Source: Shigella phage Henu11. Taken from it: a stretch of 64,000 bases of DNA. The notes beneath the pieces are model-generated. The model had not been told where the DNA came from. It ran no database searches and saw only the letters and a list, made by a program, of their open reading frames with translations. The DNA lies in sequence record OM953433. The stretch is one strand, 5' to 3'. Positions 1 through 64,000 of this stretch are shown here, one piece after another. How positions within the stretch are numbered: the first letter of the stretch is position 1; the number at the start of each line of letters is the position of its first letter. Position numbers and translations under genes: made by a program.

Positions 1-54
1 CACTGCAAAAAACACATCATTAAGATTAAACGTGCAAAGATTATTTGGGAATAA
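1..54 (+). CDS. partial CDS (3' end only); paralog of the C-terminus of the 84..533 product
   Basis: In-frame translation HCKKHIIKIKRAKIIWE* closely matches the end of ORF 84..533 (AYCKSHIIKIKRKKIIWE*). Confidence 0.4.
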   Translation, partial: HCKKHIIKIKRAKIIWE

Positions 55-83
55 TTTTATACACTATCTAAAGAGACAAAGTT

Positions 84-533
84 ATGATTAGCTCATTTTA
101 TGTAACGCTTGTTGAGATACTACACGAAAAATTCGGGACTGATAAGGAATTTGATTCCAATGAAGCGGTGAAAGCTCTAAGAAGCGGTTGTGATTATCTT
201 AAGAAAATGCCGATAGCAAACTCAAGGTATTATTTATCAGCGTTGCGTAAAGTTGGGGTACTCGTGACTGTCAAGCATGGTAGTAAAAATGGTGGAGTTC
301 TTTATATCAACCAGTTAAGCAAACCATTTATGGAAAATGAGCCACGACTAGCAAGACTGGTGACTGGTGTACAATACCAAATAAAAACTACAGAAATTCC
401 AGAAGTACAAGAGCAAAACCCAAATGTTAAGTACTTTGTTGGTGAAATCATGTTTGATACAATTAATGATGCTGTTGCATACTGTAAAAGCCATATCATT
501 AAAATCAAAAGAAAGAAGATTATTTGGGAATAA
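84..533 (+). CDS. hypothetical protein
   Basis: ORF track 149 aa; co-oriented with downstream operon. Confidence 0.55.
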   Translation: MISSFYVTLVEILHEKFGTDKEFDSNEAVKALRSGCDYLKKMPIANSRYYLSALRKVGVLVTVKHGSKNGGVLYINQLSKPFMENEPRLARLVTGVQYQIKTTEIPEVQEQNPNVKYFVGEIMFDTINDAVAYCKSHIIKIKRKKIIWE

Positions 534-570
534 TAAGTAACAAACGTAACTTTTGACTGAGAGAAATATT

Positions 571-1452
571 ATGAAAACTACTATTCGAGTTCTACTTAAT
601 TCAAATTCCAAAGGTTCTCATCAAGAGACCTTCAACATTATCCAGTTCCCTTCTGGGGAGATTGGTGGTAACTTCTCAGAAGACTTAGTAGACTTTGCTG
701 AACATGCTGCTGGTAAGATTGAAAACGTAGTCTTCACAGTACAAGGTTATGACAAAGACACACTCTTTGCATTAGCTATGGCTAAAGAAGCAATTGACCG
801 TTTGATTCCTCAGAAAGCAACTCTGAAAACTGTTGTCTTTGGATTCTTACCAAATGCTCGCTATGACCGTCACATGTTTAAAGGTGATGCAGCAGCACTT
901 AAAGTCTTTGCAAATCTTGTAAATGCTATGGAGTTCGATGCAGTATGTGCTCTGGATACTCACAGTAATGTTGCAGAGAATTTGTTTAAGAGCTTCTACA
1001 ACCTCCCTCAAAAAGAGGCAGCAGTCCACTTTGCAAGTGACCCACGCATTGATTACTTAGTGGCTCCAGATGCAGGTGCAGCTAAGAAGACTGAAGAGGC
1101 TGCTAAAGAGGTTGATAAACCTTATATTACAATGGCTAAGGTACGAAACCTGAAAACTGGTGAAATCACTGGTATGCGAATCCTTGATGATGTAGACTTG
1201 ACAGGTAAGACTGTCATGATTCTGGATGATATCTGTGACGGTGGTCGAACCTTTATCGAGGCTGCAAAGTATCTTCGTGAAGCTGGAGCAGAACGTGTGG
1301 AACTGTATGTCACTCATGGGATTTTCTCTAAAGGTGTTGAAAATCTCCTTGACAATGGTATCGACCATATCTACACTACAAACTCACTAGGGGATGAAAA
1401 AGACCGTGGTCTTTCCCACTTCTCACAAGTGACCGTAGCAAATATTGAATAA
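571..1452 (+). CDS. ribose-phosphate pyrophosphokinase (PRPP synthetase) family protein; possibly Adps-like
   Basis: ORF track (start moved to ATG 571 behind a GAGAG SD); PRPP-binding signature ILDDICDGGRTF and LVAPDAGAAKK. Confidence 0.8.
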   Translation: MKTTIRVLLNSNSKGSHQETFNIIQFPSGEIGGNFSEDLVDFAEHAAGKIENVVFTVQGYDKDTLFALAMAKEAIDRLIPQKATLKTVVFGFLPNARYDRHMFKGDAAALKVFANLVNAMEFDAVCALDTHSNVAENLFKSFYNLPQKEAAVHFASDPRIDYLVAPDAGAAKKTEEAAKEVDKPYITMAKVRNLKTGEITGMRILDDVDLTGKTVMILDDICDGGRTFIEAAKYLREAGAERVELYVTHGIFSKGVENLLDNGIDHIYTTNSLGDEKDRGLSHFSQVTVANIE

Positions 1453-1496
1453 CAACTTTAGGGGCTGAAAAGCCCCACTTTGAGAGAGATAAAAAG

Positions 1497-3323
1497 ATGA
1501 CTAAATCACTTTATGCAGTACCAGCAGCACTTAATGCAGATGCCTACAAATCTGGCCATTTCTACCAGTATCCAGATGCTACACAGTATCTTATGCTGAA
1601 CTTAACACCTCGTGGAGATAAATGGTTTAACTCTCCGTTAGAGATTGATGGTGTTGTAGCCTTTGGTATTCAGCGTTTTGTAAAAGACTATCTGGTAGAC
1701 CACTGGAATGCAACGTTCTTTGAACGTGATAAGAAAGAAGCCATTGACGAAATCTTGGAAATCATGAATGGTGTCCTTGGTGCAGATGCTATTGGTCGTC
1801 AACATTGGGAAGAACTTCATGACTTGGGTTACCTACCTGTTGAAGTCTACTCTGTAGAGGAAGGTACAATTGTCCCTATGCGTGTCCCGATGATTGTCTT
1901 TAAAAACACTGTAGAGGGATTCCATTGGGTAGCTGGTTACCTTGAAGATGCTTTCTCTGCTGAAATCTGGAAGGCTTGTACGATTGCAACTATTGCACTG
2001 CATTACAAACGTATCTGTAAACAATGGGCTGACAAGACCTGTGACAATGACTTCCATTTACCTTGGCAGTGTCATGATTTTGCAATGCGTGGTATGTCTG
2101 GCTTCACAGATGATGCTTTTAATGCTGTAGGTCACTTGACCAGCTTTAAAGGTACTGACAGCTTCCCTGCTGTGTATACTGCTAAACGTGCTTATGGTCA
2201 GTTTATGACAATCAGTGATATTGGCAACTCTGTACCAGCAACTGAACACTCTGTGATGTGTGCAAACATTTCATGGAATATGAAAGACCTGACAGAAGAG
2301 GATATTCACTCACAGTACATTATGCAGTCTGAAGGATTACTAGATGCCAAACGTTGGCGTGGTGAGGTAGAAACTTTCCATCGCCTTCTGACAGAAGTTT
2401 ACCCAACTGGTATTGCAAGTGCCGTATCAGATACTTACAACTTCTGGCGTACTGTTACACAGATTCTGCCAGAGCTACGTAATGTAATTCTGAATCGTGA
2501 TGGTAAGTTGGTAATTCGTCCAGACTCTGGAGACCCTGTTCACATTGTTACAGGTTACAAAGCCGTTGAATGGGAAACTGCTAAGTCAATGTTCTACAAG
2601 CACATGAAAGGTCTTGCACCAGATAATACCCATCTGCATGACACAATCTTGAATTGTGAAATGTCTGATATTGGTTTTGGGTTCTCTGCTTGGTTAATCT
2701 CTGAAGGTTATGAGATGGTTGTTGAAAATGAAGATTTTGATTATATTGACACAATCAACCTGATTACCGCTCAGAAAACTGGACAGTTTACTGTGAAGCG
2801 TATGTTAACAGCAGAAATTGATGGAGCTATACACACGCTGTATAACATCTTTGGTGGCACTGTTAACTCCAAAGGGTACAAAGTACTGGATGAGCACATT
2901 GGGCTAATCTACGGTGATTCTATCACTCTGGAAAGGGCTAATGAGATTCTGTCACGTCTTGCTGATAAAGGTTTTGCAAGTTCTAACGTAGTGTTTGGTG
3001 TAGGCTCATACACCTATCAGTACCTGACTCGTGACACCTTTGCATTTGCTGTTAAAGCAACTCTTGCACAGATGGATGGTCAAGAAATTATGCTGGCTAA
3101 AGACCCTAAAACTGACAGCGGTCTTAAGAAGTCTGCTTTTGGTGGAGTTGTCCCTATGTGGGATGGTGACAAGCTGGTAGCTGTAGATGGTTTTGGCTTT
3201 GCAGAGTTTGAAGGTGCAATTGACAACTGTCATAGTGCTTTGAAACTGGTATTTAGTAACTCGCAACCTTATGGTTACGTTAACCTGCGTGATGTTCGAA
3301 ATACTATTGACAAGCAACTTTAA
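1497..3323 (+). CDS. nicotinamide phosphoribosyltransferase (Nampt/NadV) family protein, 608 aa
   Basis: ORF track; N-terminal ADAYKSGH motif typical of Nampt family; immediately downstream of the Prs-like gene. Confidence 0.7.
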   Translation: MTKSLYAVPAALNADAYKSGHFYQYPDATQYLMLNLTPRGDKWFNSPLEIDGVVAFGIQRFVKDYLVDHWNATFFERDKKEAIDEILEIMNGVLGADAIGRQHWEELHDLGYLPVEVYSVEEGTIVPMRVPMIVFKNTVEGFHWVAGYLEDAFSAEIWKACTIATIALHYKRICKQWADKTCDNDFHLPWQCHDFAMRGMSGFTDDAFNAVGHLTSFKGTDSFPAVYTAKRAYGQFMTISDIGNSVPATEHSVMCANISWNMKDLTEEDIHSQYIMQSEGLLDAKRWRGEVETFHRLLTEVYPTGIASAVSDTYNFWRTVTQILPELRNVILNRDGKLVIRPDSGDPVHIVTGYKAVEWETAKSMFYKHMKGLAPDNTHLHDTILNCEMSDIGFGFSAWLISEGYEMVVENEDFDYIDTINLITAQKTGQFTVKRMLTAEIDGAIHTLYNIFGGTVNSKGYKVLDEHIGLIYGDSITLERANEILSRLADKGFASSNVVFGVGSYTYQYLTRDTFAFAVKATLAQMDGQEIMLAKDPKTDSGLKKSAFGGVVPMWDGDKLVAVDGFGFAEFEGAIDNCHSALKLVFSNSQPYGYVNLRDVRNTIDKQL

Positions 3324-3337
3324 AACAGTATGATAAG

Positions 3338-3359
3338 AGGCTCCTACGGGAGCCTTTTT
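3338..3359 (+). terminator. rho-independent terminator
   Basis: aggctcc-tacg-ggagcct hairpin followed by TTTT. Confidence 0.6.
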
Positions 3360-3376
3360 AATTTGTGGAGATTACT

Positions 3377-3712
3377 ATGAAAATTAAACAGATGAATGTT
3401 AATTTAATCATTGAAGAACGTTGGGAAAACATTAAGCGTCCTGAAGATGGTCATAAGTTTATCAATGAACTGTTTCAAGCAGCACAATCAGAGTTAGCTT
3501 CTGAGATTTATACAACGGTTACTTTGAAGGTCTATATCAAAGGTCTTCCACAGAACCATCAAGAAGCTCTTGATTTGTTTCAAGAAGAATTTTACAATCC
3601 AAACAAAAAGATACTTGAGAATAGTTTTGCAGTATCTTCGAGTATTGTTCATGACAGAAGTTTTGTCCTATTCAGAACTATAGGAGATAAGGTATGCAAG
3701 GTTATTGGTTAG
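3377..3712 (+). CDS. hypothetical protein
   Basis: ORF track; start moved to ATG 3377 with GGAG 8 nt upstream. Confidence 0.5.
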   Translation: MKIKQMNVNLIIEERWENIKRPEDGHKFINELFQAAQSELASEIYTTVTLKVYIKGLPQNHQEALDLFQEEFYNPNKKILENSFAVSSSIVHDRSFVLFRTIGDKVCKVIG

Positions 3713-3873
3713 AAATTGTTCTTTCACTCGGTTGTATAGTTGCTATTGCAATGTTACTATGCAAGTACTTCTCAGAGACTGAACCTTGTGATGAGTGTGA
3801 AGGTTCTGGGGTAGTTGGTATAGGTCATTGTTGCCCTTACTGTAATGGAACTGGAAAGAAATTTAAAAAGTAA
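3694..3873 (+). CDS. small membrane-anchored zinc-ribbon protein (59 aa)
   Basis: Unlisted ORF below the track size cut-off; GGAG SD at 3683; hydrophobic N-terminus then CDECEG...HCCPYCNG. Confidence 0.35.
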   Translation: MQGYWLEIVLSLGCIVAIAMLLCKYFSETEPCDECEGSGVVGIGHCCPYCNGTGKKFKK

Positions 3874-3874
3874 C

Positions 3875-3904
3875 TTGACAGTGGCATCTATAAAATTATA
3901 TAGT
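3875..3904 (+). promoter_or_regulatory. sigma70-like promoter TTGACA-N18-TATAGT
   Basis: ttgaca at 3875-3880, tatagt at 3899-3904, upstream of rIIA. Confidence 0.55.
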
Positions 3905-3935
3905 TTGCCACATCGACAACTAAGGAGATATTCTT

Positions 3936-6308
3936 ATGCGCATGGTAAATGACCACGCAACGGTAATTAAAAGCTCAAGTACACTGGAAACCTCTCAGGC
4001 TCAGATTAAGATGACACCTGAAATGTTCAGTCTTCTAAGCTCAGGTGTTTACACATATAAAGAACGTGCTGTAATTCGTGAATTGTCATGTAACGCAGTA
4101 GATGCTCACATTGATTCTGGTAACGTTGATAAACCTTTCTTGGTTCACTTACCAACTCGTTTCGAGCCATTCTTTGAAGTTCGTGACTTTGGTACAGGAC
4201 TGACTCATGATAAAGTTATGAAACTTTACATGACCTATGGAGAATCTACAAAGAACGATTCAAACGACTACATTGGTGCTATGGGTATCGGTTCAAAGTC
4301 CCCATTTGCAATTGCTCAGTCATTCACTGTATCAAGCTATGTTGATGGTGTAGTTAACAAATACTCAGTTTACCTTGAGAATGGTATCCCTCAAGTAACT
4401 AAGTTGACTACTAACCCAACTACAGAGCCAAATGGTTTAGCTGTTCGAGTAGCGGTATCCGATAACCGTATCAACAAGTTTCATGAAGAAGCGAGCAATG
4501 TATACTCGTACTTTAAAGTTAAGCCAGAGTGTAATGTTGAGTACTATGACATTCTTGAAGCAATGACTTCCATTTCTCGTGAAGATGGTGTCTATGATGC
4601 AATGAAGTACAAAGAGAACTGGCGCTCAAATAGTAACAGCGTCCATTTCAATGTAATCATGGGTAACATTGCTTATCCGGTTGAAATGGGTGAGTTGCTT
4701 GGCTCAGAGTTTACAAACATTCTGCCTCAGTTCTTCCGTAGTGCTGTAGACCTTGTTAACATCTACATGCCAATTGGTTCAGTGGCTATTGCTGCATCTC
4801 GTGAAGCATTGCAGATGAATGAGACCACTAAGACCAAGATTGTTGAAGCTGTGAAGAAAATCACTAAGACAATCGTAGAAGATGTGGTAAAAGAGATTGC
4901 TAACAAGCCAACTCTGATTGATGCTGCTCAAGCCTATGATACCATGAGGAAGGAGGCTCGTGAAATCTTTATTCACGTCCAAGATTCTCTGGAATGGCAA
5001 GGCCAGAACTTGAAAAAGCTTGAACAAAAACTGTTAGGTATCCGTCGTGGTCAGTTAACTGAAGCAGATGGTTCTCCGTCATTCTTGAAAGATGATGCAG
5101 GTAACTTGAGGCTTGACAAAGATGGTAATCCAGTTCCTAATATTGGTAATCTGTATGAACCTGTAGCATACTACAAGTACAGCAGTCTGGAGAACCGTAT
5201 TCGAGCAACTTCAGCAACTTATTCACAAGATGCAGCAATGTTTAGTATCTTTGGTGCAATGAGTAAAGACAAGTTGAGCAACTATTTGTTCCTTATTAAT
5301 GACCGTCGAAACAAGAACGGGTCTGAGAAGACAACTGGTAAAAACCAGATTATCCGTGGAGCTTGCCGTGACCGTGAACAGGAAGACTCTAACTTCCGTC
5401 GCTACAATGGTATTGCTTTCTTGTTCAGCAGTCAGCAGCAATTTGATGAGTTTGTAGCTTTGCATATGCTTGACAAGAGTCTGTTAAGTGTGCATACAAT
5501 GTCATCTAAAGAGCACCACTATGAAAAACGTACTATTGTACGTGGTGTTGTAAAACTGTATAAAGCATTTATATGTCCAAATACTTACATGATTCGTTAT
5601 ACAGAGGTTAAAGAGAACTTTGATGAGATTGAAGAACCACAACTGTATATCAAAGCACAGAGTGATGAAGTGATTGGTGGAATCTTCTCATGTTCACCAG
5701 AACGTGCTGCAACGTTGATGACAGAGTTAACTGGACAGTCAGTTTATGTCTTCCGTAAAGCCAACTGGAAAAAGATTCCTGAAGACTGGACAGAAGTCAA
5801 TGAACAAGTGATGAAAGATTTCATTGATGCTACACATTGGATTGAGTATCATCGTTTCTTGACTCACCAATATATGACTAATAATCATGATATTACTGAT
5901 TGTAATGTGATTTCTCGAAACTTTATGTTTGCTGATAAGCGTAAGTCCAGAGGCCACATTTACAGTAAAGACTTTAAGAAGACTATTTTCTTAGAGGGGA
6001 ATGAAGAGGCTATAGAAGCAATGTTTGGACGCTTGGCATACACTGCTGCACCAGTTGCTTACAAAGATATTACCAGCACTCTTGATACCATTCGCAGGAA
6101 TATGAGAGGCTCTTGTAAGCCAAGAAAGGTTCTGGATAACGCTAAGAAGCGTCTTGAAAGTAAGTTCAAAGATTACTTTGAGAAACGCCGTAAAGAAAAC
6201 TTCTTGCTTTCTAATCTGGATTGGAATAAAGTATCACCCGTCGAAGTTGGTAAGTTTTTAGGTTTTGACACTAAGAGCATTCCAGAAGATACTGTATGCT
6301 GGGATTAA
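3936..6308 (+). CDS. rIIA: rIIA-like protein (N-terminal GHKL/HATPase-like domain)
   Basis: VIRELSCNAVDAH, VRDFGTGL, NDYIGAMGIGSKSPF motifs as in T4 rIIA; AAGGAG SD. Confidence 0.8.
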   Translation: MRMVNDHATVIKSSSTLETSQAQIKMTPEMFSLLSSGVYTYKERAVIRELSCNAVDAHIDSGNVDKPFLVHLPTRFEPFFEVRDFGTGLTHDKVMKLYMTYGESTKNDSNDYIGAMGIGSKSPFAIAQSFTVSSYVDGVVNKYSVYLENGIPQVTKLTTNPTTEPNGLAVRVAVSDNRINKFHEEASNVYSYFKVKPECNVEYYDILEAMTSISREDGVYDAMKYKENWRSNSNSVHFNVIMGNIAYPVEMGELLGSEFTNILPQFFRSAVDLVNIYMPIGSVAIAASREALQMNETTKTKIVEAVKKITKTIVEDVVKEIANKPTLIDAAQAYDTMRKEAREIFIHVQDSLEWQGQNLKKLEQKLLGIRRGQLTEADGSPSFLKDDAGNLRLDKDGNPVPNIGNLYEPVAYYKYSSLENRIRATSATYSQDAAMFSIFGAMSKDKLSNYLFLINDRRNKNGSEKTTGKNQIIRGACRDREQEDSNFRRYNGIAFLFSSQQQFDEFVALHMLDKSLLSVHTMSSKEHHYEKRTIVRGVVKLYKAFICPNTYMIRYTEVKENFDEIEEPQLYIKAQSDEVIGGIFSCSPERAATLMTELTGQSVYVFRKANWKKIPEDWTEVNEQVMKDFIDATHWIEYHRFLTHQYMTNNHDITDCNVISRNFMFADKRKSRGHIYSKDFKKTIFLEGNEEAIEAMFGRLAYTAAPVAYKDITSTLDTIRRNMRGSCKPRKVLDNAKKRLESKFKDYFEKRRKENFLLSNLDWNKVSPVEVGKFLGFDTKSIPEDTVCWD

Positions 6309-6316
6309 AAAATAGT

Positions 6317-6345
6317 TTGACAGGGGCTGAAAAGCCCCTTAGAAT
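6317..6345 (+). promoter_or_regulatory. sigma70-like promoter TTGACA-N17-TAGAAT with hairpin in spacer
   Basis: ttgaca 6317-6322; spacer contains ggggctgaaaagcccc; tagaat 6340-6345. Confidence 0.5.
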
Positions 6346-6388
6346 ACGAACCACTAAGTAATTTTAAACAACAAAGAGAGATATTGAA

Positions 6389-7510
6389 ATGACTACTAAG
6401 ACTAAAGCACAAATCGACGCAGAAATCTATGCACTGGTTAAAGAAGGTAAACTGACCAAAACTGCAATCGCTCTGAAGTATAACACTTCAACCCGTTCGG
6501 TAGGTCGTGCTGTAGAGCGCCATGAAGCAACGCTGCTGTCAGGGAAAACCAAAGCAAAACCTGCAAAGACTCTGAAAGATATTGCAAAGAGTGCTAAGAA
6601 AGTTAAAGCGACCAAGAAGGTATCTAAGCAGAAACCTGTTGCAAAAGCTGTTAAAGAAGCAGTCAAAGCAGAACCTGTAAATGCTCTGCATGAAGCAATG
6701 CAGAATAACAGCCAGATTGAATACATGATTACTGGTGATTCTGTTATCATGACTTTCGGTGCAGAGTCTGAGATTGTTGAGTCAACTCACCCTAACTACA
6801 CTGATATTGTAATGGCTGTTGTTTCAGGTGAGTACAAGAAAGCTTTTGAACTGATGAACATTCGCAAGTCTATTGAGAACTTCACTCAAGGTGCTGTAAC
6901 CATCAAAGGTGACAACCTGTATTACGGTGCTGTTCAGATGCGCTCAACTCTGGTAGACCGTATTCTGGATATGATGAAGAAAGGTGATAATGGCTTTGTT
7001 CGACTGATTGCATTCTTTGAAAAACTGATGGAAAACCCATCAAAAGACTCTGTAGAACAACTTTGGGGCTTCGTATCACACCTCGATGTTGAAATTGATG
7101 AAGAAGGTTATATCATCGGTTGGAAGAAAGTCACAACTCGTGGTGGTAAACTGTTTGACTCTCGTACCTGCAAAGTTCCAAATGATTTGGGTAACATTGT
7201 AGAGATGCCACGTTGGATGGTTGATAATAACCGCCATGTAACCTGCTCTCAGGGTCTGCACGTTGGTGCTTGGGATTATGTAACTAGCTTCTCTGGTGAC
7301 ACTATCCTGAAAGTTCGTGTTCATCCTCGTGATGTTGTTTCAGTACCAACTGACTACAACGACATGAAAATGCGAGCTTCCCGTTATGAAGTTGCAGCGA
7401 TTGTAAATAGTCGCCGTGAAATCATCAAAGAGTGGGATGGTTCAGAAGCACTTCACGTAGTTGTAGGTACTGCTGGTGAACTGATTTCTCAGCGTAAACG
7501 TGAAGTTTAA
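6389..7510 (+). CDS. rIIB: rIIB-like protein
   Basis: LVDRILD, ENPS, KVRVHPRDVVSVPTDYNDMKMR motifs resemble T4 rIIB; adjacent to rIIA. Confidence 0.8.
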   Translation: MTTKTKAQIDAEIYALVKEGKLTKTAIALKYNTSTRSVGRAVERHEATLLSGKTKAKPAKTLKDIAKSAKKVKATKKVSKQKPVAKAVKEAVKAEPVNALHEAMQNNSQIEYMITGDSVIMTFGAESEIVESTHPNYTDIVMAVVSGEYKKAFELMNIRKSIENFTQGAVTIKGDNLYYGAVQMRSTLVDRILDMMKKGDNGFVRLIAFFEKLMENPSKDSVEQLWGFVSHLDVEIDEEGYIIGWKKVTTRGGKLFDSRTCKVPNDLGNIVEMPRWMVDNNRHVTCSQGLHVGAWDYVTSFSGDTILKVRVHPRDVVSVPTDYNDMKMRASRYEVAAIVNSRREIIKEWDGSEALHVVVGTAGELISQRKREV

Positions 7511-7526
7511 TAAGTAAATTCCTAAA

Positions 7527-7550
7527 GGGGCTGCTTCGGCAGCCTTTTTT
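7527..7550 (+). terminator. rho-independent terminator
   Basis: ggggctgc-ttcg-gcagcc hairpin plus T6. Confidence 0.6.
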
Positions 7551-7570
7551 ATTTGAAAAATGTGCAGGTT
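7543..7570 (+). promoter_or_regulatory. sigma70-like promoter TTGAAA-N16-TATAAT
   Basis: ttgaaa 7543-7548, tataat 7565-7570. Confidence 0.5.
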
Positions 7571-7611
7571 AGTGTATAATTATCTGCATGTTTAACAAAA
7601 TAGGAGTGCAA

Positions 7612-8160
7612 ATGAAGAAATTTGTTTTAGGTTTGTGCTTATTCTTTACAGCACATTTAGCTACAGCGTCTGACTGTCCAGAGCTTACAATCAGCCAGAA
7701 AGTTAATATGTTAAAAGCATATAACTATGGCGAAGGACAGATGGGAAAAGGTTGGGGAATCCCTTTAGCAGCTATAGCCTTACAAGAGTCACAATTAGGT
7801 GTCATGTTAGAAAATAAAAAGACTCATGATTATGGTGTTTTCCAAAATCACTTGAAGACTGTTGTAAAGCGTAACAAGGTATCTCCAAAGGTTGCTAAGA
7901 AGAAGCTAGTAAGTGACTTCCATTACTCAGCGAAAGAGGCTCATAAGGAGCTATTATTCTGGACTAAGGTTCATGGTAACCCAGATGGAAAGTACTCTAT
8001 GAAGCGTGTCCTAGCTTCTTATAATGCTGGTTACAAATACAAGATTCCAAAGGCTAGACAATACTCTCAAGATGTGTACAATAACATGAAACTGCTTGCT
8101 CAATGTGAGTTTGCAACAAACATTAAAAAGGTAAAATATGAGCGAATCAAAACAATTTGA
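7612..8160 (+). CDS. secreted protein with lytic-transglycosylase-like motif
   Basis: ORF track (start moved to ATG 7612 behind AGGAG); signal peptide MKKFVLGLCLFFTAHLATA; AIALQESQ...YGVFQN resembles SLT domain. Confidence 0.45.
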   Translation: MKKFVLGLCLFFTAHLATASDCPELTISQKVNMLKAYNYGEGQMGKGWGIPLAAIALQESQLGVMLENKKTHDYGVFQNHLKTVVKRNKVSPKVAKKKLVSDFHYSAKEAHKELLFWTKVHGNPDGKYSMKRVLASYNAGYKYKIPKARQYSQDVYNNMKLLAQCEFATNIKKVKYERIKTI

Positions 8161-8833
8161 TATGGTTCTGTGTCATGCTTATGATATTAAGCCACTTGAT
8201 TTAGATATCAGTTCTGCAAGTTGGTCAGATATTGCTAAAGCTGACTTTGCAGATACAGCAAGAAATGTTGTGTGTAGATTTGAAGACTTCCACTCAACAA
8301 AGACACAGATTCCTTGTCAGGATTTGCTAACAGGTAAAACTGTAGATGTTGGTCGTAACAGCCTTATCTTGGTTGCAAAGAACTTGGAAGAAAAACGTAA
8401 AATGGTCTTAGCAGACATTGACGGTGTTCTTACAAGCTTTAATAAGGAGCTTAATGCAACTTTGTTAGATGATGGTACTTACTCACAGTATACTAACTTG
8501 GTAGACTCTCGCAGAGCTAAACCAACATATGTTTTTAACATCCTGTGTGGTATATCAAGAAATGCTGATATAGGATTCTTAACTGCTCGTGGAGAATCAC
8601 AAAGAGTTGTCACACATCTTTTCCTGAATGAGAATGTAGACAGTGATTTCCTACTGTTTATGCGTGGATTTGGTGACAATGAGATTAGTGCAGAAAGTTT
8701 GAAAGTTCGTATGCTTCAGTCTTGCATTCTACCTTACTATGATGTAGTATGCTTTATAGAAGATACAGTGAAGAACGTGGCAAAGGTTGAAAGAATCTTA
8801 CCACACATCAAAACAATGCTTGTTAAAAACTGA
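8138..8833 (+). CDS. hypothetical protein
   Basis: ORF track 231 aa. Confidence 0.55.
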   Translation: MSESKQFDMVLCHAYDIKPLDLDISSASWSDIAKADFADTARNVVCRFEDFHSTKTQIPCQDLLTGKTVDVGRNSLILVAKNLEEKRKMVLADIDGVLTSFNKELNATLLDDGTYSQYTNLVDSRRAKPTYVFNILCGISRNADIGFLTARGESQRVVTHLFLNENVDSDFLLFMRGFGDNEISAESLKVRMLQSCILPYYDVVCFIEDTVKNVAKVERILPHIKTMLVKN

Positions 8834-8844
8834 GAGAGTAAACC

Positions 8845-9309
8845 ATGCAAAATATTATTACAGTAGCTATCGATGCTTCCGGTAACAAATCACAGATAGT
8901 TCGTGAGATTATCAAAAGTAATTTCGATGGTAAAATCTTTCGTGCAGTAAACGTGAAAGCTGATGGTAACATTCGTGAGTATCGTGCAATGTTGAATGTC
9001 ACAAAACACGTTAAAGGTGTTGGTTCAACTACTGCTCATAAAGAAAATCTGATGACTATCTATGATATGGGTATGGCTTCAGAGTTAGGTGCAAAAGGGA
9101 TTGTACAATCCGGTGCTCCTTACCGTTCTTTCAATCTGGAAACTGCTCTTATGCTTTCCTTTACAAGTGGTTCTCAGACTACCACTTACCTCTTCACAGA
9201 TACTGCAACGGTTTCTGCGATTAAGGATAATACCATTAAGGCTGGCGTAGCTGCTGCTTCAAAAGCCTCAACAATGGCAGCAAATGTCCTTGCGAAAGTT
9301 CTTGGTTAA
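8845..9309 (+). CDS. hypothetical protein
   Basis: ORF track 154 aa. Confidence 0.55.
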   Translation: MQNIITVAIDASGNKSQIVREIIKSNFDGKIFRAVNVKADGNIREYRAMLNVTKHVKGVGSTTAHKENLMTIYDMGMASELGAKGIVQSGAPYRSFNLETALMLSFTSGSQTTTYLFTDTATVSAIKDNTIKAGVAAASKASTMAANVLAKVLG

Positions 9310-9320
9310 AGTTATTATAG

Positions 9321-9342
9321 AGGCTCCTTCGGGAGCCTTTTT
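9321..9342 (+). terminator. rho-independent terminator
   Basis: aggctcc-ttcg-ggagcct hairpin plus TTTT. Confidence 0.6.
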
Positions 9343-9361
9343 CATTTCTAGGAGAAGTTAA

Positions 9362-9709
9362 ATGACGTTTAAAGAATTTTGTCAAGCAGCTTTTGTAATC
9401 ATTTTCTTAATAGGTGTTGGTGCTTGGGGAGGTTACACTTACAAGACCAGTCAAGTTAATGAAAAGGAGTTAACTAACCAGAGACTTGTAAGTGTTGCTA
9501 AAGATGCTTATCAAGAAGGTTTATCAAATCTTAGCTCCAATTACAAAAATGATTTGAAAGATGTGCTTGCTAAAAACAAACACACCAAAGAGGTATTGAA
9601 CTATGAAAAAACTAAGACAGTCTTTATTAATGATTGTGCTACTGAGCCTTATGTCAGGGTGTTCAACGAACAAAGTGAACAGTACCTTCAAAAACTCCCA
9701 AGTAAGTGA
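9362..9709 (+). CDS. membrane protein, i-spanin-like (N-terminal TM plus charged helical region)
   Basis: ORF track; N-terminal hydrophobic segment FVIIFLIGVGAWGG; 3' end overlapped out of frame by a lipoprotein ORF. Confidence 0.45.
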   Translation: MTFKEFCQAAFVIIFLIGVGAWGGYTYKTSQVNEKELTNQRLVSVAKDAYQEGLSNLSSNYKNDLKDVLAKNKHTKEVLNYEKTKTVFINDCATEPYVRVFNEQSEQYLQKLPSK

Positions 9710-9872
9710 GAGTGACAAGTACACTCAAGAAGAAGCACGATATGAGGTTAAAGGCACTAAAGGTGAAGACCTTGCAAGTGCTCTTGAGTTTTATCGTGAT
9801 GGTTACTATGAATGTACTATTAAGGCAAACAATTTAATTGATATGATTTTGTTAGGGAATAGGCAGCAATGA
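9603..9872 (+). CDS. lipoprotein, o-spanin-like
   Basis: ORF track; signal peptide with lipobox LMSGC; begins inside 9362..9709 in another frame. Confidence 0.4.
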   Translation: MKKLRQSLLMIVLLSLMSGCSTNKVNSTFKNSQVSESDKYTQEEARYEVKGTKGEDLASALEFYRDGYYECTIKANNLIDMILLGNRQQ

Positions 9873-10138
9873 CAGAGAAGAATGAAACATTTTTTGTGGA
9901 AGGTTATCTTCTGTTACCAAGACCAAATAACACTTACATGAGATTTGACATTATGCCAACGGTTATGGATGATGTAACTTGTCACATCTTTATGCAGGGT
10001 GTTTCTGCACAACTTAAACATGTTGGAAGAGATTGCAAAATACGTGTTGACAACCATCCTGAAATCAACGAGAATCACTACACATGGTTCGGAGAAGAGT
10101 CTAAAGAAATCTATGCAGTCCTTAAAACGAGGAAGTGA
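9869..10138 (+). CDS. hypothetical protein
   Basis: ORF track 89 aa. Confidence 0.45.
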   Translation: MTEKNETFFVEGYLLLPRPNNTYMRFDIMPTVMDDVTCHIFMQGVSAQLKHVGRDCKIRVDNHPEINENHYTWFGEESKEIYAVLKTRK

Positions 10139-10144
10139 GGTTTA

Positions 10145-10474
10145 GTGATGCAACTAGATGGTAAGAATTATGTAGCCGTCTTTTCAGACGGTGAGAAAGA
10201 AATTGGTACAGCACAAGTCTGTCACAGTGGTAAAGAGTTTCTCTATGGGGTTGTTGCATTCATTGGTACTCGTGGAGATATGAAGTCTTTTAAAGATTGT
10301 GTTGACAAGCTTGAAGAATCCATAGAGAATCATTGGTGTCTGATATGGCTTAATGCAGAGAATGTTAAAGAACGCTATGCAAAAGTTGGTATCCATATTG
10401 AAAGCATCGAACATGTTGACCTGTTTGAGCTAACTGAAAAGGTGATGTATGAAAGCAATTCTGGTAAGAAGTAA
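10145..10474 (+). CDS. hypothetical protein
   Basis: ORF track 109 aa. Confidence 0.45.
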   Translation: MMQLDGKNYVAVFSDGEKEIGTAQVCHSGKEFLYGVVAFIGTRGDMKSFKDCVDKLEESIENHWCLIWLNAENVKERYAKVGIHIESIEHVDLFELTEKVMYESNSGKK

Positions 10475-10685
10475 AGTTACACGTCAAGTGTTAGTAGGGG
10501 CTATATTTGTTGGACGGGATGAGGTAATACCATTCATGAACCCCTTGATTCACTACAACTTCAAGATAGGGGATTTTAAACACTACCTGAATCCTCTGCT
10601 TACAAGATTAAGCTTAGAAGAGTTTAAGTGTAATTACTCTTATGAAGGTGATACATACTTCCAAGAGGTAATATCAAATGGCTGA
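10449..10685 (+). CDS. hypothetical protein
   Basis: ORF track 78 aa; overlaps neighbours. Confidence 0.35.
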   Translation: MKAILVRSKVTRQVLVGAIFVGRDEVIPFMNPLIHYNFKIGDFKHYLNPLLTRLSLEEFKCNYSYEGDTYFQEVISNG

Positions 10686-10878
10686 TTTCTGCACTAAGTG
10701 TTCTGTTGAGATGTTTGGAAAAGATACAGGAGACTTAAAAGGTCTCTTTACAAAGGCAGAATTTAAAGCTGGTTCAGCAATGCCAGTAATCTGTGAAGGT
10801 TGCGGTGCTTTATGGGTAGACCATGAAGGTAACCGAGTTAAACCATCTGAAGATAACGAACGTTGGGAGCATTACTAA
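10678..10878 (+). CDS. small Cys-rich (zinc-ribbon-like) protein
   Basis: ORF track; CTKCS...CEGCG. Confidence 0.4.
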   Translation: MADFCTKCSVEMFGKDTGDLKGLFTKAEFKAGSAMPVICEGCGALWVDHEGNRVKPSEDNERWEHY

Positions 10879-10879
10879 T

Positions 10880-11674
10880 ATGGGTATCGTAAAAATTATT
10901 AAAGGTGATATCTTTAAAGATTTTGATGGTAAGAAGTTTGATATCATTGGTCACGGTTGTAACTGCATGAACTTGATGCCAGCAGGTATCGCAGCAACAA
11001 TTGCTAAACGCTACCCAAAAGCTTATGAAACTGACGCTGAAGTTTATGCTACAGTAGGTGGTGAAAATCATAACCCTAAGCATCTAATGCTTGGTAACAT
11101 CTCTGTAGCACGTTTTAAGCAGGGTCGAATTGCTAACCTTTACACTCAGGTTATCACTGGCAAAGATGCACGATACAACGCCTTAGAAGCAGCTTTACAG
11201 CGTCTTAACAACTACTGTAAAGTTAATCAACTTAAGAAAGTTGGGCTTCCGATGATTGGTGCAGGGATTGGTGGTCTTGATAGCATGGCTGTACTGTCCA
11301 TTATCAACCAGACTATGAAGGATGTTGACGTTTATATGTATGTCTATGAAGATAAGATGTACAGTCAGTTGACTAGTCCTGTTACTGGTTGGGAGAACTT
11401 CAGTGAGCCTCAATACTTTGATGGTGTTGCTGTGGTAGGCAAGGATAAAGTTACCCTCAAGGTGAAGCGTAATGGCAAGGTACACACCAGTTACCCTCCG
11501 GTTGAGAAGTACAATCGAAGTAACGCTCAAGTTACCCACCCGTTACAAGGCCACCACCACAGAGCGGTAACGTTTGGCGATGATGCAAGTGTATATATCA
11601 ATGCGACTACAGAAGAGTTTGCAGAAGATTATATCACACATGAAAACGTAAACTATGTTGAAGCACGTAACTAA
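10880..11674 (+). CDS. macro-domain-like protein with C-terminal extension
   Basis: ORF track with start moved to ATG 10880; GDIF...DIIGHGCNCMNLMPAGIAATIAKRYP and VGLPMIGAGIGGLD resemble macro-domain signature blocks. Confidence 0.5.
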   Translation: MGIVKIIKGDIFKDFDGKKFDIIGHGCNCMNLMPAGIAATIAKRYPKAYETDAEVYATVGGENHNPKHLMLGNISVARFKQGRIANLYTQVITGKDARYNALEAALQRLNNYCKVNQLKKVGLPMIGAGIGGLDSMAVLSIINQTMKDVDVYMYVYEDKMYSQLTSPVTGWENFSEPQYFDGVAVVGKDKVTLKVKRNGKVHTSYPPVEKYNRSNAQVTHPLQGHHHRAVTFGDDASVYINATTEEFAEDYITHENVNYVEARN

Positions 11675-11744
11675 TAAGTTACCCAGATAAACATAGACAA
11701 GCCCTCCAAAGTTTGAGTTTAAAATCTCAGGTAAGGAGGGCTTT

Positions 11745-11930
11745 TTCATTTTAAATTTGTGCAGGTATAGTTGCATAGAACTCTGGACAGATTTCTTTAG
11801 CTGAACTCCAAAGGGAAAATTCATTTCAAATTTGTGCAGGTTTAGACTCCAAAGGGGTTTTTCATTTTCAATCTGTGCAGATGCAGTTGGACTCCAAAGG
11901 GAAAATTCATTTTCAGTTTGTGCAGGTAGG
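11745..11930. repeat. four tandem copies of a ~50-65 bp unit ending in TTCATTTT-N-TTGTGCAGGT
   Basis: copies end near 11766, 11831, 11881, 11928. Confidence 0.6.
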
Positions 11931-12099
11931 TAGCTGTAGGAAACCAGCCCCACCATCCCCTCTTACTCCCCTTCCTCCCAAAAGTCAAGATAAAAATTTG
12001 TAGAGAACTCAAAAATAATTCTTGACTAGATTCCTGTTTTAGTGTATCCGCATACGTGCGTTCTATTCACGAAACATCAAAAATATTTTTAAAAATTTT

Positions 12100-12127
12100 G
12101 TTGACTTCATAAATCCAGTCTTATAGT
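12100..12127 (+). promoter_or_regulatory. putative promoter (TTGAC-like -35, TATAGT -10)
   Basis: gttgac 12100-12105, tatagt 12122-12127. Confidence 0.4.
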
Positions 12128-12178
12128 ATTTGCATCAACGGGAAACATCCCAACAATCCTAAACTGGAGAATCTGAAA

Positions 12179-12385
12179 ATGTTATATCAACGTGAGTTAA
12201 TGATTGTTGACAACAACAAAACAAATAAACGTCGTTTCTATATGCTAATTTGTGATGTTTGGCAACGTATCTCAGAAAAAGATTTTGATAAATATGTTAA
12301 TACGTCAATCAGGTCAGATTGTTACTTGACAAATCATACAAGACAGTTTACAAGACATACAGCAATTTATTATTACAACGTTTAA
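12179..12385 (+). CDS. hypothetical small early protein
   Basis: ORF track; conserved leader. Confidence 0.5.
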   Translation: MLYQRELMIVDNNKTNKRRFYMLICDVWQRISEKDFDKYVNTSIRSDCYLTNHTRQFTRHTAIYYYNV

Positions 12386-12397
12386 GAAGGCTTGACA

Positions 12398-12559
12398 ATG
12401 ATTAAAGAAAACGATGTAATACAATACAAAGATTTAGACGGATACCTAAAAATTGGTAAAGTCTTCTATCTCTATAAATCTGCTATGGGTAATAATTGTG
12501 TAGCCCTTACAAATGGCGATAAAATAACCATGAAAGATTTTATAAAAATTATTGCATAA
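12398..12559 (+). CDS. hypothetical small protein (53 aa)
   Basis: Unlisted ORF; AAGAAGG SD. Confidence 0.3.
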   Translation: MIKENDVIQYKDLDGYLKIGKVFYLYKSAMGNNCVALTNGDKITMKDFIKIIA

Positions 12560-12564
12560 AGTAC

Positions 12565-12593
12565 TTTACATGGGGTTTAAAAGCTAGTATCTT
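12565..12593 (+). promoter_or_regulatory. hairpin-embedded promoter TTTACA-N17-TATCTT
   Basis: lies within inverted repeat ggggttt...aagcccc. Confidence 0.4.
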
Positions 12594-12643
12594 AAGCCCC
12601 AGATAAAGAGCTTTACCAACAATCCTAAACTGGAGAATCTGAA

Positions 12644-13024
12644 ATGAAATATCGTGCGCCTAAATTTATCAACAAAGAAAACTTTCGTAGTATCTTAGAG
12701 GAAACTATGAAAGAAAACTTCAAAGGAAAAATAATTGTTGTTCACGCTTACAATTTTAAGTATGATGTTAATGGTAACCGTATCAACCACTACAAAGCTA
12801 CTATGCTTGACGGTACATTATCCGGTGAAAAAGCTATCATAAATGCTATTGCAGGACGTGGTAAAACTGTGATACGATGCGAAAAAAGACGCTATCAAGG
12901 CGGAAAATATGGATATGAAGATGCAATGTATCATCTTGATAAAATGGGGTATGATGTAGAGAAAGCTGGAGTATCCCAAACTATTGGTAGTGACGGCTAC
13001 GTTACAGTTTTCAAAATTAATTAA
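12644..13024 (+). CDS. hypothetical small early protein
   Basis: ORF track; conserved leader. Confidence 0.55.
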   Translation: MKYRAPKFINKENFRSILEETMKENFKGKIIVVHAYNFKYDVNGNRINHYKATMLDGTLSGEKAIINAIAGRGKTVIRCEKRRYQGGKYGYEDAMYHLDKMGYDVEKAGVSQTIGSDGYVTVFKIN

Positions 13025-13033
13025 ATAAAGTCC

Positions 13034-13062
13034 TTTACATGGGGTTTATAGTTAGATAAGAT
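13034..13062 (+). promoter_or_regulatory. hairpin-embedded promoter TTTACA-N17-TAAGAT
   Basis: same cassette architecture. Confidence 0.4.
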
Positions 13063-13114
13063 AAGCCCCAGATAAAGAGCTTTACCAACAATCAACCTAA
13101 ACTGGAGTATCAAA

Positions 13115-13372
13115 ATGGCTACTATCAAAAACATCATTGTATCTGCAAAATCTCGTGATGACGCTCGCGCAACTGCTAAAAAACTAAATGGTAAAGTGGT
13201 TGACAACGGAAAAGAATCTGCTGTAAGATGGGGCGTGAAATGTGATAAGGAAATTACTTTAAAACGTAGTTCCTATGACCTTTTCAAAGGTGTAAAAGCA
13301 ATCGGTAGAACTAACGTCTACACGAAGAAAGGTTATAAAATGCACTTATCATTAACTGACAATTTAATCTGA
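13115..13372 (+). CDS. hypothetical small early protein
   Basis: ORF track; conserved leader. Confidence 0.55.
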   Translation: MATIKNIIVSAKSRDDARATAKKLNGKVVDNGKESAVRWGVKCDKEITLKRSSYDLFKGVKAIGRTNVYTKKGYKMHLSLTDNLI

Positions 13373-13380
13373 TAAAGTGC

Positions 13381-13409
13381 TTTACATGGGGTTTATAAGT
13401 TGCTAGTAT
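13381..13409 (+). promoter_or_regulatory. hairpin-embedded promoter TTTACA-N17-TAGTAT
   Basis: same cassette architecture. Confidence 0.4.
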
Positions 13410-13464
13410 AAGCCCCAGATAAAGAGCTTTACTAACCAATAGTCCTAAACTGGAGAATCTTAAT

Positions 13465-13977
13465 ATGTCATACGTTGAAGCTACCTTTGAAGTTCAAAAA
13501 GAAAAATTCACTATCATCTATGAAGCTGTTAATATTTGTGAAGCATCCCATTGTGTGGAAAATTGGAAGTTTACCGATGAGCACAAAGGCGGGGTTACAA
13601 TCAAACTTAAAAATCCAGAGCGTAACGGGTACAAATATGCAATTCCACAGCATTACAGCCTTTCTCAATTGATGAGTGATTATGCTAAACAAGGCCGCGA
13701 AAATCCATCTATAGAGGCTTACAAGAGCTTACAAGATGAATTACAAAGAGATTTAGAGGCTAACAGCTATGTACTATTTGCAAAGGTAGAAGATAAAGAA
13801 GGTAATACGGTATTAAATAGCTTTTCACTTGCTTATGGTTTCGATTGGTGTTATCTTGACGGGGAAGATTTAGATTCACGATTAGAAGAGGAAGTGTCGA
13901 ACTCCGATGGAGAATCTGAAGTAATGGAACGTTTGGAAGACTTGAAAGATTCTGTTATGAATATCTTTAATATCTAA
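13465..13977 (+). CDS. hypothetical early protein
   Basis: ORF track; conserved leader. Confidence 0.55.
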   Translation: MSYVEATFEVQKEKFTIIYEAVNICEASHCVENWKFTDEHKGGVTIKLKNPERNGYKYAIPQHYSLSQLMSDYAKQGRENPSIEAYKSLQDELQRDLEANSYVLFAKVEDKEGNTVLNSFSLAYGFDWCYLDGEDLDSRLEEEVSNSDGESEVMERLEDLKDSVMNIFNI

Positions 13978-13982
13978 AGTGC

Positions 13983-14011
13983 TTTACATGGGGCTATCAA
14001 GTTGATAAGAT
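13983..14011 (+). promoter_or_regulatory. hairpin-embedded promoter TTTACA-N17-TAAGAT
   Basis: same cassette architecture. Confidence 0.4.
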
Positions 14012-14060
14012 AGCCCCAGATAAAGAGCTTTACCAACAATCCTAAACTGGAGAATCTAAA

Positions 14061-14357
14061 ATGTTTATTGCCGCAAACGTTAGAACTAAATTAAGCCAGC
14101 TATTAAGCAATATTCAATTCATTGAATCCATGCGCCGTACCTCTGAAGCCGTAGAATGGTATCACGGAAAGATTGACAAAAGGGAAGTTGTGATTTGTGT
14201 ATGGAGCTTTTGTAAAGAATACAGAAAGCCGTTGCTTCAGATAGATATCTATGATAATGCTAATAAATCAGCTATTAAATCCACAAAAGATATGGTAGAT
14301 TCTTATGAAATTAGTCACACTGGTAAACTATTCCACAAAGGTAAAAACAAATGCTAA
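14061..14357 (+). CDS. hypothetical small early protein
   Basis: ORF track; conserved leader. Confidence 0.55.
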   Translation: MFIAANVRTKLSQLLSNIQFIESMRRTSEAVEWYHGKIDKREVVICVWSFCKEYRKPLLQIDIYDNANKSAIKSTKDMVDSYEISHTGKLFHKGKNKC

Positions 14358-14698
14358 TCACATACACTGCAATTTTTATCTCTATTGTGGCGCTCTATAA
14401 AGCCTTGCAAGCGCACAGTATAGCTAATAAGGCACTTACAAGGGATTTAAAAATAAATCTTGTACGGGGCTTTTTAGAGCGTTTGAGCTTAGAACAATTG
14501 AAACGTTTAGAGATGAGCTTTCGATTCAAAGCAGAGACATACCGGATTGATAACATCCTAGATGGTGATTTTAAATTAATCAGTGATTATGACATACTTC
14601 TTGAGTCAATTCAAGATATAAACCTGAAAGATTATTATATTGTAATAGCACAAGAAATTAATAAAAAAGAGCTTGCAATGCAGAATCAAAACAAGTAA
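14351..14698 (+). CDS. hypothetical protein with N-terminal TM segment
   Basis: ORF track; start overlaps upstream stop. Confidence 0.5.
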   Translation: MLITYTAIFISIVALYKALQAHSIANKALTRDLKINLVRGFLERLSLEQLKRLEMSFRFKAETYRIDNILDGDFKLISDYDILLESIQDINLKDYYIVIAQEINKKELAMQNQNK

Positions 14699-14756
14699 AG
14701 TATTCATCAACGGGGCAAGATAGAAGCCCCAACAATCCTAAACTGGAGAATCTAAA

Positions 14757-15029
14757 ATGTATACTACTAATGACGGTCGCACTTTGAACGTAACTTTAAA
14801 ACACTATGTAGACGGTGTATTAAACTTTGAAGAGTTAAGAGCAGAACAGCAACTATTAGATTGGCAAGTAGCAGGTTTACAAAAAACCGCTACAGGATAT
14901 GGAAAGAAAATTCCTACATCTTGGAAAGTTCGATACCTTGGAAAGTTACGCAGAATTTATCAAGATGTTTATAGTAATAGCGGTGTAAGTTACATTATTG
15001 TTAGTGGTAAAAAGTTGTATTTAGTCTAA
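14757..15029 (+). CDS. hypothetical small early protein
   Basis: ORF track; conserved leader. Confidence 0.55.
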   Translation: MYTTNDGRTLNVTLKHYVDGVLNFEELRAEQQLLDWQVAGLQKTATGYGKKIPTSWKVRYLGKLRRIYQDVYSNSGVSYIIVSGKKLYLV

Positions 15030-15037
15030 TAAATTGC

Positions 15038-15066
15038 TTTACATGGGGTTATCAAGTTGATAAGAT
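15038..15066 (+). promoter_or_regulatory. hairpin-embedded promoter TTTACA-N17-TAAGAT
   Basis: same cassette architecture. Confidence 0.4.
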
Positions 15067-15118
15067 AGCCCCAGATAAAGAGATTTACCAACAATCAACC
15101 TAAACTGGAGTATCAAAA

Positions 15119-15526
15119 ATGACTAATGTTAATCACAAAGAAGTTGCAATTTTGAAAGCACGTTTGACCATTAACCGCATCAACATTGTAACATCAGCAG
15201 CGCCAGACGAAACACTGCATAATATCATCGGCAAAATTCAGGGCGTAGTAGTAGACACAAAACAGCTTAAAGAGTCCTTGCAAGATGTAGCAGCAGGGGC
15301 TATAATTGACGGTGCTCAATATGAGATGAAGGAAATGCTGTCAAAGTCAAAAGTAATGAATAAAGAACTTGACTTGAAAATGTTTAGATTTGCTGTTAAA
15401 GTGTGGCTATGTGTTGATTTTGATGCAAACTTTGCAATTGCTGATTTCTTTGCAACATGGTTACAGCGTAACTTACCGGTCGAAGTTTTCCGTGAAATCT
15501 GCGATGCAATTTATTCAGAGATTTGA
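15119..15526 (+). CDS. hypothetical early protein
   Basis: ORF track; conserved leader. Confidence 0.55.
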   Translation: MTNVNHKEVAILKARLTINRINIVTSAAPDETLHNIIGKIQGVVVDTKQLKESLQDVAAGAIIDGAQYEMKEMLSKSKVMNKELDLKMFRFAVKVWLCVDFDANFAIADFFATWLQRNLPVEVFREICDAIYSEI

Positions 15527-15611
15527 TTGACATTGCAAAAGCATAGTAGTAGAGTACTCATCAACGGGGCAAGTTAGAAGCCCCAACAATCCTAAACTGG
15601 AGAATCTGAAA

Positions 15612-15860
15612 ATGTTTAATATGTTGAATATCCCTGACACTTGCCGACTCTTAACACAATTTGATAACCTTGGTAAGCCGTTTTTATATCATATGCCAGA
15701 TAACACTGCAAAAACTTACAGTTACATTGTAAACCGTTTTACGGCTTATGGTTCAAAGTATGGCTATAATGTCAAGACTCAAAAGGTGACTTTGTTCACA
15801 AGTATTGAAGAGTTACCAACTGTTGCCGTTAAACTAATCTTTACAAAGAAAACTAAATAA
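15612..15860 (+). CDS. hypothetical small early protein
   Basis: ORF track; conserved leader. Confidence 0.55.
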   Translation: MFNMLNIPDTCRLLTQFDNLGKPFLYHMPDNTAKTYSYIVNRFTAYGSKYGYNVKTQKVTLFTSIEELPTVAVKLIFTKKTK

Positions 15861-15865
15861 AGTCC

Positions 15866-15894
15866 TTTACATGGGGTTTAAAAGCTAGTATATT
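15866..15894 (+). promoter_or_regulatory. hairpin-embedded promoter TTTACA-N17-TATATT
   Basis: same cassette architecture. Confidence 0.4.
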
Positions 15895-15944
15895 AAGCCC
15901 CAGATAAAGAGCTTTACCAACAATCCTAAACTGGAGAATCTAAA

Positions 15945-16502
15945 ATGAAATGCTTCCACGGTACTACACAAGAAAACTTCGTAAATCTTATTAATGGCGG
16001 TGATAAACCATCAGGAGCTTGGAATTGCTCTGATATGGATGGATGTTTTTATGTCTACCCTGTTAGCAAGTTCTATGATGTAGAAAATCTGGATGACGAA
16101 CAAATCATAGATGAAGGTATTAGAAACGCGCTTGATAGCGCAAGCATTACAGCAGCCTATCAAATGAAGTCACAAAAACTTGTCATCTTGGAACTAGATA
16201 TTCCAGAAGATGATTTACAAGATGACTGGAGTTGTGAGAACATGAGCGACGTCGCAAGCTTTACAGAATATTTCGATAAAGAATGGATTAAAAAGGTTTA
16301 CACAACTGAATTTAATGCTATGTATGCGCCTTTCTTTGTCCCTAACCTGAATAATAGGAACTTGGGTTATATACCGGATGAGTTACACAACATTGCGGCA
16401 ATAGTTCAACGTAGTGATGAGATGAATAATGTTTATATTGATATCTTCGAGACTATGCAATGTAACGTAGCAGAAACGGCTATAAACGACTTAACAGCAT
16501 AA
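15945..16502 (+). CDS. hypothetical early protein
   Basis: ORF track; conserved leader. Confidence 0.55.
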   Translation: MKCFHGTTQENFVNLINGGDKPSGAWNCSDMDGCFYVYPVSKFYDVENLDDEQIIDEGIRNALDSASITAAYQMKSQKLVILELDIPEDDLQDDWSCENMSDVASFTEYFDKEWIKKVYTTEFNAMYAPFFVPNLNNRNLGYIPDELHNIAAIVQRSDEMNNVYIDIFETMQCNVAETAINDLTA

Positions 16503-16565
16503 ACGATAGAATCATACCAGTTCACTAGAAAAGCCCCGCACAGGGGCTTACAAGAGGCTTAAAAG

Positions 16566-16796
16566 ATGCTTACAACAATCTATCTTATCCTATCTATCTG
16601 CAATGGTTCACAATGTGACTTTAAAGGTCTGGAAGAGTTTACAGGTAGCGAAAATAATGCTATTGTTGCCTGTCAGATAGCAAGGCAAGACTACCCAACA
16701 TCGGATGATATCCAATGTTACTATAAATCAGAAGATGATGAAGGGATTTACTTTGATAGTGTGAATGGTGAATATGAGATTCTTATAGAAAAGTAG
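16566..16796 (+). CDS. hypothetical small protein
   Basis: ORF track 76 aa. Confidence 0.45.
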   Translation: MLTTIYLILSICNGSQCDFKGLEEFTGSENNAIVACQIARQDYPTSDDIQCYYKSEDDEGIYFDSVNGEYEILIEK

Positions 16797-16886
16797 TTGA
16801 CACTAAAAACGCAAACAAGTAAAGTATTCATCAACGGGAAGGAAACTTCCCCACTAAACAAAATTCCTAAACTGGAGAATCTGAAA

Positions 16887-17228
16887 ATGGCCTATGTAAC
16901 AATTATCACCGATAAAGAAAATTCGTCATGGTCTACCCAAGTTAACGACAAAATGACACCTATGCAGTGTCTCAAATACTTTGAGCAGTGGAACAGGGGA
17001 GAAGATGTAAGCCCCTTTCAAGTGATGCAGATTGTACATGTTGACAATGAAGGGAATAAAACTACCCTTAACACTGAGTACTATACTACACGTTTCGAGA
17101 CTCGCAAATCAGCTATGCAGGGTTTAAGAGAAAAGGGATATAGTCACATTGCCGCGCTCATTTGGTCTGATTTGCTTAAAAAACAGTCATTAACCTATGT
17201 TAAGCCAGAAAAAATCTTTATAAGCTAA
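16887..17228 (+). CDS. hypothetical early protein
   Basis: ORF track 16797..17228; start moved to the ATG directly after the conserved leader. Confidence 0.5.
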   Translation: MAYVTIITDKENSSWSTQVNDKMTPMQCLKYFEQWNRGEDVSPFQVMQIVHVDNEGNKTTLNTEYYTTRFETRKSAMQGLREKGYSHIAALIWSDLLKKQSLTYVKPEKIFIS

Positions 17229-17355
17229 TCAACAACTTATAAAAATCTTTTGAAAAACTATTGACAATGCCCCTTGACAAGTGTAACTTTGTTCGAGGGG
17301 GTTTATCTAAAAGGATTCACTTAAAAGATTCTTTATAGATAAGCGTAAAAAGTAC

Positions 17356-17384
17356 TTGCAAAGGTTTAATCATATCTATATAGT
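17356..17384 (+). promoter_or_regulatory. promoter TTGCAA-N17-TATAGT
   Basis: ttgcaa 17356-17361, tatagt 17379-17384. Confidence 0.45.
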
Positions 17385-17423
17385 ATCTTCAAAAGGCAAC
17401 TTCCTAAACTGGAGAATCACAAA

Positions 17424-17564
17424 ATGTTAGATATCATTAAAAACCCTATCCTTTGCGGTATGATTGTTTCTGTTGTGTTGCCATTAGCAATGCTCATCAT
17501 TGGTGAAATCTCAGATAAACTTTTTGATAAAAAACTACTTGCAATACAGAATCAAAACAAGTAA
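17424..17564 (+). CDS. small hydrophobic protein (46 aa)
   Basis: Unlisted ORF behind a leader variant; C-terminus LAIQNQNK mirrors the end of 14351..14698. Confidence 0.35.
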   Translation: MLDIIKNPILCGMIVSVVLPLAMLIIGEISDKLFDKKLLAIQNQNK

Positions 17565-17628
17565 AGTATTTATCAACGGGGAGGGAGACTTCCCCACTAA
17601 ACAAAATTCCTAAACTGGAGAATCTGAA

Positions 17629-18156
17629 ATGAACAAGTTCCAAGCAATTAATCATATCCGTTCCAATGCAGTAATGAGCAAGCCAGTAAAAGACACCTTC
17701 GAATTCCGCTGTAATGATAAGTTGTTTGCAGTCATTACAAAAGGGGAAGATAAAAAGTATTATGTACATCGCCAAAACGTTAAGTTAGTAACAGCAGACA
17801 ACTTTATGAAAGCTGTTGCAACAATCCTACCGGATTTTATGGAACTGGTAGCAGAACTTTGTGAACACTGCATCAAGTCATCAAAGGCAGAATTAAACCG
17901 CTTTAAAATGGCTTATGAGCGTTCTATCAAGTCCCATAACATGTATATCATGCCATTGGCTTTTGGTACTCAGGCAATGGGAACAGGTTGTCATCCTTTC
18001 CACCTTTACGATGTAGAAAGCATTTACCTTAGTGAGTCAAAAGATATTGATTTTAGTTTACAGTTAGGACAAGCATTAAATGATATGATTAAATTACACG
18101 AAAAATCCGTAAAAGATATGCAAAAAGAGCTTGACGAAATCATCGTAAATCTATAA
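17629..18156 (+). CDS. hypothetical early protein
   Basis: ORF track; conserved leader. Confidence 0.55.
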   Translation: MNKFQAINHIRSNAVMSKPVKDTFEFRCNDKLFAVITKGEDKKYYVHRQNVKLVTADNFMKAVATILPDFMELVAELCEHCIKSSKAELNRFKMAYERSIKSHNMYIMPLAFGTQAMGTGCHPFHLYDVESIYLSESKDIDFSLQLGQALNDMIKLHEKSVKDMQKELDEIIVNL

Positions 18157-18216
18157 AGTACTTATCAACGGGGAGGGAATGACCTTCCCCAACAATCCTA
18201 AACTGGAGACTAGAAA

Positions 18217-18480
18217 ATGAATAATCAAGAAATCACTATCCTGTTACAAATCGGTACTGACAAAGAAGATATCCAACTTTGCAAACGTATTGAAAGTGAT
18301 TGGTTCAACGGTGAAATCATCGCAGAATCTTATGAAGTAGTCGGATTCATGAATGGTGAAGTTGTAAGCCATTTCGGTTTAACTAAATCTGAAGCCGTTG
18401 CAAAGTATGACGTTTTATCTTGTGAGATTCTTACAAAATACAATGAAAAAAGACTTGCAACTTATGCAGCAATGAATTAA
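18217..18480 (+). CDS. hypothetical small early protein
   Basis: ORF track; conserved leader. Confidence 0.55.
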   Translation: MNNQEITILLQIGTDKEDIQLCKRIESDWFNGEIIAESYEVVGFMNGEVVSHFGLTKSEAVAKYDVLSCEILTKYNEKRLATYAAMN

Positions 18481-18546
18481 TATTACTTTCAACGGGGAGG
18501 GAGACTTCCCCACTAAAACAAAATTCCTAAACTGGAGAATCTGAAA

Positions 18547-18798
18547 ATGGCTACTATCCGCGCAACTGTTAACAATTTTGGCTTCCATGTATTAGATGTT
18601 AAATTTGATATGGTTGGAACTGGTGATGCTTTCGGTATGATTGAAATGTGTCTGAAGGCAACTATTCAGGACTACAATCCATCGGAAACATTCTGGAAAG
18701 AAACTAAACAGGAAGTTTTAAAGGATGGTGTATCTTCTTACTATTGGGGTGATTCTCTTATCACGCTTTACTACCAAAAATTTGGTGTGATTAACTAA
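18547..18798 (+). CDS. hypothetical small early protein
   Basis: ORF track; conserved leader. Confidence 0.55.
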   Translation: MATIRATVNNFGFHVLDVKFDMVGTGDAFGMIEMCLKATIQDYNPSETFWKETKQEVLKDGVSSYYWGDSLITLYYQKFGVIN

Positions 18799-18839
18799 CA
18801 AGTCGCCGCAACGGGGCAAATAGCCCCAGATACCTATAC

Positions 18840-18862
18840 AGCCCCTTCAATGGGGCTTTTTT
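18840..18862 (+). terminator. rho-independent terminator closing the plus-strand early block
   Basis: agcccc-ttcaat-ggggct hairpin plus T5. Confidence 0.65.
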
Positions 18863-19292
18863 ACGTCTTCCTAGAATCTTACCAGACATTTAGAACAATA
18901 ACTCTATAGCTTACTCTATATCCTCTTATCAAATCAACTTAAATATAAGCCCATAACCCGAAAGGGAAGGGCAATCCCTAAAACGCTCTATAACGCTCTA
19001 TACGGGCTTATCATCTCATCTTAAGCAATCATATTAACCTACTCTTAAAAGCCCTTTATAGAGCTTTCTAGAGCCTTAAAAGAATCTTATAAGGGTATAA
19101 GCTTTATTATCTCGTTAGTATCTTGTGAATGGTTAAACAGGGGCTTGAAAGTTACTTAATAATGTGTTATGGGGAACTAAAAAGAGCTTAAAAGTAACGT
19201 AAAAGATGCTTAAAAGTAACGTAAAAGTTAGCCCCCTTTACATTCTCTTAACAAAATCTTAACAAATGCAACATAGTTATGCTTATTAGAGA

Positions 19293-19749
19293 CTTGTTAG
19301 CCCCTTGTTAAATCCTTGTTAGAGGTATGTTAAGAGCTTGTTAGACTCTTTGAAGTCCCTGTATAAGCCCCTAGAAAGCCCTATAAAGAGCTATACAGGC
19401 AATTGGGCTATAGTTACTATGGAGAACCTTAGAAATGGCTGTATAGAGCTATACAGGGCTTTTAAGAGGGCTTTTAAGAGAATCACTGAGAGAGGGAAGG
19501 GAACTATAGACCAAGAGATAGTGACCATGTTAATAGCTTGTTAAAAAGGTTTAGAACTTGTTAGCATCTTGTTAATTATCTTAACAAAATAACTCTTAAG
19601 ATTTAACTATTTAGCAACTTATAAGCAACTTGTTAGACTCTTGTTAGTAATGTTACAGACTTGTTAAGCTCTTGTTAGTTCTGTTAAGAGACTGTTAAGG
19701 ACTTTGAAGAGATGTTAAGAGCTTGAGAGAGTTGTTAAGAGATTGTTAA
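19293..19749. repeat. iteron-like array: at least 19 copies of (C/T)TTGTTA(A/G) phased at about 10-11 bp
   Basis: clusters 19293-19344, 19526-19575, 19629-19749. Confidence 0.7.
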
Positions 19750-20354
19750 TGATATTTTAAGATTTTGCAAAGGGGATGTTACAGGGCTGTTAAGGGCTAC
19801 CAAGCAGATATACACCCTAGACAGATATTTTTCAGTTCCTTCAAAGAACCTAAAAAGTGACCTACCTAGTCTATTTTATAAAAATTTTATAGAACTGAAT
19901 AACTATCTATACACTATCTAGTATAAAACAGGTAATAACAGGCTTATAAGATACCTTGTTAGTACCGTGTTAGACCTTGTAGGATAAGCCTTTACAGGGA
20001 ATACCTGTTTAGTGTTATATAACAGTCTATATAGAGGCTTAGTTGACCCTAGTGAACCATCTGTAGAGAGTACTCTCTGTGACATAGAGATTAAGATGGA
20101 TATAGGGGCTTCTAAGGGGCTATGAAGAGACTAGGAAGGTGATTATATAGGTTTGGAAGAGGGCTTGTTAGAGAGCTTTGTAGAGGGCTATTTAGAAGGG
20201 GCTATATAGTTTCACTAGATAGAGACTAAGAGGCTATATAGATACTATATAATACTATATAGAGAGTATGCTTAGATAGGTTGTTTAGAAGGTCTAGATA
20301 TTTTATCACATATCATGGTGACCCAAGATGAACGGAGTGAATCCAAATTTTATA

Positions 20355-20382
20355 AAATAATAAAAGCCCCAAAAGAGGGGCT
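20355..20382 (-). terminator. rho-independent terminator closing the minus-strand block
   Basis: plus strand taaaagccccaaaagaggggct; on the minus strand agcccc hairpin followed by a T-run. Confidence 0.6.
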
Positions 20383-20391
20383 GTAAAGTTC

Positions 20392-21057
20392 TTAGCAAAG
20401 GTTATCTATGATAGCCTGAATAGCTGGAATAGTTGTGTGATAAAAATGAGTGTTTCCGTTATGGGCTTCTCTCACTTGTAACATGATAGAGTGACCCTTT
20501 ACAGGGAAGCATTGAATGTGATAACGATTCCCGTTAAATACTACTCCACCACCTGAACAGAACCCTTCCAAGACTGACTTAGTAAGGAACTCTTCTTTTC
20601 CTGTGACCTTTATGAAGACACCTCTGTTAACTTGTGAATGGTAAATGTCTTCCATAAACAGCATCTGTTGTCCACCAAGTGAAACCATAGAGATACCTTT
20701 ACGATTCTGCTCTTTAACATATATCTCAAGTTTCTTCAAAGTCTCTTCATAGAACGGATAAGACTTCTTCACAAAGATACCTTCAAGTGGCTCATCACCA
20801 GCATCTTCACGTTCATCTTTAAGTCTACCTACAAGACAATCAAGGCTTCTTCTCTCGCTATCGTCAAGATACTTATTAATATCTTCCAAGCTAAGTACCA
20901 AGTACTTTCTCTCTAAGTTAAATTCTTTGGTCATCTCTATCAAATCCTTAAAAGCTTTTTCAGTAACCTTCTTCCATTCTTCTGAGTTCTTCTTCTGAGG
21001 GAGTACCATATCTCTCAAGAACTTGAAACTCTTCTTCAGACGGGCTTCCATAATCAT
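20392..21057 (-). CDS. hypothetical protein
   Basis: ORF track 221 aa. Confidence 0.55.
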   Translation of the reverse strand: MIMEARLKKSFKFLRDMVLPQKKNSEEWKKVTEKAFKDLIEMTKEFNLERKYLVLSLEDINKYLDDSERRSLDCLVGRLKDEREDAGDEPLEGIFVKKSYPFYEETLKKLEIYVKEQNRKGISMVSLGGQQMLFMEDIYHSQVNRGVFIKVTGKEEFLTKSVLEGFCSGGGVVFNGNRYHIQCFPVKGHSIMLQVREAHNGNTHFYHTTIPAIQAIIDNLC

Positions 21058-21062
21058 ACTCT

Positions 21063-21575
21063 TCAGAAATCGATTCTGTAGTCTGAACGGCTATAGTTTG
21101 CTGTAATGAATCCATCGTAACCTACCAACCATCTTCCATAGGTGTTAAAAATTGAAGTGTTATCAGCACTCATAATATCACCTTCATAGCCTAAATCGTC
21201 AATCTCTCTAACAAGCTTAATAGAGCCGACTGTTTCACCTGTTGGTGCATGTTTGATGATGTATACACGATTTAATTTACAATCTTCTTCTTCTTCTTCA
21301 CGTAAATCATATGGCTTCAGTAAATCTCTATCTGCTTGTAAGTTGGACTCTGAAAAAGCTGCATGAACCATGTAAGCTTCTGAACACTCCCAGATAAAGC
21401 TATGAAGAAGAACCTTTGCAGCATGTCTTGAACAACCAAATTCTGCAACGATATCTTTGTACATATCATCTTTAGTCCCGTTGTTAAGCAAAGCTTTACG
21501 CACTACCTCTTTAACATTCTTCATCTTTCCAATCCTCATCTCTCTCAATTTGAAACTCATCAGGTAACTCTGCAA
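21063..21575 (-). CDS. hypothetical protein (start uncertain)
   Basis: ORF track 170 aa; several in-frame Met near N-terminus. Confidence 0.5.
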   Translation of the reverse strand: MQSYLMSFKLREMRIGKMKNVKEVVRKALLNNGTKDDMYKDIVAEFGCSRHAAKVLLHSFIWECSEAYMVHAAFSESNLQADRDLLKPYDLREEEEEDCKLNRVYIIKHAPTGETVGSIKLVREIDDLGYEGDIMSADNTSIFNTYGRWLVGYDGFITANYSRSDYRIDF

Positions 21576-21807
21576 TAGCTTTCAAGTAATAAGCTTCTTG
21601 AATGTTGCAAAGTTCTTCATAACCACCATTCATAAGCCAGTTGTAACCAGCAGGTACACCGTTATCATCACAGAACCCTGTGTAGAGCATCGCTTTATGA
21701 ATCATGTTAAGTGGTTTGTAAGCAACTTCAACGATATAGAAAGTGTTATCTTTCCAGCCACCCTTTGGAGGATGGATACCTTTAACGCCTCTGGATTGTG
21801 GAGTCAT
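21511..21807 (-). CDS. hypothetical protein
   Basis: ORF track 98 aa. Confidence 0.5.
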   Translation of the reverse strand: MTPQSRGVKGIHPPKGGWKDNTFYIVEVAYKPLNMIHKAMLYTGFCDDNGVPAGYNWLMNGGYEELCNIQEAYYLKAIAELPDEFQIERDEDWKDEEC

Positions 21808-21848
21808 AGCTTTTCCTCTAAACAGGGGCTTTTACACCCCTTGGCAGA

Positions 21849-22058
21849 TTACTCTTCAGCAGATTCTTTATCTTTCTTTGAAGAAGTCTTTTTATCTTTC
21901 TTCTTAGTCTCAGTTGCTGCAATAGCAATGTCAACAAGCTGTGCTAAGTCAGATTTAATCACTGTTACTGGTTGTTCGTTGTAGAAACCTTTCTCAAGGT
22001 ACTCTTTGAACTCTTCCAGAGTGTTAAAGCCAAAAGGCTTGACAGGTGTTCTAATCAT
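21849..22058 (-). CDS. hypothetical small protein
   Basis: ORF track 69 aa. Confidence 0.45.
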   Translation of the reverse strand: MIRTPVKPFGFNTLEEFKEYLEKGFYNEQPVTVIKSDLAQLVDIAIAATETKKKDKKTSSKKDKESAEE

Positions 22059-22128
22059 TTACCCTCCGAGATATCTTTTAAGATTTTCTGGTTAATCATT
22101 TCCGCAATAGCATAGCGGATACAAACTA

Positions 22129-22635
22129 CTAAAATTTTAGGTTGCATTCTTTACTTACCTCTTCAAACTTACTCTCAAACTCTACAATCTTCTTCTTGTA
22201 AGTTGTCATTCTCAAACATGAGAGGATGATACCAACTATTGGAATCACATACAAGAACCAAATCTCAGAAATTTTCTTCTCAGCTTGGTTAAACGTTAAA
22301 TCCTGCATGTACATGCCACCGAATGAGATTACACAAATCATAGCAAGGAATACAGATAACATGATTGCTATTCCTGCCCACCCTCTGGTATTATGTTCAG
22401 CATTTCTACGCTTATTTTCCAGATTGATAAGTTCGTTGTAGTCTGCTGAGAAGTCTCTGTAGAAAGCTTTCAAGTACTCTCTGCTGTAACCTTCAAAACA
22501 TCCTGTACCAAACCAATTTTCACCTCCAAAGTGTGAAATAGTTCCTTCTTCACCGTTTGCTTTCACAATCTTGAAAGATACATGGTGTCTTGACTTCTCA
22601 TAAGAAATCTGGTCTCTTGAATCTTCATAAATCAT
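22129..22635 (-). CDS. membrane protein (two predicted TM segments)
   Basis: ORF track; hydrophobic stretches AGIAIMLSVFLAMICVISF and IWFLYVIPIVGIILSCL. Confidence 0.5.
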   Translation of the reverse strand: MIYEDSRDQISYEKSRHHVSFKIVKANGEEGTISHFGGENWFGTGCFEGYSREYLKAFYRDFSADYNELINLENKRRNAEHNTRGWAGIAIMLSVFLAMICVISFGGMYMQDLTFNQAEKKISEIWFLYVIPIVGIILSCLRMTTYKKKIVEFESKFEEVSKECNLKF

Positions 22636-22850
22636 TGTTCAATCCTCTTTAATCGTGCATTCCACTCTCTGTCAATCATTCTCTGGAATGTCTTACCTCT
22701 TGGAGTAACATTCTTAAGTGACTCTTCAGTACATACCAGAATATCACCTCTGGCAAACTTGCCATAGCACTGTTTAGTCTTCTTAGCTCGTCTGTACTGC
22801 TCAGAAACAGAGAGCTTCCAGTATTCACCTAGAGTTGTAAACTTTTTCAT
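22632..22850 (-). CDS. hypothetical small protein
   Basis: ORF track; overlapping stop/start with neighbours. Confidence 0.5.
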   Translation of the reverse strand: MKKFTTLGEYWKLSVSEQYRRAKKTKQCYGKFARGDILVCTEESLKNVTPRGKTFQRMIDREWNARLKRIEQ

Positions 22851-23587
22851 TCTTTCACCATTGCATTGTAGAATTGCCTTTGAATCTCTTCAGCAATCTG
22901 ATAAGGTGTTAAACCAGCTTTTAACATCATCCTTACTGTGTACTCAATGTCATTCTTATTAACCACATGGTCTGTGACACTGATTGCTTCTTTTAACTCT
23001 TCAGCTTTCTTTTTAGCATCTTCACAAGCATTGGTCAACATGGAGTCAAATTTCTTTTGTGGTGTAGTCCAAGCATGGCTATGTGGATTCGCATCACAGA
23101 AATACTTGAAGTAATCTCTGACATTATCTACGACCAGAGTTTGATGACCGTTTTCTTTAGCTTGATATCTAGACTCTTGCTCAGGTACATCTGCGAGTCT
23201 GTGTGTAGGAGCCTCAATAGTAACATCAATCGTTCTAACCTTTGGAGTTACCTCTTTCTTCAGAGTCGGAGTTGCCTCAAAAGTTGCCTTTTCAGACTCT
23301 TCATCTTTAACAATTCCAGTATCTACCAAAGCAATACCAAGGAGGTCTCTAAAGCTTCCTGTGAATACCAGATTTTCTATATCAGCAGTTGAATAAACTT
23401 TACCAGCCCACAAATGTCCTTCTGCAAGGTTTTGAGAATCTGGGTACAGCTTGAAGTGTATATTTTTCAAAGGTCTGAAGTACACCACACCACTATCAGA
23501 GACATGTGTGACCGTGGCTGCAACTCTACGCAATGGGTTTTCCTTGACATATATAAATATTGTATCTGATTCATTAACTTTGTTCAT
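22847..23587 (-). CDS. hypothetical protein
   Basis: ORF track 246 aa. Confidence 0.55.
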   Translation of the reverse strand: MNKVNESDTIFIYVKENPLRRVAATVTHVSDSGVVYFRPLKNIHFKLYPDSQNLAEGHLWAGKVYSTADIENLVFTGSFRDLLGIALVDTGIVKDEESEKATFEATPTLKKEVTPKVRTIDVTIEAPTHRLADVPEQESRYQAKENGHQTLVVDNVRDYFKYFCDANPHSHAWTTPQKKFDSMLTNACEDAKKKAEELKEAISVTDHVVNKNDIEYTVRMMLKAGLTPYQIAEEIQRQFYNAMVKE

Positions 23588-23657
23588 TTTATCTCTCCAA
23601 CAAAAAAGGGAACCACCTTTCGATAGCTCCCATCATACAAAATTCTAGATATTACTG

Positions 23658-24251
23658 TCAAGTATATTTTCTAGGCAGTAACTTACTTTTTCTGCTTCGA
23701 ACATCTTCAAGGATAGCTATGAAGTCATCAGAAGCACCCTTCCAAGGGCTGAAGTTTGGGATATGCTGACGAATAGCTTCAATAATCGTCTTCATACCTG
23801 TGTTCTTCATCCACCAATCTGAGCTTGAAGCAGTCATAACAAAGAACTGCTCATCATCGGTTAAGATGACCTCTTTAGTGAATGGGGAGGTGTACGTGGT
23901 GATAACTGAACCGCCATTCATGTAATATGTACGCTTGTGGACTTTATCAAGCATATCATGTAGGTCACCAAACAGTTTCACAACCTCTTGGTGGTTAATG
24001 TCTTTCTCAAGGTCTAAACGGTACTTCAGAAGTGCTTCATCAACTTCTTTAGATGAGAACTTAAAGTACTGCACATCTTCAATGATACATGCAGAGATGT
24101 TGTTCACATCCATAGTCAATTTGACAACTTTTGCTGGTGAGTTAATGTTTGGCTGGAACGCAGCAAGCACACCCTGAACATTACCGTAGTGTTGAACTAA
24201 TGCAACTTGTGGAGAATCAACTCCACCATTTTCTTTAATGTTTACACTCAT
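23658..24251 (-). CDS. hypothetical protein
   Basis: ORF track 197 aa. Confidence 0.55.
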   Translation of the reverse strand: MSVNIKENGGVDSPQVALVQHYGNVQGVLAAFQPNINSPAKVVKLTMDVNNISACIIEDVQYFKFSSKEVDEALLKYRLDLEKDINHQEVVKLFGDLHDMLDKVHKRTYYMNGGSVITTYTSPFTKEVILTDDEQFFVMTASSSDWWMKNTGMKTIIEAIRQHIPNFSPWKGASDDFIAILEDVRSRKSKLLPRKYT

Positions 24252-24252
24252 A

Positions 24253-24597
24253 CTATAACTTCCTCACTAAATACTTTTTAAGTGGTGTCTTCGGTTTTTC
24301 AAAGACCTCAATAGAATCTATTTTGATGCCCTCACCACGCATACCTGTGGATTGGTAGATGTAGAACTCAAGCATCCCTATATTTTTAGCTGGCATATCA
24401 TGCTTAACAAAGATGGTCACTGAATCTTCACTTTTAAAGATTACTGTACCATCTTTATACACAAGCTTATCAGGTTGTTTATAGTCAAGCATATCAAACA
24501 TCAGAAATAGTCTTTGCTGACATTTGTCCAGCCTTGATGACAGGGCTTCTTGTATATCTGCGAAATTCTTATAAACAACGATGTGTAGCTTAAGCAT
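24253..24597 (-). CDS. hypothetical protein
   Basis: ORF track 24253..24690; start moved to internal Met to give 8-nt overlap with upstream gene. Confidence 0.45.
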   Translation of the reverse strand: MLKLHIVVYKNFADIQEALSSRLDKCQQRLFLMFDMLDYKQPDKLVYKDGTVIFKSEDSVTIFVKHDMPAKNIGMLEFYIYQSTGMRGEGIKIDSIEVFEKPKTPLKKYLVRKL

Positions 24598-24883
24598 CTG
24601 CGTATTCTCTGACGAAGAAGTAGTTGATTTTGTTATCAGATACCAGAAGGTCATAGCAAGTAATTTCGAACTTACTCTTTTCAGCATCATAGCTTGTGTA
24701 TGGCTCGGAAACTTGCTTTGTTGACACTTTTGGGTTATTAGGGTTTAAAAGGCCACCATAAAGTTTCTTAATGGCCTTTGATACCACGCTCCAGATAACA
24801 TCATCAGTGAGTTCTTCGTACAGGTCAAACTCAGCTTCATAGCTGAAGTCATTAATTGGAAAGATAACCTGTACTTTACTCAT
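24590..24883 (-). CDS. hypothetical protein
   Basis: ORF track 97 aa. Confidence 0.5.
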   Translation of the reverse strand: MSKVQVIFPINDFSYEAEFDLYEELTDDVIWSVVSKAIKKLYGGLLNPNNPKVSTKQVSEPYTSYDAEKSKFEITCYDLLVSDNKINYFFVREYADA

Positions 24884-24884
24884 A

Positions 24885-25268
24885 TCAAACTACCTGTGTA
24901 ACTTGCAACGCTTCTGTTACGGAGATATCACCGACTTTTTCTTCTTTGATGAAGGTGAAAGTTAGAAGGGTTGGTTCTGAAACCTCATCTTCCAGAGGTA
25001 CACCATTCAGTTCATCAAAGATAGCTTGTGTAGTCCAATCTTCCTGACCATCTGGGTAGTGGTAAGCATATAACGGGAAATCAACCCCATACCAACCGAA
25101 AACAGGACAACCATCTTCATCATCACGAACACGGATAAGCTCATTATCAGACTTTGTAAAATGAAGGAAAAGCTCCCCATCACGTTCATATATGGAAGCA
25201 TCAACTAATTCCAAATCTTGAACACCATGACGCGAAGTGTCAACTTTGACTTGAATCTCTTTATTCAT
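24885..25268 (-). CDS. hypothetical protein
   Basis: ORF track 24885..25367; start moved to internal Met (MNKEIQ). Confidence 0.45.
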   Translation of the reverse strand: MNKEIQVKVDTSRHGVQDLELVDASIYERDGELFLHFTKSDNELIRVRDDEDGCPVFGWYGVDFPLYAYHYPDGQEDWTTQAIFDELNGVPLEDEVSEPTLLTFTFIKEEKVGDISVTEALQVTQVV

Positions 25269-25671
25269 AATAACCTCTCTCAGCTTTCTCAATTTTATCC
25301 AGAAGTTTAATACACTCATTGTTATGGTATGTAGCCTCACTCTGGTGTATCTTCTTCTTCTGCTCAAGTAGAACTTTATAGTAACCTGATAACTGCTCTC
25401 TTGTCAAGGGGTGCTCTGAAATAATATCAAGAGAACTTTCACCTAAAGGTGAGAACATGCCATTGTCATCCACGTTGTACAGTTCACCAGCAAAGAAACC
25501 TTTGTTAGCCATTGTGATAGGTGAACGTTCAATGACCTCAACAACAAACTTTGTGAACACCTTATCTCCCATCGTAATCAACTTGGTTCCTGCAATACGA
25601 ACCTTCATACCACTTCTTGTGTACTTGAAAGTACCATTATCATCTGCCCAAAGCTTCATAGTTTTCTCCAT
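25261..25671 (-). CDS. hypothetical protein
   Basis: ORF track 136 aa. Confidence 0.55.
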   Translation of the reverse strand: MEKTMKLWADDNGTFKYTRSGMKVRIAGTKLITMGDKVFTKFVVEVIERSPITMANKGFFAGELYNVDDNGMFSPLGESSLDIISEHPLTREQLSGYYKVLLEQKKKIHQSEATYHNNECIKLLDKIEKAERGYYE

Positions 25672-25675
25672 AGAA

Positions 25676-25699
25676 ATAAAAAAGGCTCCCGAAGGAGCC
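25676..25699 (-). terminator. rho-independent terminator downstream of endolysin
   Basis: minus strand ggctcc-ttcg-ggagcc hairpin plus T-run. Confidence 0.55.
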
Positions 25700-25709
25700 T
25701 CTTAATCTA

Positions 25710-26174
25710 CTATTTTGGATAAACAGCGTCAAGGTAAATCTTGGCTTCCAAACTACGTCTATTTTGTAGACCCTTGGAAGTTACTTTTTGACCATTCACT
25801 GTAATCTTGTTCCACCACTGCATAGCTTCTGCACAACCAACTTTATTACCAGCATTGTGACGCTTGATAAAAGTTGAATCCTGCATAGCACCGATACCAA
25901 TGTTGTAAGTCTCTACAACAAGTGCGTCAAATTCGTTCTGCGTAGTCGGAACCTTAATTGCTCTGTTTACTGCACCTACATAACTTTCAACATCTGCAAG
26001 GAGATATTGAACAGCTTGTTCAGCAGTAATCTTCATCCCCATTGTTACAGGTCTTCCGTTGATACGGATTGTTCCATAACCAATTGTAGGGATTCCAGCA
26101 GAGTCTTTATAGGCTTCTAAGCGAAGCCCTTCAAAGAACTTAATGGCTTCTAAGCCTTTACTTGAGAGTTGCAT
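25710..26174 (-). CDS. endolysin, GH24 lysozyme family
   Basis: EGLRLEAYKDSAGIPTIGYG catalytic-region motif; start placed at ATG 26174 behind GGAGG. Confidence 0.8.
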   Translation of the reverse strand: MQLSSKGLEAIKFFEGLRLEAYKDSAGIPTIGYGTIRINGRPVTMGMKITAEQAVQYLLADVESYVGAVNRAIKVPTTQNEFDALVVETYNIGIGAMQDSTFIKRHNAGNKVGCAEAMQWWNKITVNGQKVTSKGLQNRRSLEAKIYLDAVYPK

Positions 26175-26176
26175 TA

Positions 26177-26809
26177 TCAACCTCCTACTGCGTTAATAAC
26201 CACCTTGGCAGATTGGGATGTGATTGAGCCACCTACACCAGTTACAACACAAGAGTAAGTACCTTCATCATCAGCTTTAGAAGTCAGTGTCTTTTCATAT
26301 GTTGCAGATGTTGCTGAAGGGATATCTACATCATCTTTCTTCCACTGATAACCAGTTGCACCAGTGGCAACAACTGAAAGTGTAAGTGTTCCACCCTCGT
26401 TAACAGTTTGGTCAGTTGGCTGCTGTGTAATAACTGGAGGTGTGATTGCATCCTTCAACTTTGCATTAAGCATGGAGAAAGGTTTAACCCTTGCAAGCCA
26501 TTCACAGTAAATAGTGTCAACATCTTTACCGTTGATGATTGCATACTGCAAATCCATGAAGAAGTCAGCAGTTCTCATTTGAGCACCTACAGAGTATAGG
26601 AGTTCTTCAGAGAATGGAACTGTGTAGCTTGGGGTGTAGTTGAAATCGGTAACCTCAGCAATGTCTGACTCAGGCCACGGAGAGCTATATGTCAGTGGTA
26701 GCACAGCTTCTTGATACGTTCTGAAGTCGTATCTCTTACCAGCTTTAACATTCGCAATAAAAACTTTTACGAACTCTTTAAAATCTGGATATGTTTTTGC
26801 TTTAATCAT
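26177..26809 (-). CDS. hypothetical protein with C-terminal Ig-like domain; paralog of 26806..27174
   Basis: N-terminal 120 aa align with the neighbouring ORF; C-terminus GTYSCVVTG is Ig-like. Confidence 0.5.
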   Translation of the reverse strand: MIKAKTYPDFKEFVKVFIANVKAGKRYDFRTYQEAVLPLTYSSPWPESDIAEVTDFNYTPSYTVPFSEELLYSVGAQMRTADFFMDLQYAIINGKDVDTIYCEWLARVKPFSMLNAKLKDAITPPVITQQPTDQTVNEGGTLTLSVVATGATGYQWKKDDVDIPSATSATYEKTLTSKADDEGTYSCVVTGVGGSITSQSAKVVINAVGG

Positions 26810-27174
26810 TTATTAGCCTCTAATCTTGCGTTTAGTCTGAAATAACCTTTGTGTTGAGGTGATACATCACCAACTACAACACCTTCAATCTTATAACCCT
26901 TTCCCATTACATACTGAATGTCCATTAAGAACGTCCCTAGACCAACAATATGAAACATCGGATAAAGTAACTCTTCAGAATCTGGTAGGTCAGTTTTTGG
27001 GATGTATTTAACGGTAGCTGTAGTTGGGTTGATATCCTTCTCAGGCCATTTACTATCACGCCATGTTAAGGGTGTCGGAAGTACATCATCAAGATTATAC
27101 CTTTCACCTTCTTGAACACTTTGGACATAAGATTGTAGGAAGCAATAAAAGTCTTTTCTACTCTTTGCCTTCAT
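26806..27174 (-). CDS. hypothetical protein, paralog of the N-terminal domain of 26177..26809
   Basis: shared SEELLY...FLMDIQY blocks. Confidence 0.5.
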   Translation of the reverse strand: MKAKSRKDFYCFLQSYVQSVQEGERYNLDDVLPTPLTWRDSKWPEKDINPTTATVKYIPKTDLPDSEELLYPMFHIVGLGTFLMDIQYVMGKGYKIEGVVVGDVSPQHKGYFRLNARLEANK

Positions 27175-27187
27175 TATCTTTCCTTAA

Positions 27188-27211
27188 CAAATAAAAAGGG
27201 GCTTTCGCCCC
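27188..27211 (-). terminator. rho-independent terminator
   Basis: minus strand ggggc-gaaa-gcccc hairpin plus TTTTTATTT. Confidence 0.55.
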
Positions 27212-27217
27212 AAAAAC

Positions 27218-27808
27218 TTAAGCCATCGTCTTAAGCATATTTTTAAGTTTTTTGAGATTCATTGTCTCGTCCAACTTAAATCCAAACCCATTGACGTAAT
27301 CAATGAAATCAGATTTCTTACTCAGAGATAAAGCATACGACATATCAAAGTCATTACTTGGGGTTGATTCTGGTGAAGTGTTCACATCAAAAGAAATCTC
27401 TGTAGCAATGCTTTCACGCTCTCTCATATTATCAATAAGATTACATGTGTAGTTTGCTGGATAGAATGATGTTGAGCCAGATACATAACTATACTTTGAG
27501 TTATGGATGAGGTTAGAGAACACTTTGAAGAATGTCTCTGAATCGTGGCATACAAGCTTAAATTCACTATTAGCACCAAGAGCCATTAATGAATATGGGC
27601 TTTCACCATCAATTGTGTAGTCTGGATTTCTGGATTGTACAGTCACGCGCATAAGGTTGTTTGCAATAGTCTTCTGCTTAAATGAGCTTGGAACATAGTG
27701 CATACCTCTTTCACACTGATTGACCAATTCTTTAAGAAGGTCATCAGAATATGGTGAAGTGATTGATACAGACCCATCACCATTATAATTAAAACTCACA
27801 TTTAACAT
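27218..27808 (-). CDS. hypothetical protein
   Basis: ORF track 196 aa. Confidence 0.55.
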   Translation of the reverse strand: MLNVSFNYNGDGSVSITSPYSDDLLKELVNQCERGMHYVPSSFKQKTIANNLMRVTVQSRNPDYTIDGESPYSLMALGANSEFKLVCHDSETFFKVFSNLIHNSKYSYVSGSTSFYPANYTCNLIDNMRERESIATEISFDVNTSPESTPSNDFDMSYALSLSKKSDFIDYVNGFGFKLDETMNLKKLKNMLKTMA

Positions 27809-28035
27809 TTATCAGTTCTCCTACGATTGATAATCTTGCTGCAATAGAGAAATGAAGCAAATTCACTGGAAGAAACCATTAGAACCTGTTCACTAGATTG
27901 AGCTATTGCTCTGAAATACATACCAGTTAGTGCATCATAGTGCTTATTCTTTCCAATTGAAGTGATATACCCATGACTCTTTGCAGTTTGGTATAAATCA
28001 ATAATATCTGTGATTTCTAGTTGGGAGCTACACAT
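27802..28035 (-). CDS. hypothetical small protein
   Basis: ORF track 77 aa; first gene of the minus-strand block. Confidence 0.45.
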   Translation of the reverse strand: MCSSQLEITDIIDLYQTAKSHGYITSIGKNKHYDALTGMYFRAIAQSSEQVLMVSSSEFASFLYCSKIINRRRTDKC

Positions 28036-34765: not shown

Positions 34766-34839
34766 TGTGGCCTTATCATAAATGGATAATGACCCATGCT
34801 GTGAACATGGTCTATACGGGTTCGATTCCCGTAGGTCAC
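34766..34839 (+). tRNA. tRNA-His (GTG)
   Basis: acceptor gtggcct/aggtcac; anticodon arm ccatg-ctgtgaa-catgg; T-arm acggg-ttcgatt-cccgt. Confidence 0.7.
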
Positions 34840-34847
34840 CCCAATTT

Positions 34848-34923
34848 AATAGCTCAATTAGCTTATATGGTTAAAGCGCGTGTCTGAAAAACATGAGAAC
34901 AGGGTTCAAATCCCGATGGGCTA
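34848..34923 (+). tRNA. tRNA-Phe (GAA)
   Basis: acceptor tagctca/tgggcta; anticodon arm cgtgt-ctgaaaa-acatg; T-loop ttcaaat. Confidence 0.6.
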
Positions 34924-34941
34924 CCAACTTTATAGGTGCAT

Positions 34942-35677
34942 AATGAAAGAGATGACAGAACAAAGTAAAGAGATTTTTAATCTCCTTAAAACTGGTAATG
35001 GGTTCTCTAACCCTCTTATTACTGGTGCAGCAGTTCTTGGTGGTACTGTAGCTGCTTCTCAATCATTAGTGAACTCAATTAGTTCTGTAACAGACCCTGC
35101 AACACAACAGATTTTAGTTGCTGCTGGACTGACAACAGCCTTATTAGGAAGCTTCACAACAAGCCTTGGAAGTACAACTTCAACGACAAGTACACTCACT
35201 GAGTATGGACAAAAGTCTGTAGATGAGTTTTCACAACGTATGCAAGTAGCTAAAGGTTACTCTAACGTTATGGGAGCAGCAGGTGAACAGGTTGGATGTA
35301 CACCGTTTAGCGGTATCATGGGCGTAGCTACCGAGTACGGTAATAAAGCGATGGATTTGATTAATACCTCCATAGACGCTGTAAATAGCGTCCTAAGCGA
35401 TTTGCAAGATGCAATCGACCAAGGACTAGATACAATCTCTGAACTCGCTACACAGGCCGTTACAGCGATTAATGAGGGTATTACAAAGATTACTGCATAT
35501 GCTAATGAAGTAACTCAGATGATTGCAGATGAAGCAGCACTGATTGCAGAATACCTGAAAACAAATATTAATGGTTTCCTTGCGAATGTTCTACCAAGCT
35601 GGTTTGACGATTCATGTAAAACTGGTGTGATTGATACTATCGCAACTCCAGAGATGAAAGAAGCTCTGAACAAATAA
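34942..35677 (+). CDS. hypothetical Ala/Thr/Ser-rich low-complexity protein
   Basis: ORF track 34880..35677 trimmed to ATG 34942 to clear tRNA-Phe. Confidence 0.5.
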
Positions 35678-35678
35678 T

Positions 35679-35768
35679 GGAAGATTAACCCTAAAAGGTA
35701 AGGGAGCAGTTTGCTAAACTGCCAGTAACCGAGAAATCGGCGTACCAGTTCAAGTCTGGTATCTTCCT
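35679..35768 (+). tRNA. tRNA-Ser (GCT), type II
   Basis: 90 nt; acceptor ggaagat/atcttcc; anticodon arm gcagt-ttgctaa-actgc; T-arm accag-ttcaagt-ctggt. Confidence 0.7.
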
Positions 35769-35778
35769 CCAATTTAAT

Positions 35779-35851
35779 GTATCGGTGACAGAAATGGATA
35801 TGTGCCTGTCTGCAAAACAGGTTTATGAGGGTTCAAATCCCTTCCGATACT
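35779..35851 (+). tRNA. tRNA-Cys (GCA)
   Basis: acceptor gtatcgg/ccgatac; anticodon arm cctgt-ctgcaaa-acagg; T-arm gaggg-ttcaaat-ccctt. Confidence 0.75.
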
Positions 35852-35884
35852 CCAATTTATTAATATCTCTCTCAAAGTTATTAT

Positions 35885-35944
35885 GCCCTGCTATGAGTAT
35901 TCTCCCTTTCGCTACCGGAGAGTATTTTTAGACAGGGCTTTTTT
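35885..35944 (+). terminator. terminator-like long hairpin closing the tRNA island
   Basis: gccctg...cagggc stem followed by T6. Confidence 0.5.
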
Positions 35945-36009
35945 ATAGAGTTATACTTTATGGGCAGACCTATACAGTATGTCTCTGGCATACATTGTGG
36001 TTTCTCCTT

Positions 36010-36033
36010 GACGGTCTCTGCACCGTCTTTTTT
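36010..36033 (+). terminator. rho-independent terminator
   Basis: gacggt-ctctgc-accgtc hairpin plus T6. Confidence 0.6.
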
Positions 36034-36071
36034 CAGGGGAATCACTATAACTTTAATTTTGGAGAAATACA

Positions 36072-36278
36072 ATGAACGAGACTAATGTTTACAAAGAACT
36101 ATATGAAACTCAGAAACAGGCTCAGATGCTTCAAGCAACTGTAATGGCTGTGGCTGAACGTTTAATTGTTGCAACTGGTATTAACCCACAAGAAGCAACG
36201 ATGGATAAACTTCTTAATTTAGTAGATGAAAAGTTTGGTGTAGAACCTAAACAGGAATCTGAAGAAGTTTCTGAATAA
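36072..36278 (+). CDS. hypothetical small protein upstream of terminase
   Basis: ORF track 68 aa. Confidence 0.5.
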   Translation: MNETNVYKELYETQKQAQMLQATVMAVAERLIVATGINPQEATMDKLLNLVDEKFGVEPKQESEEVSE

Positions 36279-36299
36279 TTCTATTTGCAGAGGTGCTTA

Positions 36300-37901
36300 A
36301 TGGACTTAAATGTTATTAAGCAGAAGCGAGTGGAAGATGTAAGGAAAGTCCTAGCAGGTGAGTTGGGGCTTTCTGAAGAAGTAAAAGATATTATCAAATC
36401 CTTTGGTAAAGACCCCTCTAAATTCCTTCCAACTCAAATTCTGACTTTATTAAGGTACACCCCAGACCAAGTAAGACTCATCTTTAAATTGATGACTGAC
36501 AAGAACTATGTAGCTCCACAGCCTGGCTCTCAAGAGGTATTCTTGAACACTAATGCTGACTTGGTACTATATGGTGGTGCTGCTGGTGCTGGTAAGACTG
36601 CTGCCCTATTAATGGACTCACTAAGGTTCATTGAAGACCCAAACTATAATGCTGTTTATTTCCGTCGAAATACAACACAGTTACAAGGTGGTTTGTGGCC
36701 TGCGGCTAAGAAGTTATTTGGTAAGTTTGGTGGAGTTCCACATGAACAGAAAATGACTATCACTTTCCCTTCTGGAGCAACTATCAAGTTTACTTATTTG
36801 GAACTTGAGAAACACTCAGAAGGTCACCAAGGTATCGAATACTCAGCTATTTATTTCGACGAAGGTACACACTTCTCGGCTTCACAGATTTCATATCTTC
36901 AGACACGTTTACGTTCTGGTGCTGAAGGCGACTCATATATGAAAATCTCAATGAACCCAGATAGAGACCACTTTATTTATGATTGGGTAGAACCTTTCCT
37001 AGATGATGCTGGATATCCAGACCCAGAGAAGTGCGGTAGGATTCGTTGGTATGTTATGAATGATGGTGTCATGGTTTCTGATTGGGATAGAGATAAAATT
37101 CTTGAAATGTTCCCTCTTGAGATTCCTCAAACATATACCTTTATTTCCGGTACAATCGATGACAACCCTATTCTAGATTTCCTTGAACCTAAGTATCGTG
37201 GTAAATTAGAAAACAACACACCAGTTAACGTTGCACGTTTACGTTTTGGTAACTGGAAAGCTCGTGCTGAAGGTTCAAACTACTGGCAAAGACAATGGTG
37301 TGAAATTGTTGATAGTGTTCCAGCAGACGTATTTGACGTGAGAGCATGGGACTTAGCAGCAACATTACCTTCTGAGGTTAACCCTAACCCTGACTGGACA
37401 GCAGGTGTTAAAATGGGTAAATCTAAAAAAGATGGTTGCTATTATGTGATTAACGTAGTAAGATTTAGAGATAGACCTTCTGGAGTTGAAACACAAATTA
37501 ACCAAACTGCTGAAGGTGATGGTAAGCGCACAGGTATTTTTATCCCTCAAGACCCCGGCGCTGCTGGTAAATCCTACGCAACCTCCCTTATTAGAAAACT
37601 TGCTGAGAAAGGTTTCCGAGCAAGAGCTAAACCAACAAATAAAGATAAAGTCACCCGTTTTGCGGGTTTCTCTGCTGCTTCTGAGGCAGGACTTGTCAAA
37701 ATTGTTAGAGGCTCTTGGAATGAAGCATATTTCCAAGAACTAGAAGGTTTTTGTGGTGATGGTCGTACTAAGGATGACCAAGTGGATGCTACCAGTGATG
37801 CTTTCAACAGTCTAAACGAAGTTAAACTATTCAAGCCACCTTCAATGGGTGCTCATACAGATATTATGAAGAGTAATCCATATCAGGGGCTAAGACGATA
37901 A
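36300..37901 (+). CDS. terminase large subunit
   Basis: ORF track with start moved to ATG 36300; Walker A LYGGAAGAGKTAA; followed by portal. Confidence 0.8.
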   Translation: MDLNVIKQKRVEDVRKVLAGELGLSEEVKDIIKSFGKDPSKFLPTQILTLLRYTPDQVRLIFKLMTDKNYVAPQPGSQEVFLNTNADLVLYGGAAGAGKTAALLMDSLRFIEDPNYNAVYFRRNTTQLQGGLWPAAKKLFGKFGGVPHEQKMTITFPSGATIKFTYLELEKHSEGHQGIEYSAIYFDEGTHFSASQISYLQTRLRSGAEGDSYMKISMNPDRDHFIYDWVEPFLDDAGYPDPEKCGRIRWYVMNDGVMVSDWDRDKILEMFPLEIPQTYTFISGTIDDNPILDFLEPKYRGKLENNTPVNVARLRFGNWKARAEGSNYWQRQWCEIVDSVPADVFDVRAWDLAATLPSEVNPNPDWTAGVKMGKSKKDGCYYVINVVRFRDRPSGVETQINQTAEGDGKRTGIFIPQDPGAAGKSYATSLIRKLAEKGFRARAKPTNKDKVTRFAGFSAASEAGLVKIVRGSWNEAYFQELEGFCGDGRTKDDQVDATSDAFNSLNEVKLFKPPSMGAHTDIMKSNPYQGLRR

Positions 37902-37913
37902 TAGGTAGAAAGA

Positions 37914-39380
37914 ATGGCAGATATCACAGAAACACAAGAAAGCCTTCCTCCATTCAGAATGGGTGAGGTTGGGAGTCTTGGCCTTAAAGTTCGCTCAGGA
38001 AGAATCTATGAAGAACCTAGACAGGCTTTAAGATTCCCAGAAAGTATTAAGACTTTCCAACTTATGATGAGAGACCCTTCAGTAGCAGCCTCTGTAAATA
38101 TTATTAAGATGTTTGTCAGAAAGGTTAACTGGAGATTCGTACCACCGAAGGGAAAAGAGAAAGATGCCAAGATGATTGAAAGGGCTAATTTCTTTAACTC
38201 ACTAATGAATGACATGGAGCACGATTGGGCTGACTTTATTAACTCTGTAATGTCATTCTGTACTTACGGTTTCTGTGTAAACGAGAAAGTTTATAAGAAA
38301 CGTCAAGGCAAGAAAGGTAAGTACCCTTCAAAATATAATGATGGTTTAATTGGTTGGGCTAAATTACCAATCCGTAATCAGACTACATTAGACAAATGGT
38401 ACTTTGACTCTGACTATAGAAAAGTCATTGGTGTTAGACAGAACCTGCGTAATGTTTCCCATATTGCAGGAGCAATTAATCTTGGTGAACAACCATTGAC
38501 AAGAAAGCTTCCTAGAAGTAAATTCTTATTGTTCAAGTATGACGATGAATATGGTAACCCAGAGGGACGTTCACCATTACTTAATGCTTATGTTCCTTGG
38601 AAATACAAAGTTCAAATTGAAGAGTTTGAAGCAGTTGGTGTTTCCAGAGACTTAGTAGGTATGCCAAAGATTGGTCTTCCACCTGATTACTTAGGTGAAG
38701 ATGCAGAACCTGAAAAGAAAGCTTTTGTTAAATACTGCCAAGAAGTAGTAAATGATTTAATTGCTAATGACAGAGCAGGTTTAATTTGGCCTAGATTTAT
38801 CGACCCAGAAACTAAAGAAGATATCTTTGAGTTCTCATTAGTTTCTCGACAGGGTGCTAAAGCTTATGATACAGGTTCTATCATTGATAGATACTCTAAG
38901 CAAATTATGATGGCGTTTATGTCTGATGTTCTTGCTATGGGACAGTCAAAGTATGGCTCATTCTCTCTGGCAGATTCTAAGACAAGCTTACTGGCAATGT
39001 CAGTTGATATTCTTCTGAAGCAAGTGAAGAATGTAATTAACCGTGATTTGGTTGCTCAGACTTATGCACTGAATATGTGGGATGATGAAGAACACGTAGA
39101 AATTGTGTATGATGATATTGAGACTCCAGATTTGGAAGCTATTGCATCCTTTATTCAGAAGACCGTTGCAGTTGGTGCTCTGGAAGTTGACAAACCATTG
39201 TCTAACAAGCTTAGAGAATATCTTGACCTTGAACCTGCTGATGAGTCTAAACCAGTATCTGAGAAGCTATCTCCAAACACTCAAAGTCGTTCTGGTGATG
39301 GTTATCAAACTGCTGGAGAAGGGACTGCTAAAACTCCTTCAGCTAAAGACCCAAGTACGGCTAATAAGGCAAACAAATAA
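37914..39380 (+). CDS. portal protein
   Basis: 488 aa ORF directly after the terminase and ahead of the protease and capsid genes. Confidence 0.65.
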   Translation: MADITETQESLPPFRMGEVGSLGLKVRSGRIYEEPRQALRFPESIKTFQLMMRDPSVAASVNIIKMFVRKVNWRFVPPKGKEKDAKMIERANFFNSLMNDMEHDWADFINSVMSFCTYGFCVNEKVYKKRQGKKGKYPSKYNDGLIGWAKLPIRNQTTLDKWYFDSDYRKVIGVRQNLRNVSHIAGAINLGEQPLTRKLPRSKFLLFKYDDEYGNPEGRSPLLNAYVPWKYKVQIEEFEAVGVSRDLVGMPKIGLPPDYLGEDAEPEKKAFVKYCQEVVNDLIANDRAGLIWPRFIDPETKEDIFEFSLVSRQGAKAYDTGSIIDRYSKQIMMAFMSDVLAMGQSKYGSFSLADSKTSLLAMSVDILLKQVKNVINRDLVAQTYALNMWDDEEHVEIVYDDIETPDLEAIASFIQKTVAVGALEVDKPLSNKLREYLDLEPADESKPVSEKLSPNTQSRSGDGYQTAGEGTAKTPSAKDPSTANKANK

Positions 39381-39880
39381 TGGCAGAAGTTATCTCTATT
39401 TCCAATGCTACGCGAGTGCATTCTTATAGAGGTGTCTTAATTATCACTGATGAATTAACTGTAGAGGCTGGCTCAAGGGTCAGCCTTTCAGGGTATGTTA
39501 GTGATGGTGGAACCTCTGACGTTTTCACTATTTGCAGGTTACTTGATGCTCCAATGAGCGGAAAACAGTTTATTTCAAACAATTGTAACGAAATTGTTAA
39601 AATTCCATTTGACAGTTCATGCCTTTTGGGTGTAAAGTTATATAACTGTGAGAATAAACGTGTTAACGTTAATAGTGTTGAAGCTGCATTCATTACCATT
39701 GATACAGCATTTCAATCTCCAATGACAGTAAATAAAGAGTCTAACAGACTTGAGTACATTTTTTCACAAAATGATTACAAAGTACTTGTCAAAGGTAAAG
39801 TTTATGATATGATTGTAAATGTGGTAGATGAATCTGGTAACCATTCAACAATCCTTAAACAAAAAGTAAGGTTTAATTAA
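39380..39880 (+). CDS. hypothetical head-module protein
   Basis: ORF track; between portal and protease. Confidence 0.5.
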   Translation: MAEVISISNATRVHSYRGVLIITDELTVEAGSRVSLSGYVSDGGTSDVFTICRLLDAPMSGKQFISNNCNEIVKIPFDSSCLLGVKLYNCENKRVNVNSVEAAFITIDTAFQSPMTVNKESNRLEYIFSQNDYKVLVKGKVYDMIVNVVDESGNHSTILKQKVRFN

Positions 39881-40212
39881 TGGGAACATTAACGATTGAT
39901 GGTAAGAATAAAATCCTAGCCACACTAACCCCGACAACTATTGTATTACACAATGTAGACCCAACGGCAGACCCTACAGCAAACAAGGTTACTCAGCCAG
40001 TGGCTATCTTCTTCTCAGAACCTAACAATGGATTAATTGCCTCAGAAGACACAGTTAATATTACTGTTCCGGCTTCTGCTACAGTTTCTCATTTTAGTTT
40101 ATGGGATGACAACTCTAAGTGCGTGGCAACAGGTGCTCTAAGTAGCCCTCAGTTCTTTGCTGAAGAAGGAATTTATGTTATCTCTTCAGTATCCATTGAC
40201 TTAAATAAATAG
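39880..40212 (+). CDS. hypothetical head-module protein
   Basis: ORF track 110 aa. Confidence 0.5.
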   Translation: MGTLTIDGKNKILATLTPTTIVLHNVDPTADPTANKVTQPVAIFFSEPNNGLIASEDTVNITVPASATVSHFSLWDDNSKCVATGALSSPQFFAEEGIYVISSVSIDLNK

Positions 40213-40223
40213 GGTGAGTAAAA

Positions 40224-41570
40224 ATGAGTTCGAATATCTTCAGACTTGCTGACAGATTATTCAACCAACCTTTACTAGCTACAGAATCATTAGCCCACTC
40301 AGCAGCGACTTATGTTAATAACCGCTTGTTAGGTGAGGTACAAGCAGCAGTAAACTTCGATAAGCCAAAAGGTGAAGCAAGAAGTCTTTTAAAAGTTAAA
40401 GAAGACATTGCTATCATCCCTATTATGGGTGGCCTAACACATCGTATGACCTTCATGGATGCAATGTGTACTGGTGGACTAAGTTCTTATGAAGGTTTAC
40501 GCAGAGGCTTTGACGAAGCCCTAGCAGATGAGTCTATTAAGACTATCGTGCTGCACGTTGATTCAGGTGGTGGTGAAGCGTCAGGTTGTTTTGAGTTGGC
40601 ACGTCACATCATGGCTTCAAGAGGCCAAAAGAAAATTATTGCTTATGTAGATGAGTTTGCTTGCTCTGCTGCATACGCTCTTGCATCTTCCGCTGAAGAA
40701 ATTATTGCATCACCAGATGCAGATGTTGGTTCAATTGGTGTGATTATGGTTCACCAAGAATTAACTAAAGCATTTGAAAAGAATGGCGTAACTATTAACG
40801 TTATTAAAGCTGGTGAATTTAAAGGTATGGGTTCCCCATTCCAAGCATTATCAGAAGAAAGCAAGAATAGACTTCAAAAGAGAATTGATGACACTTACAA
40901 GACTTTTACTAGTTTTGTTGCAGACTCACGTAATATCTCTGAAGAAGCTGTAAAGAATACTGAGGCGAATGTTTATTCTGCTCAGGAAGCTCTTGAACTT
41001 GGTTTAATTAACTCTATCATGTCTCAAGATGATTTCTTAAATTACTTACAAGGTTCTGAAGAAGCTCCTGTAAGTTTAAACACAAACAATTCAGGTGAAG
41101 AAATGACTGAACAAGAAAAGCAAGAACTAGAAGCTCTGCGTCTTCAGGTTGCTCAAATGAAAGCTAAGGAACAGGAAACAGTTCTTACAGATTTAACTGG
41201 TAAGATTTCTGCATCTGCTGAAGCTTTTGGGTTTGATGCAAAAGAAGCTGCAACAGCTATTTTAGGTGCTGGTCTTGACAACCCTCTGAGTGTTCTGTTT
41301 ATGAATGCTATGGAAGGTGCTAACCAGAAACTTAATGAAACTATCGCGTCCCATGCTTCTGCCATGTCTGAGAAGGATTCTGAAATCACTAAGCTGAAAG
41401 AAACTGCTGGTGCTGTTCTGGAACACTCAAACGCTATGGAAGAACTTGGCAATGACGGCGAAGCAGAAGTGGATGACGGTAAAGACACCGCTCCAGAAGC
41501 AAATGCTAATGCTAACGCTGACCAACGCAAACTGGCTCTCCAGAATGCTTTGAAAACTCTTATCAAATAA
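40224..41570 (+). CDS. prohead protease (S49/SppA-like) with Ala-rich scaffold-like C-terminal half
   Basis: S49 peptidase blocks VLHVDSGGGEASG and CSAAYALASSAEEI; coiled-coil C-terminus. Confidence 0.75.
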   Translation: MSSNIFRLADRLFNQPLLATESLAHSAATYVNNRLLGEVQAAVNFDKPKGEARSLLKVKEDIAIIPIMGGLTHRMTFMDAMCTGGLSSYEGLRRGFDEALADESIKTIVLHVDSGGGEASGCFELARHIMASRGQKKIIAYVDEFACSAAYALASSAEEIIASPDADVGSIGVIMVHQELTKAFEKNGVTINVIKAGEFKGMGSPFQALSEESKNRLQKRIDDTYKTFTSFVADSRNISEEAVKNTEANVYSAQEALELGLINSIMSQDDFLNYLQGSEEAPVSLNTNNSGEEMTEQEKQELEALRLQVAQMKAKEQETVLTDLTGKISASAEAFGFDAKEAATAILGAGLDNPLSVLFMNAMEGANQKLNETIASHASAMSEKDSEITKLKETAGAVLEHSNAMEELGNDGEAEVDDGKDTAPEANANANADQRKLALQNALKTLIK

Positions 41571-41582
41571 GGAACACAAATA

Positions 41583-41960
41583 ATGGCATATCAAGGTTTT
41601 ACTAAATTAGGTAACAGAGAACCTCTGAACGATATCATCCTTTGGGAACAGATTACACCAACTGGTCACTCTCGTAAAGAGTACGCTCCAGTAGCCAGCA
41701 CTGAGTATCGTGTAGGTGAAGTTCTGAAAGCTGATGGTACTAAAGTTGCAGCAGGTGAAGAAGCTCAGGCAGATTCTGTATGTATCGTTAACTTCTACGC
41801 AGACCTACAACTGTCTTACCACGGTCAGTTAAAAGTTGTTGGTATTTACCGTGACGCTGAACTGAAAGACATGCTAACTCTGGCAGATAGTGTTGATGCT
41901 GCTGCTGTCAAGTCTGCTCTTAAGGCGAAAGGTATTGATTTCGTCCCAACTGGCCTGTAA
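41583..41960 (+). CDS. head decoration protein (lambda gpD-like)
   Basis: 125 aa ORF immediately upstream of the capsid gene, resembling gpD. Confidence 0.55.
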   Translation: MAYQGFTKLGNREPLNDIILWEQITPTGHSRKEYAPVASTEYRVGEVLKADGTKVAAGEEAQADSVCIVNFYADLQLSYHGQLKVVGIYRDAELKDMLTLADSVDAAAVKSALKAKGIDFVPTGL

Positions 41961-41991
41961 TTAATAATAAGACATTCTGGAGAATTTTACA

Positions 41992-43095
41992 ATGTTGACT
42001 AATTCTGAAAAAAGCAGATTTTTCCTTGCTGACTTAACTGGTGAAGTCCAGTCTATTCCAAATACTTACGGATATATCTCTGGTCTGGGACTGTTCCGTT
42101 CTGCTCCACAAACACAGACTACTTTCCTGATGGACTTGACTGATTGGGATATCAGCTTACTGGATGCGGTAGACCGTACCAGCCGTAAAGCTGAGACTAG
42201 CGCTCCTGAGCGTGTTCGTCAGATTAGCTTCCCGATGATGTACTTCAAGGAAGTTGAGAGCATCACTCCTGATGAGATTCAGGGTGTTCGTCAGCCAGGC
42301 ACTGCAAATGAACTGACTACTGAAGCAGTTGTACGTGCTAAGAAGCTGATGAAGATTCGTACCAAGTTTGATATTACTCGTGAGTTCTTGTTTATGCAAG
42401 CCCTGAAGGGTAAAGTTATCGACGCTAACGGTGTTCTGTACGCAGACCTGTACAAGCAGTTCGATGTAACTAAGAAGACTATCTACTTCGACTTGGACAA
42501 CCCGAACTCTGATATCGATGCGCACATTGAAGACCTGCGTATGCACATGGAAGATGAAGCTAAGACAGGTACTGTAATCAACGGTGAAGAAATTCACATC
42601 GTTGTTGACAGAACTTTCTTCAGCAAGCTTATCAAGCATCCTAAGATTCGTGACGCATACCTTGCACAGCAGACTCCGCTGGCTTGGCAACAGATTACTG
42701 GTTCTCTGAGAACTGGTGGTACTGATGGTGTTCAGGCTCACATGAACCGCTTCTACTACGGTGGTGTTGTATTCGTACAGTACAACGGTAAGTTCAAAGA
42801 TAAGCGTGGTAAGACTCATACTCTGGTTAGCATTGACGGTGTATCTGATACTAATGTTGGTGTAGGTCACGCATTCCCTAACGTAGCAATGTTGGGTGAA
42901 GCTAACAACATCTTCGAAGTTGCTTACGCTCCATGTCCTAAGATGGGTTATGCAAACACTCTGGGTCAGGAACTGTATGTGTTCGAATATGAGAAAGACC
43001 GTGACGAAGGTATTGACTTCGAAGCCCACTCTTACATGCTGCCATACTGCACACGTCCTCAACTGCTTGTTGACGTTCGTTCAGACGCTGAGTAA
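41992..43095 (+). CDS. major capsid protein (lambda gpE-like family)
   Basis: 367 aa; order protease-decoration-capsid; C-terminal region resembles gpE. Confidence 0.7.
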   Translation: MLTNSEKSRFFLADLTGEVQSIPNTYGYISGLGLFRSAPQTQTTFLMDLTDWDISLLDAVDRTSRKAETSAPERVRQISFPMMYFKEVESITPDEIQGVRQPGTANELTTEAVVRAKKLMKIRTKFDITREFLFMQALKGKVIDANGVLYADLYKQFDVTKKTIYFDLDNPNSDIDAHIEDLRMHMEDEAKTGTVINGEEIHIVVDRTFFSKLIKHPKIRDAYLAQQTPLAWQQITGSLRTGGTDGVQAHMNRFYYGGVVFVQYNGKFKDKRGKTHTLVSIDGVSDTNVGVGHAFPNVAMLGEANNIFEVAYAPCPKMGYANTLGQELYVFEYEKDRDEGIDFEAHSYMLPYCTRPQLLVDVRSDAE

Positions 43096-43117
43096 TAACT
43101 TGAAAGGAGGGTTATAA

Positions 43118-43567
43118 ATGTGTTATACAGGCGACCCCGCTAATAACCCTCTTGATAGAGTTCGAATCCTCTGCACCGATACTGACAACAATGAAATCCT
43201 CATTGACCAATCGGTGCTAGAGTGGTTCTACCAAGAATCTGGAAAGGATGAAAAGAAAGCAGCCATCAAAGCTCTTAAATATTTACTCTTTCAAGTAGCC
43301 AAGATGGGAGATGAGAAAGTTGGTGGTGTTTATTTACGAAACTCTTCCAGATTCAAATCTCTGAAAGCTGTCTATGACGACCTAGTTAAAAGCTCTGTTA
43401 GTGGCCTCCCTTATGCGGGTGGTATTAACCAGTGTGATATTGACATGCGTCGTCAAAATCCTTGCTCTGTCAAGAAATATACTGAATATGGCGATGCTGT
43501 TAGATACTATGGTAGAGATTACTGTGAACGTGTCAACGGTGTATTTATTATCGAGCGAGATGAATAA
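43118..43567 (+). CDS. head-tail joining protein (putative)
   Basis: ORF track; position after the capsid gene. Confidence 0.45.
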   Translation: MCYTGDPANNPLDRVRILCTDTDNNEILIDQSVLEWFYQESGKDEKKAAIKALKYLLFQVAKMGDEKVGGVYLRNSSRFKSLKAVYDDLVKSSVSGLPYAGGINQCDIDMRRQNPCSVKKYTEYGDAVRYYGRDYCERVNGVFIIERDE

Positions 43568-44049
43568 TGGTTAAAAGGGTTATTCACCCCGCTAGAGCTA
43601 AATTAGTCGGGGCTATGAAGAACTTGCATACGGCTAATGCTCAAGTTGGGTATTTTCAGGAACAAGGTCAACATAGCTCTGGTTTTTCTTACTCTGCTTT
43701 AATGTACTTGCATGAAGTTATTGGTGTACCAGCAGCTTCAGGCAAAGTATATCGTAGGTTGTTTGAAATTACTATGATGTTACACAGACAGGCCTTGTTA
43801 GAGCAGACTAAGAAGAATCTCTATAAGCAATTAAACAGTCTTAATACTGACCCCTCAGATACTTTAGAAGCATTTGCAAAGAGTGCTCAGAAAGCAATTA
43901 AAAGAGGTTTTGGTAATACGGCTATATTGCCTCCTAACGCTCCATCTACAGTTAAAAAGAAAGGTTTCAATGCCCCTCTTGTGGAAACTGGAGATTTACG
44001 AGATAACCTTGTTTATAAAATCTCTACTAAGAAAGGTATTAAAAAATGA
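43567..44049 (+). CDS. head completion or neck protein (putative)
   Basis: ORF track; overlapping stop/start. Confidence 0.45.
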   Translation: MVKRVIHPARAKLVGAMKNLHTANAQVGYFQEQGQHSSGFSYSALMYLHEVIGVPAASGKVYRRLFEITMMLHRQALLEQTKKNLYKQLNSLNTDPSDTLEAFAKSAQKAIKRGFGNTAILPPNAPSTVKKKGFNAPLVETGDLRDNLVYKISTKKGIKK

Positions 44050-44447
44050 GACTCTTAAATAGACACAGCTTTGTAGTTAAAAGGAAGGTATCTGAAGATG
44101 GTTATTACAATGAAGATGGTGATTGGGTAGCTTCACAGGATATTGTATCAATTAACTGTAAAGGTAATATTCAACCTTATATTAAGGGTTCTGTAAAGAA
44201 TGGTACACAGATTGTTTTACCTGAAGGTATCAGATTGACAGATACAAGAATCCTTTTCACTGTAGCTGAGTTAAGAACGTCTGATGATGTTGATTGGACT
44301 GAAGCGGATATTGTCATGATTAAGGGACACGAATACGAAGTCTTTATGACAATGGATTGGTCTGAACAATTAGCTCACACATCCCATTATGAGTATATCA
44401 TTATTAGAAGGGATAAGATGAATGCAGTTAGAAACAGCAGAACTTGA
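44046..44447 (+). CDS. neck or tail-completion protein (putative)
   Basis: ORF track. Confidence 0.45.
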   Translation: MRLLNRHSFVVKRKVSEDGYYNEDGDWVASQDIVSINCKGNIQPYIKGSVKNGTQIVLPEGIRLTDTRILFTVAELRTSDDVDWTEADIVMIKGHEYEVFMTMDWSEQLAHTSHYEYIIIRRDKMNAVRNSRT

Positions 44448-45021
44448 GAAAGGTATTGTCCGAGTTTTGGTTGATGTTATTGGTCACCGTTTAGCGAGAG
44501 ACAAGAATAACAGACCAAATGTTATTAGGGCTTACCCTTCAGATAATTCCAATGATAAAGGTCTAAAACCAGACCAGCCTTTTATTACAGTATACTGTCA
44601 AGATGCTACCACACCTTATGGTTGGGTTCTTGATAAGTTCGTGGAAGATGATGTAGTTTGTTATAGAATTGCTTTTCAGATTCCTGTACTGATTACTGTA
44701 AATGGTAAAGGTGCTCACAGTATTATGCTTGAGCTAAAACAAAGATTAGAGATGAGTACTACAAGAGATTATCTAGCTGACATGACAGGTGCTTCAGTAC
44801 TTGATACAGGGGCTATCCCAAATGATTATACTTATCTCAACACAGATTTTGAAAATTCTGCACCTCTTGTTGTAACCCTTGTAAAAAATTCAGTATTAAA
44901 AGATGAACGTGGAAGTATTATTGAACGTGTCATTGTGGATGGTGAATTGGTTTACGAGGAAGGACAGGAGCCACCAGAATATACTATCCATCTAGATGTA
45001 GACTCCAAAGGGGTAAAATAA
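44422..45021 (+). CDS. tail-completion protein (putative)
   Basis: ORF track. Confidence 0.45.
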   Translation: MQLETAELEKGIVRVLVDVIGHRLARDKNNRPNVIRAYPSDNSNDKGLKPDQPFITVYCQDATTPYGWVLDKFVEDDVVCYRIAFQIPVLITVNGKGAHSIMLELKQRLEMSTTRDYLADMTGASVLDTGAIPNDYTYLNTDFENSAPLVVTLVKNSVLKDERGSIIERVIVDGELVYEEGQEPPEYTIHLDVDSKGVK

Positions 45022-46374
45022 ATGTGGAATCCAATTGTTAATGTAGATATTACATTGAACACAGCAGGAACTACAAGAGAAGGTTTTGGTTTACCATTAT
45101 TCCTTGCTTCAACAGATAACTTTGAAGAAAGAATCCGTGGTTATACTTCATTAACAGAAGTAGCTGAAGACTTTGATGAAAGTACTGCTGCGTATAAAGC
45201 TGCAAAACAGCTATGGAGCCAAACTCCAAAAGTAACTCAACTGTATATTGGTAGAAGAACTATGCAATATACTGTTTCTATTCCTGACACAGTGGCTGAA
45301 GGAAGTGAATATTCATTGACAGTTGCTATCGGTGGTGGTGTTTCTCAACCATTCCAATACACTGCAAAAGAAAACGACACAGCACTTATTGTCTTGAATG
45401 AGTTTAAATCACAGATTGAAGCAAGCCCAACAATTAAAGATGGTGTTAATGTTAGTGTAACAGGTACTGGTGCTTCTGCGACGATGATTATTACTAAAGC
45501 TGGTGATAATGACTTCGTAAAAGTAACGTCTATTACACCTACAACATCTATTGCAGCAACAACTGCTGACACGGCTTCCGCTGCTCTGGCATCCATTGAA
45601 GCATATTCAACAGATTGGTACTTCATCTCAGCAGAAGACAGAACTCAACAGTTTGTCTTGGCAATGGCTTCAGAGATTCAGGCTCGTAAGAAGATTTTCT
45701 TCACAGCTAATGCTGACGTTAAGGCTCTGCAAGGCACTGATTTGACCTCTGCAACAGATGTTCCGGCACAGTTAGCTAAGAGCAAGTACACTCGTACAGT
45801 TTGCTTGTGGCATCACACAGCCGAGTATGACTACCCAGAAATGGCTTACATCGCATATGGTTCTCCATATGATGCAGGTTCAATTGCTTGGGGTAACGCT
45901 CAATTAACTGGTGTTGCAGCATCTCTACAACCTGCTAACCAGAGACCACTGACAAGCATTCAGAAGTCAGCTTTGGATACCCGTAGCTGTAATTTCATTG
46001 ACCTCGATGGTGGGGTTCCTGTAGTGCGTAGAGGTATCACTTCTGGTGGTGAATGGATTGATATTGTACGTGGTGTTGATTGGCTTGAATCTGATTTGAA
46101 AACATCTCTGAGAGACTTGCTAATTAATCAGAAGGGTGGTAAGATTACTTATGATGATACTGGTATTACCCGTATTCGTCAGGTCATTGAAACATCTCTT
46201 CAGCGAGCAGTTAACAGAAACTTTTTGTCAACTTACACCGTTACTGTTCCTAAAGCCTCACAAGTTGCATTGGCAGATAAGAAAGCACGTATCCTGAAAG
46301 ACGTTACCTTCCACGGTATTCTTGCAGGGGCTATCTTGGATGTTGACTTGAAAGGCACAGTGGCTTACGAATAA
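45022..46374 (+). CDS. tail sheath protein (putative)
   Basis: 450 aa ORF preceding the tube, chaperone and tape-measure genes. Confidence 0.5.
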   Translation: MWNPIVNVDITLNTAGTTREGFGLPLFLASTDNFEERIRGYTSLTEVAEDFDESTAAYKAAKQLWSQTPKVTQLYIGRRTMQYTVSIPDTVAEGSEYSLTVAIGGGVSQPFQYTAKENDTALIVLNEFKSQIEASPTIKDGVNVSVTGTGASATMIITKAGDNDFVKVTSITPTTSIAATTADTASAALASIEAYSTDWYFISAEDRTQQFVLAMASEIQARKKIFFTANADVKALQGTDLTSATDVPAQLAKSKYTRTVCLWHHTAEYDYPEMAYIAYGSPYDAGSIAWGNAQLTGVAASLQPANQRPLTSIQKSALDTRSCNFIDLDGGVPVVRRGITSGGEWIDIVRGVDWLESDLKTSLRDLLINQKGGKITYDDTGITRIRQVIETSLQRAVNRNFLSTYTVTVPKASQVALADKKARILKDVTFHGILAGAILDVDLKGTVAYE

Positions 46375-46388
46375 AGGAGTAATTAGGA

Positions 46389-46835
46389 ATGGCTATGTAT
46401 CAGCAATATTCCCCTAAAGATGTAGTTTGTAGCTGGAATGGCATTGCCATTGAAGGTTTTGCACCAGACTCATTCTTGCGTCTTCAGAGAACTTCTCCAC
46501 TTGTTACGCCAGTTGTAGGTGCAGGTGGTCAAGTAGCTCTGACAAGAAATGCAGACAAGACAGGTACGATTGAGATTGAGCTAATGCAGACTTCTCTATC
46601 AAACCAGATGCTTTCTGCAATTCAAGCTAAACAAGATGACATGGAACTTGAAGAAGATATCTCATCTAACTTTGTAATTTACGACCCATCTGGTTCAGTT
46701 CTGGCAACAGGTATTAATGCTTGGTTGCAAGAGCTTCCACAGATTGAATTAGGTCGTGACCAGAACTCGAAAACTTGGATTTTCGGTTGTGAGAAGTTAG
46801 ACTACACTTCAACAATCCCTGCGTCAAGCGTTTAA
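46389..46835 (+). CDS. tail tube protein (putative)
   Basis: 148 aa ORF between sheath and chaperones. Confidence 0.5.
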   Translation: MAMYQQYSPKDVVCSWNGIAIEGFAPDSFLRLQRTSPLVTPVVGAGGQVALTRNADKTGTIEIELMQTSLSNQMLSAIQAKQDDMELEEDISSNFVIYDPSGSVLATGINAWLQELPQIELGRDQNSKTWIFGCEKLDYTSTIPASSV

Positions 46836-46911
46836 CAAATCCTAATAAGGGGGAGACTGTAAAAGGTCTTCCCCTTTTGTGTTTTTATAGCATAACTTTT
46901 AAGGAATCACA

Positions 46912-47313
46912 ATGAAGACTGAAACTAAAATGATTAATGGCAAGAAGGTAACTATTATTCTTCTTGGAGCAAGAGATGGTATCCGTATCTCTATGAAACT
47001 TGGTAAAGCAGTTGTACCAGCATTTGCACAGATGTTCTCTGGTTTAACCTCTAAAGATGGGGAATCTAAAATCCCATTTAAAGAACTCGTTGAAGCTTGC
47101 TTTGAAAAGGTTGATGAACTAGATATTGATGCAATGGCAGAGACACTATTTCAGGGGGCAACAGTTAATGACTTCCCACTGAAAATTGATAGTTACTTCC
47201 AAGCGAACTACGGTGAATTTATTGACTTTTTAGCTTTTGCTTTGGAGGCAAACTTCGGAAGTTTTTTCGAGGCAAGCATTTTCAAAAGCCTAACTTCTCA
47301 ACAGGAAGCTTAA
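46912..47313 (+). CDS. tail assembly chaperone (G-like)
   Basis: ORF track; slippery T_TTT_TTC near 3' end; -1 frame runs into the next ORF. Confidence 0.55.
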   Translation: MKTETKMINGKKVTIILLGARDGIRISMKLGKAVVPAFAQMFSGLTSKDGESKIPFKELVEACFEKVDELDIDAMAETLFQGATVNDFPLKIDSYFQANYGEFIDFLAFALEANFGSFFEASIFKSLTSQQEA

Positions 47314-47321
47314 GTTATTCT

Positions 47322-47549
47322 ATGCAGACCCCGCTGACTGACGGGGCTGTAAAGGCAACTTATGATGAAGCAGATGAGATGAAATTTGTGCTTGCTATTT
47401 ATGGTATGGATGGGTGTAAAGAAACACTCAACCAACTTTTTGATATGACCTTCGTTGATTTATTATCTCTACGTCAATATTTAGAAATCCAGAAGTCATA
47501 TAAAGAAGAAATGGCTTACAACGAACTCAGAAAAGCAGGTAAAATTTAA
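47322..47549 (+). CDS. tail assembly chaperone frameshift extension (GT-like)
   Basis: -1 frame from 47262 is stop-free through this ORF. Confidence 0.5.
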   Translation: MQTPLTDGAVKATYDEADEMKFVLAIYGMDGCKETLNQLFDMTFVDLLSLRQYLEIQKSYKEEMAYNELRKAGKI

Positions 47550-49785
47550 TGGCACAATATACAGTTGATAGTTTTATTGTTGAACTTGGATTCAGTGAAA
47601 AGGTTATTAAGGGTTTGCAAAGAGTTGAGAAAATGGCTATGCAGTCTGCTCAACGTATTGAACGCAATATCAATAAAGCCTTTGATGTGAAGCCTAATAG
47701 AAGTTCACAAGACGCTCTAAACAGACTTGTAAAAAACGCTCAGACTGCTTCAGGCAGAATCAATAAATCCCTAAACAATGCTATGAATTTAGATTCACAA
47801 GGTGTAAAATCACTTCGTAGATTAGAAACACAGGGTAAGAAAACAGCCAAAGAAATTAATAAGGCTCTAAGACAAGCTATGAATGTTGAAGGTAAAGTCA
47901 ATGTTCGTGGTGGAGTTGGTAGAGGCCGTGGTAACACTATCCCTCCGGTTGGAGGTGGTGGTTCACCTAGAGTTAGACCTGATATTGCTCAAAGACAGAT
48001 GGAAAGAATGTTTAACAACAACTTCTATTCTGGTTTGACTCGTCGTCTTGAAACAATTGGTGGACAAGGTAACCAAATGGCTACTTCCTTCAGAGGAAGC
48101 TTACAAGGAATCTATAATAAGTACAAAGGTAGTGGTAAAGTTGGTGAGTATGAGATGGAAGTCAAGAAACTCATTGACACTACCAAACGTTGGGTTATTG
48201 CAGAAAATGCTAGACTTAAGGCAGTCAGAGAGTCAGCTTGGTTACAAGACAGAGCAAACTCTTCACTAAGACAGCTTGTAGGTGGTTTTGTTTCAGCGTA
48301 TGCTATGCTGGAATTAGCTCAGAAGACTATTGATGCAGGTGTAAAGAGACAGTCTGCACAGTTAGCCTCAACAGCTATCTTTGGAGGGGATACACAGCAA
48401 GCTAGAATGTTCGCTGCTACGTTCTCTCACCAGATTGGTCAGAACTACACAGACACTATGAAGCAGTACTCAAACTTCGCTGCTGGTGCTCAACCAGAGT
48501 TAGGTTTTAAAGGAACTCAAGAGTTCTATAAAAATGCTGCTATGTTCTCACGTATTCGTGGTGCTTCTGATGAAGACTTGAAAGGTATCATGGTTGCTTT
48601 CCAGCAAATGGCATCTAAAGGTAAGATTCAGGCTGAAGAACTTCGTGGTCAGTTAGGTGACCGTTTGGCAGGTGCGGTTCAGTTATTTGCTGATGCTATT
48701 GGTAAAACTCCACAAGAACTTGACAAGATGATGAAAGATGGTCAGCTTCTTGCAAAAGACGTTCTACCAAAAGTCTCAGAAAAAATGAGAGAGCTTGTTG
48801 AAGCAGCAGGTGGTATGAATGCAGTTTCTAAGCAGACAGCTACCTCTATGGGTCAAGCAAAGGCAATGTGGGATAACACCCTTGTAGCTTTGTTTAACAA
48901 CTCTAGCGAAGGTATCTCACAACTCTCTAACTCAGTTGCAATGTTCTTGCAAGGTTCCCTTGGTACATCTGAAGCACTTGGTACAGGTATTGGTTACCTT
49001 TTAAAAGGTGCTAGTAACCTTCTAGACTTCGTGACAGATATCATGTACCGCATTTCTTCATTGTACTATACCTCAATGGGCTATTTCAAGGAATTAGATG
49101 CTAGTCAACAGAAACTAATCAAGGATTCTGCTGAGTTAGTTGCTACGTTCACCGCTATTGGTGTCTCAATTGCAGCTATTACAAAAGTCGCTAAAATCTT
49201 TGGTGGTACTGTAGCATTTGTCAAGAGTATCTTTGAAGAAGGTATCTTAGCTAAGATTGCACAGAAGTTTGGATTAACTACAGCAGCAGAAACAGCAGCT
49301 ACAACGGCTGGTGTATCAGCAACCAGAATGGCTCTTGGTGTAGGTGGTTCTGCATTAATGTTATCTGGTTCAGTTGACAAGAATGCTGGAAAGAGATTTA
49401 ACGAGGTTAACACACCTAATCCTTTCAATGAAGCTATCTCAGGAATCACTAATCCAAAACGTCCAATGTTCTTTGACCAGAATGGGCAACTTCAGTTTGC
49501 ACAATATACCACAGACACTTCTGGAAATATTCAGAGGGTTGATAATGGTTTGTCAAATTGGGATATTATCATGAACAACCTGTCTGAGTCTCTAAATAAC
49601 TTTGCAAACAAGTTTAACCAGACACCTATGATGATGACTCCCTCTGGACTACCATTGCAAACTAAGCAGACGCTTAACGTTTCCTTTAATCTGGATGGTA
49701 AGCAGATTGCTACTAAGATGGTGGATATCACTGATAAGAGTCAGGAAGATATTCTGTTAAACTCTAGCTACCCAGAGGATGAATA

Positions 49786-49786
<1 letters not shown>
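47549..49786 (+). CDS. tail tape measure protein
   Basis: 745 aa; helical N-terminus, Gly-rich and hydrophobic segments; after chaperone pair. Confidence 0.75.
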
Positions 49787-52547
<2,761 letters not shown>

Positions 52548-52548
<1 letters not shown>

Positions 52549-52964
52549 TGAAAACAGATTTTGCAATTAATCTTGGTGGTGACTACGTAGCTAAATTAGG
52601 AAATGATTCTGTATACGTTGCTCACGGAGATTTAAAAATTACGGGTAATCAGATTAGAATTATCCCAGAAGACGATAAAGCTACTCAGGTAGCTCAAAGA
52701 TTACATATTAGGTGTCTTCTAAGGGCTGGAGAGGTATTCTTTAATACATCTGCTGGATTCCCTTATTTACAGCTTGCTAAGTTCAAGCAGAAGACCTCTA
52801 TTTTTGATAATTATATGAAAGGTTACCTTGTTGAAACGAGAGATGTAACAAACATCTACAACTACTCTTCAACAATGGATAATGCAATGAGGAAAGTGTC
52901 AGTAAGATTTAATGCAACGACAACTGCTGACGATGTTGAAATTAATACAGAGGTAAACATTTAA
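52548..52964 (+). CDS. baseplate wedge protein (putative)
   Basis: ORF track 138 aa; synteny. Confidence 0.4.
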
Positions 52965-54433
52965 TGGCTGGATTAACAACTACAGGTTTACAAACAAAAA
53001 GATATCAAGAAATCTTGGATGATGTTAAAGCAAGTCTGTATAGAGATATCTCACCAAACCTTGATGTTTCTGAAGATAGCGAACTTGGGTTATTCTTAGC
53101 TTCTGTTTGCCGGGGTCTTGCAGACGTTCATGAAATCTTGTCAGAAATTTATGACGGTGGTACTATTGACAAAGCTGAAGGATTCAGTTTAGATGATGTA
53201 ACAGCTTTGAATGCTGTATACAGATATGTGGCACAGGCTACAAGAGGCCAAGCTGAGTTCACTGGTAATTCTGGTGCTCCTGTACCAGCCACTACAAGAT
53301 TAAGAAGCACAGCAGGTAATATCTTTTACCCTGTGTCAACTTTCACGCTGACTCCATCTTACTGTGTAGAGGCAAACTTAGAAGTTAACTCTTTACGAAC
53401 AGATGCAAACTATGTTATTATCATTGACAACATTGAGTATTCATATCAGCCGACTAGTTCTGATACCATTACAACATTGCTACAGAAACTTGCAGATGCT
53501 ATTAATGGTGGTATTATTGCAAAGGCTGAAGTTATTAATGATGGCTCAGTTCTAAGAATCTATAAAGACACTGGAGATATCATTGCCAGAACTAACCCTA
53601 TGGTTGTTACTGCAACGACATTCTTAACATTTACAAAGATTACTTCAATCAGTGACGTTGTAGCAGATGAAACTGGAGCTATCCAGACTCTTGCAGGAAC
53701 CTTGATTGAGATTGAAACAACTGTAGATGGTCTTGATAGTGTTTTCAACAGATATGACTTGACAACAGGTCGTGATGAGGAAACTGACACAGAACTGAGA
53801 CAGCGTTACTTAGAATCTCTGGCTGTTACTGGTGTAGGTACTCTGGATGCTATTGTAGCTGCTGTCAAGAGAGTACAAGGTGTGTCTGATGCTTCTGGTG
53901 TAGAAAATGATACTGAGACAACAAACGCTGATGGTCTTCCTCCGAAGTCTTTTAAGATTGTTGTAGTTGGTGGTCAGAATGATAATATTGCACAGGCAAT
54001 CTGGGACACGAAACCTGCTGGTATTCGCCCATATGGTTCAATCTTTGGGACTGCATATGACTTAGGTTCTCTCCCTCACGACGTTTACTTTAGTAGACCA
54101 ATGCCTAAATACGTTTTTGTCAAGGTTACTTACTCTCTTTACGATGAAGAAACTCTTAACATCCCTGAACAGGATATTCATGACAGAATTGTTCAAGGTA
54201 TTAATGCCTACGGTAGAACTTTGAAAGTTGGTAACGATGTAATCCCTAACAGAATCTATGGACATATCTATGATGTGATTCAAGGTATCGAGATTAATGA
54301 GATTAAGGTTGCACTTTCAAATAACCAAGCAATTCCACCTGCTGAGGGGCAGTACACAACTTCAAGAATCACTATTGATGGTGACCAGTACACTGTTTGG
54401 GAAAGCTCACAGTATACAATTACCAAGGAGTAA
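52964..54433 (+). CDS. baseplate J-like protein (putative)
   Basis: ORF track 489 aa; synteny. Confidence 0.5.
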
Positions 54434-54435
54434 CA

Positions 54436-55293
54436 ATGTTTAAAAAGATTGAAAACTTTTATGAGAAAACATTGGACGAAAGAACTGTAACTCAATTCAA
54501 AGATAAGTTTATTTACACGAGTCTATTGAAATCTATCACAGATGAGTTACAATTATTAGAGGATATCAGTAATCAGTTATATACTGAAAGAAATATTCGT
54601 GTAGGTGTTGGCACACAACTTGATAACATTGGGGCTTTGATTAAAGTCCCTAGACCTATTGGTGCTGATGATGACACTTACAGAGCTATCCTCTACATTC
54701 AAATTTTCTTAAGACGTTCTGATACCACACCAAGCTTCTTACAAAGGGCTGTTATGACCCTTTACAACGCATCATTCAGTCAGATTTTTGAGCACATTAC
54801 GCCAATGACTGGTGGAATTGTTATCCGTGTAAACACTCGTAATAACGTGTTAGATACAGCATACACACTTTCTAAGATTGCTGCAACAACTATTGGTTCA
54901 GCAGTTATCCTTAGAGATGTTACCTTAAATGGTACTGCTTGGACTCCTGTAGAGGTTGCTGATTCATCTCTGGCAATTACTGATGAGAACAATAACTGGT
55001 TTGTAACAAACACTAACAAGGGTCTTATTACGAACAACACAGGTGGCTCTCTAGAAGCAAATAAATTAGGTAGTTTTGCAGATGCAGGTGTAAGAGATGG
55101 TTATGTAAGAGTGGATAAAACTGGTGGAAGTACCAGTAAAGATTATTTAAAAGTCAGCAAAACAAACAATAGCAACGACTATTTCATTGCTGGTAAAGAA
55201 ACAGTAGCAGGTGGTGATTATGGGATTATGGCAGAAGTCGCCCAAATCGTCAAAGGCAGAAAAGATAAATCTCAACAAGAAGGAAGTTCATAA
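54436..55293 (+). CDS. baseplate/tail-fibre-associated protein (putative)
   Basis: ORF track 54397..55293; start moved to ATG 54436 behind AAGGAG. Confidence 0.45.
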
Positions 55294-55592
55294 TGTCTCT
55301 TTCATGGTCTACAGACACAGTTGATGCTGATGGTAACCAGCTTAAAGTTTTACCACCTCCAGAAATTCAAGCCACTGGCCTATTAAGGGGTGAGCCTATG
55401 GGTCGTCAGTGGTTTAACTATATTATCAACTATTTGCTTAACAAAGTAAATGGTACGGTTGGAGAGGTTCGTTCATTTGCTACAGAGCAACCTGATTTAG
55501 TTTCCAATGGTTGGGAATTAATTGACACAGTAACAGGAACTGCACCCACTAGCACGACTAACCTTTACACATACGAATATAAAGGGAGCTAA
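55293..55592 (+). CDS. hypothetical tail protein
   Basis: ORF track 99 aa. Confidence 0.45.
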
Positions 55593-55594
55593 TA

Positions 55595-56770
55595 ATGCCA
55601 GTAGGTGAAATTCAAATTAGTGCATTACCTCAAGCCTCGTTGCCTATTGATTTAAGTGATATCTTTCACCTTAAGCAAGGTATTGAGGATAAACGATGCA
55701 CACTTGAGCAATTACTTGCTCCACACGCATCTTTAAGAAATAACCCACACGGTGTTACAAAGGTTCACGTAGAACTTGGTAATGTTGTTAACGCACTCCA
55801 ATTAGTGGCTGCTAATAACTTGTCAGACGTGGTTAGTGTTGAAGAGGCTAGACAGAACCTTAATATTCTATCAAGTGATGAAGTTAATGCCCTTATTCAA
55901 AATCACATTAATGACAAGAATAACCCTCACAACACTAACAAGATTCAAGTAGGTTTGTCTAATATTCAAAACTGGACATATTCAAACTCTTACTCTGAAG
56001 ATGCTGATAAGTATGCTACTGCAAAAGCTGTGAATGCTTTATATAGAGCTATCCAGAATAGCTATCCAATTGGTACTATTCATTTGTCAGTTAACCCTGC
56101 AAACCCATCTACATATTTACTTTGTGGTGGTACTTGGGAGTTAGTTTCTAAAGGAAGGTCTCTTGTCGGTTATGACACAGATACAAGACCTGTAGAATCA
56201 GTATTTGGTTCTGCTACTGTAACACTTACACAAAATAACATTCCAAGTCACACACACTCTGTGTTGTTAACTGGTGGTGGACACTCCCATAATGCAACAG
56301 TAGTAATTTCTAGCTTTGACTATGGGACTAAGAGCACATCAAGTTTTGATTATGGTTCTAAGGCCACAAACGACTCTGGAAGCCACGCTCATAATGTTAA
56401 TGGTTCTGTAAGCAGTGCTGGTAGTCACAGCCACAGGATTCCATTGAGGGGTTCTGACAGGGGTGGTGTAAACGCTATTACGGCAACGGCTGATGCAGGT
56501 GTTGGTAATGCGTCATATACAGACTTTGATGGGGTTCACACACATACCTTCAACGTTAACTCTTCAGTTGGTGGTAACCACTCTCACAGTGTGTATATCG
56601 GAGCACATGGACACAGCGTTGCAATTGGTTCACATGGACACTCAGGTACTGTGACAGTTCAATCTTCTGAGCACACTCACTCAGGTACAACTGGTGCATT
56701 TGGTGCTGGACAAGCATTTAATATTGAGCAACCTTCTTATGTTGTATATGTTTGGAAGAGAACTGCGTAA
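55595..56770 (+). CDS. tail fibre protein with His-rich C-terminal repeats
   Basis: repeated HxH motifs (HTHSV, GGHSHNA, GSHAHNV, GSHSHRI, GNHSHSV, GAHGHSV, GSHGHSG). Confidence 0.6.
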   Translation: MPVGEIQISALPQASLPIDLSDIFHLKQGIEDKRCTLEQLLAPHASLRNNPHGVTKVHVELGNVVNALQLVAANNLSDVVSVEEARQNLNILSSDEVNALIQNHINDKNNPHNTNKIQVGLSNIQNWTYSNSYSEDADKYATAKAVNALYRAIQNSYPIGTIHLSVNPANPSTYLLCGGTWELVSKGRSLVGYDTDTRPVESVFGSATVTLTQNNIPSHTHSVLLTGGGHSHNATVVISSFDYGTKSTSSFDYGSKATNDSGSHAHNVNGSVSSAGSHSHRIPLRGSDRGGVNAITATADAGVGNASYTDFDGVHTHTFNVNSSVGGNHSHSVYIGAHGHSVAIGSHGHSGTVTVQSSEHTHSGTTGAFGAGQAFNIEQPSYVVYVWKRTA

Positions 56771-56814
56771 TTATTTATAAGGGGCTACACAGCCCCTAGA
56801 AAGAGGATTTATAA

Positions 56815-59193
56815 ATGGCTGAATATAAGCTAAGTGAGCTAAACAGTATTGATACAGTTCGCTCAGAAGATTTACTTCACCTAAGAATTATCAAAAGGTC
56901 TGATATGCTAGGTGATGAAGACCGTAAAATGACCTATGCAAATTTCCTTGCCTCTTTCAAACTAGAAAGATTCTTACAACTAACTGGTGGGGATATGACA
57001 GGGAATCTTGGCATCGTCAAATTAAGATACGGTGGAAAAGACTTATTAGACCCAACAGGTTCTTCTGAGGTTATTCTCGGTGACACTGCCAAGACCTTTA
57101 GAATTAATGCAAGTGCTTTAAGATTAACTGTAAATGATGCCACAAGGTCTGCAACAGTTTATCACACACTTAATAAACCATCTCCTAATGAATTAGGTAT
57201 GAGAACTAATACTGAAAATGATGCAAGATATGCTATGAAGGAAACTGAAAATACTTTCTTGGCAAGACAAATCATTAATATCAACGGTGTTGGTCTAACA
57301 CTTAAAAGTATCTTACCAGATGGTGGAGCATATATTGAAGCAAGGGACTCAAATAATGCTTTGAGATTCACAGTTGGTAACTTGACTTCTGGTACTGATG
57401 TTACATTAGTTAATAGTAAGGGTGCTACGTTGACTCTTGGCACAAACTCTGTTAGTGTTGATAAGAATTTTGAAATCAATGGACAGGTTCAGCCTAATAA
57501 CTGGAATAACCTTGATGCAAGATTCTTTACACAGACTGCTGCTGACCAGAGATTTGCAAAACTTAATGCAAGTAATAACTTTGTTGGGGTTAACAACTTC
57601 AATGGTAAGACTTATGTTATTGCAGATAGTAATGCACTTAACTTAAGAGCGGTTACAGAGAATGCTGCATTATTTATGCGTGGTTATAACAGTGCTGGGA
57701 CAGGAACTTGGTATGTAGGTCAACCAGATGGTACGCAGTCTGAGATTGTTTTAGCAAATCAGATGACAAATGTTAACTTGAAAATTGCTACAGAGTTTTC
57801 ATTTAATAAAGCTATCAATGTAACTGGTCAGGTAAAACCAAGTGACTTTGCAAACTTTGATACAAGATACGTTCCAAGCTCTTTAACGAATGTTCTTGCA
57901 AGAACTAATGCTGCAAACGTGTTCACTAGCCCACAAACTATTGTTGCAACAGGTGGAGCATTAACAGTTCAAAGTGAAACAGCCAACTCATCACTGTACT
58001 TTGTTGGTGCTAATGCAGATGGTAACAGACGTTGGTTTATCGGTAACGGTGAAACAACTAAACCAAACTCTCTATTCCTGTACAACTATTCAAGTGGTGG
58101 TGTACAGTTAGAGATTGCTGATACTTTCATGTTCAATAGAAGCGTATCAGTAACTGGTCAGGTTCAGCCTACAGATTGGACAAACTTTGATACAAGATAC
58201 TACACACAATCTGCTGCAAACTCAAGGTATATGCTATCTGGTGTATCTGGAACGGGAACCGAAGTTGGTGATGCAACAGGTATTGCTTGGAATGCAAAAA
58301 CAGGTTTGTACAGTGTTACAAATTCAACTGGTGGGTCTACTCACTTAGTTTACCAAATGTACCTTGGAGTTGGCGCATCTACACCAACTGCACAGTTTAA
58401 ATTTAACTACAAGAATACTGGAATCTATTATAGAACAGCAAGGGATGGATTTGGTTTTGAAGAGGTTTGGGCTAAAATCTACACAGACCAAGACAAACCT
58501 ACACCCTCTGAACTTGGTGCTTACACCAAGGCTGAAGTAGACCAACGTATTGCTTCCGCTGTAACTGATGCTACAGACCTTAAAAAAGTGTATCCAGTTG
58601 GTATTGTGACGTTCTTTGCTTCTAATGTCAACCCAAATACAGCTTTCCCAGGCACTACTTGGACTTACTTGACAGAGGGTGCAAACAGAACTATTAGAAT
58701 TGGTTCTGCAAATGGTTCCGATGTGAAAGGTCTTGGTGGTTCTGATACGGTGGCTCTAAGTGTTGGTCATATTCCTGCGCACACTCATAGCTTCTCTGGA
58801 ACAACTTCTTGGTTTGACTATGGTACTAAGTACACAGATGGTCAGGGTGCTCACGACCACGACAGAGGTAATATGGAAATCTCTGGTAACTTTGGATGGT
58901 TTAGAAGTGATAATGAGTCATTTTACCTTGCAAACGGTGCTTTTGCAATGAGTGGTAGCCAAGGTGGTCATAGTTTCACTGGTTCTAACTTCACTTATGG
59001 TGCGCCAGTTAACTTCTATGCTTCCAGAACTTGGACAGGTAGAACTAGTTGGGTAGGTGCTCATGCTCACGGTGTAGGTATTGGTGGACACAACCACACA
59101 TTCAGTGGTAACACTGGGGCAACTGGTTCTGGTGCAGCATTCAGTGTTCTTAACACTTACATTAAACTAATGGCTTGGGTAAGAACTGCATAA
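56815..59193 (+). CDS. long tail fibre protein with internal repeats and His-rich tip
   Basis: three VTGQV(Q/K)PxDWxNFDTRY repeats; C-terminus shares HxH motifs and (W/A)WVRTA ending with 55595..56770. Confidence 0.65.
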   Translation: MAEYKLSELNSIDTVRSEDLLHLRIIKRSDMLGDEDRKMTYANFLASFKLERFLQLTGGDMTGNLGIVKLRYGGKDLLDPTGSSEVILGDTAKTFRINASALRLTVNDATRSATVYHTLNKPSPNELGMRTNTENDARYAMKETENTFLARQIININGVGLTLKSILPDGGAYIEARDSNNALRFTVGNLTSGTDVTLVNSKGATLTLGTNSVSVDKNFEINGQVQPNNWNNLDARFFTQTAADQRFAKLNASNNFVGVNNFNGKTYVIADSNALNLRAVTENAALFMRGYNSAGTGTWYVGQPDGTQSEIVLANQMTNVNLKIATEFSFNKAINVTGQVKPSDFANFDTRYVPSSLTNVLARTNAANVFTSPQTIVATGGALTVQSETANSSLYFVGANADGNRRWFIGNGETTKPNSLFLYNYSSGGVQLEIADTFMFNRSVSVTGQVQPTDWTNFDTRYYTQSAANSRYMLSGVSGTGTEVGDATGIAWNAKTGLYSVTNSTGGSTHLVYQMYLGVGASTPTAQFKFNYKNTGIYYRTARDGFGFEEVWAKIYTDQDKPTPSELGAYTKAEVDQRIASAVTDATDLKKVYPVGIVTFFASNVNPNTAFPGTTWTYLTEGANRTIRIGSANGSDVKGLGGSDTVALSVGHIPAHTHSFSGTTSWFDYGTKYTDGQGAHDHDRGNMEISGNFGWFRSDNESFYLANGAFAMSGSQGGHSFTGSNFTYGAPVNFYASRTWTGRTSWVGAHAHGVGIGGHNHTFSGNTGATGSGAAFSVLNTYIKLMAWVRTA

Positions 59194-59279
59194 TTACCTT
59201 GTTGACTAACTGTCAAGATGGTGTTAATATTTCTTAGTAGGTATTCTCACCATCTTGGCTCAAGAAGTAAGGTGATTAA

Positions 59280-59474
59280 ATGCCAACCATTCTAGCAATC
59301 CTCTTGAAAAATCTTGGGGCATTCTTCTGGAAGCTTCTACTTTCTCTTCTTAGCGAATACATGATTGAAAAAGTGTTCTTTAAGCTTGCAAGATACCTTG
59401 CGAGTAAAACAGACACACCTATCGATGATGAATTTGTAGATACCTTGGAAAAGGCTTTTAAGGGTGAAAAATAA
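59280..59474 (+). CDS. small hydrophobic protein (possible holin-like)
   Basis: ORF track 64 aa; hydrophobic N-terminus. Confidence 0.4.
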   Translation: MPTILAILLKNLGAFFWKLLLSLLSEYMIEKVFFKLARYLASKTDTPIDDEFVDTLEKAFKGEK

Positions 59475-59848
59475 TGAAGTGGATTGAAGAGGCTTTTAAG
59501 AACAACATTGGTGCAATTGTTGTAGGTATTTTCAGTGTAATTGGCATGTACACTACGATGCAGGTCTCTGATGGAAAGCAAGAAGTTTCTATCAACACAA
59601 AGTTACAACAGTTGGATAGTTACTCAAAAGGTAACTATTCAGCTATTCGTGATTTACAGTCTGATATGAAGCTCCTACAATTAGGGATGGAGAACCAGAA
59701 AGTTCAGCTAGAGAATGTTAAGGGAGAAAACGCTAAGTTGACTAAGACCCTTGATAAGTTCTCTGACAGTGTTAACAACTTAGCACAATCTGTATCAGCT
59801 TTGCAAGCAATTACAGAACAAAATACCCAAAGCACTAAAAAGAAATAA
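59474..59848 (+). CDS. membrane-anchored coiled-coil protein
   Basis: ORF track; N-terminal TM IGAIVVGIFSVIGMY then helical region. Confidence 0.45.
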   Translation: MKWIEEAFKNNIGAIVVGIFSVIGMYTTMQVSDGKQEVSINTKLQQLDSYSKGNYSAIRDLQSDMKLLQLGMENQKVQLENVKGENAKLTKTLDKFSDSVNNLAQSVSALQAITEQNTQSTKKK

Positions 59849-59854
59849 TTCTAA

Positions 59855-59880
59855 GGCTCCTTTTTACGGGAGCCTTTTTT
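59855..59880. terminator. terminator hairpin between convergent blocks
   Basis: ggctcc...ggagcc hairpin with T6 on the plus strand and an A-run upstream. Confidence 0.55.
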
Positions 59881-59884
59881 GTTT

Positions 59885-60784
59885 CTACTTACCTACTGAT
59901 AAAGGTGCTTCAATCTTACCAGCATGTTTATACCCTTTCAACCCACCTAGAAAGTCATCTGCTGTCATATGTCTCAAGTCTTCAAGAGACTTCAAATCTT
60001 GATGAATTTCAAACTTAGGTGCTGGAAACTCTTCATTACCAAGAAGTTGAAAAACCTGCGACATATGGTTCTGGTATATTTGAGTATCACCATAAGTCCC
60101 TATCAGATATCGCGGTGTATATCCCGTCAGTTTACACAACACTTCCAAGATAAAGGCATAGGAAGCGATGTTAAACGGTAACCCTAAGAACGTATCACAA
60201 GAACGCTGATACCATTTCAAATCCACCTCATTAGTGTTCGAGATATAAATCTGAAAAAGTACATGACAAGGTGCTAATGCCATAGAGTTACTTGAGATAT
60301 CTGCTGCATTCCATGCGTTAACGAGCATGTAACGGTCTGTAGGGGACTTTCTCATCTTCTCTACAAGATTACTCAACTGGTCTACAACAACGCCACCATG
60401 ACCTTCGTAGGCTCTCCATTGTACTCCGTAGATTCTTCCTCCAGCGTCCTCCAGCCAATCATTCTCTGTAGCATAGGTTGTTTTCAACCAACGTTTAAAA
60501 TCATCTGTCCAGATAGTCCAACGCTCTCCGTCGTTCTCCCCCCAAGTTCTGTAACGCAAATGGCCTAGTTGGTTTTCACCGTTCATAAACCATAATGCTT
60601 CACCGAGGACTTGACGCATAAATGTTTGTTTTGAGGTGATTAATGGGAATCCACTACGCATATCAAAACGGAACTCAGGTGGAGCAAAGGTCGAAATCAC
60701 TGAGCCAGTTCGGGTTTTACGCAACTCACCAACTGATAAAACATGGTTTAAAATAGCTTTGTAGCTTACATCTGCTTGTGACAT
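59885..60784 (-). CDS. thyA: thymidylate synthase
   Basis: ThyA signature LAPCHVLFQIY and YQRSCDTFLGLPFNIASYA. Confidence 0.9.
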   Translation of the reverse strand: MSQADVSYKAILNHVLSVGELRKTRTGSVISTFAPPEFRFDMRSGFPLITSKQTFMRQVLGEALWFMNGENQLGHLRYRTWGENDGERWTIWTDDFKRWLKTTYATENDWLEDAGGRIYGVQWRAYEGHGGVVVDQLSNLVEKMRKSPTDRYMLVNAWNAADISSNSMALAPCHVLFQIYISNTNEVDLKWYQRSCDTFLGLPFNIASYAFILEVLCKLTGYTPRYLIGTYGDTQIYQNHMSQVFQLLGNEEFPAPKFEIHQDLKSLEDLRHMTADDFLGGLKGYKHAGKIEAPLSVGK

Positions 60785-60785
60785 A

Positions 60786-61331
60786 TTAGAAACGTCCTCT
60801 TACTTGTGGAACATAGGTATCAAACACCACAGACTTATCTTCTGAGGGTTTGGACTGTACTTTAGCAAATAACTCTGTGTCATACAAGTACTGGAAGAAA
60901 CCCTCATAAGGTAGCTTGACAGTAGCCTCTTCAGTAACTTCCTTAATAACACTGTGGAAAACTACGTCAGCATACGGCAAAGCTGAGATTAAGATATTGG
61001 CTCCACCGATTACTAAAACATCTTCATCAATAGAACTATCAATATACTTTAGGAAAGCCCCAAAAGCTTCAGACTTAACTTTTGCTTTGCAATGAGAATC
61101 ATCTTTAAAGTCCAGACCATAAAAGTCAAGAGAGTTTGTCAAGACAAGGTTCTCACGGTTTGGCAAAGGTTTGCTCCCAAGAGTCTTCCAAGTTTCGCTA
61201 CCCACCAAGACTAACTGGTTAATAGTCTGCTTCTTAAACTCTGCCATATCTTGTTTATTACGAGGCCAAGGCATTCCAGTAGCTGTGCCAAATTCCCCGT
61301 TAATACCACTTGCAAAAATTAGCTTAATCAT
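60786..61331 (-). CDS. folA: dihydrofolate reductase
   Basis: DHFR motifs GMPWP, LVLVGSETW, PLPNRENLVLT; adjacent to thyA. Confidence 0.8.
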   Translation of the reverse strand: MIKLIFASGINGEFGTATGMPWPRNKQDMAEFKKQTINQLVLVGSETWKTLGSKPLPNRENLVLTNSLDFYGLDFKDDSHCKAKVKSEAFGAFLKYIDSSIDEDVLVIGGANILISALPYADVVFHSVIKEVTEEATVKLPYEGFFQYLYDTELFAKVQSKPSEDKSVVFDTYVPQVRGRF

Positions 61332-61600
61332 TTTGTAAATCCTTTGATAATGAACCAGTTCAGAACACGCTTCACAATCCTGTTCGGATGGTAAATAAGG
61401 TGAGGTTGTGGTTCATAACTTCCATAAGCCCAAAAAGATAAAATCTTTCCACATCCACAGCAACGGGTGTACTCTTCAGCGATGTTGCCAGAGACAATCT
61501 CTGAAACTTCACCTTGGAAGTTCTCACCTCCACAATGGCAGCATTTAACTGGCTCACCATCATTCATGTAACACTGTGATACTCCGCTTAAGATTTTCAT
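61328..61600 (-). CDS. small Cys-rich (zinc-ribbon-like) protein
   Basis: ORF track; CCHCGG...CCGCGK. Confidence 0.45.
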   Translation of the reverse strand: MKILSGVSQCYMNDGEPVKCCHCGGENFQGEVSEIVSGNIAEEYTRCCGCGKILSFWAYGSYEPQPHLIYHPNRIVKRVLNWFIIKGFTK

Positions 61601-62112
61601 TTTTTGTTTACCTTAAAAGTGCGTTCAAATTTTAGTATGAAATCAAGGTCATCAACTTCACTTGACAGGAAATCTTCAAAGTGTTTTGGAACAAAGTCTA
61701 AGAAACTCATAGAACCAAAGTCACCTGTCAGTTTGATAGTCCCTTGTTCATACTCAGCAGTTACTACATGACCACCTTCGGTCTGCTTAACAATCTCTAC
61801 AATATCAGCTATGAAGATGTTTAGCAATGCTTTAAAGCTTCTTGGATACTGTATGTCTGAGTAGAGTTCAATACTTGGCTCCAGATTAACTTCAATAGAA
61901 CGACTGTCACGTAGCTCTGGAGTAAATAAGTGAGCAGGAAGAACACACAGAGAGTCAGCAGTGTCTTCATCAATGAACTCAATAGTTCCTGCATCATAGT
62001 TAGTGTCAATCAAGAATGTCTTCTCAGTATGATTTGTAGCTTTCATATGCTCAGACAACATTGATTTCAAGAACTCTGCTTCAGGCTGGCAAAAGGTAAT
62101 TCCAATTTTCAT
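61597..62112 (-). CDS. hypothetical protein
   Basis: ORF track 171 aa. Confidence 0.55.
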   Translation of the reverse strand: MKIGITFCQPEAEFLKSMLSEHMKATNHTEKTFLIDTNYDAGTIEFIDEDTADSLCVLPAHLFTPELRDSRSIEVNLEPSIELYSDIQYPRSFKALLNIFIADIVEIVKQTEGGHVVTAEYEQGTIKLTGDFGSMSFLDFVPKHFEDFLSSEVDDLDFILKFERTFKVNKK

Positions 62113-62113
62113 G

Positions 62114-62617
62114 TTAAACCTCTACAAAAGTATCCTTGTCATTATCGTACTTGAAGAATTTTATACACTTTTGTGTATTCCAGTCAACCTTTTCATCATA
62201 AGCAAGACCTTTTGCTACACGCTTTCCAATAGTCTGTATGATGATTTCACGGAGTTTCATATACTCCTTCCAAGCTCTGGAGCCAATAGTTATATTATAT
62301 TTGTTATAACTATCAATTGCTTGTTCGTTATAGCGTATCTCCATAGGGCTTGCAGGCTTGTACAGATGGGGTAGTAAATCCCAACCCATATGCCCTTCTT
62401 CTTTGGCTAGTTCTAGTTGGTGAAGATATTCATTCAACCGTCCATCTTCCTCAAGCCACCTGTGAAGTGTCTGCAAGCCTAAGATGTTGTTGTTAAAGTG
62501 TGATGCACGTTTCACAGAACCTAAATCACAACGATAATCTGACTTTGGTAGTGATAGTATGCTGCCTTGCAATACACTGTACCCAAAGTATAAATCGAGT
62601 TTTAAGGGAAGAGACAT
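62114..62617 (-). CDS. hypothetical protein
   Basis: ORF track 167 aa. Confidence 0.55.
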   Translation of the reverse strand: MSLPLKLDLYFGYSVLQGSILSLPKSDYRCDLGSVKRASHFNNNILGLQTLHRWLEEDGRLNEYLHQLELAKEEGHMGWDLLPHLYKPASPMEIRYNEQAIDSYNKYNITIGSRAWKEYMKLREIIIQTIGKRVAKGLAYDEKVDWNTQKCIKFFKYDNDKDTFVEV

Positions 62618-62961
62618 TTGATATCCTCATTTTTAAACACAAAAGTTGTGTAGTTGTGACCATCAACATCTAACCAGACAGCCTTGACTTCAACACCATC
62701 TAGGTTATCTGACAACTCTTTGATGAAGTGGTCTCGTACCTTTTTAGCACTTGTAGTTTCAAGTTTGATGTTAGAGATTGCAGAGCCAATTGCCATATAA
62801 CCTCTTACACGGTTTGCTTCAGTATGCTTCATACCACCAGTTGTGTAAACCTCTTTCAAGGTCTCCAGAATTGCATTACCATAAAGTTTCTCTGCTGGAG
62901 TTGGTTTACCATAGAAGCCAATTGCAAAGTTATCATTAAAGATTGCATTTTCACGTTTCAT
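62602..62961 (-). CDS. hypothetical protein
   Basis: ORF track 119 aa. Confidence 0.5.
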   Translation of the reverse strand: MKRENAIFNDNFAIGFYGKPTPAEKLYGNAILETLKEVYTTGGMKHTEANRVRGYMAIGSAISNIKLETTSAKKVRDHFIKELSDNLDGVEVKAVWLDVDGHNYTTFVFKNEDIKCLFP

Positions 62962-62962
62962 A

Positions 62963-63262
62963 TTAATCTGCCAGCCTTAAGTTAAAATTTACACCAAGTT
63001 TTGTACAAGCATTAAGCATGTACTCTAAAGAAATCTTTTGAGGGTCGTTAATGATATTTGACACACGACTCTGCGAGATTTCACAAACAGTTGCTACTTG
63101 AGCCTGAGAAAGTTTTAGCTTCTCAATCTCTTTAAAGAATCTGAAAGATACAAAGTCTTTCATCTCTTCTATATCCATTGGACAGACATAACTCTCCATT
63201 TCAGCCTCTCTATCAGCCTCCCAAGAATCTTGAGGTGCATATGGGTCAAAGACTTCATTCAT
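62963..63262 (-). CDS. helix-turn-helix DNA-binding protein (XRE-like)
   Basis: HTH-like segment LSQAQVATVCEISQSRVSNII. Confidence 0.5.
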   Translation of the reverse strand: MNEVFDPYAPQDSWEADREAEMESYVCPMDIEEMKDFVSFRFFKEIEKLKLSQAQVATVCEISQSRVSNIINDPQKISLEYMLNACTKLGVNFNLRLAD

Positions 63263-63458
63263 CTTTCTTTCTCCGTTTTCGAGAAGTGTCTATTAACGAA
63301 TCAAGATTAGTTGCTCTGACGTTTTCACGAGTCCCATTAATGTAGTTATCTAAAGATTCTACAACGGTTGCAAAATCATTAGCCCAAACTCTGTAAATAA
63401 CTACTCCGTCATCATCGACCACTTCACCATAGTCTGTTCTACAGATGTTCTTCTTCAT
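63255..63458 (-). CDS. hypothetical small protein
   Basis: ORF track 67 aa. Confidence 0.45.
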   Translation of the reverse strand: MKKNICRTDYGEVVDDDGVVIYRVWANDFATVVESLDNYINGTRENVRATNLDSLIDTSRKRRKKDE

Positions 63459-63460
63459 GA

Positions 63461-63847
63461 TTATAAACCCATGCAGTGACGATTTTCAATAAAGTATTGA
63501 ACACCTTTGAAAGACTCACGCATAAAGTTGTCTTTCACATCTTCTACAGTCTCAATACCTTTGCTATCAAGAAGGTCAACGTTCTGAGTGACCATCTCAT
63601 CTGCTAATCTGTCATAGTAATCTCCCATAAAATGGTAGTTGTAGTCAACCATCTTATCAGTCATTTCTTGAACAGTCTGAGCAGACAACGGTTTAGTCAA
63701 CTCTCCAGCATTTGAAGCGATTTTCTGTACAATCTTACAAGATTCTAAAGCGATACCATTAAAGTTTGCTTCAGGCATCTTCATAGCTGCTGCACTAAAA
63801 CTCATACCAAGAGCAATGACACCAACAAGTAACTTTTTCATAAACAC
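63461..63847 (-). CDS. secreted/periplasmic protein (signal peptide)
   Basis: ORF track; N-terminal MKKLLVGVIALGMSFSAAA. Confidence 0.5.
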   Translation of the reverse strand: MFMKKLLVGVIALGMSFSAAAMKMPEANFNGIALESCKIVQKIASNAGELTKPLSAQTVQEMTDKMVDYNYHFMGDYYDRLADEMVTQNVDLLDSKGIETVEDVKDNFMRESFKGVQYFIENRHCMGL

Positions 63848-63865
63848 CCCCGAGGTTTCTGACGG

Positions 63866-63907
63866 GTTCCTATATAATTTTCTATATAGGTAGTATACCC
63901 GTCAGGT
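63866..63907. promoter_or_regulatory. nested palindrome, candidate operator upstream of the minus-strand block
   Basis: ctgacgggt...acccgtcag enclosing cctatata-N-tatatagg. Confidence 0.4.
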
Positions 63908-64000
63908 TACTCATGTCAACAATTTTATACTAAATACATTCTAACTGCTGCATTTACTGCAAATGACAACAGAGTAAGGGCTAAGGCTGCTTTGTATGTT

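Follow-up and report, generated by a model that had tools for sequence, protein, structure and literature searches.

The two adjacent genes at positions 571-1452 and 1497-3323 of Shigella phage Henu11 (sequence record OM953433; positions refer to the window, the whole stretch of 64,000 nucleotides analysed here) very probably constitute a NARP1 module, in which an ADP-ribose pyrophosphate synthetase (Adps) is paired with a nicotinamide ADP-ribose transferase (Namat). This assignment is based on the gene structure, on the similarity and conserved order shared with the genes of phage Bas63, and on published specificity motifs; the enzyme activities and the anti-defence effect of the pair are expected by analogy. 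Where a host defence (SIR2-HerA/Nezha, type I Thoeris, DSR1/2, SEFIR or similar) cleaves NAD+ to ADP-ribose and nicotinamide, Adps would transfer pyrophosphate from ATP to the free ribose of ADP-ribose, yielding ADPR-PP, and Namat would then exchange the pyrophosphate of ADPR-PP for nicotinamide, giving NAD+ directly with neither an NMN intermediate nor host salvage enzymes. NARP1 has already been described, and the pair establishes no new biology.

The source of the window is a phage of the Mooglevirus type, within the Ounavirinae. Over this region the sequence has 100% identity to Shigella phage Henu12, and the window shares 93.8-95.6% DNA identity with Mordin, Michonne and Sf13. Both genes lie on the plus strand, the Prs-like adps (293 aa; homology to Bas63 gp79 and PHROG 619) preceding the Nampt-like namat (608 aa; homology to Bas63 gp80 and SpβL1 Namat), which is the next gene on the same strand after a spacer of 44 nt (1453-1496). 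The original prediction of a Prs-family gene upstream of a Nampt-family gene is borne out by matches to Pfam, TIGR01251, NF006629 and PHROGs 619 and 448. We place the adps start at the ATG at 571 rather than at the TTG at 553 given in a program-made ORF list, because the homologues open with MKT. Bas63 has the same succession of genes (nrdG, small ORFs, adps, namat, small ORFs, rIIA, rIIB), except that it lacks a tandem pair of 149-aa genes without a known function, which lies directly 5' of adps here and in Mordin.

Since neither a promoter nor a terminator was found in 533-571, adps and namat are most likely co-transcribed with the upstream genes, with transcription ending at an intrinsic terminator on the plus strand at 3335-3358 (a 10-bp stem followed by a T-run). 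This was the sole terminator-like site in a scan of 1-4200, a terminator is annotated at the equivalent position in phage Mordin, and the single match in an Rfam scan of the same interval was a chance-level Histone3 hit lying on it. The promoter scan returned nine sites against 10.8 expected, a count not above chance, so we claim no promoter, the TTGACA-17-TACACT site inside adps included.

NARP1 was discovered in Bas63 by deletion and metabolomics, and gp79 and gp80 of that phage are the prototype. Bas63 without genes 79-80 is sensitive to SIR2-HerA and its NAD+ is lowered, while ADPR-PP is seen only when both the genes and the defence system are present; in an independent study, deletion of either gene brought plating down by 10^4-10^6. 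Purification of the Bas63 protein failed; the enzymological data were obtained with the SpβL1 and ICP1 homologues, at 30-37% identity. The SpβL1 homologues convert ADPR and ATP to ADPR-PP, and ADPR-PP and nicotinamide to NAD+, with Namat preferring ADPR-PP over PRPP. Near-identical genes from Mordin, Michonne and Sf13 already appear in the published tables of Adps and of "Adps-associated" Namat proteins.

The product of 571-1452 aligns with Bas63 gp79 over its full length with no gaps at 81% identity, compared to 34% for Athena Adps, 30% for ICP1 Adps and 24% for Escherichia coli Prs. It matches the Pfam families Pribosyltran and Pribosyl_synth (PF00156, PF14572), both above cut-off, as well as PHROG 619 "ribose-phosphate pyrophosphokinase" (E 3.8e-99), and passes the subfamily model TIGR01251 (131 against a cut-off of 113), but it falls far below all Prs equivalog cut-offs, scoring 54-108 bits against NCBIfam Prs equivalog and subfamily models that require 296-536 bits (for example 100 against 297 for NF002320 and 108 against 296 for NF002095). 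The C-terminal Prs segment, corresponding to the α11-α12 regulatory and filament module, is absent: the alignment stops approximately 20 residues before the end of E. coli Prs and leaves a gap over the IPLSDEIKSLPNV region. Taken with the published table, these identities and profile scores place the protein in the phage Adps clade and not with cellular Prs, as judged from sequence. The acceptor residues, the catalytic β-hairpin lysine (K190) and the remodelled PP loop DDICDG...F are kept, ICP1 Adps residues F18, R87, H121, D161 and K185 corresponding to F26, R97, H131, D167 and K190, and D212, D213, C215, D216 and F221 to D219, D220, C222, D223 and F228; the assignment of Phe18 to Phe26 rests on a five-sequence alignment. 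The exception is the adenine-contacting Phe92 of ICP1 Adps, which aligns with Met102, next to Phe103.

Namat is 75% identical to Bas63 gp80 and matches Pfam NAPRTase and NAMPT_N (PF04095, PF18127), NF006629 and PHROG 448 "nicotinamide phosphoribosyl transferase" (E 1.6e-199). Its top PDB match by both sequence and structure is SpβL1 Namat (9W5X/9W5W; E 2.5e-125), and the AlphaFold2 model (pLDDT 92.8) reaches a TM score of 0.95, on the target, to the 9W5X crystal structure. The Nampt-like fold and the phosphorylatable histidine (H251) are present, and every mapped residue of the catalytic core is conserved (D15, Y17, F195, R198, D221, A248, H251, R341, D343, G473, D474, G503, S504, R512 and D513). 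Specificity is indicated by two elements. The selectivity-clamp loop (SCL; aa 40-50, 1614-1646, plus strand) reads GDKWFNSPLEI, the same pattern as SDKWFNSPLAI in Bas63. According to the published rule, adenine is stacked by an arginine at the third position of the loop or by the residue that follows a lysine or tyrosine; in Bas63 the third residue is lysine, so that the fourth stacks on the adenine, and G40-D41-K42-W43 fits this predicted pattern. The selectivity-clamp helix (SCH; aa 503-513, 3003-3035, plus strand) carries GSYTYQYLTRD, the published Namat signature, where the counterparts are GGGLLQQLDRD in KVP40-type Nampt (ValKK3), GGALLQKVDRD in Xcc Nampt and GAQTYQRNTRD in HdNadV. The GGxLLQ motif of Nampt-type (NARP2) enzymes is thus absent, and an adenine clamp formed by GSYTYQYLTRD and Lys42-Trp43 would take its place.

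These features bear on two other readings of the pair. The Pfam, NCBIfam and PHROG names all denote Prs and Nampt/NAPRTase, and public records annotate the genes in this way, which would suit a classical salvage route where a true PRPP synthetase and a true Nampt produce NMN that host enzymes of the NadR/PncC type convert to NAD+. The original prediction gave this route equal standing with NARP1, but the two are not equally likely: the first protein fails the Prs equivalog cut-offs and lacks the Prs C-terminal segment, and the second has the Namat clamp in place of GGxLLQ. Furthermore, SpβL1 Adps gives no Prs product, and the Bas63 effect is independent of pncC and nadR, the host genes for NMN-to-NAD+ conversion, and held in a ΔpncC ΔnadR host. 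Some classical activity is possible, because Namat homologues retain the capacity to make NMN from PRPP in vitro, but as an account of the pair we consider classical salvage very improbable. The presence of nucleotide-metabolism genes in the neighbourhood (nrd genes lie upstream of the pair in relatives), together with the overproduction of NAD+ by NARP2 phages, could alternatively suggest that the pair raises NAD+ for phage metabolism irrespective of any defence system in the host. However, NARP2 requires a Nampt-clade enzyme with an Nmnat partner, whereas the motif here is of the Namat type and the near-identical Mordin protein is labelled "Adps-associated" in the published table, and Bas63 gave no excess NAD+ when the host carried no defence system. 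No NMN adenylyltransferase gene was detected among the genes at 84-6308. Such general boosting of NAD+ seems to us hardly credible, and the NARP1 reading of the original prediction, with 81% and 75% identity to gp79 and gp80, the signatures and the published tables in its favour, is the one we retain.

The spacer between the two genes was initially described as consisting only of a 16-nt perfect hairpin. The hairpin is indeed there, at 1461-1476 on the plus strand (GGGGCT-GAAA-AGCCCC, a perfect 6-bp stem with a 4-nt loop), but it occupies only part of the 44 nt, being preceded by 8 nt and followed by 20 nt that include a purine-rich ribosome-binding stretch, GAGAGAGA (1482-1489, plus strand, 7 nt 5' of the namat ATG), as read from the sequence. 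GAGAGAGA is invariant across four aligned phages and is kept in SUSP1 after an HNH gene. With low confidence, the probable role of the hairpin is that of a weak attenuator, or of an element for stabilising or processing the mRNA. Whether it is a functional regulatory element, fixing the ratio of Adps to Namat by partial termination or by processing, or is instead neutral spacer, divides the evidence. Across Mooglevirus and Felixounavirus the stem is constant, whereas the loop (GAAA, TGAA, TCAA) and the flanking sequence change, as seen in Mordin, Bas63 and NJ12, and the stability of the 71-nt hairpin region (-13.9 kcal/mol, z = -3.27) is far above that of shuffled sequences, none of 200 folding as well. 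A stem that never varies offers no compensatory changes, however, leaving structure-specific selection unproven; its 3' side carries only ACTTTG, a T-tract shorter than terminator criteria require; no Rfam family matched the hairpin in the scan of 1-4200; and SUSP1 and VpaE1 have an HNH endonuclease gene in the spacer instead of the hairpin, while keeping both adps and namat intact. We therefore put a regulatory role at somewhat short of an even chance.

The length of Namat had suggested an extra domain, and this expectation is supported by the model. Relative to homologues of 495 aa, the additional length resides mainly in two insertions of ~28 and ~73 aa, approximately 100 residues together, and sequence topology indicates that both leave loops following core β-strands that bear catalytic residues. 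Insertion 1 (~aa 258-289, 2268-2363, plus strand) directly follows the catalytic-His strand ATEH251SVM, is unaligned to SpβL1 Namat and is predicted to be helical, the segment being 51 aa long here, 37 aa in Bas63 and 23 aa in the 495-aa forms. Insertion 2 (~aa 356-442, 2562-2822, plus strand) follows the RPDSGDP strand and is predicted to form a compact α/β module. Neither insertion alone matched a Pfam family, and a Foldseek search of BFVD with insertion 2 gave nothing at E <= 0.001, so that no recognisable structural relative was obtained. Since the Bas63 Namat is also a long form with both insertions, the inserted α/β module is no mark of a different system. The insertions could gate the entrance to the active site, dock Adps, or add regulation that is missing from the short SpβL1 enzyme.

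An operon-borne Adpp or RyR-domain accessory gene was considered and rejected, the immediate neighbours being without such domains; the flanking ORFs at 84-533, 3377-3712 and 3694-3873 gave no Macro match. A Poa1p/Adpp-like Macro-domain gene is found at 10823-11674, 7.5 kb downstream of the pair; its product is 30% identical to Athena Adpp, itself nearly identical to Gary Adpp, and has a C-terminal extension of ~110 aa. NARP1-AP is recognised by a Macro-domain Adpp within two genes of Adps/Namat, and the gene here lies outside that distance. A specific link of the Macro gene to NARP1 is unsupported, the family occurring in ~2750 phage records including T4-like phages. The Macro protein could supply ADP-ribose from ADPR-1''-phosphate and, if so, the phage would possess a dispersed "NARP1-AP" that could overcome aRES-type defences, an arrangement that the published survey would have missed because it was limited to two genes around NARP1. 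That the undescribed, independently folding α/β module (~75-90 aa) and the helical insertion of Ounavirinae-type "long" Namats serve in gating, docking or regulation, and that the Macro gene completes a dispersed NARP1-AP, is a joint proposition we consider rather unlikely.

The main outcome is a correction of annotation: public records including that of Henu12 give the two genes the names "ribose-phosphate pyrophosphokinase" and "nicotinamide phosphoribosyltransferase", for which Adps and Namat should be substituted. The module predicts resistance of this group of Shigella, Citrobacter and E. coli phages to SIR2-HerA, type I Thoeris, DSR and similar NAD+-depleting systems, which is relevant to the choice of therapeutic phages. 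The insertion module of Namat and the distal Macro/Adpp-like gene provide modest, testable leads.

Among the known systems, NARP1-AP of Vibrio phage Gary (Adps-Adpp-Namat) has the Adps and Namat core in common with the pair, but there Adpp is part of the operon, whereas the Macro gene here lies outside it. NARP2 (the Nampt NadV and the Nmnat NatV of KVP40) shares a homologous phosphoribosyltransferase fold and the aim of restoring NAD+, but proceeds from PRPP via NMN and has no Adps partner, and its Nampt is ~28% identical and carries GGGLLQQLDRD (ValKK3) rather than the aromatic clamp. For Adps of Vibrio phage ICP1, an apo crystal structure and cryo-EM structures with substrate and product are available; the protein resembles the one here in its acceptor residues, catalytic lysine, DDICDG PP loop and loss of the Prs C-terminal module, and differs in its ~30% identity, in having Phe92 where Met102 is found, and in its N-terminal region, which is longer here. 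Adps and Namat of SpβL1 have been characterised biochemically, and crystal structures of Namat (9W5W/9W5X) have been determined. Fold, catalytic core and clamp of that Namat are alike (GSFTYQYNTRD against GSYTYQYLTRD), but it is ~37% identical, has 491 aa without either insertion, and stacks through Arg40 of its SCL where Lys42-Trp43 is present here. NARP1 of Bas63 (Escherichia phage JohannRWettstein) belongs to the same subfamily, the Ounavirinae, with the same gene order and neighbours; its Namat is shorter by 15 aa in insertion 1, while its Adps equally has 293 aa and the SCL (DKWFNSPL) and SCH motifs match.

The adjacent Prs-like and Nampt-like genes of the original prediction were confirmed as two long open reading frames on the same strand. 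The first, adps (571-1452, +), encodes 293 aa and matches the Pfam phosphoribosyltransferase and Prs-associated domains, the TIGR01251 Prs subfamily model and PHROG 619 (E 3.8e-99); all homologues begin (MKT...) at the ATG at 571, as opposed to the TTG at 553 given in a mechanical ORF list. The second, namat (1497-3323, +), encodes 608 aa matching Pfam NAPRTase and NAMPT_N, NF006629 and PHROG 448 (E 1.6e-199). Just 3' of namat lies an intrinsic terminator (3335-3358), which is the sole site within 1-4200 passing intrinsic-terminator criteria and is annotated at the equivalent position in phage Mordin; two small ORFs and then rIIA follow. Positions 400-3500 share 100% identity with Shigella phage Henu12; identity is 93.8-96.4% for Mooglevirus phages (Ounavirinae) of Citrobacter and Shigella, among them Mordin, Michonne and Sf13, and ~76% for Felixounavirus phages.

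A 16-nt hairpin had been described as all that separates the two genes. The hairpin itself is indeed perfect, with a 6-bp stem and a GAAA loop (1461-1476), but it fills only part of a spacer of 44 nt (1453-1496), where it is followed by a purine-rich ribosome-binding stretch. The region folds at -13.9 kcal/mol (z = -3.27 against shuffles), the T-tract 3' of the hairpin is short, and a search of Rfam gave no family match for it. Across Mordin, Bas63 and NJ12 the loop varies and the stem is invariant, and covariation therefore speaks neither for nor against a conserved structure. The hairpin is missing from the Ounavirinae phages SUSP1 and VpaE1, where the corresponding spacer (2391-2882 of loci L005 and L006, respectively) harbors a free-standing HNH homing-endonuclease gene but retains the namat ribosome-binding stretch. 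A role for the hairpin as a weak attenuator or RNA-stability element is plausible but unproven.

Several other genes in the window were recorded. Directly 5' of adps are tandem paralogous 149-aa genes (PHROG 29478) at 1-54 and 84-533 (+), the former being the tail of the upstream copy (ending ...HIIKIKRAKIIWE versus ...HIIKIKRKKIIWE, each before a stop codon); Mordin has the two of them annotated, as Mordin_7 and Mordin_8, and Bas63 has no counterpart between gp78 and gp79. The ORF at 3694-3873 (+) encodes 59 aa with a hydrophobic N-terminus and two CxxC pairs (CDECEGSG...CPYCNGTG; PHROG 3931), bearing a weak, sub-threshold likeness to the DnaJ zinc-finger repeat, and its Bas63 homologue is annotated as a "putative membrane protein". 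Further downstream, 26 tRNA genes covering most amino acids cluster at 30455-35854 (+), adjoined on the upstream side by a 471-aa ORF with DUF2828 and DUF7788 (28874-30289, +). Such a cluster is typical of FelixO1-like phages.

The acceptor residues of Adps are known from the phage ICP1 structures, as are its catalytic β-hairpin Lys and its remodelled PP loop. The equivalents in the Henu11 protein are F26, R97, H131, D167, K190, D219, D220, C222, D223 and F228, with DDICDGGRTF as the PP loop; the sole exception among the mapped residues is ICP1 Phe92, which corresponds to Met102, with Phe103 adjacent. The C-terminal Prs regulatory segment is absent, and the protein falls far under each Prs equivalog cut-off. 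For Namat, an adenine "selectivity clamp" of two elements has been described, one being the variable β1-β2 loop, where a third-position Arg or the residue following Lys/Tyr stacks on adenine. Here the loop reads G40-D41-K42-W43 and the helix motif is GSYTYQYLTRD (aa 503-513), the same clamp pattern as in Bas63 Namat and unlike the helix motifs of KVP40-type Nampt (ValKK3, GGGLLQQLDRD), Xanthomonas Nampt (GGALLQKVDRD) and Haemophilus NadV (GAQTYQRNTRD). All catalytic-core residues mapped from the SpβL1 Namat are conserved, and an AlphaFold2 model (pLDDT 92.8) has a Namat crystal structure as its best match (TM 0.95 on target).

The extra domain anticipated from the length of the Nampt-like protein takes the form of two insertions relative to the SpβL1 Namat and 495-aa bacterial homologues: ~28 aa directly after the catalytic-His strand (ATEH251SVM...) and ~73 aa directly after the RPDSGDP strand. 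Because both are also present in Bas63 Namat (593 aa) and recur in many further phage Namats 560-610 aa long, they are compatible with function in NARP1, the published Adps-Namat pair that rebuilds NAD+. The insertion sites are loops after core β-strands that bear catalytic residues, and the topology of the sequence makes it probable that both are on the barrel's catalytic face. Among the homologues, chromosomal proteins of Klebsiella, Kosakonia, Phytobacter and Erwinia (495-496 aa, ~45-50% identity, motif GS[YF]TYQYNTRD) look like bacterial Namat and not Nampt. In Vibrio phage ICP1_2012_A (locus L004, 2458-2637) the annotated Namat CDS (439 aa) is without a ~58-aa N-terminal part comprising the Asp/Tyr nicotinamide-binding residues and the clamp loop; the frame upstream encodes ...LMKDTYKAFHKF...TNRHGKY, but in this record a stop codon breaks it. 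The gene may truly be split, or the record may contain a sequencing or annotation error.

Outside the adps-namat coordinates, a Macro-domain ORF (PF01661) lies at 10823-11674 (+). Yeast Poa1p, an ADP-ribose 1''-phosphate phosphatase, gives the best sequence match in the PDB, and the product of the ORF has an additional C-terminal ~110 aa without a domain match. Vibrio phage Athena carries a Macro gene between adps and namat whose product is 30% identical to it (E 4e-16) and almost identical to Adpp, the characterised phosphatase of phage Gary's Adps-Adpp-Namat system; Bas63 gp95 ("putative phosphatase") is a Macro-domain protein too. The Ounavirinae are absent from the Adpp survey because it covered just two genes on each side of NARP1. 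Given that the Macro family is widespread (~2750 phage records, T4-like phages included), a functional link of the distal gene to NARP1, as an Adpp, is only a lead.

NARP1 was discovered in Bas63 (JohannRWettstein, Felixounavirus, BASEL) as "operon 79-80", annotated Prs and Nampt. Deletion of this operon renders the phage sensitive to SIR2-HerA with deeper NAD+ loss; ADPR-pyrophosphate was seen only where the operon and the defence system occurred together, and host pncC and nadR were not required for protection. Single deletion of either gene lowered plating by 10^4-10^6 in an independent knockout screen. The classical Prs/Nampt salvage route through PRPP, which the original prediction had held equally possible, finds some footing in the PRPP activity that remains in Namat homologues in vitro, but the motif tests, the cut-off tests and the Bas63 genetics are all contrary, and we disfavour it; the same observations disfavour a NARP2-type pair (Nampt and Nmnat, via NMN). 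Under the NARP1 reading, Adps would by homology move the β,γ-pyrophosphate of ATP onto the 1'' hydroxyl of ADP-ribose, and nicotinamide would then displace pyrophosphate on Namat to give NAD+ directly, steps that would recycle precisely both products of SIR2- and TIR-type NADases. This predicted chemistry draws its enzymology from the SpβL1 and ICP1 homologues (30-37% identical) and its phenotype from Bas63; from the window pair itself come the gene structure, the motifs, and a close resemblance in which gene order is conserved too.

The gene order of Bas63 (MZ501086; nrdG, small ORFs, 79, 80, small ORFs, rIIA, rIIB) is that of the window neighbourhood, Adps is 81% identical to gp79 without gaps over 293/293 positions, and Namat is 75% identical to gp80, which together with the specificity motifs supports identification as Adps and Namat, the main reading of the original prediction. 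Since the paper that discovered NARP1 lists the Mordin, Michonne and Sf13 proteins in its supplementary tables as Adps and "Adps-associated" Namat, the window pair is, judged by sequence, a member of the set that defined NARP1, more than a NARP1-like pair, and represents an already known system, not a new one.

Follow-up and report, generated by a model that had tools for sequence, protein, structure and literature searches.

We conclude, at a probability that we put at about 0.93, that two overlapping genes of Shigella phage Henu11 (9362..9709 and 9603..9872, both on the + strand) encode a predicted two-component spanin of a Felix O1-like (Mooglevirus) myophage, which has the "overlapped" architecture and would disrupt the outer membrane at lysis. 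Coordinates are those of the window, that is, the whole 64,000-nucleotide stretch of record OM953433 that was analyzed. The sequence-only reading had taken the pair for an i-spanin and an o-spanin, and this identification is borne out by a match of the first protein to PHROG 1152, by the annotation of relatives, and by the Felix O1/Moogle entry in a published spanin census (Kongari et al. 2018, PMC6139136). The spanin pair of Henu11 is in this sense already known, being annotated in relatives and catalogued in the census.

The two genes and their overlap

The i-spanin gene (9362..9709, +) is an open reading frame (ORF) for 115 amino acids, assigned from its Rz-like PHROG match, hydropathy, homologue alignment, and the annotation of relatives. 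A Shine-Dalgarno sequence, AGGAG (9350..9354, +), can be read 7 nt before the ATG, and a ribosome-binding site (RBS) is annotated at the same place in Citrobacter phage Michonne. Residues 6-24 (FCQAAFVIIFLIGVGAWGG) form the most hydrophobic 19-residue stretch of the protein (mean Kyte-Doolittle 1.89), and a Kyte-Doolittle scan of the 115 amino acids revealed no second hydrophobic stretch. This transmembrane domain (TMD) is kept in all seven aligned homologues, in agreement with the earlier description of the first protein as membrane anchored. The predicted layout comprises a short cytoplasmic N terminus, a single TMD, and a periplasmic domain of ~90 amino acids, and the protein is expected from its sequence to adopt an N-in/C-out orientation. 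Toward the C terminus lies the conserved motif EK-x4-F-x-N-x-C-x4-Y-x4-N, in which E82, K83, F88, N90, C92, Y97, and N102 are invariant in the alignment; Cys92 is the single periplasmic cysteine and does not vary among the seven phages. The match to PHROG 1152, "Rz-like spanin," covers the full length of the protein (E=4e-38). AlphaFold, run on the single sequence, gave a mostly helical model at low confidence (pLDDT 41.8).

The o-spanin gene (9603..9872, +) encodes an 89-residue precursor and was assigned from PHROG matches, a conserved lipobox, and the annotation in Michonne. Its Shine-Dalgarno core, GAGG (9590..9593, +, within AAAGAGG at 9587-9593), was read from the sequence; it lies within the i-spanin coding sequence, 9 nt upstream of the o-spanin ATG, and an RBS is annotated for this gene in Michonne. 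A Shine-Dalgarno sequence also precedes the ATG in Felix O1, mistaenkt, and ESh21. The precursor begins with a basic n-region (MKKLRQ), followed by an h-region (SLLMIVLLSL) and the lipobox L-M-S-G-C with Cys20. The lipobox LMSGC named in the sequence-only reading is thus confirmed, together with the signal and Cys20, and it is kept in all homologues compared. The +2 residue is Ser, not Asp, so that there is no inner-membrane retention residue; in the homologues it is Ser or Thr. The mature protein would be 70 amino acids long and contains no proline. It has one further cysteine, Cys71, in the conserved C-terminal segment, invariant in the seven-phage alignment; the other invariant residues are C20 (the predicted lipidated cysteine), G54, N76, and L78. 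Matches were obtained to PHROG 4180 (E=1.5e-48), to PHROG 2425 (E=9e-11), which is the family of the Sergei and phiEco32 o-spanins, and weakly to PHROG 456, "Rz-like spanin." The single-sequence AlphaFold model, of low confidence (pLDDT 53.4), hints at a C-terminal helix preceded by a disordered linker.

Both ORFs occur at exactly the coordinates at which they had been proposed. The o-spanin ORF lies in the +1 frame relative to the i-spanin ORF and starts at i-spanin codon 81 of 115, the two sharing 107 nt. The architecture class is "overlapped" (P2 lysB/lysC type), not "embedded." The sequence-only reading was therefore right as to an overlap of the 3' end in another frame but not as to embedding, given that the o-spanin gene continues 163 nt past the i-spanin stop (9709 to 9872). 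A PROSITE-type lipoprotein-signal scan of the six frames of the 64 kb returned only two ORFs, of which that at 9603 starts with ATG and the second, of 55 amino acids at 61171, with TTG. Judged by these signals, 9603..9872 is the only convincing candidate lipoprotein gene of the window. Because the scan gave just two ORFs in 64 kb, we do not regard the position of a lipoprotein ORF over the 3' end of a membrane-anchored ORF as chance.

Relative to Felix O1, 11.2% of the nucleotides differ in the overlap, compared with 22.8% in the part that encodes only the i-spanin and 26.4% in the part that encodes only the o-spanin, so that the rate in the overlap is about half that of its flanks. In the o-spanin-only part, 25 changes are synonymous and 18 are nonsynonymous, i.e., the two kinds are about equally frequent. 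From the slow change of the overlap and this balance outside it, we infer real dual coding under purifying selection.

Conservation in close and distant relatives

The window belongs to a Mooglevirus (Ounavirinae, Felix O1-like myophage) with ~99% identity to Shigella phages KPS64 and Sf17. Over the region 7500-10500, identity is 96-99% to the Mooglevirus phages KPS64 and Sf13-Sf19 (Shigella) and Michonne and Mordin (Citrobacter), and ~215 other Felix O1-like records align at 60-80%. The same gene pair is labeled i-spanin and o-spanin in Michonne, KPS64, Sf13-Sf19, Mordin, and others. In Michonne, which was annotated by the Center for Phage Technology, the i-spanin is CPT_Michonne139 and the o-spanin is CPT_Michonne138; the relative coordinates and lengths are identical to those in the window, an RBS is annotated for each gene, and the proteins differ only by R41K in the i-spanin and by N23S, E55A, and R87K in the o-spanin. 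Michonne, KPS64, Felix O1, mistaenkt, and ESh21 all share the lengths of 115 and 89 amino acids, the 107-nt overlap, and the +1 frame.

Identity of the i-spanin is 99% to its counterparts in Mordin and Sf17, 76-77% to those in the Felixounavirus records sampled, and 77% to Felix O1 ORF6 in the alignment; between the o-spanin and Felix O1 ORF7 it is ~81%. A tblastn search with the i-spanin as the query reached 320 phage records, including Kuravirus (phiEco32-like) at ~34% and the siphophage Sergei at 28% identity, and one with the o-spanin as the query reached 266. For the phiEco32 homologue of the i-spanin, identity is 21% in the alignment and 33.6% over the tblastn match (E=1e-3). Seven loci were compared, from Felix O1, mistaenkt (Suspvirus), ESh21, Hafnia phage Zyzzx, Erwinia phage FIfi106 (Kolesnikvirus), the podophage phiEco32 (Kuravirus), and the siphophage Sergei (Sashavirus). 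Of these, Felix O1, mistaenkt, Zyzzx, FIfi106, phiEco32, and Sergei supplied the homologues aligned with the i-spanin. In every one of the seven loci, a +1-frame ORF starts in the 3' third of the i-spanin gene and ends past its stop. The o-spanin homologues begin with MK(K/R)L (MKRQSLKRRL in Zyzzx) and carry a lipobox of the form (M/T/I)(S/A)(G/A/S)C, with the cysteine at residue 20-26. The pair, its register, the lipobox, and one periplasmic cysteine per partner are thus kept across myo-, podo-, and siphoviruses.

The spanin census places the Felix O1-like i-spanins in an overlapped family named "JH2," which has 15 members, among them Felix01, Moogle, Mushroom, WV8, FO1a, and UAB_phi87 (Kongari et al. 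2018, PMC6139136), and which also includes phiEco32-like podophages, a link that our tblastn results reproduce; the corresponding "JH2" o-spanin family has 11 members, and the same Felix O1-like phages, but not phiEco32, are among them (PMC6139136). As a general rule, two-component spanins need one or more homotypic intermolecular disulfides, for which a periplasmic cysteine has to be available (PMC6139136), and the one conserved periplasmic cysteine of each Henu11 partner fits this rule. The homologous pair of Salmonella phage Sergei comes last in a holin-endolysin-holin/antiholin-i-spanin-o-spanin cassette, a position that connects the family with lysis without recourse to transferred annotation.

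Pfam and NCBIfam scans of both proteins gave nothing significant, and neither protein matched the lambda-type Pfam spanin families. The NCBIfam "lipoprotein" matches (E about 0.004-0.007) are far below the cutoff and reflect the signal peptide alone. A sequence search of the PDB with profiles of both families yielded no relatives, the top match being BamE (E=0.3), in the signal peptide region only.

Public records treat the o-spanin gene unevenly. In KPS64 (3176-3373), mistaenkt (1805-2011), and Zyzzx (3046-3225; coordinates in this paragraph are those of the extracted loci), it is annotated from an internal start codon, so that the signal peptide and lipobox are lost. The gene is uncalled in the FIfi106 record (2941-3216) and "hypothetical" in the Felix O1 RefSeq record (3501-3770). 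Despite these annotations, a full-length, lipobox-bearing ORF is present in all five phages. That overlapped o-spanin genes tend to be called poorly is a known bias of annotation (PMC6139136).

Neighborhood and dispersed lysis genes

The spanin genes sit amid genes of an early type (rIIB, polynucleotide kinase, and small ORFs). On the + strand, the local order is rIIB (6389..7510), a lysozyme-like protein that appears to be secreted (7588..8160, with the ATG at 7612 as the likely true start), polynucleotide kinase (8138..8833), a hypothetical protein (8845..9309), the i-spanin, and the o-spanin; this order is common to relatives (Felix O1 and Zyzzx, and in part FIfi106). Between the hypothetical gene and the i-spanin gene, a consensus scan found a putative terminator, a GC-rich hairpin with a T-run (9319..9340, +), and the equivalent site in Michonne is annotated "terminator." A run of small genes (+) begins at 9869, its first ATG overlapping the o-spanin stop. 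Promoter scanning near the pair gave only weak sigma-70-like matches, namely, 9290-9318 (+, 9/12), upstream of the hairpin, and 9657-9630 (-, 9/12), within coding sequence.

The lysozyme-like protein reads MKKFVLGLCLFFTAHLATA from M9, which resembles a signal peptide. It matches Pfam SLT below threshold (E=0.002) and also PHROG 600, which has no assigned function; in relatives it is named "putative lysin," "lysozyme-like domain," or "putative transglycosylase," whereas the Felix O1 annotation makes it a homologue of the T4 vs-regB intergenic ORF. Lying 1.2 kb upstream of the spanins, far nearer to them than the endolysin, it may be a second muralytic enzyme. Farther downstream, four copies of a ~43-nt direct repeat (70-100% identity, spacing of 41-75 nt) occupy 11724..11927, in a noncoding stretch after a macro-domain gene (10823..11674). 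The copies share the ending ...TTCATTTT(C)A(A/G)(A)T(T/C)TGTGCAG(G/A)T, and in one case the repeat overlaps a terminator-like hairpin. These copies may be repeated regulatory or promoter-terminator modules.

The window holds a complete dispersed set of lysis genes: the spanin pair occupies 9.4-9.9 kb, the endolysin gene 25.7-26.2 kb, and the gene of a putative holin 59.5-59.8 kb. An endolysin 16 kb from the pair on the other strand had been pointed out earlier, and it is indeed there as a soluble GH24 (T4-lysozyme-type) protein (25710..26180, -) that matches PHROG 7 (E=1.5e-55) and is syntenic with the endolysin/lysozyme of Sf17 and Michonne. The distance had been seen as an oddity; this does not stand, as a scatter of lysis genes is on record both for Felix O1-like phages and for T4, and the Moogle genome paper treats it as the usual state in the Felix O1-like group, comparable to that in T4. 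The putative holin (59474..59848, +; 124 amino acids) is identified by annotation only, from synteny with Sf17 gp107, "putative holin." A single N-terminal TMD is followed by a long, polar C-terminal region; the gene lies downstream of the tail-fiber genes, and its product belongs to PHROG 4038, which has no assigned function; the Michonne paper refers to "a putative class-III holin."

The topology of this putative holin, an N-terminal TMD followed by a long polar region, is also i-spanin-like. The stop of a 64-amino-acid hydrophobic ORF (59280..59474, +; PHROG 402, no function given) overlaps its start codon. A further ORF of 168 amino acids (22129..22635, -; PHROG 4343, no function given), 3 kb from the endolysin and on the same strand, has two hydrophobic stretches in its C-terminal half and is labeled "predicted membrane protein" in Sf17. 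The closest relatives, as seen in the Sf17 record (extracted locus 12858-17892), have a cluster of ~26 tRNA genes, with small ORFs among them, that is flanked by a DUF2828/RNA-binding protein gene and by the terminase gene; by synteny, such a cluster would be expected at ~30.7-35.8 kb of the window.

Comparison with known spanins, proposed mechanism, and alternatives

The Henu11 pair resembles lambda Rz/Rz1 in the predicted topology of both partners, in the periplasmic cysteine requirement, and in a presumed murein-gated membrane fusion. However, Rz1 is wholly embedded in Rz, whereas the Henu11 genes only overlap, and the lambda genes lie within the S-R-Rz/Rz1 cassette, unlike those of Henu11. 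Rz1 is also proline rich and unstructured, and its proline-rich region is essential; in contrast, the mature Henu11 o-spanin lacks proline, and its low-confidence model suggests a C-terminal helix. The gene arrangement is closer to that of P2 LysB/LysC, the prototype of the overlapped class, where, likewise, the i-spanin gene harbors in its 3' part the start of an o-spanin gene that is read in another frame and runs on past the i-spanin stop. P2 also has an i-spanin with a TMD at the N terminus and an outer-membrane lipoprotein as its o-spanin, as is predicted for Henu11. The two pairs are set apart by their census families, P2 versus JH2 (PMC6139136), and by location, the P2 spanin genes being part of a lysis cassette and the Henu11 pair lying outside one.

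T4 offers the closest parallel in genomic setting. Its PseT.3/PseT.2 proteins complement lambda Rz/Rz1, and their genes, classed as "separated," are far from e and t (PMC6139136). Lambda and T4 are the only two-component spanins that we saw described as tested. As in Henu11, the T4 spanin genes are thus remote from the holin (t) and endolysin (e) genes and close to a polynucleotide kinase gene, pseT, which they adjoin. The T4 proteins are of similar size (117 and 99 amino acids as annotated), and the T4 o-spanin also has no proline-rich region. The pairs differ in that the annotated ends of the T4 genes share few bases only, compared with 107 nt in Henu11; in that T4 has no cysteine in the i-spanin and two in the o-spanin, compared with one periplasmic cysteine in each Henu11 partner; and in their PHROGs (739/812 for T4 versus 1152/4180). 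BLASTP against T4 aligned PseT.3 over the TMD only (E=0.29) and gave no alignment with PseT.2. We considered common descent with the T4 spanins, as the shared polynucleotide kinase neighborhood might indicate, and rejected it because BLASTP shows no homology. In both T4 (134002-135781) and the window (8138..9872), the spanins are less than ~0.5 kb from the polynucleotide kinase gene with one small ORF between, but the order differs; the common location may be a coincidence or may reflect a shared regulatory neighborhood.

On this basis, the following sequence of events can be proposed. The 115-residue protein would be anchored in the inner membrane and expose ~90 residues to the periplasm, as its predicted topology implies, and the 89-residue product would be lipidated on Cys20 and Lol-sorted to the inner leaflet of the outer membrane. 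By analogy to lambda Rz/Rz1 and T4 PseT.3/PseT.2, the conserved C-terminal segments of the two partners would bind to form a periplasm-spanning complex, probably stabilized by homotypic disulfides of Cys92 in the i-spanin and Cys71 in the o-spanin. An intact murein meshwork would keep the complex inactive until the holin, putatively the product of 59474..59848, lets the soluble endolysin (25710..26180) destroy the peptidoglycan. Spanin complexes so freed would fuse the inner membrane with the outer one, and the final obstacle to phage release would thereby be gone. Since murein destruction, rather than spanin synthesis, would gate activity, the spanin genes need not adjoin the endolysin gene, and this gating would explain their position in the rIIB/polynucleotide kinase block.

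Other functions of the pair have to be weighed against this one. The sequence-only reading had offered a superinfection-exclusion pair as its alternative. In such an exclusion or membrane-protection system, an inner-membrane protein and an outer-membrane lipoprotein would block DNA entry or mask a receptor, comparable to T4 Imm/Sp or to the T5 lipoproteins Llp and Cor. Phage lipoproteins can serve exclusion, and a location in an early-type gene block far from the endolysin would suit such a role. However, the Sergei homologues fill the spanin slot of a canonical lysis cassette, the i-spanin ORF belongs to a PHROG annotated as Rz-like spanin, and the tight +1 overlapped pairing with co-conserved C termini and cysteines is a spanin signature; moreover, no other spanin candidate was seen in the window or in the annotated parts of the relatives compared. 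PADLOC at E<=0.1 gave no match for either protein or the flanking ORFs, which is a weak negative, as PADLOC is not a dedicated catalogue of exclusion proteins. Exclusion thus finds no support here, and we consider it very unlikely. The same low standing applies to a periplasm-spanning complex with a nonlytic or regulatory task, such as sensing or rIIA/rIIB-linked control of lysis timing, with the outer membrane being disrupted by other means. The proximity of rIIB and of the secreted lysozyme-like protein (7612..8160) would accord with such a task, as would an o-spanin without the proline-rich region that lambda Rz1 needs, and the spanin function of the Felix O1-type family has been assigned by homology, topology, and context, our literature search having found no experimental test of this family. 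Yet the functional T4 spanins also have a proline-poor, structured o-spanin and are encoded next to pseT, at a distance from e and t; a scan of the window turned up no candidate for a disruptin or u-spanin that could act instead; and the Sergei cassette context again speaks for lysis.

That only the 115-residue protein is real, with 9603..9872 being a chance out-of-frame ORF that is never expressed, is a reading to which we give almost no weight. It could appeal to the records in which the gene is omitted, shortened, or called "hypothetical" (FIfi106, KPS64, mistaenkt, Zyzzx, and Felix O1 RefSeq), but a bias against calling overlapped o-spanin genes is documented (PMC6139136). Against it, the start, Shine-Dalgarno sequence, and lipobox are kept from Mooglevirus to Kuravirus and Sashavirus, down to 27% amino acid identity to the window protein; the ratio of 25 synonymous to 18 nonsynonymous changes relative to Felix O1 indicates purifying selection on the part that encodes only the o-spanin; and the protein has a PHROG of its own (4180). 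An improbable variant of the spanin reading itself is that the Felix O1-type spanin is mechanistically distinct, bringing about fusion in a way unlike that of lambda Rz/Rz1 or having a second role before lysis, in exclusion or envelope remodeling. The proline-free o-spanin, its possibly helical C terminus, the one cysteine per partner, and the early-type gene block might be taken to point in that direction.

We therefore retain the two-component spanin as the function of the Henu11 pair, and the value of this result is mainly one of correct annotation, as several database entries for related phages leave the o-spanin gene out or start it at the wrong codon. A complementation result for the Felix O1-type spanins would add a third sequence type to those of lambda and T4.

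What the first reader, a model, noticed from the sequence alone, without database searches (positions are those of the whole stretch)
10880..11674. Macro-domain-like protein in the early region
The N-terminal 150 aa carry macro-domain-like blocks (GDIF...DIIGHGCNCMNLMPAGIAATIAKRYP; VGLPMIGAGIGG) with an unusual Cys-containing variant of the first motif, plus a ~110-aa C-terminal extension. Phage macro domains can remove ADP-ribose marks or process ADP-ribose derivatives; this fits with the Prs-like/Nampt-like module 8 kb upstream and would oppose ADP-ribosylating host defences.
Basis: inference. Interest (0 to 1): 0.55.

Follow-up and report, generated by a model that had tools for sequence, protein, structure and literature searches.

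The report
Phage macrodomain counter-defence enzyme, Tk.4/AdfM type

Summary
Confirmed. Window 10880-11674 (+) is a 264-aa gene with an N-terminal macrodomain (Pfam PF01661 above threshold; AF2 model matches TARG1, Poa1p and DarG) and a roughly 110-aa C-terminal extension.

The window is a Mooglevirus (Ounavirinae). This gene is 100% identical to the one in Shigella phage Henu12. Sister phages, FelixO1 and Bas63 annotate the orthologue as "phosphatase" or "macro domain protein".

The "unusual Cys motif" (H-G-C-N) is the invariant hallmark of this Poa1p-like family. The real oddity is Pro34, where every relative I aligned around this codon has Gly.

Two homologues in the same PHROG family have been studied:
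- T4 Tk.4/AdfM (39% identity to its T2 orthologue) is required to resist DarTG2.
- Vibrio phage Gary Adpp (30% identity) is an ADPR-1''-phosphate phosphatase that lets NARP1 overcome aRES.

The upstream "Prs/Nampt" pair is NARP1, which was discovered in the related phage Bas63. Signature residues place the protein with Tk.4 rather than Adpp, but the tree is unresolved.

The best reading is a hydrolase of ADP-ribose-1''-linked groups used in counter-defence. Anti-DarT2 activity is most likely, and Adpp acting in trans on NARP1 is a strong rival.

The C-terminal domain is lineage-restricted, evolves fast and has no recognisable fold. This is a new member of a known kind, of moderate interest.

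The parts
10880..11674 (+). Whole gene: 264-aa macrodomain protein with a C-terminal extension (includes the stop codon)
   Evidence: ORF and sequence. Same-length CDS annotated in Sf13 gp59, Sf18 gp70 and SUSP1 as phosphatase or macro domain protein. 100% identical to Henu12.
10865..10869 (+). Shine-Dalgarno-like GGGAG, 10 nt before the ATG at 10880
   Evidence: Read directly from the sequence. It supports the 10880 start over 10823.
10880..11344 (+). Macrodomain, aa 1-155
   Evidence: Pfam PF01661 covers aa 25-141. PADLOC DarG matches aa 7-160 at E 3e-13. Foldseek finds TARG1, Poa1p and DarG. dN/dS is 0.06-0.19.
10952..10963 (+). H25-G26-C27-N28 motif. N28 aligns with the Asn mutated in PhiKZ AdfM (N23A); H25 aligns with Poa1p H23.
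   Evidence: Invariant in alignment A1. Residue tables. N23A reduces PhiKZ AdfM activity (PMC13309987).
10979..10981 (+). Codon 34 is CCA (Pro), in the first position of the G-x-G diphosphate-binding loop. The close relatives I aligned have GGT (Gly).
   Evidence: Three adjacent base differences from Sf13, Sf18, SUSP1 and pinkbiff. Henu12 is the only 100% match among 33 records. The 26-nt Pro version has no match in IMG/VR.
11135..11149 (+). N86-L-Y-T-Q90 motif. Q90 sits where TARG1 K84, DarG K80 and the PhiKZ AdfM Lys lie.
   Evidence: Profile alignments to PDB chains and residue tables. T2 Tk.4 and BT1257 also have Q here.
11249..11275 (+). P124-M-I-G-A-G-I-G-G132, the second phosphate-binding loop. 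G131 sits where TARG1 has D125.
   Evidence: P124, G127 and G129 are invariant. Alignment to TARG1.
11345..11410 (+). Acidic linker, aa 156-177, with low model confidence
   Evidence: pLDDT blocks of 69 and 57, and below 50 at aa 171-175. pI 4.05.
11411..11671 (+). C-terminal domain, aa 178-264: six strands and one C-terminal helix, with no recognisable family or fold
11690..11752 (+). Hairpin followed by a T-run just after the stop codon; probably the intrinsic terminator of this transcription unit
   Evidence: Inverted repeat I3: AGCCCTCC, a spacer, then GGAGGGCTTTTT, also read from the sequence. The consensus terminator scan did not call it because the loop is long.
571..1452 (+). Context: Adps-like ("Prs-like") gene of NARP1
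   Evidence: Pfam Pribosyl_synth and Pribosyltran. Its Bas63 counterpart is Adps (10.1101/2024.02.11.579819).
1497..3323 (+). Context: Namat-like ("Nampt-like") gene of NARP1
   Evidence: Pfam NAMPT_N and NAPRTase. 255 phage records carry it at 60% identity or more, the same number that carry the macrodomain-plus-extension protein at 80% coverage or more.

Best explanation
The gene encodes a Tk.4/AdfM-type (Poa1p-like) macrodomain enzyme that the phage uses against ADP-ribose-based host immunity.

Proposed mechanism: the macrodomain binds the ADP-ribose moiety through its two glycine-rich loops (G-x-G-I-A and P-x-I-G-A-G-I-G-G). Using the H25/N28 site, it cleaves whatever is attached to the 1'' carbon of the distal ribose.

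The most likely physiological substrate is ADP-ribose that the host toxin DarT2 places on thymidines of single-stranded phage DNA. Removing it would restore replication, so the protein would act as an orphan antitoxin, like T4 AdfM.

The roughly 87-aa C-terminal domain, joined by a flexible acidic linker, is an Ounavirinae-specific accessory. I infer that it targets the enzyme or binds a partner.

What is shown here: the fold, family membership, conserved binding and catalytic-site residues, purifying selection, and homology to AdfM.

What is inferred: the substrate, the activity of this particular protein, and any role of the C-terminal domain.
For: Macrodomain by profile and by fold.

The window protein, T2 Tk.4 and PhiKZ gp104 all fall in phrog_335. 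It is 39% identical over 136 aa to T2 Tk.4, E 2e-18, and shares every hallmark block.

T4 tk.4 was the single hit on a DarTG2 host, and a clean knockout sensitises T4 (10.1101/2025.11.20.689424).

PhiKZ AdfM removes ADP-ribose from a DarT2-modified oligonucleotide in vitro, and N23A weakens it (PMC13309987). N23 aligns with the invariant N28 here.

The DarG models of PADLOC (E 3e-13) and NCBIfam (E 5e-13) are the only hits in those libraries, and both score higher than T2 Tk.4 does.

At three diagnostic positions the protein has the Tk.4 signature (G26, T89, I130), not the signature of NARP1-adjacent Adpp (Q26, G89, L130).

The macrodomain is under strong purifying selection, dN/dS 0.06-0.19.

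No ADP-ribosyltransferase, Tpt1/KptA or RNA ligase is annotated in the roughly 68 kb of the sister genome Sf13 that I inspected. That argues against a self-antitoxin or RNA-repair role.
Against: No experiment exists on any Ounavirinae orthologue.

For the Tk.4 type, the anti-DarTG2 role is genetic only; removal of ADP-ribose from DNA is inferred in that preprint.

The Lys that aligns with DarG K80 and TARG1 K84, and is also present in PhiKZ AdfM, is Gln here. TARG1 D125 aligns with Gly here.

A biochemically proven ADPR-1''-phosphate phosphatase, Gary Adpp, is almost as close (30% identity, E 3e-16), and this phage carries the NARP1 pathway that such an enzyme would serve.

The NJ tree backbone has below 20% bootstrap support. 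One NARP1-adjacent macrodomain (phiAbaA1) has the Tk.4 signature, so the signature argument is soft.

This particular allele carries Pro34 in the first phosphate-binding loop, which could impair it.
Confidence: 0.45

Rival explanations
1. The protein is an Adpp working in trans. The macrodomain would dephosphorylate ADPR-1''-phosphate, which aRES (RES-domain) defence proteins make from NAD+. The resulting ADP-ribose would feed the phage's own NARP1 enzymes (Adps and Namat, 7.6-10 kb upstream), which rebuild NAD+. It might also do this in addition to acting on DarT2 adducts.
For: Gary Adpp converts ADPR-1P to ADPR, and the three-gene operon overrides aRES (10.64898/2026.01.28.702374).

Adpp is Poa1p-like, with H-x-C/A-N and N-x-Y-x-Q motifs, and is 30% identical to the window protein, E 3e-16.

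The window carries NARP1-type genes, and NARP1 was discovered in the related phage Bas63, which also has the macrodomain orthologue.

Namat and the macrodomain-plus-extension protein occur in equal numbers of records, 255 each. A relative at only 38% identity keeps the order Namat, rIIA, rIIB, Pnk, macrodomain.

Yeast Poa1p is the best single-sequence PDB hit.

One NARP1-adjacent macrodomain (phiAbaA1) has the same Tk.4-type signature.
Against: The gene is not in or next to the NARP1 operon. About a dozen genes and at least one terminator-like site lie between them.

Eight of nine NARP1-adjacent Adpp sequences sampled differ at positions 26, 89 and 130, where the window protein agrees with Tk.4.

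Identity to the T2 orthologue of AdfM is higher, 39% against 30%.

The equal record counts could simply mean both genes are core genes of the subfamily.
Confidence: 0.3
2. The protein does housekeeping or RNA-repair chemistry rather than counter-defence. It would clear ADP-ribose-1''-phosphate made by a Tpt1/KptA-type RNA repair step, or deacetylate O-acetyl-ADP-ribose, as older "phosphatase", "A1pp" and "YmdB" annotations imply.
For: Poa1p and OARD1 are among the nearest solved relatives. Records annotate orthologues as phosphatase or as O-acetyl-ADP-ribose deacetylase. A polynucleotide kinase gene lies 2 kb upstream.
Against: No Tpt1/KptA, 2H phosphoesterase, RNA ligase or sirtuin is annotated in the parts of Sf13 inspected. 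The two homologues that have been tested both act in counter-defence. The polynucleotide kinase ORF gave no Pfam hit, so its own assignment rests on annotation alone.
Confidence: 0.07
3. The protein is a non-catalytic binder or sponge for ADP-ribose-derived immune signals, such as the Thoeris signals His-ADPR or gcADPR. A related possibility is that this Henu12 allele is simply a crippled enzyme because of Pro34.
For: Macrodomains can act as sensors: type II Thoeris ThsA binds His-ADPR through a macrodomain. The Lys and Asp that TARG1 and DarG use are absent. Pro34 replaces the loop Gly through three adjacent base changes seen in no other sequence I aligned.
Against: H25 and N28 are invariant across the family, and the macrodomain is under strong constraint. 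Relatives with the same Gln are active enzymes (Gary Adpp) or are genetically required (Tk.4). No phage macrodomain sponge turned up in the papers searched.
Confidence: 0.08

Closest known systems
T4/T2 Tk.4 = AdfM (anti-DarT factor macrodomain), HIDEN-SEQ preprint 10.1101/2025.11.20.689424
   Same: Same PHROG family (335). 39% identity to the T2 orthologue over 136 aa. Identical signature: H-G-C-N, N-L-Y-T-Q and G-A-G-I-G. Gln sits at the DarG Lys position. Both are stand-alone genes in lytic myoviruses of enterobacteria.
   Different: Tk.4 is 155 aa with no C-terminal domain. T4 has no NARP1 (my own knowledge, not tested here). This allele has Pro34.
Adpp, the NARP1-associated ADPR-1''-phosphate phosphatase (Vibrio phage Gary KNV71_gp137), preprint 10.64898/2026.01.28.702374
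   Same: Poa1p-like macrodomain with 30% identity, E 3e-16. It shares H25, N28, Q90 and both Gly loops. This phage also encodes NARP1.
   Different: Adpp sits inside or within two genes of the Adps-Namat operon, whereas this gene is about 7.6 kb away. Most Adpp have Q26, G89 and L130 rather than G26, T89 and I130. Adpp has no C-terminal domain.
PhiKZ gp104 = AdfM (DarG2-like), Cell Rep 2026, PMC13309987
   Same: Phage macrodomain in phrog_335. The catalytic-site Asn (N23) aligns with N28. It is shown to remove DarT2 ADP-ribose from DNA.
   Different: Only 22% identity, E 3e-4. It keeps the DarG-type Lys and lacks the His. It groups with DarG rather than with the Tk.4/Adpp group (291 of 300 bootstraps). 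It is imported into the phage nucleus.
Bacterial DarG antitoxin (NCBIfam NF048014, PADLOC DarG; PDB 5m3e, 5m3i)
   Same: The macrodomain half matches at E about 1e-13, with Foldseek target TM about 0.81.
   Different: 49 bits against a cut-off of 250. Only model positions 2-153 of 338 match. There is no DarT-binding C-terminal domain, no adjacent DarT, and Gln replaces the catalytic Lys.
Yeast Poa1p (PDB 6lfq-6lfu) and human TARG1/OARD1 (4j5r, 4j5s)
   Same: Best structural matches, with target TM 0.76-0.88. Poa1p shares H-x-C-N-C, and H25 aligns with Poa1p H23.
   Different: 22-25% identity. The TARG1 K84/D125 dyad corresponds to Q90/G131 here. Poa1p has Ser at position 90 and a long insertion.

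Membership tests
Macro domain (Pfam PF01661) | Profile score above the curated gathering threshold | tested here: met
   29.6 bits against a cut-off of 22, aa 25-141 covering profile positions 2-117 of 118.
Macro domain (Pfam PF01661) | Macrodomain alpha/beta fold with two Gly-rich ADP-ribose-binding loops | tested here: met
   AF2 pLDDT is 86.6. Foldseek finds TARG1, Poa1p and DarG at E 1e-10 to 1e-9 with target TM 0.76-0.88. G36, I37, A38, P124, G127 and G129 are conserved. The first loop Gly is Pro34 in this allele.
Phage Poa1p-like macrodomain family (phrog_335, containing Tk.4/AdfM and Adpp) | Profile match, plus the H-x-[CA]-N and N-x-Y-x-Q motifs | tested here: met
   phrog_335 at E 1.5e-105. 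T2 Tk.4 scores 1.3e-65 and PhiKZ gp104 8e-43 in the same family. Motif table.
AdfM (anti-DarT2 factor, Tk.4 type) | Sequence signature shared with Tk.4 (G26, T89, Q90, I130) | tested here: met
   All four positions match T2 Tk.4, and 8 of 9 Adpp sequences differ at three of them. 39% identity, E 2e-18.
AdfM (anti-DarT2 factor, Tk.4 type) | Forms a supported clade with Tk.4 that excludes Adpp | tested here: inconclusive
   The NJ backbone has below 20% bootstrap support. The five Ounavirinae-type sequences group together in 197 of 300 replicates but have no supported sister group.
AdfM (anti-DarT2 factor, Tk.4 type) | Protects the phage from DarTG2 and removes ADP-ribose from DarT2-modified ssDNA | not testable with these tools
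   Needs plaque assays and an in vitro de-ADP-ribosylation assay. For T4 Tk.4 only the genetic result is reported.
Adpp (NARP1-AP phosphatase) | Encoded within or next to (within two genes of) the Adps-Namat operon | tested here: not met
   Namat ends at 3323 and the macrodomain gene starts at 10880. rIIA, rIIB, a lysozyme-like gene, Pnk, spanins and small ORFs lie between them.
Adpp (NARP1-AP phosphatase) | The phage genome also encodes NARP1 (Adps + Namat) | tested here: met
   Window 571-1452 has Pribosyl_synth, and 1497-3323 has NAMPT_N plus NAPRTase. These are the same domains as Bas63 genes 79-80, which are NARP1.
Adpp (NARP1-AP phosphatase) | Dephosphorylates ADPR-1''-phosphate to ADPR | not testable with these tools
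   Shown only for Gary Adpp.
DarG antitoxin (NCBIfam NF048014 equivalog) | Whole-protein score above the curated cut-off, including the C-terminal DarT-binding domain | tested here: not met
   49.1 bits against a cut-off of 250. Only model positions 2-153 of 338 match. The C-terminal domain alone hits nothing in NCBIfam, even at E 10.
DarG antitoxin (NCBIfam NF048014 equivalog) | Adjacent darT toxin gene | tested here: not met
   The neighbours are small hypothetical proteins, spanins and an intergenic repeat region.
TARG1/DarG catalytic type | Catalytic Lys (TARG1 K84, DarG K80), and Asp (TARG1 D125) | tested here: not met
   Q90 and G131 occupy those positions.

The most novel reading that the evidence does not exclude
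The Ounavirinae protein is a two-module counter-defence factor. A promiscuous Tk.4-type macrodomain would both strip DarT2 adducts from DNA and convert the aRES product ADPR-1P to ADPR. That would complete the phage's NARP1 pathway from a distance. The fast-evolving, fold-orphan C-terminal domain would be a second, non-enzymatic module that binds a host defence protein or phage DNA, functionally analogous to the DarT-binding domain of DarG.
Probability: 0.12. Interest if true: 0.6.

Novelty: new member of a known kind. Interest (0 to 1): 0.36.

Why it matters
Phage macrodomains went from bare annotation to known function only in 2025-2026, as AdfM against DarTG2 and Adpp against aRES.

FelixO1-like phages are therapy and biocontrol candidates. 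They are also the lineage in which NARP1 was discovered. Yet in the papers I searched, their conserved macrodomain gene has not been linked to either function.

If it is an AdfM, it predicts that this whole subfamily resists DarTG2. If it is an Adpp acting in trans, the survey that looked only within two genes of NARP1 undercounts NARP1-AP, and Bas63-type phages should resist aRES.

The orphan C-terminal domain is the only structurally new element. Bas63 is genetically tractable, so all of this can be tested directly.

Tried and rejected

**C-terminal domain as the DarT-binding half of DarG.** There was no match to the second half of either DarG model, and no NCBIfam or Pfam hit at E 10.

**A paralogue or a separate-gene version of the C-terminal domain.** None was found in the window or in the T2 tk.4 neighbourhood. 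The short database hits P0029 and P0030 are fragments of the same family.

**Self-antitoxin to a phage ADP-ribosyltransferase, or an RNA-repair partner.** No such gene is annotated in the Sf13 regions inspected.

**Phylogeny to separate AdfM from Adpp.** The tree was unresolved.

**Published data on Ounavirinae.** The Bas63 PhageMaP and cryo-EM papers and the BASEL paper contain nothing on this gene.

**AlphaFold database fold search.** The afdb50 library was unavailable.

**One script** timed out and was rewritten.

Full report
**What is there.** Window 10880-11674 (+) is a clean 264-aa ORF. It starts two bases after the stop of the upstream gene and has a GGGAG 10 nt before its ATG. The N-terminus MGIVKIIKGD aligns with the first residues of T2 Tk.4 and yeast Poa1p. 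So 10880 is the true start, not the longer 10823 start used in one database record.

The window is a Mooglevirus of the FelixO1-like subfamily Ounavirinae. This gene is 100% identical to the one in Shigella phage Henu12 and 96-99% identical to those in Shigella phages Sf13-Sf18.

In Henu12 the gene is labelled "hypothetical". Sister phages annotate the same-length gene as "phosphatase" or "macro domain-containing protein, pfam01661". This holds for Sf13, Sf18, SUSP1, FelixO1, Bas63 (JohannRWettstein) and about 200 Felixounavirus records.

**The macrodomain is real.**
- Pfam PF01661 scores above its curated threshold: 29.6 bits against 22.
- PHROG 335 ("phosphatase") matches at E 1.5e-105.
- A profile of 23 homologues finds solved macrodomains at E 1e-18 to 1e-17. 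These are BT1257, Poa1p, M. tuberculosis DarG, TARG1 and SCO6735.
- An AlphaFold2 model (pLDDT 86.6) superposes on TARG1, Poa1p and DarG with target TM 0.76-0.88.

Invariant residues across the family are H25, G26, C27, N28, G36, A38, N86, T89, Q90, P124, G127 and G129.

The real deviation is Pro34. Codon 34 is CCA here but GGT (Gly) in Sf13, Sf18, SUSP1 and pinkbiff, which means three adjacent base changes. Henu12 is the only 100% match among 33 near-identical records, and the Pro version has no match in IMG/VR. All solved relatives and T2 Tk.4 have Gly at this position. It is the first Gly of the G-x-G phosphate-binding loop. I cannot tell whether it is a sequencing artefact, a crippling mutation or a harmless one.

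**What the family does.** Three recent papers bear on this.

1. The T4 homologue Tk.4 was the single T4 gene depleted on a DarTG2-expressing host. A clean knockout sensitised T4, and the gene was renamed AdfM. Enzymatic removal of ADP-ribose from DNA was inferred there, not shown (10.1101/2025.11.20.689424).

2. PhiKZ gp104, independently named AdfM, removes ADP-ribose from a DarT2-modified oligonucleotide in vitro and rescues DarT2 toxicity. Its N23A mutant is weakened (PMC13309987).

3. Some phages insert a Poa1p-like macrodomain, Adpp, into the NARP1 operon (Adps-Adpp-Namat). Purified Adpp from Vibrio phage Gary converts ADPR-1''-phosphate to ADPR. ADPR-1''-phosphate is the product of the NAD+-depleting aRES defence, so this conversion lets NARP1 rebuild NAD+ (10.64898/2026.01.28.702374).

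The window protein, T2 Tk.4 and PhiKZ gp104 all fall in phrog_335. Pairwise similarities are:

| Pair | Identity | E-value |
|---|---|---|
| Window protein vs T2 Tk.4 | 39% over 136 aa | 2e-18 |
| Window protein vs Gary Adpp | 30% over 164 aa | 3e-16 |
| T2 Tk.4 vs Gary Adpp | 35% over 140 aa | 2e-23 |
| Window protein vs PhiKZ gp104 | 22% over 127 aa | 3e-4 |

**The upstream module.** The "Prs-like/Nampt-like" pair lies at window 571-1452 (Pribosyl_synth) and 1497-3323 (NAMPT_N plus NAPRTase). These are the same domains as Bas63 genes 79-80, in which NARP1 was discovered. There the "Prs" is really an ADPR pyrophosphokinase (Adps) and the "Nampt" a nicotinamide ADP-ribose transferase (Namat) (10.1101/2024.02.11.579819).

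However, the macrodomain gene is not part of the operon. rIIA, rIIB, a lysozyme-like gene, Pnk, spanins and several small ORFs separate them, along with at least one terminator-like site.

The same order persists in a relative whose macrodomain protein is only 38% identical. Namat and the macrodomain-plus-extension protein occur in equal numbers of phage records, 255 each. That is what would be expected if both are simply core genes of the subfamily.

**Choosing between AdfM and Adpp.** A neighbour-joining tree of 37 macrodomains has no supported backbone (below 20% of 300 bootstraps). The five Ounavirinae-type sequences group together in 197 of 300 replicates but have no reliable sister group.

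Signature positions are more informative:

| Group | Position 26 | Position 89 | Position 130 |
|---|---|---|---|
| Ounavirinae, T2 Tk.4, Acinetobacter Tk.4, nearly all metagenomic relatives | G (H-G-C-N) | T (N-L-Y-T-Q) | I (G-A-G-I-G-G) |
| 8 of 9 NARP1-adjacent Adpp | Q (H-Q-[AC]-N) | G, A or S | L or R |

The exception is Acinetobacter phage phiAbaA1. Its NARP1-adjacent macrodomain has the Tk.4 signature and pairs with a T4-like Tk.4 in 161 of 300 replicates.

The window protein is therefore of the Tk.4 type. But that type can also sit next to NARP1, so the signature argument is only moderate.

The Lys that aligns with TARG1 K84 and DarG K80, and is also present in PhiKZ AdfM, is Gln here, in Tk.4 and in Adpp. 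TARG1 D125 aligns with Gly. The chemistry therefore probably relies on the H25/N28 site, not on the TARG1/DarG dyad. This is inference.

The DarG models of PADLOC and NCBIfam are the only hits in those libraries. They match through the macrodomain half only, at 49 bits against a cut-off of 250, so the protein is not a DarG.

**The C-terminal domain.** Residues 178-264 follow an acidic, low-confidence linker. Two independent AF2 runs predict the same six strands and C-terminal helix, although three of the five models in the domain-only run were poor.

No relative or analogue was found:
- BFVD returns only the protein's own family.
- An exhaustive HMMER scan of 1.8 billion representatives finds only its own family.
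- Pfam and NCBIfam give nothing.
- An apparent Ig-like hit is an artefact of repeat summation.

The domain is coding and constrained, with dN/dS 0.15 against SUSP1. It evolves much faster than the macrodomain: 47% against 75% identity to the pinkbiff orthologue, and dN 0.50 against 0.21. It occurs only fused to this macrodomain, in Ounavirinae-like phages. Its role is unknown. Targeting or partner binding is a guess.

The protein is a new, two-domain member of the phage Tk.4/AdfM-Adpp macrodomain family. I rate anti-DarT2 DNA de-ADP-ribosylation at about 0.45. ADPR-1P phosphatase activity serving NARP1 in trans is at about 0.30, and the two are not exclusive. The remainder is split between housekeeping, sponge and inactive-allele readings.

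Nothing here is categorically new. The genuinely open items are the substrate, the orphan C-terminal domain and the odd Pro34.

Noticed in passing
window 10979-10981: Codon 34 of the macrodomain gene is CCA (Pro) where Sf13, Sf18, SUSP1 and pinkbiff have GGT (Gly). All three bases differ, and each is the straight complement of the base in the relatives. Henu12 is the only identical record. This could be an assembly artefact or a strain-specific change in the ADP-ribose-binding loop.
   Followed up: partly
window 11724-11927 (+), and 7548-7569: Four direct copies of a roughly 43-nt unit lie just downstream of the gene. Each ends in TTCATTTnAAnTTTGTGCAGGT, and some are preceded by a small hairpin. 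A fifth, weaker copy of the motif sits between rIIB and the next gene. Only 0.02 copies are expected by chance. They look like repeated terminator/promoter cassettes, and one overlaps a -10-like TATAGT. Phage Mordin annotates the equivalent region as "terminator / repeat_region".
   Followed up: partly
window 11543-11956 (-): A 137-aa minus-strand ORF, annotated as a gene in Henu12 (Gp3) and Sf13 (gp58), consists largely of the repeat units read as protein (recurring peptide LHKFEMNFPFGVQL). It overlaps the 3' end of the macrodomain gene and is probably not a real gene.
   Followed up: no
window 10823-10879; Henu12 record OQ834936.1: The source-like record annotates the macrodomain gene as a 283-aa hypothetical protein starting at 10823. 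That start overlaps the upstream gene by 56 nt. Homologue N-termini and the ribosome-binding site support 10880 instead.
   Followed up: yes
window 571-3323 (+): The genes annotated in relatives as ribose-phosphate pyrophosphokinase and nicotinamide phosphoribosyltransferase are counterparts of the Bas63 NARP1 enzymes Adps and Namat, so the public annotations of their chemistry are outdated.
   Followed up: partly
window 8138-8833 (+): The ORF annotated in sister phages as polynucleotide kinase gave no Pfam-A hit at E 0.001 or better. In a distant relative the equivalent gene has only faint HAD_PNKP hits.
   Followed up: no
locus L009 (Logan SRR29078251 contig), 11252-14820: In an 87-kb uncultured phage contig carrying a stand-alone Tk.4-type macrodomain (P0015), a reverse-transcriptase gene (RVT_1) and an 875-aa protein with weak to faint HATPase_c-type Pfam hits lie about 0.8 kb downstream, after one intervening gene.
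   Followed up: no

Follow-up and report, generated by a model that had tools for sequence, protein, structure and literature searches.

Probable PeSL-type stop-to-start cassettes in an array of small genes of a Felix O1-like phage

[quoted passage not shown] The array is probably a set of PeSL-type (promoter-early stem-loop) regulatory cassettes that are mobile by recombination, as their architecture and behaviour agree with the anatomy and behaviour described for PeSLs of T4-like phages (PMC2839356, PMC4122927). No paper applying the PeSL concept to Felix O1-like phages was found in the literature, and in the Felix O1 genome paper the repeats are listed but not interpreted. Gene gain, loss and movement at such cassettes are known for T4-like phages and are newly seen in this phage group.

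The ORFs, all on the + strand and encoding 46–185 aa, occupy positions 12179–18798 and match in number the array of about 17 described in an earlier note on this DNA. That note had placed the same leader of ~30 nt, together with a hairpin, before each of 14 consecutive ORFs. Fourteen leaders were found, but the series is interrupted by ORF2, ORF7 and ORF12, which have none, and a G/C-clamped hairpin accompanies 13 of the 14, the leader of ORF14 being without one. The 32-mer quoted as the leader occurs exactly only twice (five matches when up to 3 mismatches are allowed), while a 12-mer core is exact in all 14 copies. The description of a single cassette missed its exact stop-to-start extent and two distinct classes, each with a predicted sigma-70-type promoter: class B (seven copies and one without a hairpin) and class A (six copies), in which the hairpin is a long three-tier structure that overlaps the promoter.

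Table 1. Features of the array and its boundaries, with predicted promoter elements
Feature	Position	Strand	aa	PHROG	−35	−10	Hairpin	Remarks
Upstream boundary	11724–11927	+						Four tandem ~40-bp units: terminator-like hairpin then TTTTTCATTTTnAATTTGTGCAGGT
Class B cassette before ORF1	12101–12178	+			TTGACT 12101–12106	TAGTAT 12124–12129	GGGAAACATCCC 12140–12151	Leader 12150–12178
ORF1	12179–12385	+	68	phrog_5293				
ORF2	12398–12559	+	53					No cassette; 12-nt gap from ORF1; missing in KPS64, Mordin
Class A cassette before ORF3	12557–12643	+			TTTACA 12565–12570	TATCTT 12588–12593	12557–12615	Hairpin from ORF2 stop TAA; MFE −21.6, z −4.6; leader 12616–12643
ORF3	12644–13024	+	126	phrog_4495				
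Class A cassette before ORF4	13026–13114	+			13034–13039	TAAGAT 13057–13062	13026–13084	Leader variant AATCAACCTAAACTGGAGTATC
ORF4	13115–13372	+	85	phrog_5089				
Class A cassette before ORF5	13373–13464	+			13381–13386	TAGTAT 13404–13409	13373–13431	
ORF5	13465–13977	+	170	phrog_4190				Acidic C-terminus; homologue of Felix O1 ORF16
Class A cassette before ORF6	13975–14060	+			13983–13988	TAAGAT 14006–14011	13975–14032	Hairpin from ORF5 stop codon; MFE −27.4, z −6.9; TG extension
ORF6	14061–14357	+	98	phrog_4401				
ORF7	14351–14698	+	115					No cassette; 7-nt overlap with ORF6
Class B cassette before ORF8	14673–14756	+			TTGCAA 14673–14678	TAAAGT 14696–14701	14712–14730	Leader to 14756; ORF7 stop codon inside −10
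ORF8	14757–15029	+	90	phrog_3436				
Class A cassette before ORF9	15030–15118	+			15038–15043	TAAGAT 15061–15066	15030–15087	Double change in outer stem (TAAATT..GATTTA)
ORF9	15119–15526	+	135	phrog_4327				Homologue of Felix O1 ORF20
Class B cassette before ORF10	15527–15611	+			TTGACA 15527–15532	TAGAGT 15550–15555	15566–15584	
ORF10	15612–15860	+	82	phrog_9030				Missing in Moogle, ESh22, KMM4; junction in leader
Class A cassette before ORF11	15858–15944	+			15866–15871	TATATT 15889–15894	15858–15916	
ORF11	15945–16502	+	185	phrog_3303				H5/Y36/E83 invariant
Hairpin 3' of ORF11	16531–16549	+					AAGCCCCGCACAGGGGCTT	No real T-run
ORF12	16566–16796	+	76	phrog_4640				No cassette or leader; own SD AAGAGG
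Class B cassette before ORF13	16797–16886	+			TTGACA 16797–16802	TAAAGT 16820–16825	16836–16851	Leader subtype ACTAAACAAAATTCCTAAACTGGAG
ORF13	16887–17228	+	113	phrog_4318				Homologue of Felix O1 ORF21
Hairpin 3' of ORF13	17270–17300	+					CCCCTTGACAAG..CGAGGGG	Conserved; overlaps two TTGACA boxes
Promoter and leader before ORF14	17356–17423	+			TTGCAA 17356–17361	TATAGT 17379–17384		No hairpin
ORF14	17424–17564	+	46					Hydrophobic; putative membrane protein in KPS64 annotation
Class B cassette before ORF15	17539–17628	+			TTGCAA 17539–17544	TAAAGT 17562–17567	17578–17595	
ORF15	17629–18156	+	175	phrog_4725				Homologue of Felix O1 ORF22
Class B cassette before ORF16	18131–18216	+			TTGACG 18131–18136	TAAAGT 18154–18159	18170–18190	
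ORF16	18217–18480	+	87	phrog_7022				Missing in Felix O1, ESh22, KMM4, EcSzw-2
Class B cassette before ORF17	18455–18546	+			TTGCAA 18455–18460	TAATAT 18478–18483	18494–18511	
ORF17	18547–18798	+	83	phrog_4559				Homologue of Felix O1 ORF23
Array end	18813–18863	+					CAACGGGGCAAATAGCCCCAGATA 18813–18827	Half-cassette hairpin
Intrinsic terminator at array end	18840–18863	+					AGCCCCTTCAATGGGGCT	Followed by TTTTTT; counterpart of Felix O1 terminator t23

The core 12-mer (CCTAAACTGGAG) is present in 14 exact copies between 12158 and 18537, on the + strand only, and is absent from the rest of the 64 kb, against a chance expectation of 0.39. Mean pairwise identity between copies was 1.00 in the motif, 0.83 in the next 10 nt and 0.61 in the previous 10 nt, compared with 0.24–0.30 (about 0.27) in the flanking coding DNA, so that the leaders are more conserved than the coding sequence around them. 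Among 11 genomes, whose proteins differ by 13–35 %, the 12-mer is invariant in ~150 copies while its flanks drift. The dominant flank is genome-specific (AATCT in this window, ATTCA in EcSzw-2), and the flanks show concerted evolution.

Promoter-like pairs of the form TTKMMN-17-TAnnnT were present in 14 of 14 cassettes and, cross-checked by an independent scan, numbered 18 in the 7-kb array versus 21 in the other 57 kb of the + strand. The AT content upstream of the −35 was 0.77 compared with a background of 0.644. On these matches to consensus the promoters are predicted to be of sigma-70 type, and every cassette would supply a host sigma-70 promoter, its −35 and −10 exactly 17 bp apart and preceded by AT-rich DNA, as well as an RNA hairpin and a common 5' leader ending in the SD GGAG and ATG. 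In class B, TTGACA/TTGCAA-17-TAAAGT is followed by 10 nt and then the hairpin, with an A-tract at the UP-element position; all 47 distinct copies, drawn from 13 genomes, conserve the spacer and the fixed 10 nt. ORF7 takes its last codons (..KKELAMQNQNK) in frame from the class B promoter that follows it, with its UP-like A-tract, −35 and spacer, and the C-terminus of ORF14 (..KKLLAIQNQNK) is likewise encoded by the next promoter. The class B hairpin lies ~3–4 nt from the predicted transcript start, and class B transcripts would have a 5' end capped by a stem-loop at that distance. A 5'-terminal stem-loop in this arrangement protects E. coli mRNAs from 5'-end-dependent decay.

In class A, TTTACA-17-TAnnnT lies within a three-tier hairpin of 21 bp that has 1x1 and 2x2 internal loops and begins at the stop codon of the upstream gene or adjoining it (MFE −21.6 to −27.4 kcal/mol, z −4.6 to −6.9). 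The structure was supported by the proportion of paired cells (93.8 %, versus 32–60 % with the partner slid), by conserved G.U pairs and by compensatory double changes at four informative pairs, with whole-cassette conversion perhaps behind some of the covariation. In each of the 40 distinct copies TAnnnT lies exactly 17 bp after TTTACA and the sense RNA is stabler than the antisense; since common descent or gene conversion links the copies, counts such as these do not represent independent events. The spacing also held for all 22 copies found on Ounavirinae-like contigs in IMG/VR. As a control, the same flanking arms gave 68 single-hit matches; three of these had TAnnnT at that distance, and one of the three was itself an Ounavirinae copy, leaving chance matches in 2 of 67 (~3 %). 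Within the loop, whose other columns are 0.53–0.93 conserved, the −10 T and A are unpaired and never vary. The −10 hexamers match TATAAT at only 4–5 of 6 positions, and the GC-rich discriminator (GCCCC) may weaken class A promoters. New transcripts would begin directly 3' of the inner stem, while on read-through RNA from upstream the hairpin could act as an intercistronic barrier, attenuator or processing site. The hairpin has no T-run and is therefore no canonical terminator, in contrast to the terminator role claimed for T4-type PeSL stem-loops.

Gene-sized indels between the window and nine relatives have their junctions mainly in the leader or cassette. Leaders make up 7.4 % of the array but contained 32 of 42 junction ends, a figure to be read with the caveats that BLAST alignments run on into the repeat beside an indel and that the location in repeats could partly reflect survivorship, with only those indels that keep expression units intact persisting. 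The 42 ends resolve to eight distinct leaders, three other cassette sites and three other sites. ORF3 and ORF4 are missing in Moogle and Felix O1, and the ORF13 cassette is a hot spot at which relatives have extra genes (x9, x10, x17 and x43). Gene family x10 has a different slot in each of three genomes, the cassette before gene 13 is of class B in some genomes and class A in others, array gene order is rearranged in Erwinia phage SunLIRen, and Mordin contains a 1.5-cassette scar. The junctions, translocation, class swaps and reordered genes support the proposal of the earlier note that the array is shuffled in modules by a repeated regulatory cassette. With 14 directly oriented copies of the same 30–90 nt, the cassettes would provide portable homology for recombination, which could delete, insert, swap or relocate 'cassette + ORF' units; an ORF landing between two cassettes would therefore be expressed at once.

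Direct tandem units with similar spacing and homologous upstream regions could also stem from a single ancestral gene that was duplicated in tandem with its upstream region, the ORFs being paralogs beyond recognition and the regulatory DNA conserved. This is very improbable given protein sizes that span 46 to 185 aa and the movement of units independently of one another, as shown by the x10 translocation and class swapping. The 17 proteins have no mutual blastp similarity and belong to 17 different PHROG families, among which profile–profile comparison (hhalign) detected no remote homology (best probability 5.4 % among 136 pairs), in line with the earlier remark that the proteins look unrelated; apart from the promoter-encoded tail that ORF7 and ORF14 share, they have no stretch in common. 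A separate proposal, raised in part by the earlier note as a regulator or endoribonuclease of GGAG leaders, is that the leader (AACAATCCTAAACTGGAG...) is the operator of a trans-acting post-transcriptional factor that would turn all the early genes off or on as one set. Candidates would be a phage RegB-like endoribonuclease acting on GGAG, the sequence that RegB of T4 targets, or else a RegA-like translational repressor or a host factor. The invariance of the 12-mer exceeds the needs of an SD alone, and every copy is predicted to form a CCU...GGA mini-hairpin pairing with the SD, altered versions of which are kept in Felix O1 (CCUU..AGG) and an Erwinia phage (CCUU..AAGG). However, this mini-hairpin has only 3–4 bp, and frequent gene conversion could hold the core identical with no reader needed. 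The 58 window proteins yielded no RegA/RegB-like, RNase or RNA-binding domain, with ~24 kb of the genome lying outside the window. Of the 80 genes outside the array, 18 also have GGAG as their SD, the likely capsid gene carries CTGGAGAAT, and Erwinia relatives have AGGAA in place of GGAG, all of which makes such an operator unlikely.

For class A, a doubtful but possible alternative is that the sites act mainly at the RNA level, as intercistronic RNase III-type processing sites or 3' stabilisers on polycistronic class B transcripts, comparable to those of the T7 early region, with the −35/−10 resemblance a by-product of stem sequence. A 21-bp hairpin falls in the size range of RNase III substrates, and the three tiers and internal loops, compensatory changes, G.U pairs, strand asymmetry, onset at or next to the stop codon and lack of a T-run all fit this reading. 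Since TTTACA overlaps and also builds the middle stem, structural constraint could account for its conservation. Covariation is never seen in that stem, however, which suggests sequence-specific reading, and loop sequence is not read by RNase III, yet the −10 T and A are invariant there. The exact 17-bp spacing in 62 of 62 copies, versus 3 % in chance controls, and a TG extension in about half of copies also argue for a promoter. The two roles are compatible, as one stretch of DNA can serve as a promoter and also, when transcribed from upstream, give rise to a processing hairpin, and the PeSL-type interpretation is preferred for both classes.

By analogy with Felix O1 and from the promoter type, the array genes may be expressed early; semi-quantitative RT-PCR in Felix O1 detected ORFs 16, 20, 21 and 22 at 5 min after infection and array genes 14, 17, 19 and 23 at 25 min, not 5 min (PMC3185647). 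For the host-takeover or anti-defence roles suggested in the earlier note, the one hint is a weak ADP-ribosyltransferase-fold signal of ORF11. The end of the array in the earlier note, 18862, falls inside the T-run (18858–18863) of the strong intrinsic terminator, and the tandem units at the upstream boundary are the counterpart of Felix O1 terminator t13.

By its architecture, the array of 17 small ORFs is a series of cassettes of the promoter-early stem-loop (PeSL) type of T4-like phages, combining a predicted promoter, hairpin and leader, in a phage group where these repeats have been seen but left uninterpreted. The segment 12000–19000 was most similar to Citrobacter phage BSwM KMM2 (Mooglevirus), with 95 % identity over its full length, and was matched by 247 records of Felix O1-, Moogle- and SUSP-type phages at 60–99 % identity. 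Judged by these matches, the phage is a Mooglevirus-like member of the Ounavirinae. The array follows same-strand genes for PRPP synthetase, NAPRTase, an rIIA-like ATPase and a macro-domain protein, and precedes approximately 1.5 kb without ORFs and an opposite-strand block with lysozyme.

The ORFs (ORF1–ORF17) encode proteins of 46–185 aa belonging to 17 different PHROG families, all of unknown function. No Pfam match was obtained for the 17 ORFs at E≤0.01, and no meaningful one for ORF5, ORF11 and ORF15 at E≤10. An origin as ancient tandem paralogues is highly improbable and was rejected, since no blastp similarity was detected among the array proteins and the best probability in an all-against-all profile–profile comparison (hhalign) was 5.4 % among 136 family pairs, in agreement with the earlier note, to which the proteins had looked unrelated. 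The only sequence common to array proteins, ..LA(M/I)QNQNK at the C-termini of ORF7 and ORF14, stems from in-frame reading of the following cassette's promoter.

Features of the array and its surroundings (window coordinates, unless another record is named)
Feature	Position	Description
Array ORFs	12179–18798	17 ORFs, + strand
Leader cores	12158–18537	14 copies, all + strand
Class A cassettes		before ORF3, 4, 5, 6, 9 and 11; 58–59-nt three-tier hairpin, then leader
Class A stems		outer TAAAGT/GCTTTA; middle CTTTA/TAAAG; inner GGGGnnnnn/nnnnnCCCC
Class A discriminator	12594–12600 and equivalents	AGCCCC
Class B cassettes		before ORF1, 8, 10, 13, 15, 16 and 17; the ORF14 cassette is laid out alike but lacks the hairpin
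Class B layout		TTGACA/TTGCAA, 17 bp, TAAAGT (or TAGAGT, TAGTAT, TAATAT), 10 nt (AYTYATCAAC), hairpin, leader
Promoter-encoding ORF ends	14658–14701; 17524–17567; 18116–18159; 18440–18483	
Intrinsic terminator	18840–18863	array end, + strand
Tandem units of ~40 bp	11724–11927	four units, directly 5′ of the array
C-rich, G-poor tract	11945–11985	
TGTTAR cluster	19248–19973	25 copies; 11-bp steps at 19295, 19306, 19317, 19328 and 19339
Likely major capsid gene	41992–43095	
Late gene	50933	
L075 element	331–380 (minus)	on IMGVR_UViG_3300010945_000252, a 5.3-kb viral contig
KMM2 homologues of ORF11 and ORF13	5441–5845 and ~6300–6900	in the compared KMM2 locus (L002)

A leader precedes 14 of the 17 ORFs, the exceptions being ORF2, ORF7 (which overlaps ORF6) and ORF12, and 13 of these leaders have an upstream hairpin. 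The earlier note had described fourteen consecutive ORFs each preceded by leader and hairpin; the number of leaders stands, but one lacks the hairpin and the run is interrupted. All leaders contain an invariant core, CCTAAACTGGAG, which occurs nowhere else in the 64 kb (0.39 copies expected by chance, 14 observed with no mismatches), and the SD GGAG lies 8–10 nt 5′ of the ATG in 14/14 cases. The exact 32-mer proposed earlier as the leader was found twice, or five times at ≤3 mismatches. Ungapped ATG-anchored comparison of orthologous or paralogous leaders was uninformative because of 1–2 nt indels, and counts of variants anchored on the motif were used instead. When the copies were aligned on the motif, their mean pairwise identity was 1.00 within it, 0.83 over the 10 nt that follow and 0.61 over the 10 nt that precede it, as against 0.24–0.30 in the coding flanks, so that the leader is indeed more conserved than the coding DNA around it.

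The core was identical in approximately 150 copies from 11 genomes. The dominant flank differed by genome, with GGAG followed by AATCT in 10/14 leaders of the window and by ATTCA in 8/12 of EcSzw-2, and with own leader forms in Felix O1 (CCTTAAACTAGGAG) and the Erwinia phage (CCTTAnAnAGGAA). Such genome-specific flanks are as expected from frequent exchange between copies and indicate concerted evolution. The likely major capsid gene and another late gene have the RBS contexts CTGGAGAAT and ATGGAGAAT, which match the SD-proximal stretch of the leaders in the array; that stretch is thus probably a generic strong translation-initiation context in Henu11.

[quoted passage not shown] Two types were distinguished. 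The class A hairpin begins at or beside the upstream stop codon and comprises 21 bp in total, with an MFE of −21.6 to −27.4 kcal/mol (z −4.6 to −6.9). In the alignment of class A copies 93.8 % of cells were paired, compared with 32–60 % when the 3′ partner was slid by 1–3 columns; double changes were found at pairs 5-55 (GC 31, UA 7), 18-42 (GC 36, UA 4), 24-36 and 15-45, and the covariation score was reached by no shuffle. Unpaired cells at pairs 23-37 and 24-36 came mostly from the 58-nt class, in which the pairing register is shifted by one. The sense RNA was more stable than the antisense in 40/40 copies (−22.5 vs −17.8 kcal/mol), although the copies are linked by common descent or gene conversion, so that counts such as this are not independent events. 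The asymmetry results from conserved G.U pairs (6-54 and 20-40), whose counterparts in the antisense RNA would be C.A mismatches. It points to a structure that is read in the transcript; a DNA cruciform and an antisense RNA are disfavoured on the same grounds. An Rfam scan of 11500–19500 (E≤1) returned only a spurious miRNA match and no matching family.

The predicted class A promoter (TTTACA, 17 bp, TAnnnT) lies inside this hairpin, with the −35 overlapping the middle stem, the −10 in the loop and 3′ arm, and the inner GGGG..CCCC stem covering the spacer and −10. The middle stem showed no variation, which fits an additional sequence-specific constraint from the −35. An alignment of 40 distinct copies, representing four genera, showed an invariant T and A in the −10 (columns 32 and 33) though both are unpaired, the remaining loop columns being 0.53–0.93 conserved, and TAnnnT followed TTTACA at exactly 17 bp in 40/40. 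In a scan of IMG/VR in which only two arms were fixed (CTTTACA..GATAAAGAG), the −10 was present at +17 in 22/22 distinct copies from multi-hit Ounavirinae-like contigs (mean MFE −21.6) and in 3/68 distinct single-hit matches (group mean MFE −9.9). One of these three (L024, an 87.5-kb contig with a leader downstream) is an Ounavirinae copy, leaving chance matches at 2/67. Across genomes, the −10 spacing was therefore kept in 62/62 copies against approximately 3 % of chance controls. The 22 nt upstream of the −35 had an AT content of 0.77, compared with 0.644 (sd 0.09) for 22-mers drawn at random from the array, and promoter-like pairs with a 17-bp spacer numbered 18 in the 7-kb array and 21 on the + strand of the other 57 kb, a strong enrichment in the array. 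The transcript is predicted to start 6–8 nt after the −10, at CCCC-A-GATAAAG.

The discriminator is GC-rich in class A and AT-rich (AYTYATC) in class B. From general knowledge of E. coli promoters, the GC-rich form raises the speculative idea that class A might respond to ppGpp/DksA and hence to host growth state. A promoter-in-hairpin design as in class A was also seen in the unrelated L075 element, which surfaced solely because it happened to fit the scan pattern and carries TTTACA-17-TATAAT with a perfect 13-bp hairpin (AAGGAACCTTGAT..ATCAAGGTTCCTT) spanning spacer and −10.

In class B the hairpin follows the promoter and is a G/C-clamped stem of 4–8 bp. The 17-bp spacer and the distance to the hairpin were fixed in 47/47 distinct copies from 13 genomes, and the stem sequence was variable (GGGGC..GCCCC, GGGGAGGGA..TTCCCC, GGGAAC..TCCC). 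Transcripts are predicted to begin 6–8 nt after the −10, at CAACGGGG; with a start at about 7 nt, the hairpin would begin 3–4 nt from the 5′ end. The position expected for a proximal UP element, within the last codons of the upstream ORF, is taken by an A-tract, AAAAAAGAG. This UP-like tract, the −35, the spacer and the −10 together encode the last 10–15 codons of upstream ORFs that are otherwise unrelated and so end in similar C-terminal tails (..KKELAMQNQNK, ..KKLLAIQNQNK), and the upstream stop TAA often forms the first three bases of the class B −10 TAAAGT or of the class A outer stem. A T-run was found after none of the cassette hairpins of either class, and the only canonical intrinsic terminator on the + strand of 12101–18863 is that at the array end; on this basis, intrinsic termination was rejected as a role of the cassette hairpins.

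Class A repeats were present in 268 phage records, at approximately 4.7 per genome and always in unannotated intergenic DNA. The array was compared with 12 loci (Mordin, KMM2, Felix O1, SunLIRen, ESh20, KPS64, Moogle, Silverhawkium, phiSUSP1, ESh22, KMM4 and EcSzw-2). BLAST blocks broke at leaders, with flanking blocks overlapping by approximately 31 nt, which is the leader itself. In 21 gene-sized events against nine genomes, 32 of 42 indel junction ends lay in a leader, a sequence that makes up 7.4 % of the array; distinct junction sites comprised eight leaders, three other cassette positions and three sites elsewhere. The gene-content map of 13 genomes consists of a conserved backbone with optional units of cassette plus ORF. 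One or two extra genes were present at the ORF13 leader in ESh20, KPS64, Mordin and phiSUSP1, Moogle lacked ORF3+4, ORF10 and ORF14, and Silverhawkium lacked ORF1+2 and carried an extra gene at the ORF17 leader. Homologous genes were reordered in the Erwinia phage (5, 8, 11, 6, 12, 15, 10). The cassette of gene 13 was class B in the window, Moogle and Felix O1 and class A in KPS64, Mordin and phiSUSP1. A 65-aa family absent from the window array (x10, 54–68 % identity) occupied three different slots in ESh20, ESh22 and EcSzw-2, in each of which a class A cassette abutted its stop codon. Mordin retained a scar of 1.5 cassettes in which CTTTACCAA is joined to CTTTACATGGGG, an out-of-register junction of the 3′ arm of one cassette to the 5′ arm of the next. 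The modular shuffling by a mobile regulatory cassette suggested in the earlier note is supported by the junctions within leaders, the translocation of x10 and the class swaps, and is sharpened to a cassette of PeSL type. The KMM2 homologues of ORF11 and ORF13 look split or shortened relative to the window and other relatives, probably through frameshifts or sequencing errors in the record.

PeSLs have been described in the T4-like phages RB49/phi1, T4/PST and KVP40/nt-1 (Arbiol et al. 2010, PMC2839356; Comeau et al. 2014, PMC4122927). They are intergenic composite motifs of ~60–100 bp with a sigma-70-like promoter, an N17 spacer, AT-rich upstream sequence, a stem-loop of a G-run and a C-run lying mostly between −35 and −10 or over the −10, and a terminal SD and ATG; they cluster in hyperplastic regions by ORFans, mark indel/replacement junctions and differ in sequence between T4 subgroups (PMC2839356, PMC4122927). 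Promoter activity, terminator activity and mini-circles have been shown experimentally for the RB49/phi1 PeSLs (PMC2839356, PMC4122927). The window cassettes share the predicted 17-bp-spaced boxes, AT-rich upstream DNA, the stem-loop at the promoter and the SD with ATG, and the T4/PST promoter consensus, TTTACW-N17-TAYWAT, is very close to class A. All copies cluster at 12.1–18.6 kb by ORFs without Pfam match whose content varies among 13 genomes, and the leader junctions, translocated x10 and Mordin scar correspond to the junction feature. Several properties differ. In class B, the −10 is followed after 10 nt by the stem-loop, which would thus sit at the 5′ end of the transcript, a placement not described for PeSLs; the 21-bp three-tier hairpin of class A has no T-run, which makes a terminator role doubtful; a 12-nt leader core is invariant in all copies; and parts of the class B promoter double as terminal codons of the preceding ORF. 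PeSLs are known from T4-like myoviruses and the window phage falls outside that range, in the Ounavirinae, and no sequence homology is claimed. Because the PeSLs of T4 subgroups already differ in sequence, the class is one of architecture rather than homology, and on that definition the window cassettes would be a PeSL-type element in a new lineage, not a homologue.

The Felix O1 genome paper gives a 57-bp and a 39-bp repeat as direct repeats only and names other candidate promoters (PMC3185647). The longer repeat is class A and the shorter one the class B promoter; the leader core is annotated as a 14-nt repeat_region in the Mordin GenBank record. These are the same elements, reported without a promoter, hairpin or recombination reading. 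By RT-PCR, Felix O1 ORFs 16, 20, 21 and 22 were detected at 5 min and ORFs 14, 17, 19 and 23 at 25 min (PMC3185647); according to the Felix O1 and VpaE1 genome papers, transcription timing is not known in Felix O1-like phages (PMC3185647, PMC4690856). A search of the accessible literature yielded no paper tying PeSLs to Felix O1-like phages or Ounavirinae and no transcriptomic or TSS data for the Ounavirinae.

Direct observations comprise the architecture of the sequence, the covariation in the hairpin and its strand asymmetry, the positions of junctions, one translocation and concerted evolution. A composite explanation, in which PeSL-type stop-to-start cassettes combine promoter, hairpin and leader with a role in recombination, is considered probable. 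From established knowledge we infer that host RNA polymerase would start at each cassette, that class B hairpins would stabilise the mRNA 5′ end, and that class A hairpins would form barriers on read-through RNA, or sites for its processing or attenuation. The common leader would give uniform, efficient translation initiation, and the repeated cassettes would serve as substrates for homologous recombination. For class B, a comparison is offered by the ompA-type 5′ stem-loops that protect E. coli mRNAs from 5′-end-dependent RNase E attack. The class B hairpin, at ~3–4 nt from the predicted +1, lies within their protective distance, although its start site is a prediction and its stems have 4–8 bp. 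For class A, the comparison is with the T7 early region (genes 0.3–1.3), in which host RNA polymerase reads small host-takeover genes and RNase III sites lie between the cistrons, at conserved, irregular hairpins of about two helical turns that end up at mRNA 3′ ends. Class A, with 21 bp and the more stable sense strand, has the size of RNase III-site hairpins (~20 bp or more on the transcribed strand), which class B at 4–8 bp does not reach. T7 has three left-end promoters and no internal promoter per gene, whereas every cassette hairpin overlaps or follows a promoter-like site. That class A is exclusively an RNase III or stabiliser site with no promoter function is unlikely in view of the −10 kept invariant within the loop; a dual role as promoter and RNA site is possible.

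GGAG is the target motif of RegB in the translation initiation region, and the earlier note had raised a phage translational regulator or endoribonuclease acting on the GGAG-containing leader. Such a function of the leader, as operator of a RegB/RegA-like factor, appears improbable: no RegA/RegB-like or RNase domain was detected with Pfam in 58 proteins of the window (~24 kb of the genome lies outside it), and GGAG, rejected as an array-specific SD, is used by 18/80 other genes besides 14/14 leaders and is replaced by AGGAA in Erwinia relatives. A further reading, which we regard as doubtful, combines a dual-use ‘gene socket’ with an invariant AACAAUCCUAAACUGGAG leader as operator of a hypothetical phage or host factor. 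As DNA the socket would be a promoter and as read-through RNA a 21-bp hairpin that is cleaved or blocks exonucleases, each ORF thereby becoming an autonomous mRNA; in the leader, CCU...GGA would pair to the SD, and the factor would switch the whole early set together. If this were true, Felix O1-like phages would gain a defined early regulon and a shut-off mechanism.

Felix O1-like phages are widely used in Salmonella typing, biocontrol and therapy. Under the PeSL-type interpretation, reading the repeats as 14 host-type promoters, each with hairpin and common leader, would provide a testable map of early transcription units. It would extend the ‘plug-and-play’ gene shuffling of PeSLs from T4-like phages to an unrelated myovirus subfamily, and suggests that cassette shuffling is a general phage solution for trialling new small genes. 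Cassette boundaries predict where accessory genes could be removed or inserted without disturbing expression, and the variable slots, of which the one preceding ORF13 is an example, indicate which genes are the likeliest to act in host-specific takeover or anti-defence. With their predicted promoters, the cassettes may also serve as compact, portable expression parts for phage engineering.

Three further features flank the array. The ORF-free region between the array terminator and the opposite-strand block contains a cluster of TGTTAR copies, mostly CTTGTTAG or TTGTTAA and often exactly 11 bp apart, compared with approximately two per kb in the rest of the window; it looks like an iteron array, either a replication origin or a regulator-binding array. 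On the 5′ side, each of the tandem units consists of a terminator-like hairpin followed by TTTTTCATTTTnAATTTGTGCAGGT. The units are kept in Felix O1 (terminator t13) and the Erwinia phage, and the minus-strand ORF annotated across them in records of relatives may be spurious. Between these units and the array lies the C-rich tract, CCAGCCCCACCATCCCCTCTTACTCCCCTTCCTCCC, in a region of otherwise 35 % GC. It is shared with Felix O1 and, with weaker conservation, with the Erwinia phage, and could be rut-like in + strand RNA or G-quadruplex-prone on the minus strand.

Follow-up and report, generated by a model that had tools for sequence, protein, structure and literature searches.

Promoter-hairpin cassettes with PeSL-like architecture between early genes of Shigella phage Henu11

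Why should the gaps between small early genes of a phage carry, time after time, a host-type promoter and an inverted repeat on overlapping bases? The question arises from a 64,000-nt stretch of Shigella phage Henu11 (OM953433; hereafter, the window), which derives from an Ounavirinae/Mooglevirus (Felix O1-type) phage with 96% identity to Shigella phage Sf19.

Cassettes of the early gene block

An earlier note had claimed six intergenic cassettes, and six short repeated cassettes were indeed recovered in gaps between small early genes. The pattern TTTACANGGGGN{18,24}CCCC matched six times in the window, on the + strand only (12565-12600, 13034-13069, 13381-13416, 13983-14017, 15038-15072, and 15866-15901), against a chance expectation of 0.00 in 100 dinucleotide-preserving shuffles. 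A covariance model run over the full 64 kb with filters off retrieved the same six loci, at 80-89 bits on the + strand and 27-37 bits on the - strand, and no further locus above 20 bits. Each cassette (type A) consists of TTTACA, a 17-nt spacer, a TAnnnT -10 element, and a GGGG..CCCC hairpin. The type A family comprises ∼150-210 copies in four Ounavirinae genera, with promoter and hairpin both kept.

The hexamers and spacers of the six + strand cassettes are those given in the earlier note. Cassette 1 (12557-12646) has its hairpin at 12557-12615 (dG -22.4 kcal/mol, z -4.2; 86.6 bits), the -35 TTTACA at 12565-12570, the -10 TATCTT at 12588-12593, a predicted start at A12601, the leader CCTAAACTGGAG at 12624-12635, and the ATG at 12644. 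In cassette 2 (13026-13117; hairpin 13026-13084, dG -22.8, z -5.4; 87.3 bits), the -35 at 13034-13039 and TAAGAT at 13057-13062 precede a predicted start at A13070, the leader at 13096, and the ATG at 13115. Cassette 3 (13373-13467; hairpin 13373-13431, dG -24.3, z -3.5; 88.9 bits) combines a -35 at 13381-13386 with a TGn-extended -10 (TAGTAT, 13404-13409), a predicted start at A13417, the leader at 13444, and the ATG at 13465. Cassette 4 (13975-14063; hairpin 13975-14032, dG -28.1, z -5.6; 80.5 bits) has a 28-nt upper hairpin with C-G at stem position 5; its -35 lies at 13983-13988, TAAGAT at 14006-14011, the predicted start at A14018, the leader at 14041, and the ATG at 14061. The lower stem of cassette 5 (15030-15121; hairpin 15030-15087, dG -23.4, z -5.1; 81.8 bits) contains a compensatory U-A pair (AAATTGC with GAGATTT), and its -35 (15038-15043), TAAGAT (15061-15066), and predicted start (A15073) are followed by the ATG at 15119. 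Finally, cassette 6 (15858-15947; hairpin 15858-15916, dG -22.4, z -4.9; 87.3 bits) carries a -35 at 15866-15871, TATATT at 15889-15894, a predicted start at A15902, the leader at 15925, and the ATG at 15945.

All six promoters show 9-10 of 12 consensus matches in addition to the 17-nt spacer. Across the family, TAnnnT lies at spacer 17-18 in ∼62 of 64 unique cores (from 210 copies), despite a hairpin length range of 28-30 nt, and the only invariant loop bases among 53 diverse copies are T-12, A-11, and T-7 of the -10 element. Genes 16 and 20 of Felix O1, both directly 3′ of the same 57-bp repeat, are among the genes with maximal expression at 5 min (PMC3185647). The searchable literature yielded transcription start, 3′-end, or RNase data for no Ounavirinae phage; we infer promoter activity, the start site, and the effect of the hairpin on RNA.

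The same block also holds seven sister cassettes (type B), overlooked by the earlier note, in which the promoter comes first and a shorter hairpin of only 5-8 bp follows. All lie on the + strand. The first (12101-12181) has TTGACT-17-TAGTAT at 12101-12129, the hairpin GGGAAACATCCC at 12140-12151, the leader at 12158, and the ATG at 12179. In the cassette at 14673-14759, TTGCAA (14673-14678) falls within the end of the upstream ORF and the -10 TAAAGT (14696-14701) overlaps its stop codon, followed by the hairpin (14712-14730), the leader (14737), and the ATG (14757). The next (15527-15614) joins TTGACA-17-TAGAGT (15527-15555) to a hairpin at 15566-15584, the leader at 15591, and the ATG at 15612. 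At 16797-16889, TTGACA-17-TAAAGT (16797-16825) is followed by the hairpin GGGAAGGAAACTTCCC (16836-16851), the leader (16866), and the ATG (16887); this leader is a recombination joint at which relatives carry 1-2 additional genes. The cassette at 17539-17631 (TTGCAA 17539-17544, TAAAGT 17562-17567, leader 17609, ATG 17629) includes one G.U pair in its hairpin (17578-17595). The last two span 18131-18220 (TTGACG 18131-18136, TAAAGT 18154-18159, hairpin 18170-18190, leader 18197, ATG 18218) and 18455-18549 (TTGCAA 18455-18460, TAATAT 18478-18483, hairpin 18494-18511, leader 18526, ATG 18547). A further promoter with the shared leader and no hairpin (17356-17426, + strand) has TTGCAA-17-TATAGT at 17356-17384, the leader at 17403, and the ATG at 17424, and a canonical intrinsic terminator (AGCCCCTTCAATGGGGCT then TTTTTT; 18840-18866) ends the + strand cassette block.

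The arrangement had also been said to recur at 6317-6345 and 30299-30336. Both are indeed promoter-plus-hairpin combinations on the + strand, but their sequence and geometry differ from those of the six. The former is a separate promoter 5′ of rIIB (TTGACA..TAGAAT), the 17-nt spacer of which is occupied by the hairpin GGGGCTGAAAAGCCCC, a geometry shared with most PeSLs (promoter-early stem-loops) of phage RB49. The latter (30296-30336) is a GGGTATT..AATACCC hairpin upstream of the tRNA array, with TTGACA in the 5′ arm and loop and the -10 TAATAT just outside, and is homologous to Felix O1 't42/t43', annotated there as terminators.

Structure and conservation of the hairpin

The promoter had been placed entirely inside the GGGG..CCCC repeat. 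This does not hold for the -35 TTTACA, which ends 1 nt upstream of that repeat; it is inside an inverted repeat only if a longer one, which had been missed, is considered. GGGG..CCCC is the top of a 59-nt, 21-bp interrupted hairpin, in the lower part of which the -35 region pairs with the first 15 bases of the transcript (full inverted repeat, TAAAGTnCTTTAca[T GGGG..CCCC A]gaTAAAGaGCTTTA). A single fold is common to all six cassettes (dG -22 to -28 kcal/mol, z -3.5 to -5.6). Paired cells amount to 95% in 133 unique copies, a set in which several alignment columns are preset by the search pattern, of which the model-based set is independent. Two-sided changes occur at four pairs, one in the lower stem (G-C/U-A) and three in the upper stem (U-A/A-U, A-U/U-A, and A-U/U.G/U-A/C-G). 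Pairing is found in 93.4% of cells versus at most 56% when partners are slid, and the covariation score is 0.101 versus 0.057 in shuffles, with none of 500 shuffles reaching 0.101, although the covariation counts overstate independent events, given the descent or gene conversion that links many of the copies. In copies from Erwinia phages, GGTG..CACC replaces GGGG..CCCC.

Wobble cells in the stem are 233 G.U versus 4 A.C, which argues that the hairpin has been selected as sense-strand RNA and not as a cruciform in DNA; the sense fold exceeds the antisense fold in stability by only ∼1.5 kcal/mol. The same bias speaks against the earlier proposal that DNA structure occludes the promoter, since a cruciform would be mismatched, and its RNA version fails because a promoter in duplex DNA is not something that a hairpin in RNA can occlude. 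The leader of the cassette itself is unstructured (dG -3.4, z +1.05).

Counterparts in other phages

The label "PeSL-like" turned out to be well chosen. PeSLs were described in the T4-like phages RB49/phi1, T4/PST, and KVP40/nt-1 (Arbiol et al. 2010, PMC2839356; Comeau et al. 2014, PMC4122927), and all their defining sequence-level features are found in Henu11. The shared order is an upstream stop in A-rich DNA, a sigma70-type promoter, a stem-loop, a Shine-Dalgarno sequence, and an ATG, an architecture that we read directly in the RB49 PeSL sequences. In both, a G-tract/C-tract stem-loop with G.T pairs overlaps the promoter, placed either in the spacer/-10 (type A and the 6317 element) or after the -10 (type B); it has no U-tract, and the elements cluster before small orphan early genes and bound indels between close relatives. 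Even the flanks are alike (TAAAAAGTTGTTGACAGGGG..CCCC..GGAGAATCAAAAATG in RB49 and TAAAGTGCTTTACATGGGG..CCCC..GGAGAATCTAAAATG in Henu11). Henu11 belongs to the Ounavirinae, whereas the PeSL phages are Straboviridae, and blastn against T4-like genomes detected no similarity to any of them. Anatomy and behavior match those of PeSLs without sequence homology, and the six elements are the same kind of cassette in another phage subfamily. They differ in that type A hairpins are 28-30 nt long and reach the start site, whereas PeSL hairpins are ∼17 nt and lie inside the spacer, and in the conserved, covarying lower stem (-35 region with first transcribed bases) that yields the 21-bp helix. The tested promoter, terminator, and mini-circle activities are those of RB49/phi1 only. 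A composite promoter/RNA-hairpin cassette with PeSL architecture is very probably what these loci encode.

The sequences themselves have been recorded before. The Felix O1 genome paper lists 57-bp and 39-bp direct repeats and describes secondary promoters and temporal control as unknown (Whichard et al. 2010, PMC3185647). The 57-mer CTTTACATGGGGCTTAAAAGTCTGTAAAGTAAGCCCCAGATAAAGAGCTTTACCACT is a type A cassette and the 39-mer TTGACACTGGTTTTTAGATAGATTAAATTACACATCAAC the promoter half of a type B cassette; similarly, DR_1 to DR_9 in the wV8 GenBank record are the same sequences as the Henu11 cassettes, and the 14-bp repeat_region features of Citrobacter phage Mordin are the leader. These three sources report repeats only and assign no promoter, hairpin, RNA structure, or shuffling role.

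Possible roles of the hairpin

Each type A unit would be a ∼90-nt intergenic element of four layers: A-rich DNA with the upstream gene's stop codon; a host sigma70 promoter (TTTACA, 17-nt spacer, TAnnnT) with the A after CCCC as its likely start; the 59-nt, 21-bp interrupted hairpin on the same bases, with the -35 region and spacer as its 5′ arm, the -10 and discriminator contained in its apical loop and 3′ arm, and the lowest part of that arm formed by the first 15 bases of the transcript; and the shared unstructured leader (..CCTAAACTGGAGAATCTAAAATG), which would provide every gene with the same ribosome-binding site. Because the start site lies after the upper stem, the cassette's own mRNA would be unable to form the hairpin, which should appear only in RNA reading through from the upstream cassette and may therefore be an RNA-level insulator between neighboring transcription units. 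Upstream messages would have their 3′ ends marked and protected by it, and the small genes would in consequence each be expressed mainly from their own promoter. Taken as a whole, this picture of self-contained PeSL-type early-gene expression cassettes with an RNA-level insulator hairpin is probable. The molecular step may be post-transcriptional 3′-end definition, in which an RNase III-type enzyme would cut the long helix and/or 3′ exonucleases would be blocked; attenuation of RNA polymerase would be partial at most, and efficient intrinsic termination is not favored. We propose only tentatively that the main action of the hairpin follows transcription and is not polymerase attenuation.

The intercistronic RNase III processing hairpins of the phage T7 early region (R0.3 to R1.3) offer a parallel: an interrupted helix of about two turns (∼10-bp upper stem, internal loop, lower stem) lies between consecutive early genes and has no U-tract, and a 3′ hairpin would stay on the upstream mRNA. 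The T7 sites, unlike the cassettes, do not overlap host promoters, one upstream promoter set feeding the early operon; RNase III cleavage of the Henu11 cassettes is purely hypothetical, and type B hairpins are too short for it. Since helices of 5-8 bp cannot be RNase III substrates, only attenuation or an exonuclease block would serve as a mechanism common to both types.

It is doubtful, but still worth weighing, that the hairpin is a terminator or attenuator for the upstream polymerase and that the overlap couples termination with re-initiation, as the earlier note and the PeSL authors read it. GC-clamped stems do stand in nearly all intergenic gaps of the block. Moreover, in the only experiment on a comparable hairpin, the RB49 PeSL211/210 stem-loop (GGGGATCACGTATCCCC), also without a U-tract, lowered downstream lacZ expression as strongly as rrnB T1 (PMC2839356), which favors real attenuation over mere processing. 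However, none of the 13 cassette hairpins (types A and B) is followed by a U-tract or T-run, the 8 nt 3′ of the stems being AGATAAAG, AACAATCC, or ACTAAACA, whereas textbook U-tract terminators occur elsewhere in the genome (9319, 18840, 20382 and 23631 on the - strand, and 46849). The proposed coupling through promoter occlusion finds no footing in this pattern. Nor can the conserved, covarying lower stem serve intrinsic termination: it is complete only once polymerase is >15 nt beyond the upper stem, and its 5′ arm takes in or adjoins the stop codon of the upstream gene, both of which make it unable to aid co-transcriptional termination. An arriving polymerase could be released no earlier than the promoter's own +1, by which point it would already be past the promoter. 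Promoter-terminator overlap is reported to be widespread in bacteria (Fletcher et al. 2026, bioRxiv preprint 10.64898/2026.08.19.745784), and in these coupled elements too one DNA segment between tandem genes encodes the stem-loop of the upstream unit and the promoter of the downstream unit. Their geometry is different, with the stem supplying the -35, the T-tract acting as spacer, and the -10 following; the Henu11 cassettes lack a T-tract, and their upper stem comes after the -35, with the -10 placed in its loop and 3′ arm. Read-through transcription and the embedded promoter may be coupled to some degree.

Two further readings dispense with RNA. A DNA-level element, be it a palindromic operator for early-promoter shutoff by a regulator of phage or host origin, or a promoter-masking cruciform in supercoiled DNA, is highly improbable. 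The 12-bp palindrome TAAAGnnCTTTA occurs twice around the promoter core, over the -35 and at +4 to +15, in a classic repressor layout, and GGGG/CCCC is near-invariant; yet changed palindromes lose their internal symmetry and keep inter-site complementarity, as with AAATTGC and GAGATTT in cassette 5; across the family, the covarying pair is G-C in 95-104 and U-A in 16-17 unique copies. The strand-specific wobble bias is unexpected for a protein site or cruciform, extrusion would be unfavorable with a 9-11-nt loop, a 2x2 internal loop, and wobble positions, and the upper-stem interior varies freely provided that pairing holds. That the cassettes are chiefly recombination modules or selfish repeats, with the hairpin acting as a recombination hot spot or as a structure in single-stranded DNA, is improbable as well. 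In its favor, top-strand DNA hairpins, too, tolerate G.T better than any other mismatch, PeSLs of RB49/phi1 form excised circles ("mini-circles"; PMC2839356), and, at indel loci versus eight relatives, 4 of 5 break within 12 nt of CCTAAACTGGAG, where stretches no more than 15 nt from a leader make up only 6.5% of the region. However, these junctions are in the leader and not in the stem, and homology suffices without a hairpin. Recombination also leaves unexplained why T-12, A-11, and T-7 are invariant and keep a constant 17-nt spacing from TTTACA, why the cassettes are strictly oriented with the genes (all 14 leaders being on the + strand), and why pairing is kept at orthologous positions in four genera.

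Alongside an insulator role, the 14 near-identical leaders and the cassettes may serve as DNA homology patches for gene gain, loss, and swap. Two more observations speak for the recombination reading: Mordin carries two tandem cassettes without an intervening gene, and cassette 6 of the Henu11 window has the hairpin variant typical of position 1; another variant occupies this site in five close relatives (Sf19, Sf13, Mordin, SUSP1, and Maleficent), and KPS64 and SUSP2 carry further variants there.

Anatomy of the type A and type B cassettes

The pattern TTTACA-N-GGGG-N18-24-CCCC occurred six times in the window, exclusively on the + strand (-35 at 12565, 13034, 13381, 13983, 15038, and 15866), against 0.00 occurrences in shuffled sequence. 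These six type A cassettes carry TTTACA, a 17-nt spacer, and a -10 element reading TATCTT, TAAGAT, TAGTAT, or TATATT, exactly as an earlier note on this DNA had described them. A covariance model derived from relatives and run over the whole window with filters off retrieved the same six cassettes, scoring 80 to 89 bits on the + strand and 27 to 37 bits on the - strand, and no other match above 20 bits. Their promoters agree with the consensus at 9 to 10 of 12 positions and have a TGn extension in three of the six. The promoter had been placed wholly within the GGGG..CCCC inverted repeat; this does not hold for the -35, which sits 1 nt outside it. Directly 5′ of TTTACA lies the motif (A)TAAAGTnC, with the TAA of the upstream gene inside it or at most 4 nt away.

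Folding of the + strand as RNA placed GGGG..CCCC at the tip of a longer hairpin, which adopts one common fold in all six cassettes (dG -22 to -28 kcal/mol; z -3.5 to -5.6). A 6-bp lower stem pairs TAAAGT with GCTTTA and is followed by a 1x1 mismatch; in the 5-bp middle stem, TAAAG pairs with CTTTA, which takes in most of the -35; above it, a 2x2 internal loop (CA with GA) leads to the 10-bp upper stem (U-GGGG... with ...CCCC-A), which supports an apical loop of 9 to 11 nt. The -10 hexamer begins in this loop and finishes in the 3′ arm. Transcription likely starts at the A after CCCC, the last base of the upper stem (A12601, A13070, A13417, A14018, A15073, and A15902), and the 3′ arm of the middle and lower stems corresponds to the first 15 bases transcribed from this predicted start, AGAUAAAGAGCUUUA. 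Since both 5′ arms precede the start and are missing from the cassette's own transcript, the latter is unstructured (dG -3.4, z +1.05), and the hairpin can form only in RNA arriving from upstream. The type A discriminator, (A)AGCCCC, has a very high GC content. In the predicted transcripts, the conserved GATAAAGAG spans positions +3 to +9 (e.g., 12603-12609) and contains TAAAGA, one base different from the type B -10 TAAAGT; a sigma70-dependent promoter-proximal pause at the type A start is conceivable. Two further promoters were considered and rejected. The TAAAGT upstream of the type A -35 could act as a -10, as in type B, but no -35-like hexamer was found 16 to 18 nt 5′ of it at the two sites checked (12534 and 13003), and a promoter in the downstream GCTTTACC would have GAATCT as its -10 and a start past the ATG.

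A shared leader, (C)AACAATCCTAAACTGGAGAATCTAAAATG, follows the type A hairpin 3′. Its core, CCTAAACTGGAG, is present in 14 copies, all on the + strand and within 12158-18537, each followed after 6 to 9 nt by ATG, thus providing the Shine-Dalgarno sequence and start codon of the downstream gene. Seven of the eight leaders outside type A follow sister cassettes that the earlier note had not listed, designated type B (-35 at 12101, 14673, 15527, 16797, 17539, 18131, and 18455); the eighth, at 17403, has a promoter upstream and no hairpin. Type B units consist of a TTGACA-like -35, usually within the last codons of the upstream gene, a 17-nt spacer, a -10 (mostly TAAAGT) overlapping the stop codon of that gene, and, about 10 nt further, a short GGGG..CCCC hairpin preceding the leader. 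This hairpin would lie 2 to 4 nt from the predicted 5′ end of the cassette's own mRNA. The type B promoter repeat reaches about 40 nt into the 3′ end of upstream open reading frames (ORFs) (14658-14715, 16782-16839, 17524-17581, and 18116-18173), so that unrelated small proteins share C-terminal tails (..ELAMQNQNK*, ..LLAIQNQNK*); cassette exchange would swap these tails along with the promoters.

The same arrangement had also been proposed at 6317 and 30299. Both sites do combine a promoter with a hairpin, but in sequence and layout they differ from type A. At 6317, a 16-nt hairpin fills the promoter spacer. This hairpin, GGGGCTGAAAAGCCCC (6323-6338, in the promoter before rIIB), has an identical second copy at 1461-1476, before a gene starting at 1498 and with no recognizable promoter around it. 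At 30296, TTGACA occupies the 5′ arm and loop of a hairpin (GGGTATT[TTGACA..]AATACCC), and the -10, TAATAT, is outside. The stretch 30296-30430, just 5′ of an array of 24 tRNAs (30455-35851), contains two promoter-like sites with inverted repeats, the second being TTGACA-18-TATAGT with ACACTA/TAGTGT in the spacer. The Felix O1 homologue of the 30296 site is annotated as bidirectional terminators t42/t43 (PMC3185647).

Conservation of promoter and pairing in relatives

Blastn with one cassette matched 287 phage records, which by organism name are of the Felix O1 type (Escherichia, Salmonella, Shigella, Citrobacter, and Erwinia phages), and no T4-like genome was among them. An exact-pattern scan of viral contigs gave matches on 46 DNA stretches, on contigs of 54 to 94 kb (most 81 to 94 kb). 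TAnnnT is located 17 to 18 nt from TTTACA in about 62 of the 64 unique cores (210 copies), with the hairpin varying in length between 28 and 30 nt. The only invariant loop bases in 53 diverse copies were T-12 and A-11, which open the -10, and T-7, which closes it; these are the -10 positions that matter most for sigma70.

Pairing is likewise preserved. In an end-anchored manual alignment of 133 unique copies, 95% of the cells (stem pairs scored per copy) were paired, and both sides had changed together at four pairs: G-C 104/U-A 17 in the lower stem, and U-A 104/A-U 28, A-U 101/U-A 24, and A-U 42/U.G 30/U-A 29/C-G 26 in the upper stem. Position 5 of the stem is U.G in half of the unique copies. 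A model-based alignment yielded 93.4% of cells paired, an underestimate because two pairs are misregistered for the 28-nt class, versus at most 56% with the partners slid; its covariation score (0.101 versus 0.057 in shuffles) was reached by none of 500 shuffles. These two alignments were used in place of a MAFFT alignment, which set the 1-nt difference of the 28-nt hairpins within the 3′ arm and was thus inconsistent with the structure. In Erwinia phage phiEa104, four full cassettes have GGTG..CACC instead of GGGG..CCCC.

Wobble cells in the stems comprised 233 G.U and only 4 A.C, which indicates selection of the structure on the sense strand, most simply as RNA; in a cruciform, the alternative DNA-level form of the repeat, the mismatches would be expected to fall on its other strand. 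The TAAAGnnCTTTA palindrome could instead be read as an operator, but copies in which it has changed lose internal symmetry and keep complementarity to the partner copy, which counters that reading. A search of the window against Rfam found only tRNAs above the gathering score and nothing with E < 0.2 in 12300-19000. With unusual clarity, the comparative data display two constraints acting at once on one DNA stretch: the hexamers of the promoter are kept, and so is RNA pairing, as seen from compensatory changes and strand-specific wobble. Type A is a clean, well-conserved example of one sequence serving as promoter and RNA structure, ordinary in principle.

Predicted roles of hairpin and promoter

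Occlusion of the promoter by secondary structure, which the earlier note had put forward, was not supported. We favor the view that the hairpin would act as an insulator at the RNA level, setting the 3′ end of the upstream message and shielding it, so that each gene is driven by its own promoter. Use of these promoters is inferred, with indirect support from Felix O1, where the same 57-bp sequence directly precedes genes 16 and 20, both among those maximally expressed 5 min after infection (PMC3185647). The cassettes provide candidate early promoters of the kind that the Felix O1 paper could not find, and they offer a functional reading for repeats that the Felix O1 and wV8 annotations have carried without explanation since 2009-2010. 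For phage engineering, they would offer compact portable expression units, with promoter, insulator, and RBS in about 90 nt.

The molecular step behind insulation could be processing and/or an exonuclease block, for which the chances are close to even, or attenuation of the polymerase, which is possible though doubtful; some other step accounts for the remaining probability. A terminator scan of the + strand called no cassette hairpin, with one T in the 8 nt after each stem, and none of the 13 cassettes has the U-tract seen at the real terminators of the genome. The type A lower stem can form only once the polymerase is more than 15 nt beyond the upper stem, and the stop codon of the upstream gene, occupied by a ribosome during translation termination, lies within or next to its 5′ arm. 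A part in intrinsic termination is therefore excluded for this stem, suggesting that it acts posttranscriptionally. The type A helix, 21 bp with one 1x1 and one 2x2 interruption, compares with a criterion of about 20 bp or more for RNase III sites, and as an interrupted helix between early genes it resembles the RNase III sites of the phage T7 early region. Type B helices, of 5 to 8 bp only, are too short for this enzyme. Attenuation is favored by the only experiment on a comparable element: the stem-loop of PeSL211/210, a promoter-early stem-loop (PeSL) cassette of the T4-like phage RB49, lowered expression of a downstream lacZ as much as rrnB T1 did (PMC2839356). Read directly, the sequence of this stem-loop has no U-tract either.

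A more specific form of the processing model would have some 60 bases of type A dual coded, in DNA as a sigma70 promoter and in RNA as a helix for RNase III-type processing; as a whole, we consider it unlikely. The internal loop, as the presumed cut site, would lie 2 to 3 nt from the promoter's own start, so that trimming would give read-through transcripts almost the same 5′ end as primary ones. Each early gene would then yield one uniform monocistronic mRNA, whichever promoter was used, and the upstream message would retain a protective 3′ hairpin. If true, the early regions of Ounavirinae would share this as a conserved design principle.

The phage wV8 record lists Rho-independent terminators on the minus strand, opposite to the genes, at 8146-8190 and 9665-9685 of the wV8 locus. 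They exactly overlie one type A and one type B hairpin and are probably prediction artifacts due to the palindromes. Every cassette leader contains an invariant CUGGAG, and hence GGAG, the sequence that T4 RegB cuts in Shine-Dalgarno sites of early mRNAs. In the phiEa104 locus, 989-1501 is annotated as "predicted T4 endoribonuclease RegB", beside polynucleotide kinase in the same early region. A RegB-type enzyme at the matching window position (7588-8160) was rejected: the product looks secreted, and relatives annotate a lysozyme-like domain.

Resemblance to PeSLs and shuffling of gene modules

Over 12300-16200, the window shares 96% identity with Shigella phage Sf19 and 78 to 96% with other Mooglevirus and Suspvirus phages, Felix O1 relatives within the subfamily Ounavirinae, which also includes several phages used in typing and biocontrol. 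The cassette block is made up of small genes in one direction; those flanking leaders encode 46 to 185 aa and are "hypothetical proteins" in every annotated relative. rIIA/rIIB, a lysozyme-like gene, polynucleotide kinase, spanins, and a macro-domain gene lie 5′ of the block, which is closed by a textbook terminator with a T-run at 18840.

The window cassettes display every sequence-level feature that defines PeSLs, and the label "PeSL-like" given to them earlier is thus apt. PeSL promoters resemble the sigma70 consensus and have spacers of 16 to 18 nt, a range that includes the 17 nt of type A. The PeSL stem-loop, with poly-G/poly-C arms and G.T pairs, resides in the spacer, in a promoter box, or after the -10; type A covers the spacer and -10, whereas type B follows the -10. 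PeSLs cluster in a variable region of small orphan genes, as the cassettes do in their block, and bound indels between close relatives, as seen here at four of five indel loci. RB49 PeSLs have the same order of parts and similar flanks (TAAAAAGTTGTTGACA-GGGG..CCCC-TATAAT...GGAGAATCAAAAATG). However, they belong to another phage family and share no sequence homology with the window cassettes, and the type A hairpin is longer, reaching the start site, and has a conserved lower stem. In a Mooglevirus phage of the Ounavirinae whose cassette matches no T4-like genome by blastn, PeSL membership is therefore by architecture, not descent. The occurrence of promoter/stem-loop cassettes is thereby widened beyond T4-like phages to include a myovirus subfamily unrelated to them. 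Reporter data on PeSL promoter activity and read-through block come only from RB49 and phi1, whose PeSLs also form excised, cassette-bounded minicircles (PMC2839356). The same sequences have been recorded as bare "direct repeats" in Felix O1 (PMC3185647) and wV8, and as a 14-bp repeat in Citrobacter phage Mordin. A literature search retrieved no paper linking PeSLs with Felix O1-type phages and no start-site or RNA-seq data on the latter.

Comparison of window positions 10.5 to 19.5 kb with eight relatives identified five indel loci. Four of them have both junctions no more than 12 nt from a shared leader, and only 6.5% of the compared region is within 15 nt of one. At 16859-16889, the window lacks two genes and two cassettes present in Sf19 and Sf13; ESh22 has neither the gene at 15612-15860 nor cassette 6; 17418-17598 is absent from SUSP1 and SUSP2; and 18220-18523 is absent from SUSP2. 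The fifth, 12386-12556, is not cassette bounded and holds a promoter-less 55-aa gene between a stop codon and a cassette. At the place of this ORF (12392-12559), Mordin has two complete tandem cassettes of type A without an intervening gene (1730-1880 of the Mordin locus), and KPS64 and Maleficent have a single cassette and no ORF. Cassette 6 (15866-15901) has the hairpin variant TTTAAAAGCTAGTATATTAAG, identical to that of the first cassette of KPS64; the orthologous position has TTTATAGTTAGATAAGATAAG in Sf19, Sf13, Mordin, SUSP1, and Maleficent and other variants in KPS64 and SUSP2. This distribution of variants suggests cassette replacement or gene conversion between positions. The cassettes mark the borders of swappable orphan-gene modules.

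Upstream of the first cassette, a noncoding gap of about 500 nt (11675-12100) follows a terminator at about 11700-11745. It contains about three to four tandem copies of ACTCCAAAGGGAAAATTCATTTTCAATTTGTGCAGG with a period of 45 to 57 nt (repeats at 11805-11926), and then a C-rich run at 11945-11975. The repeats may represent origin iterons or a locus for a small RNA.
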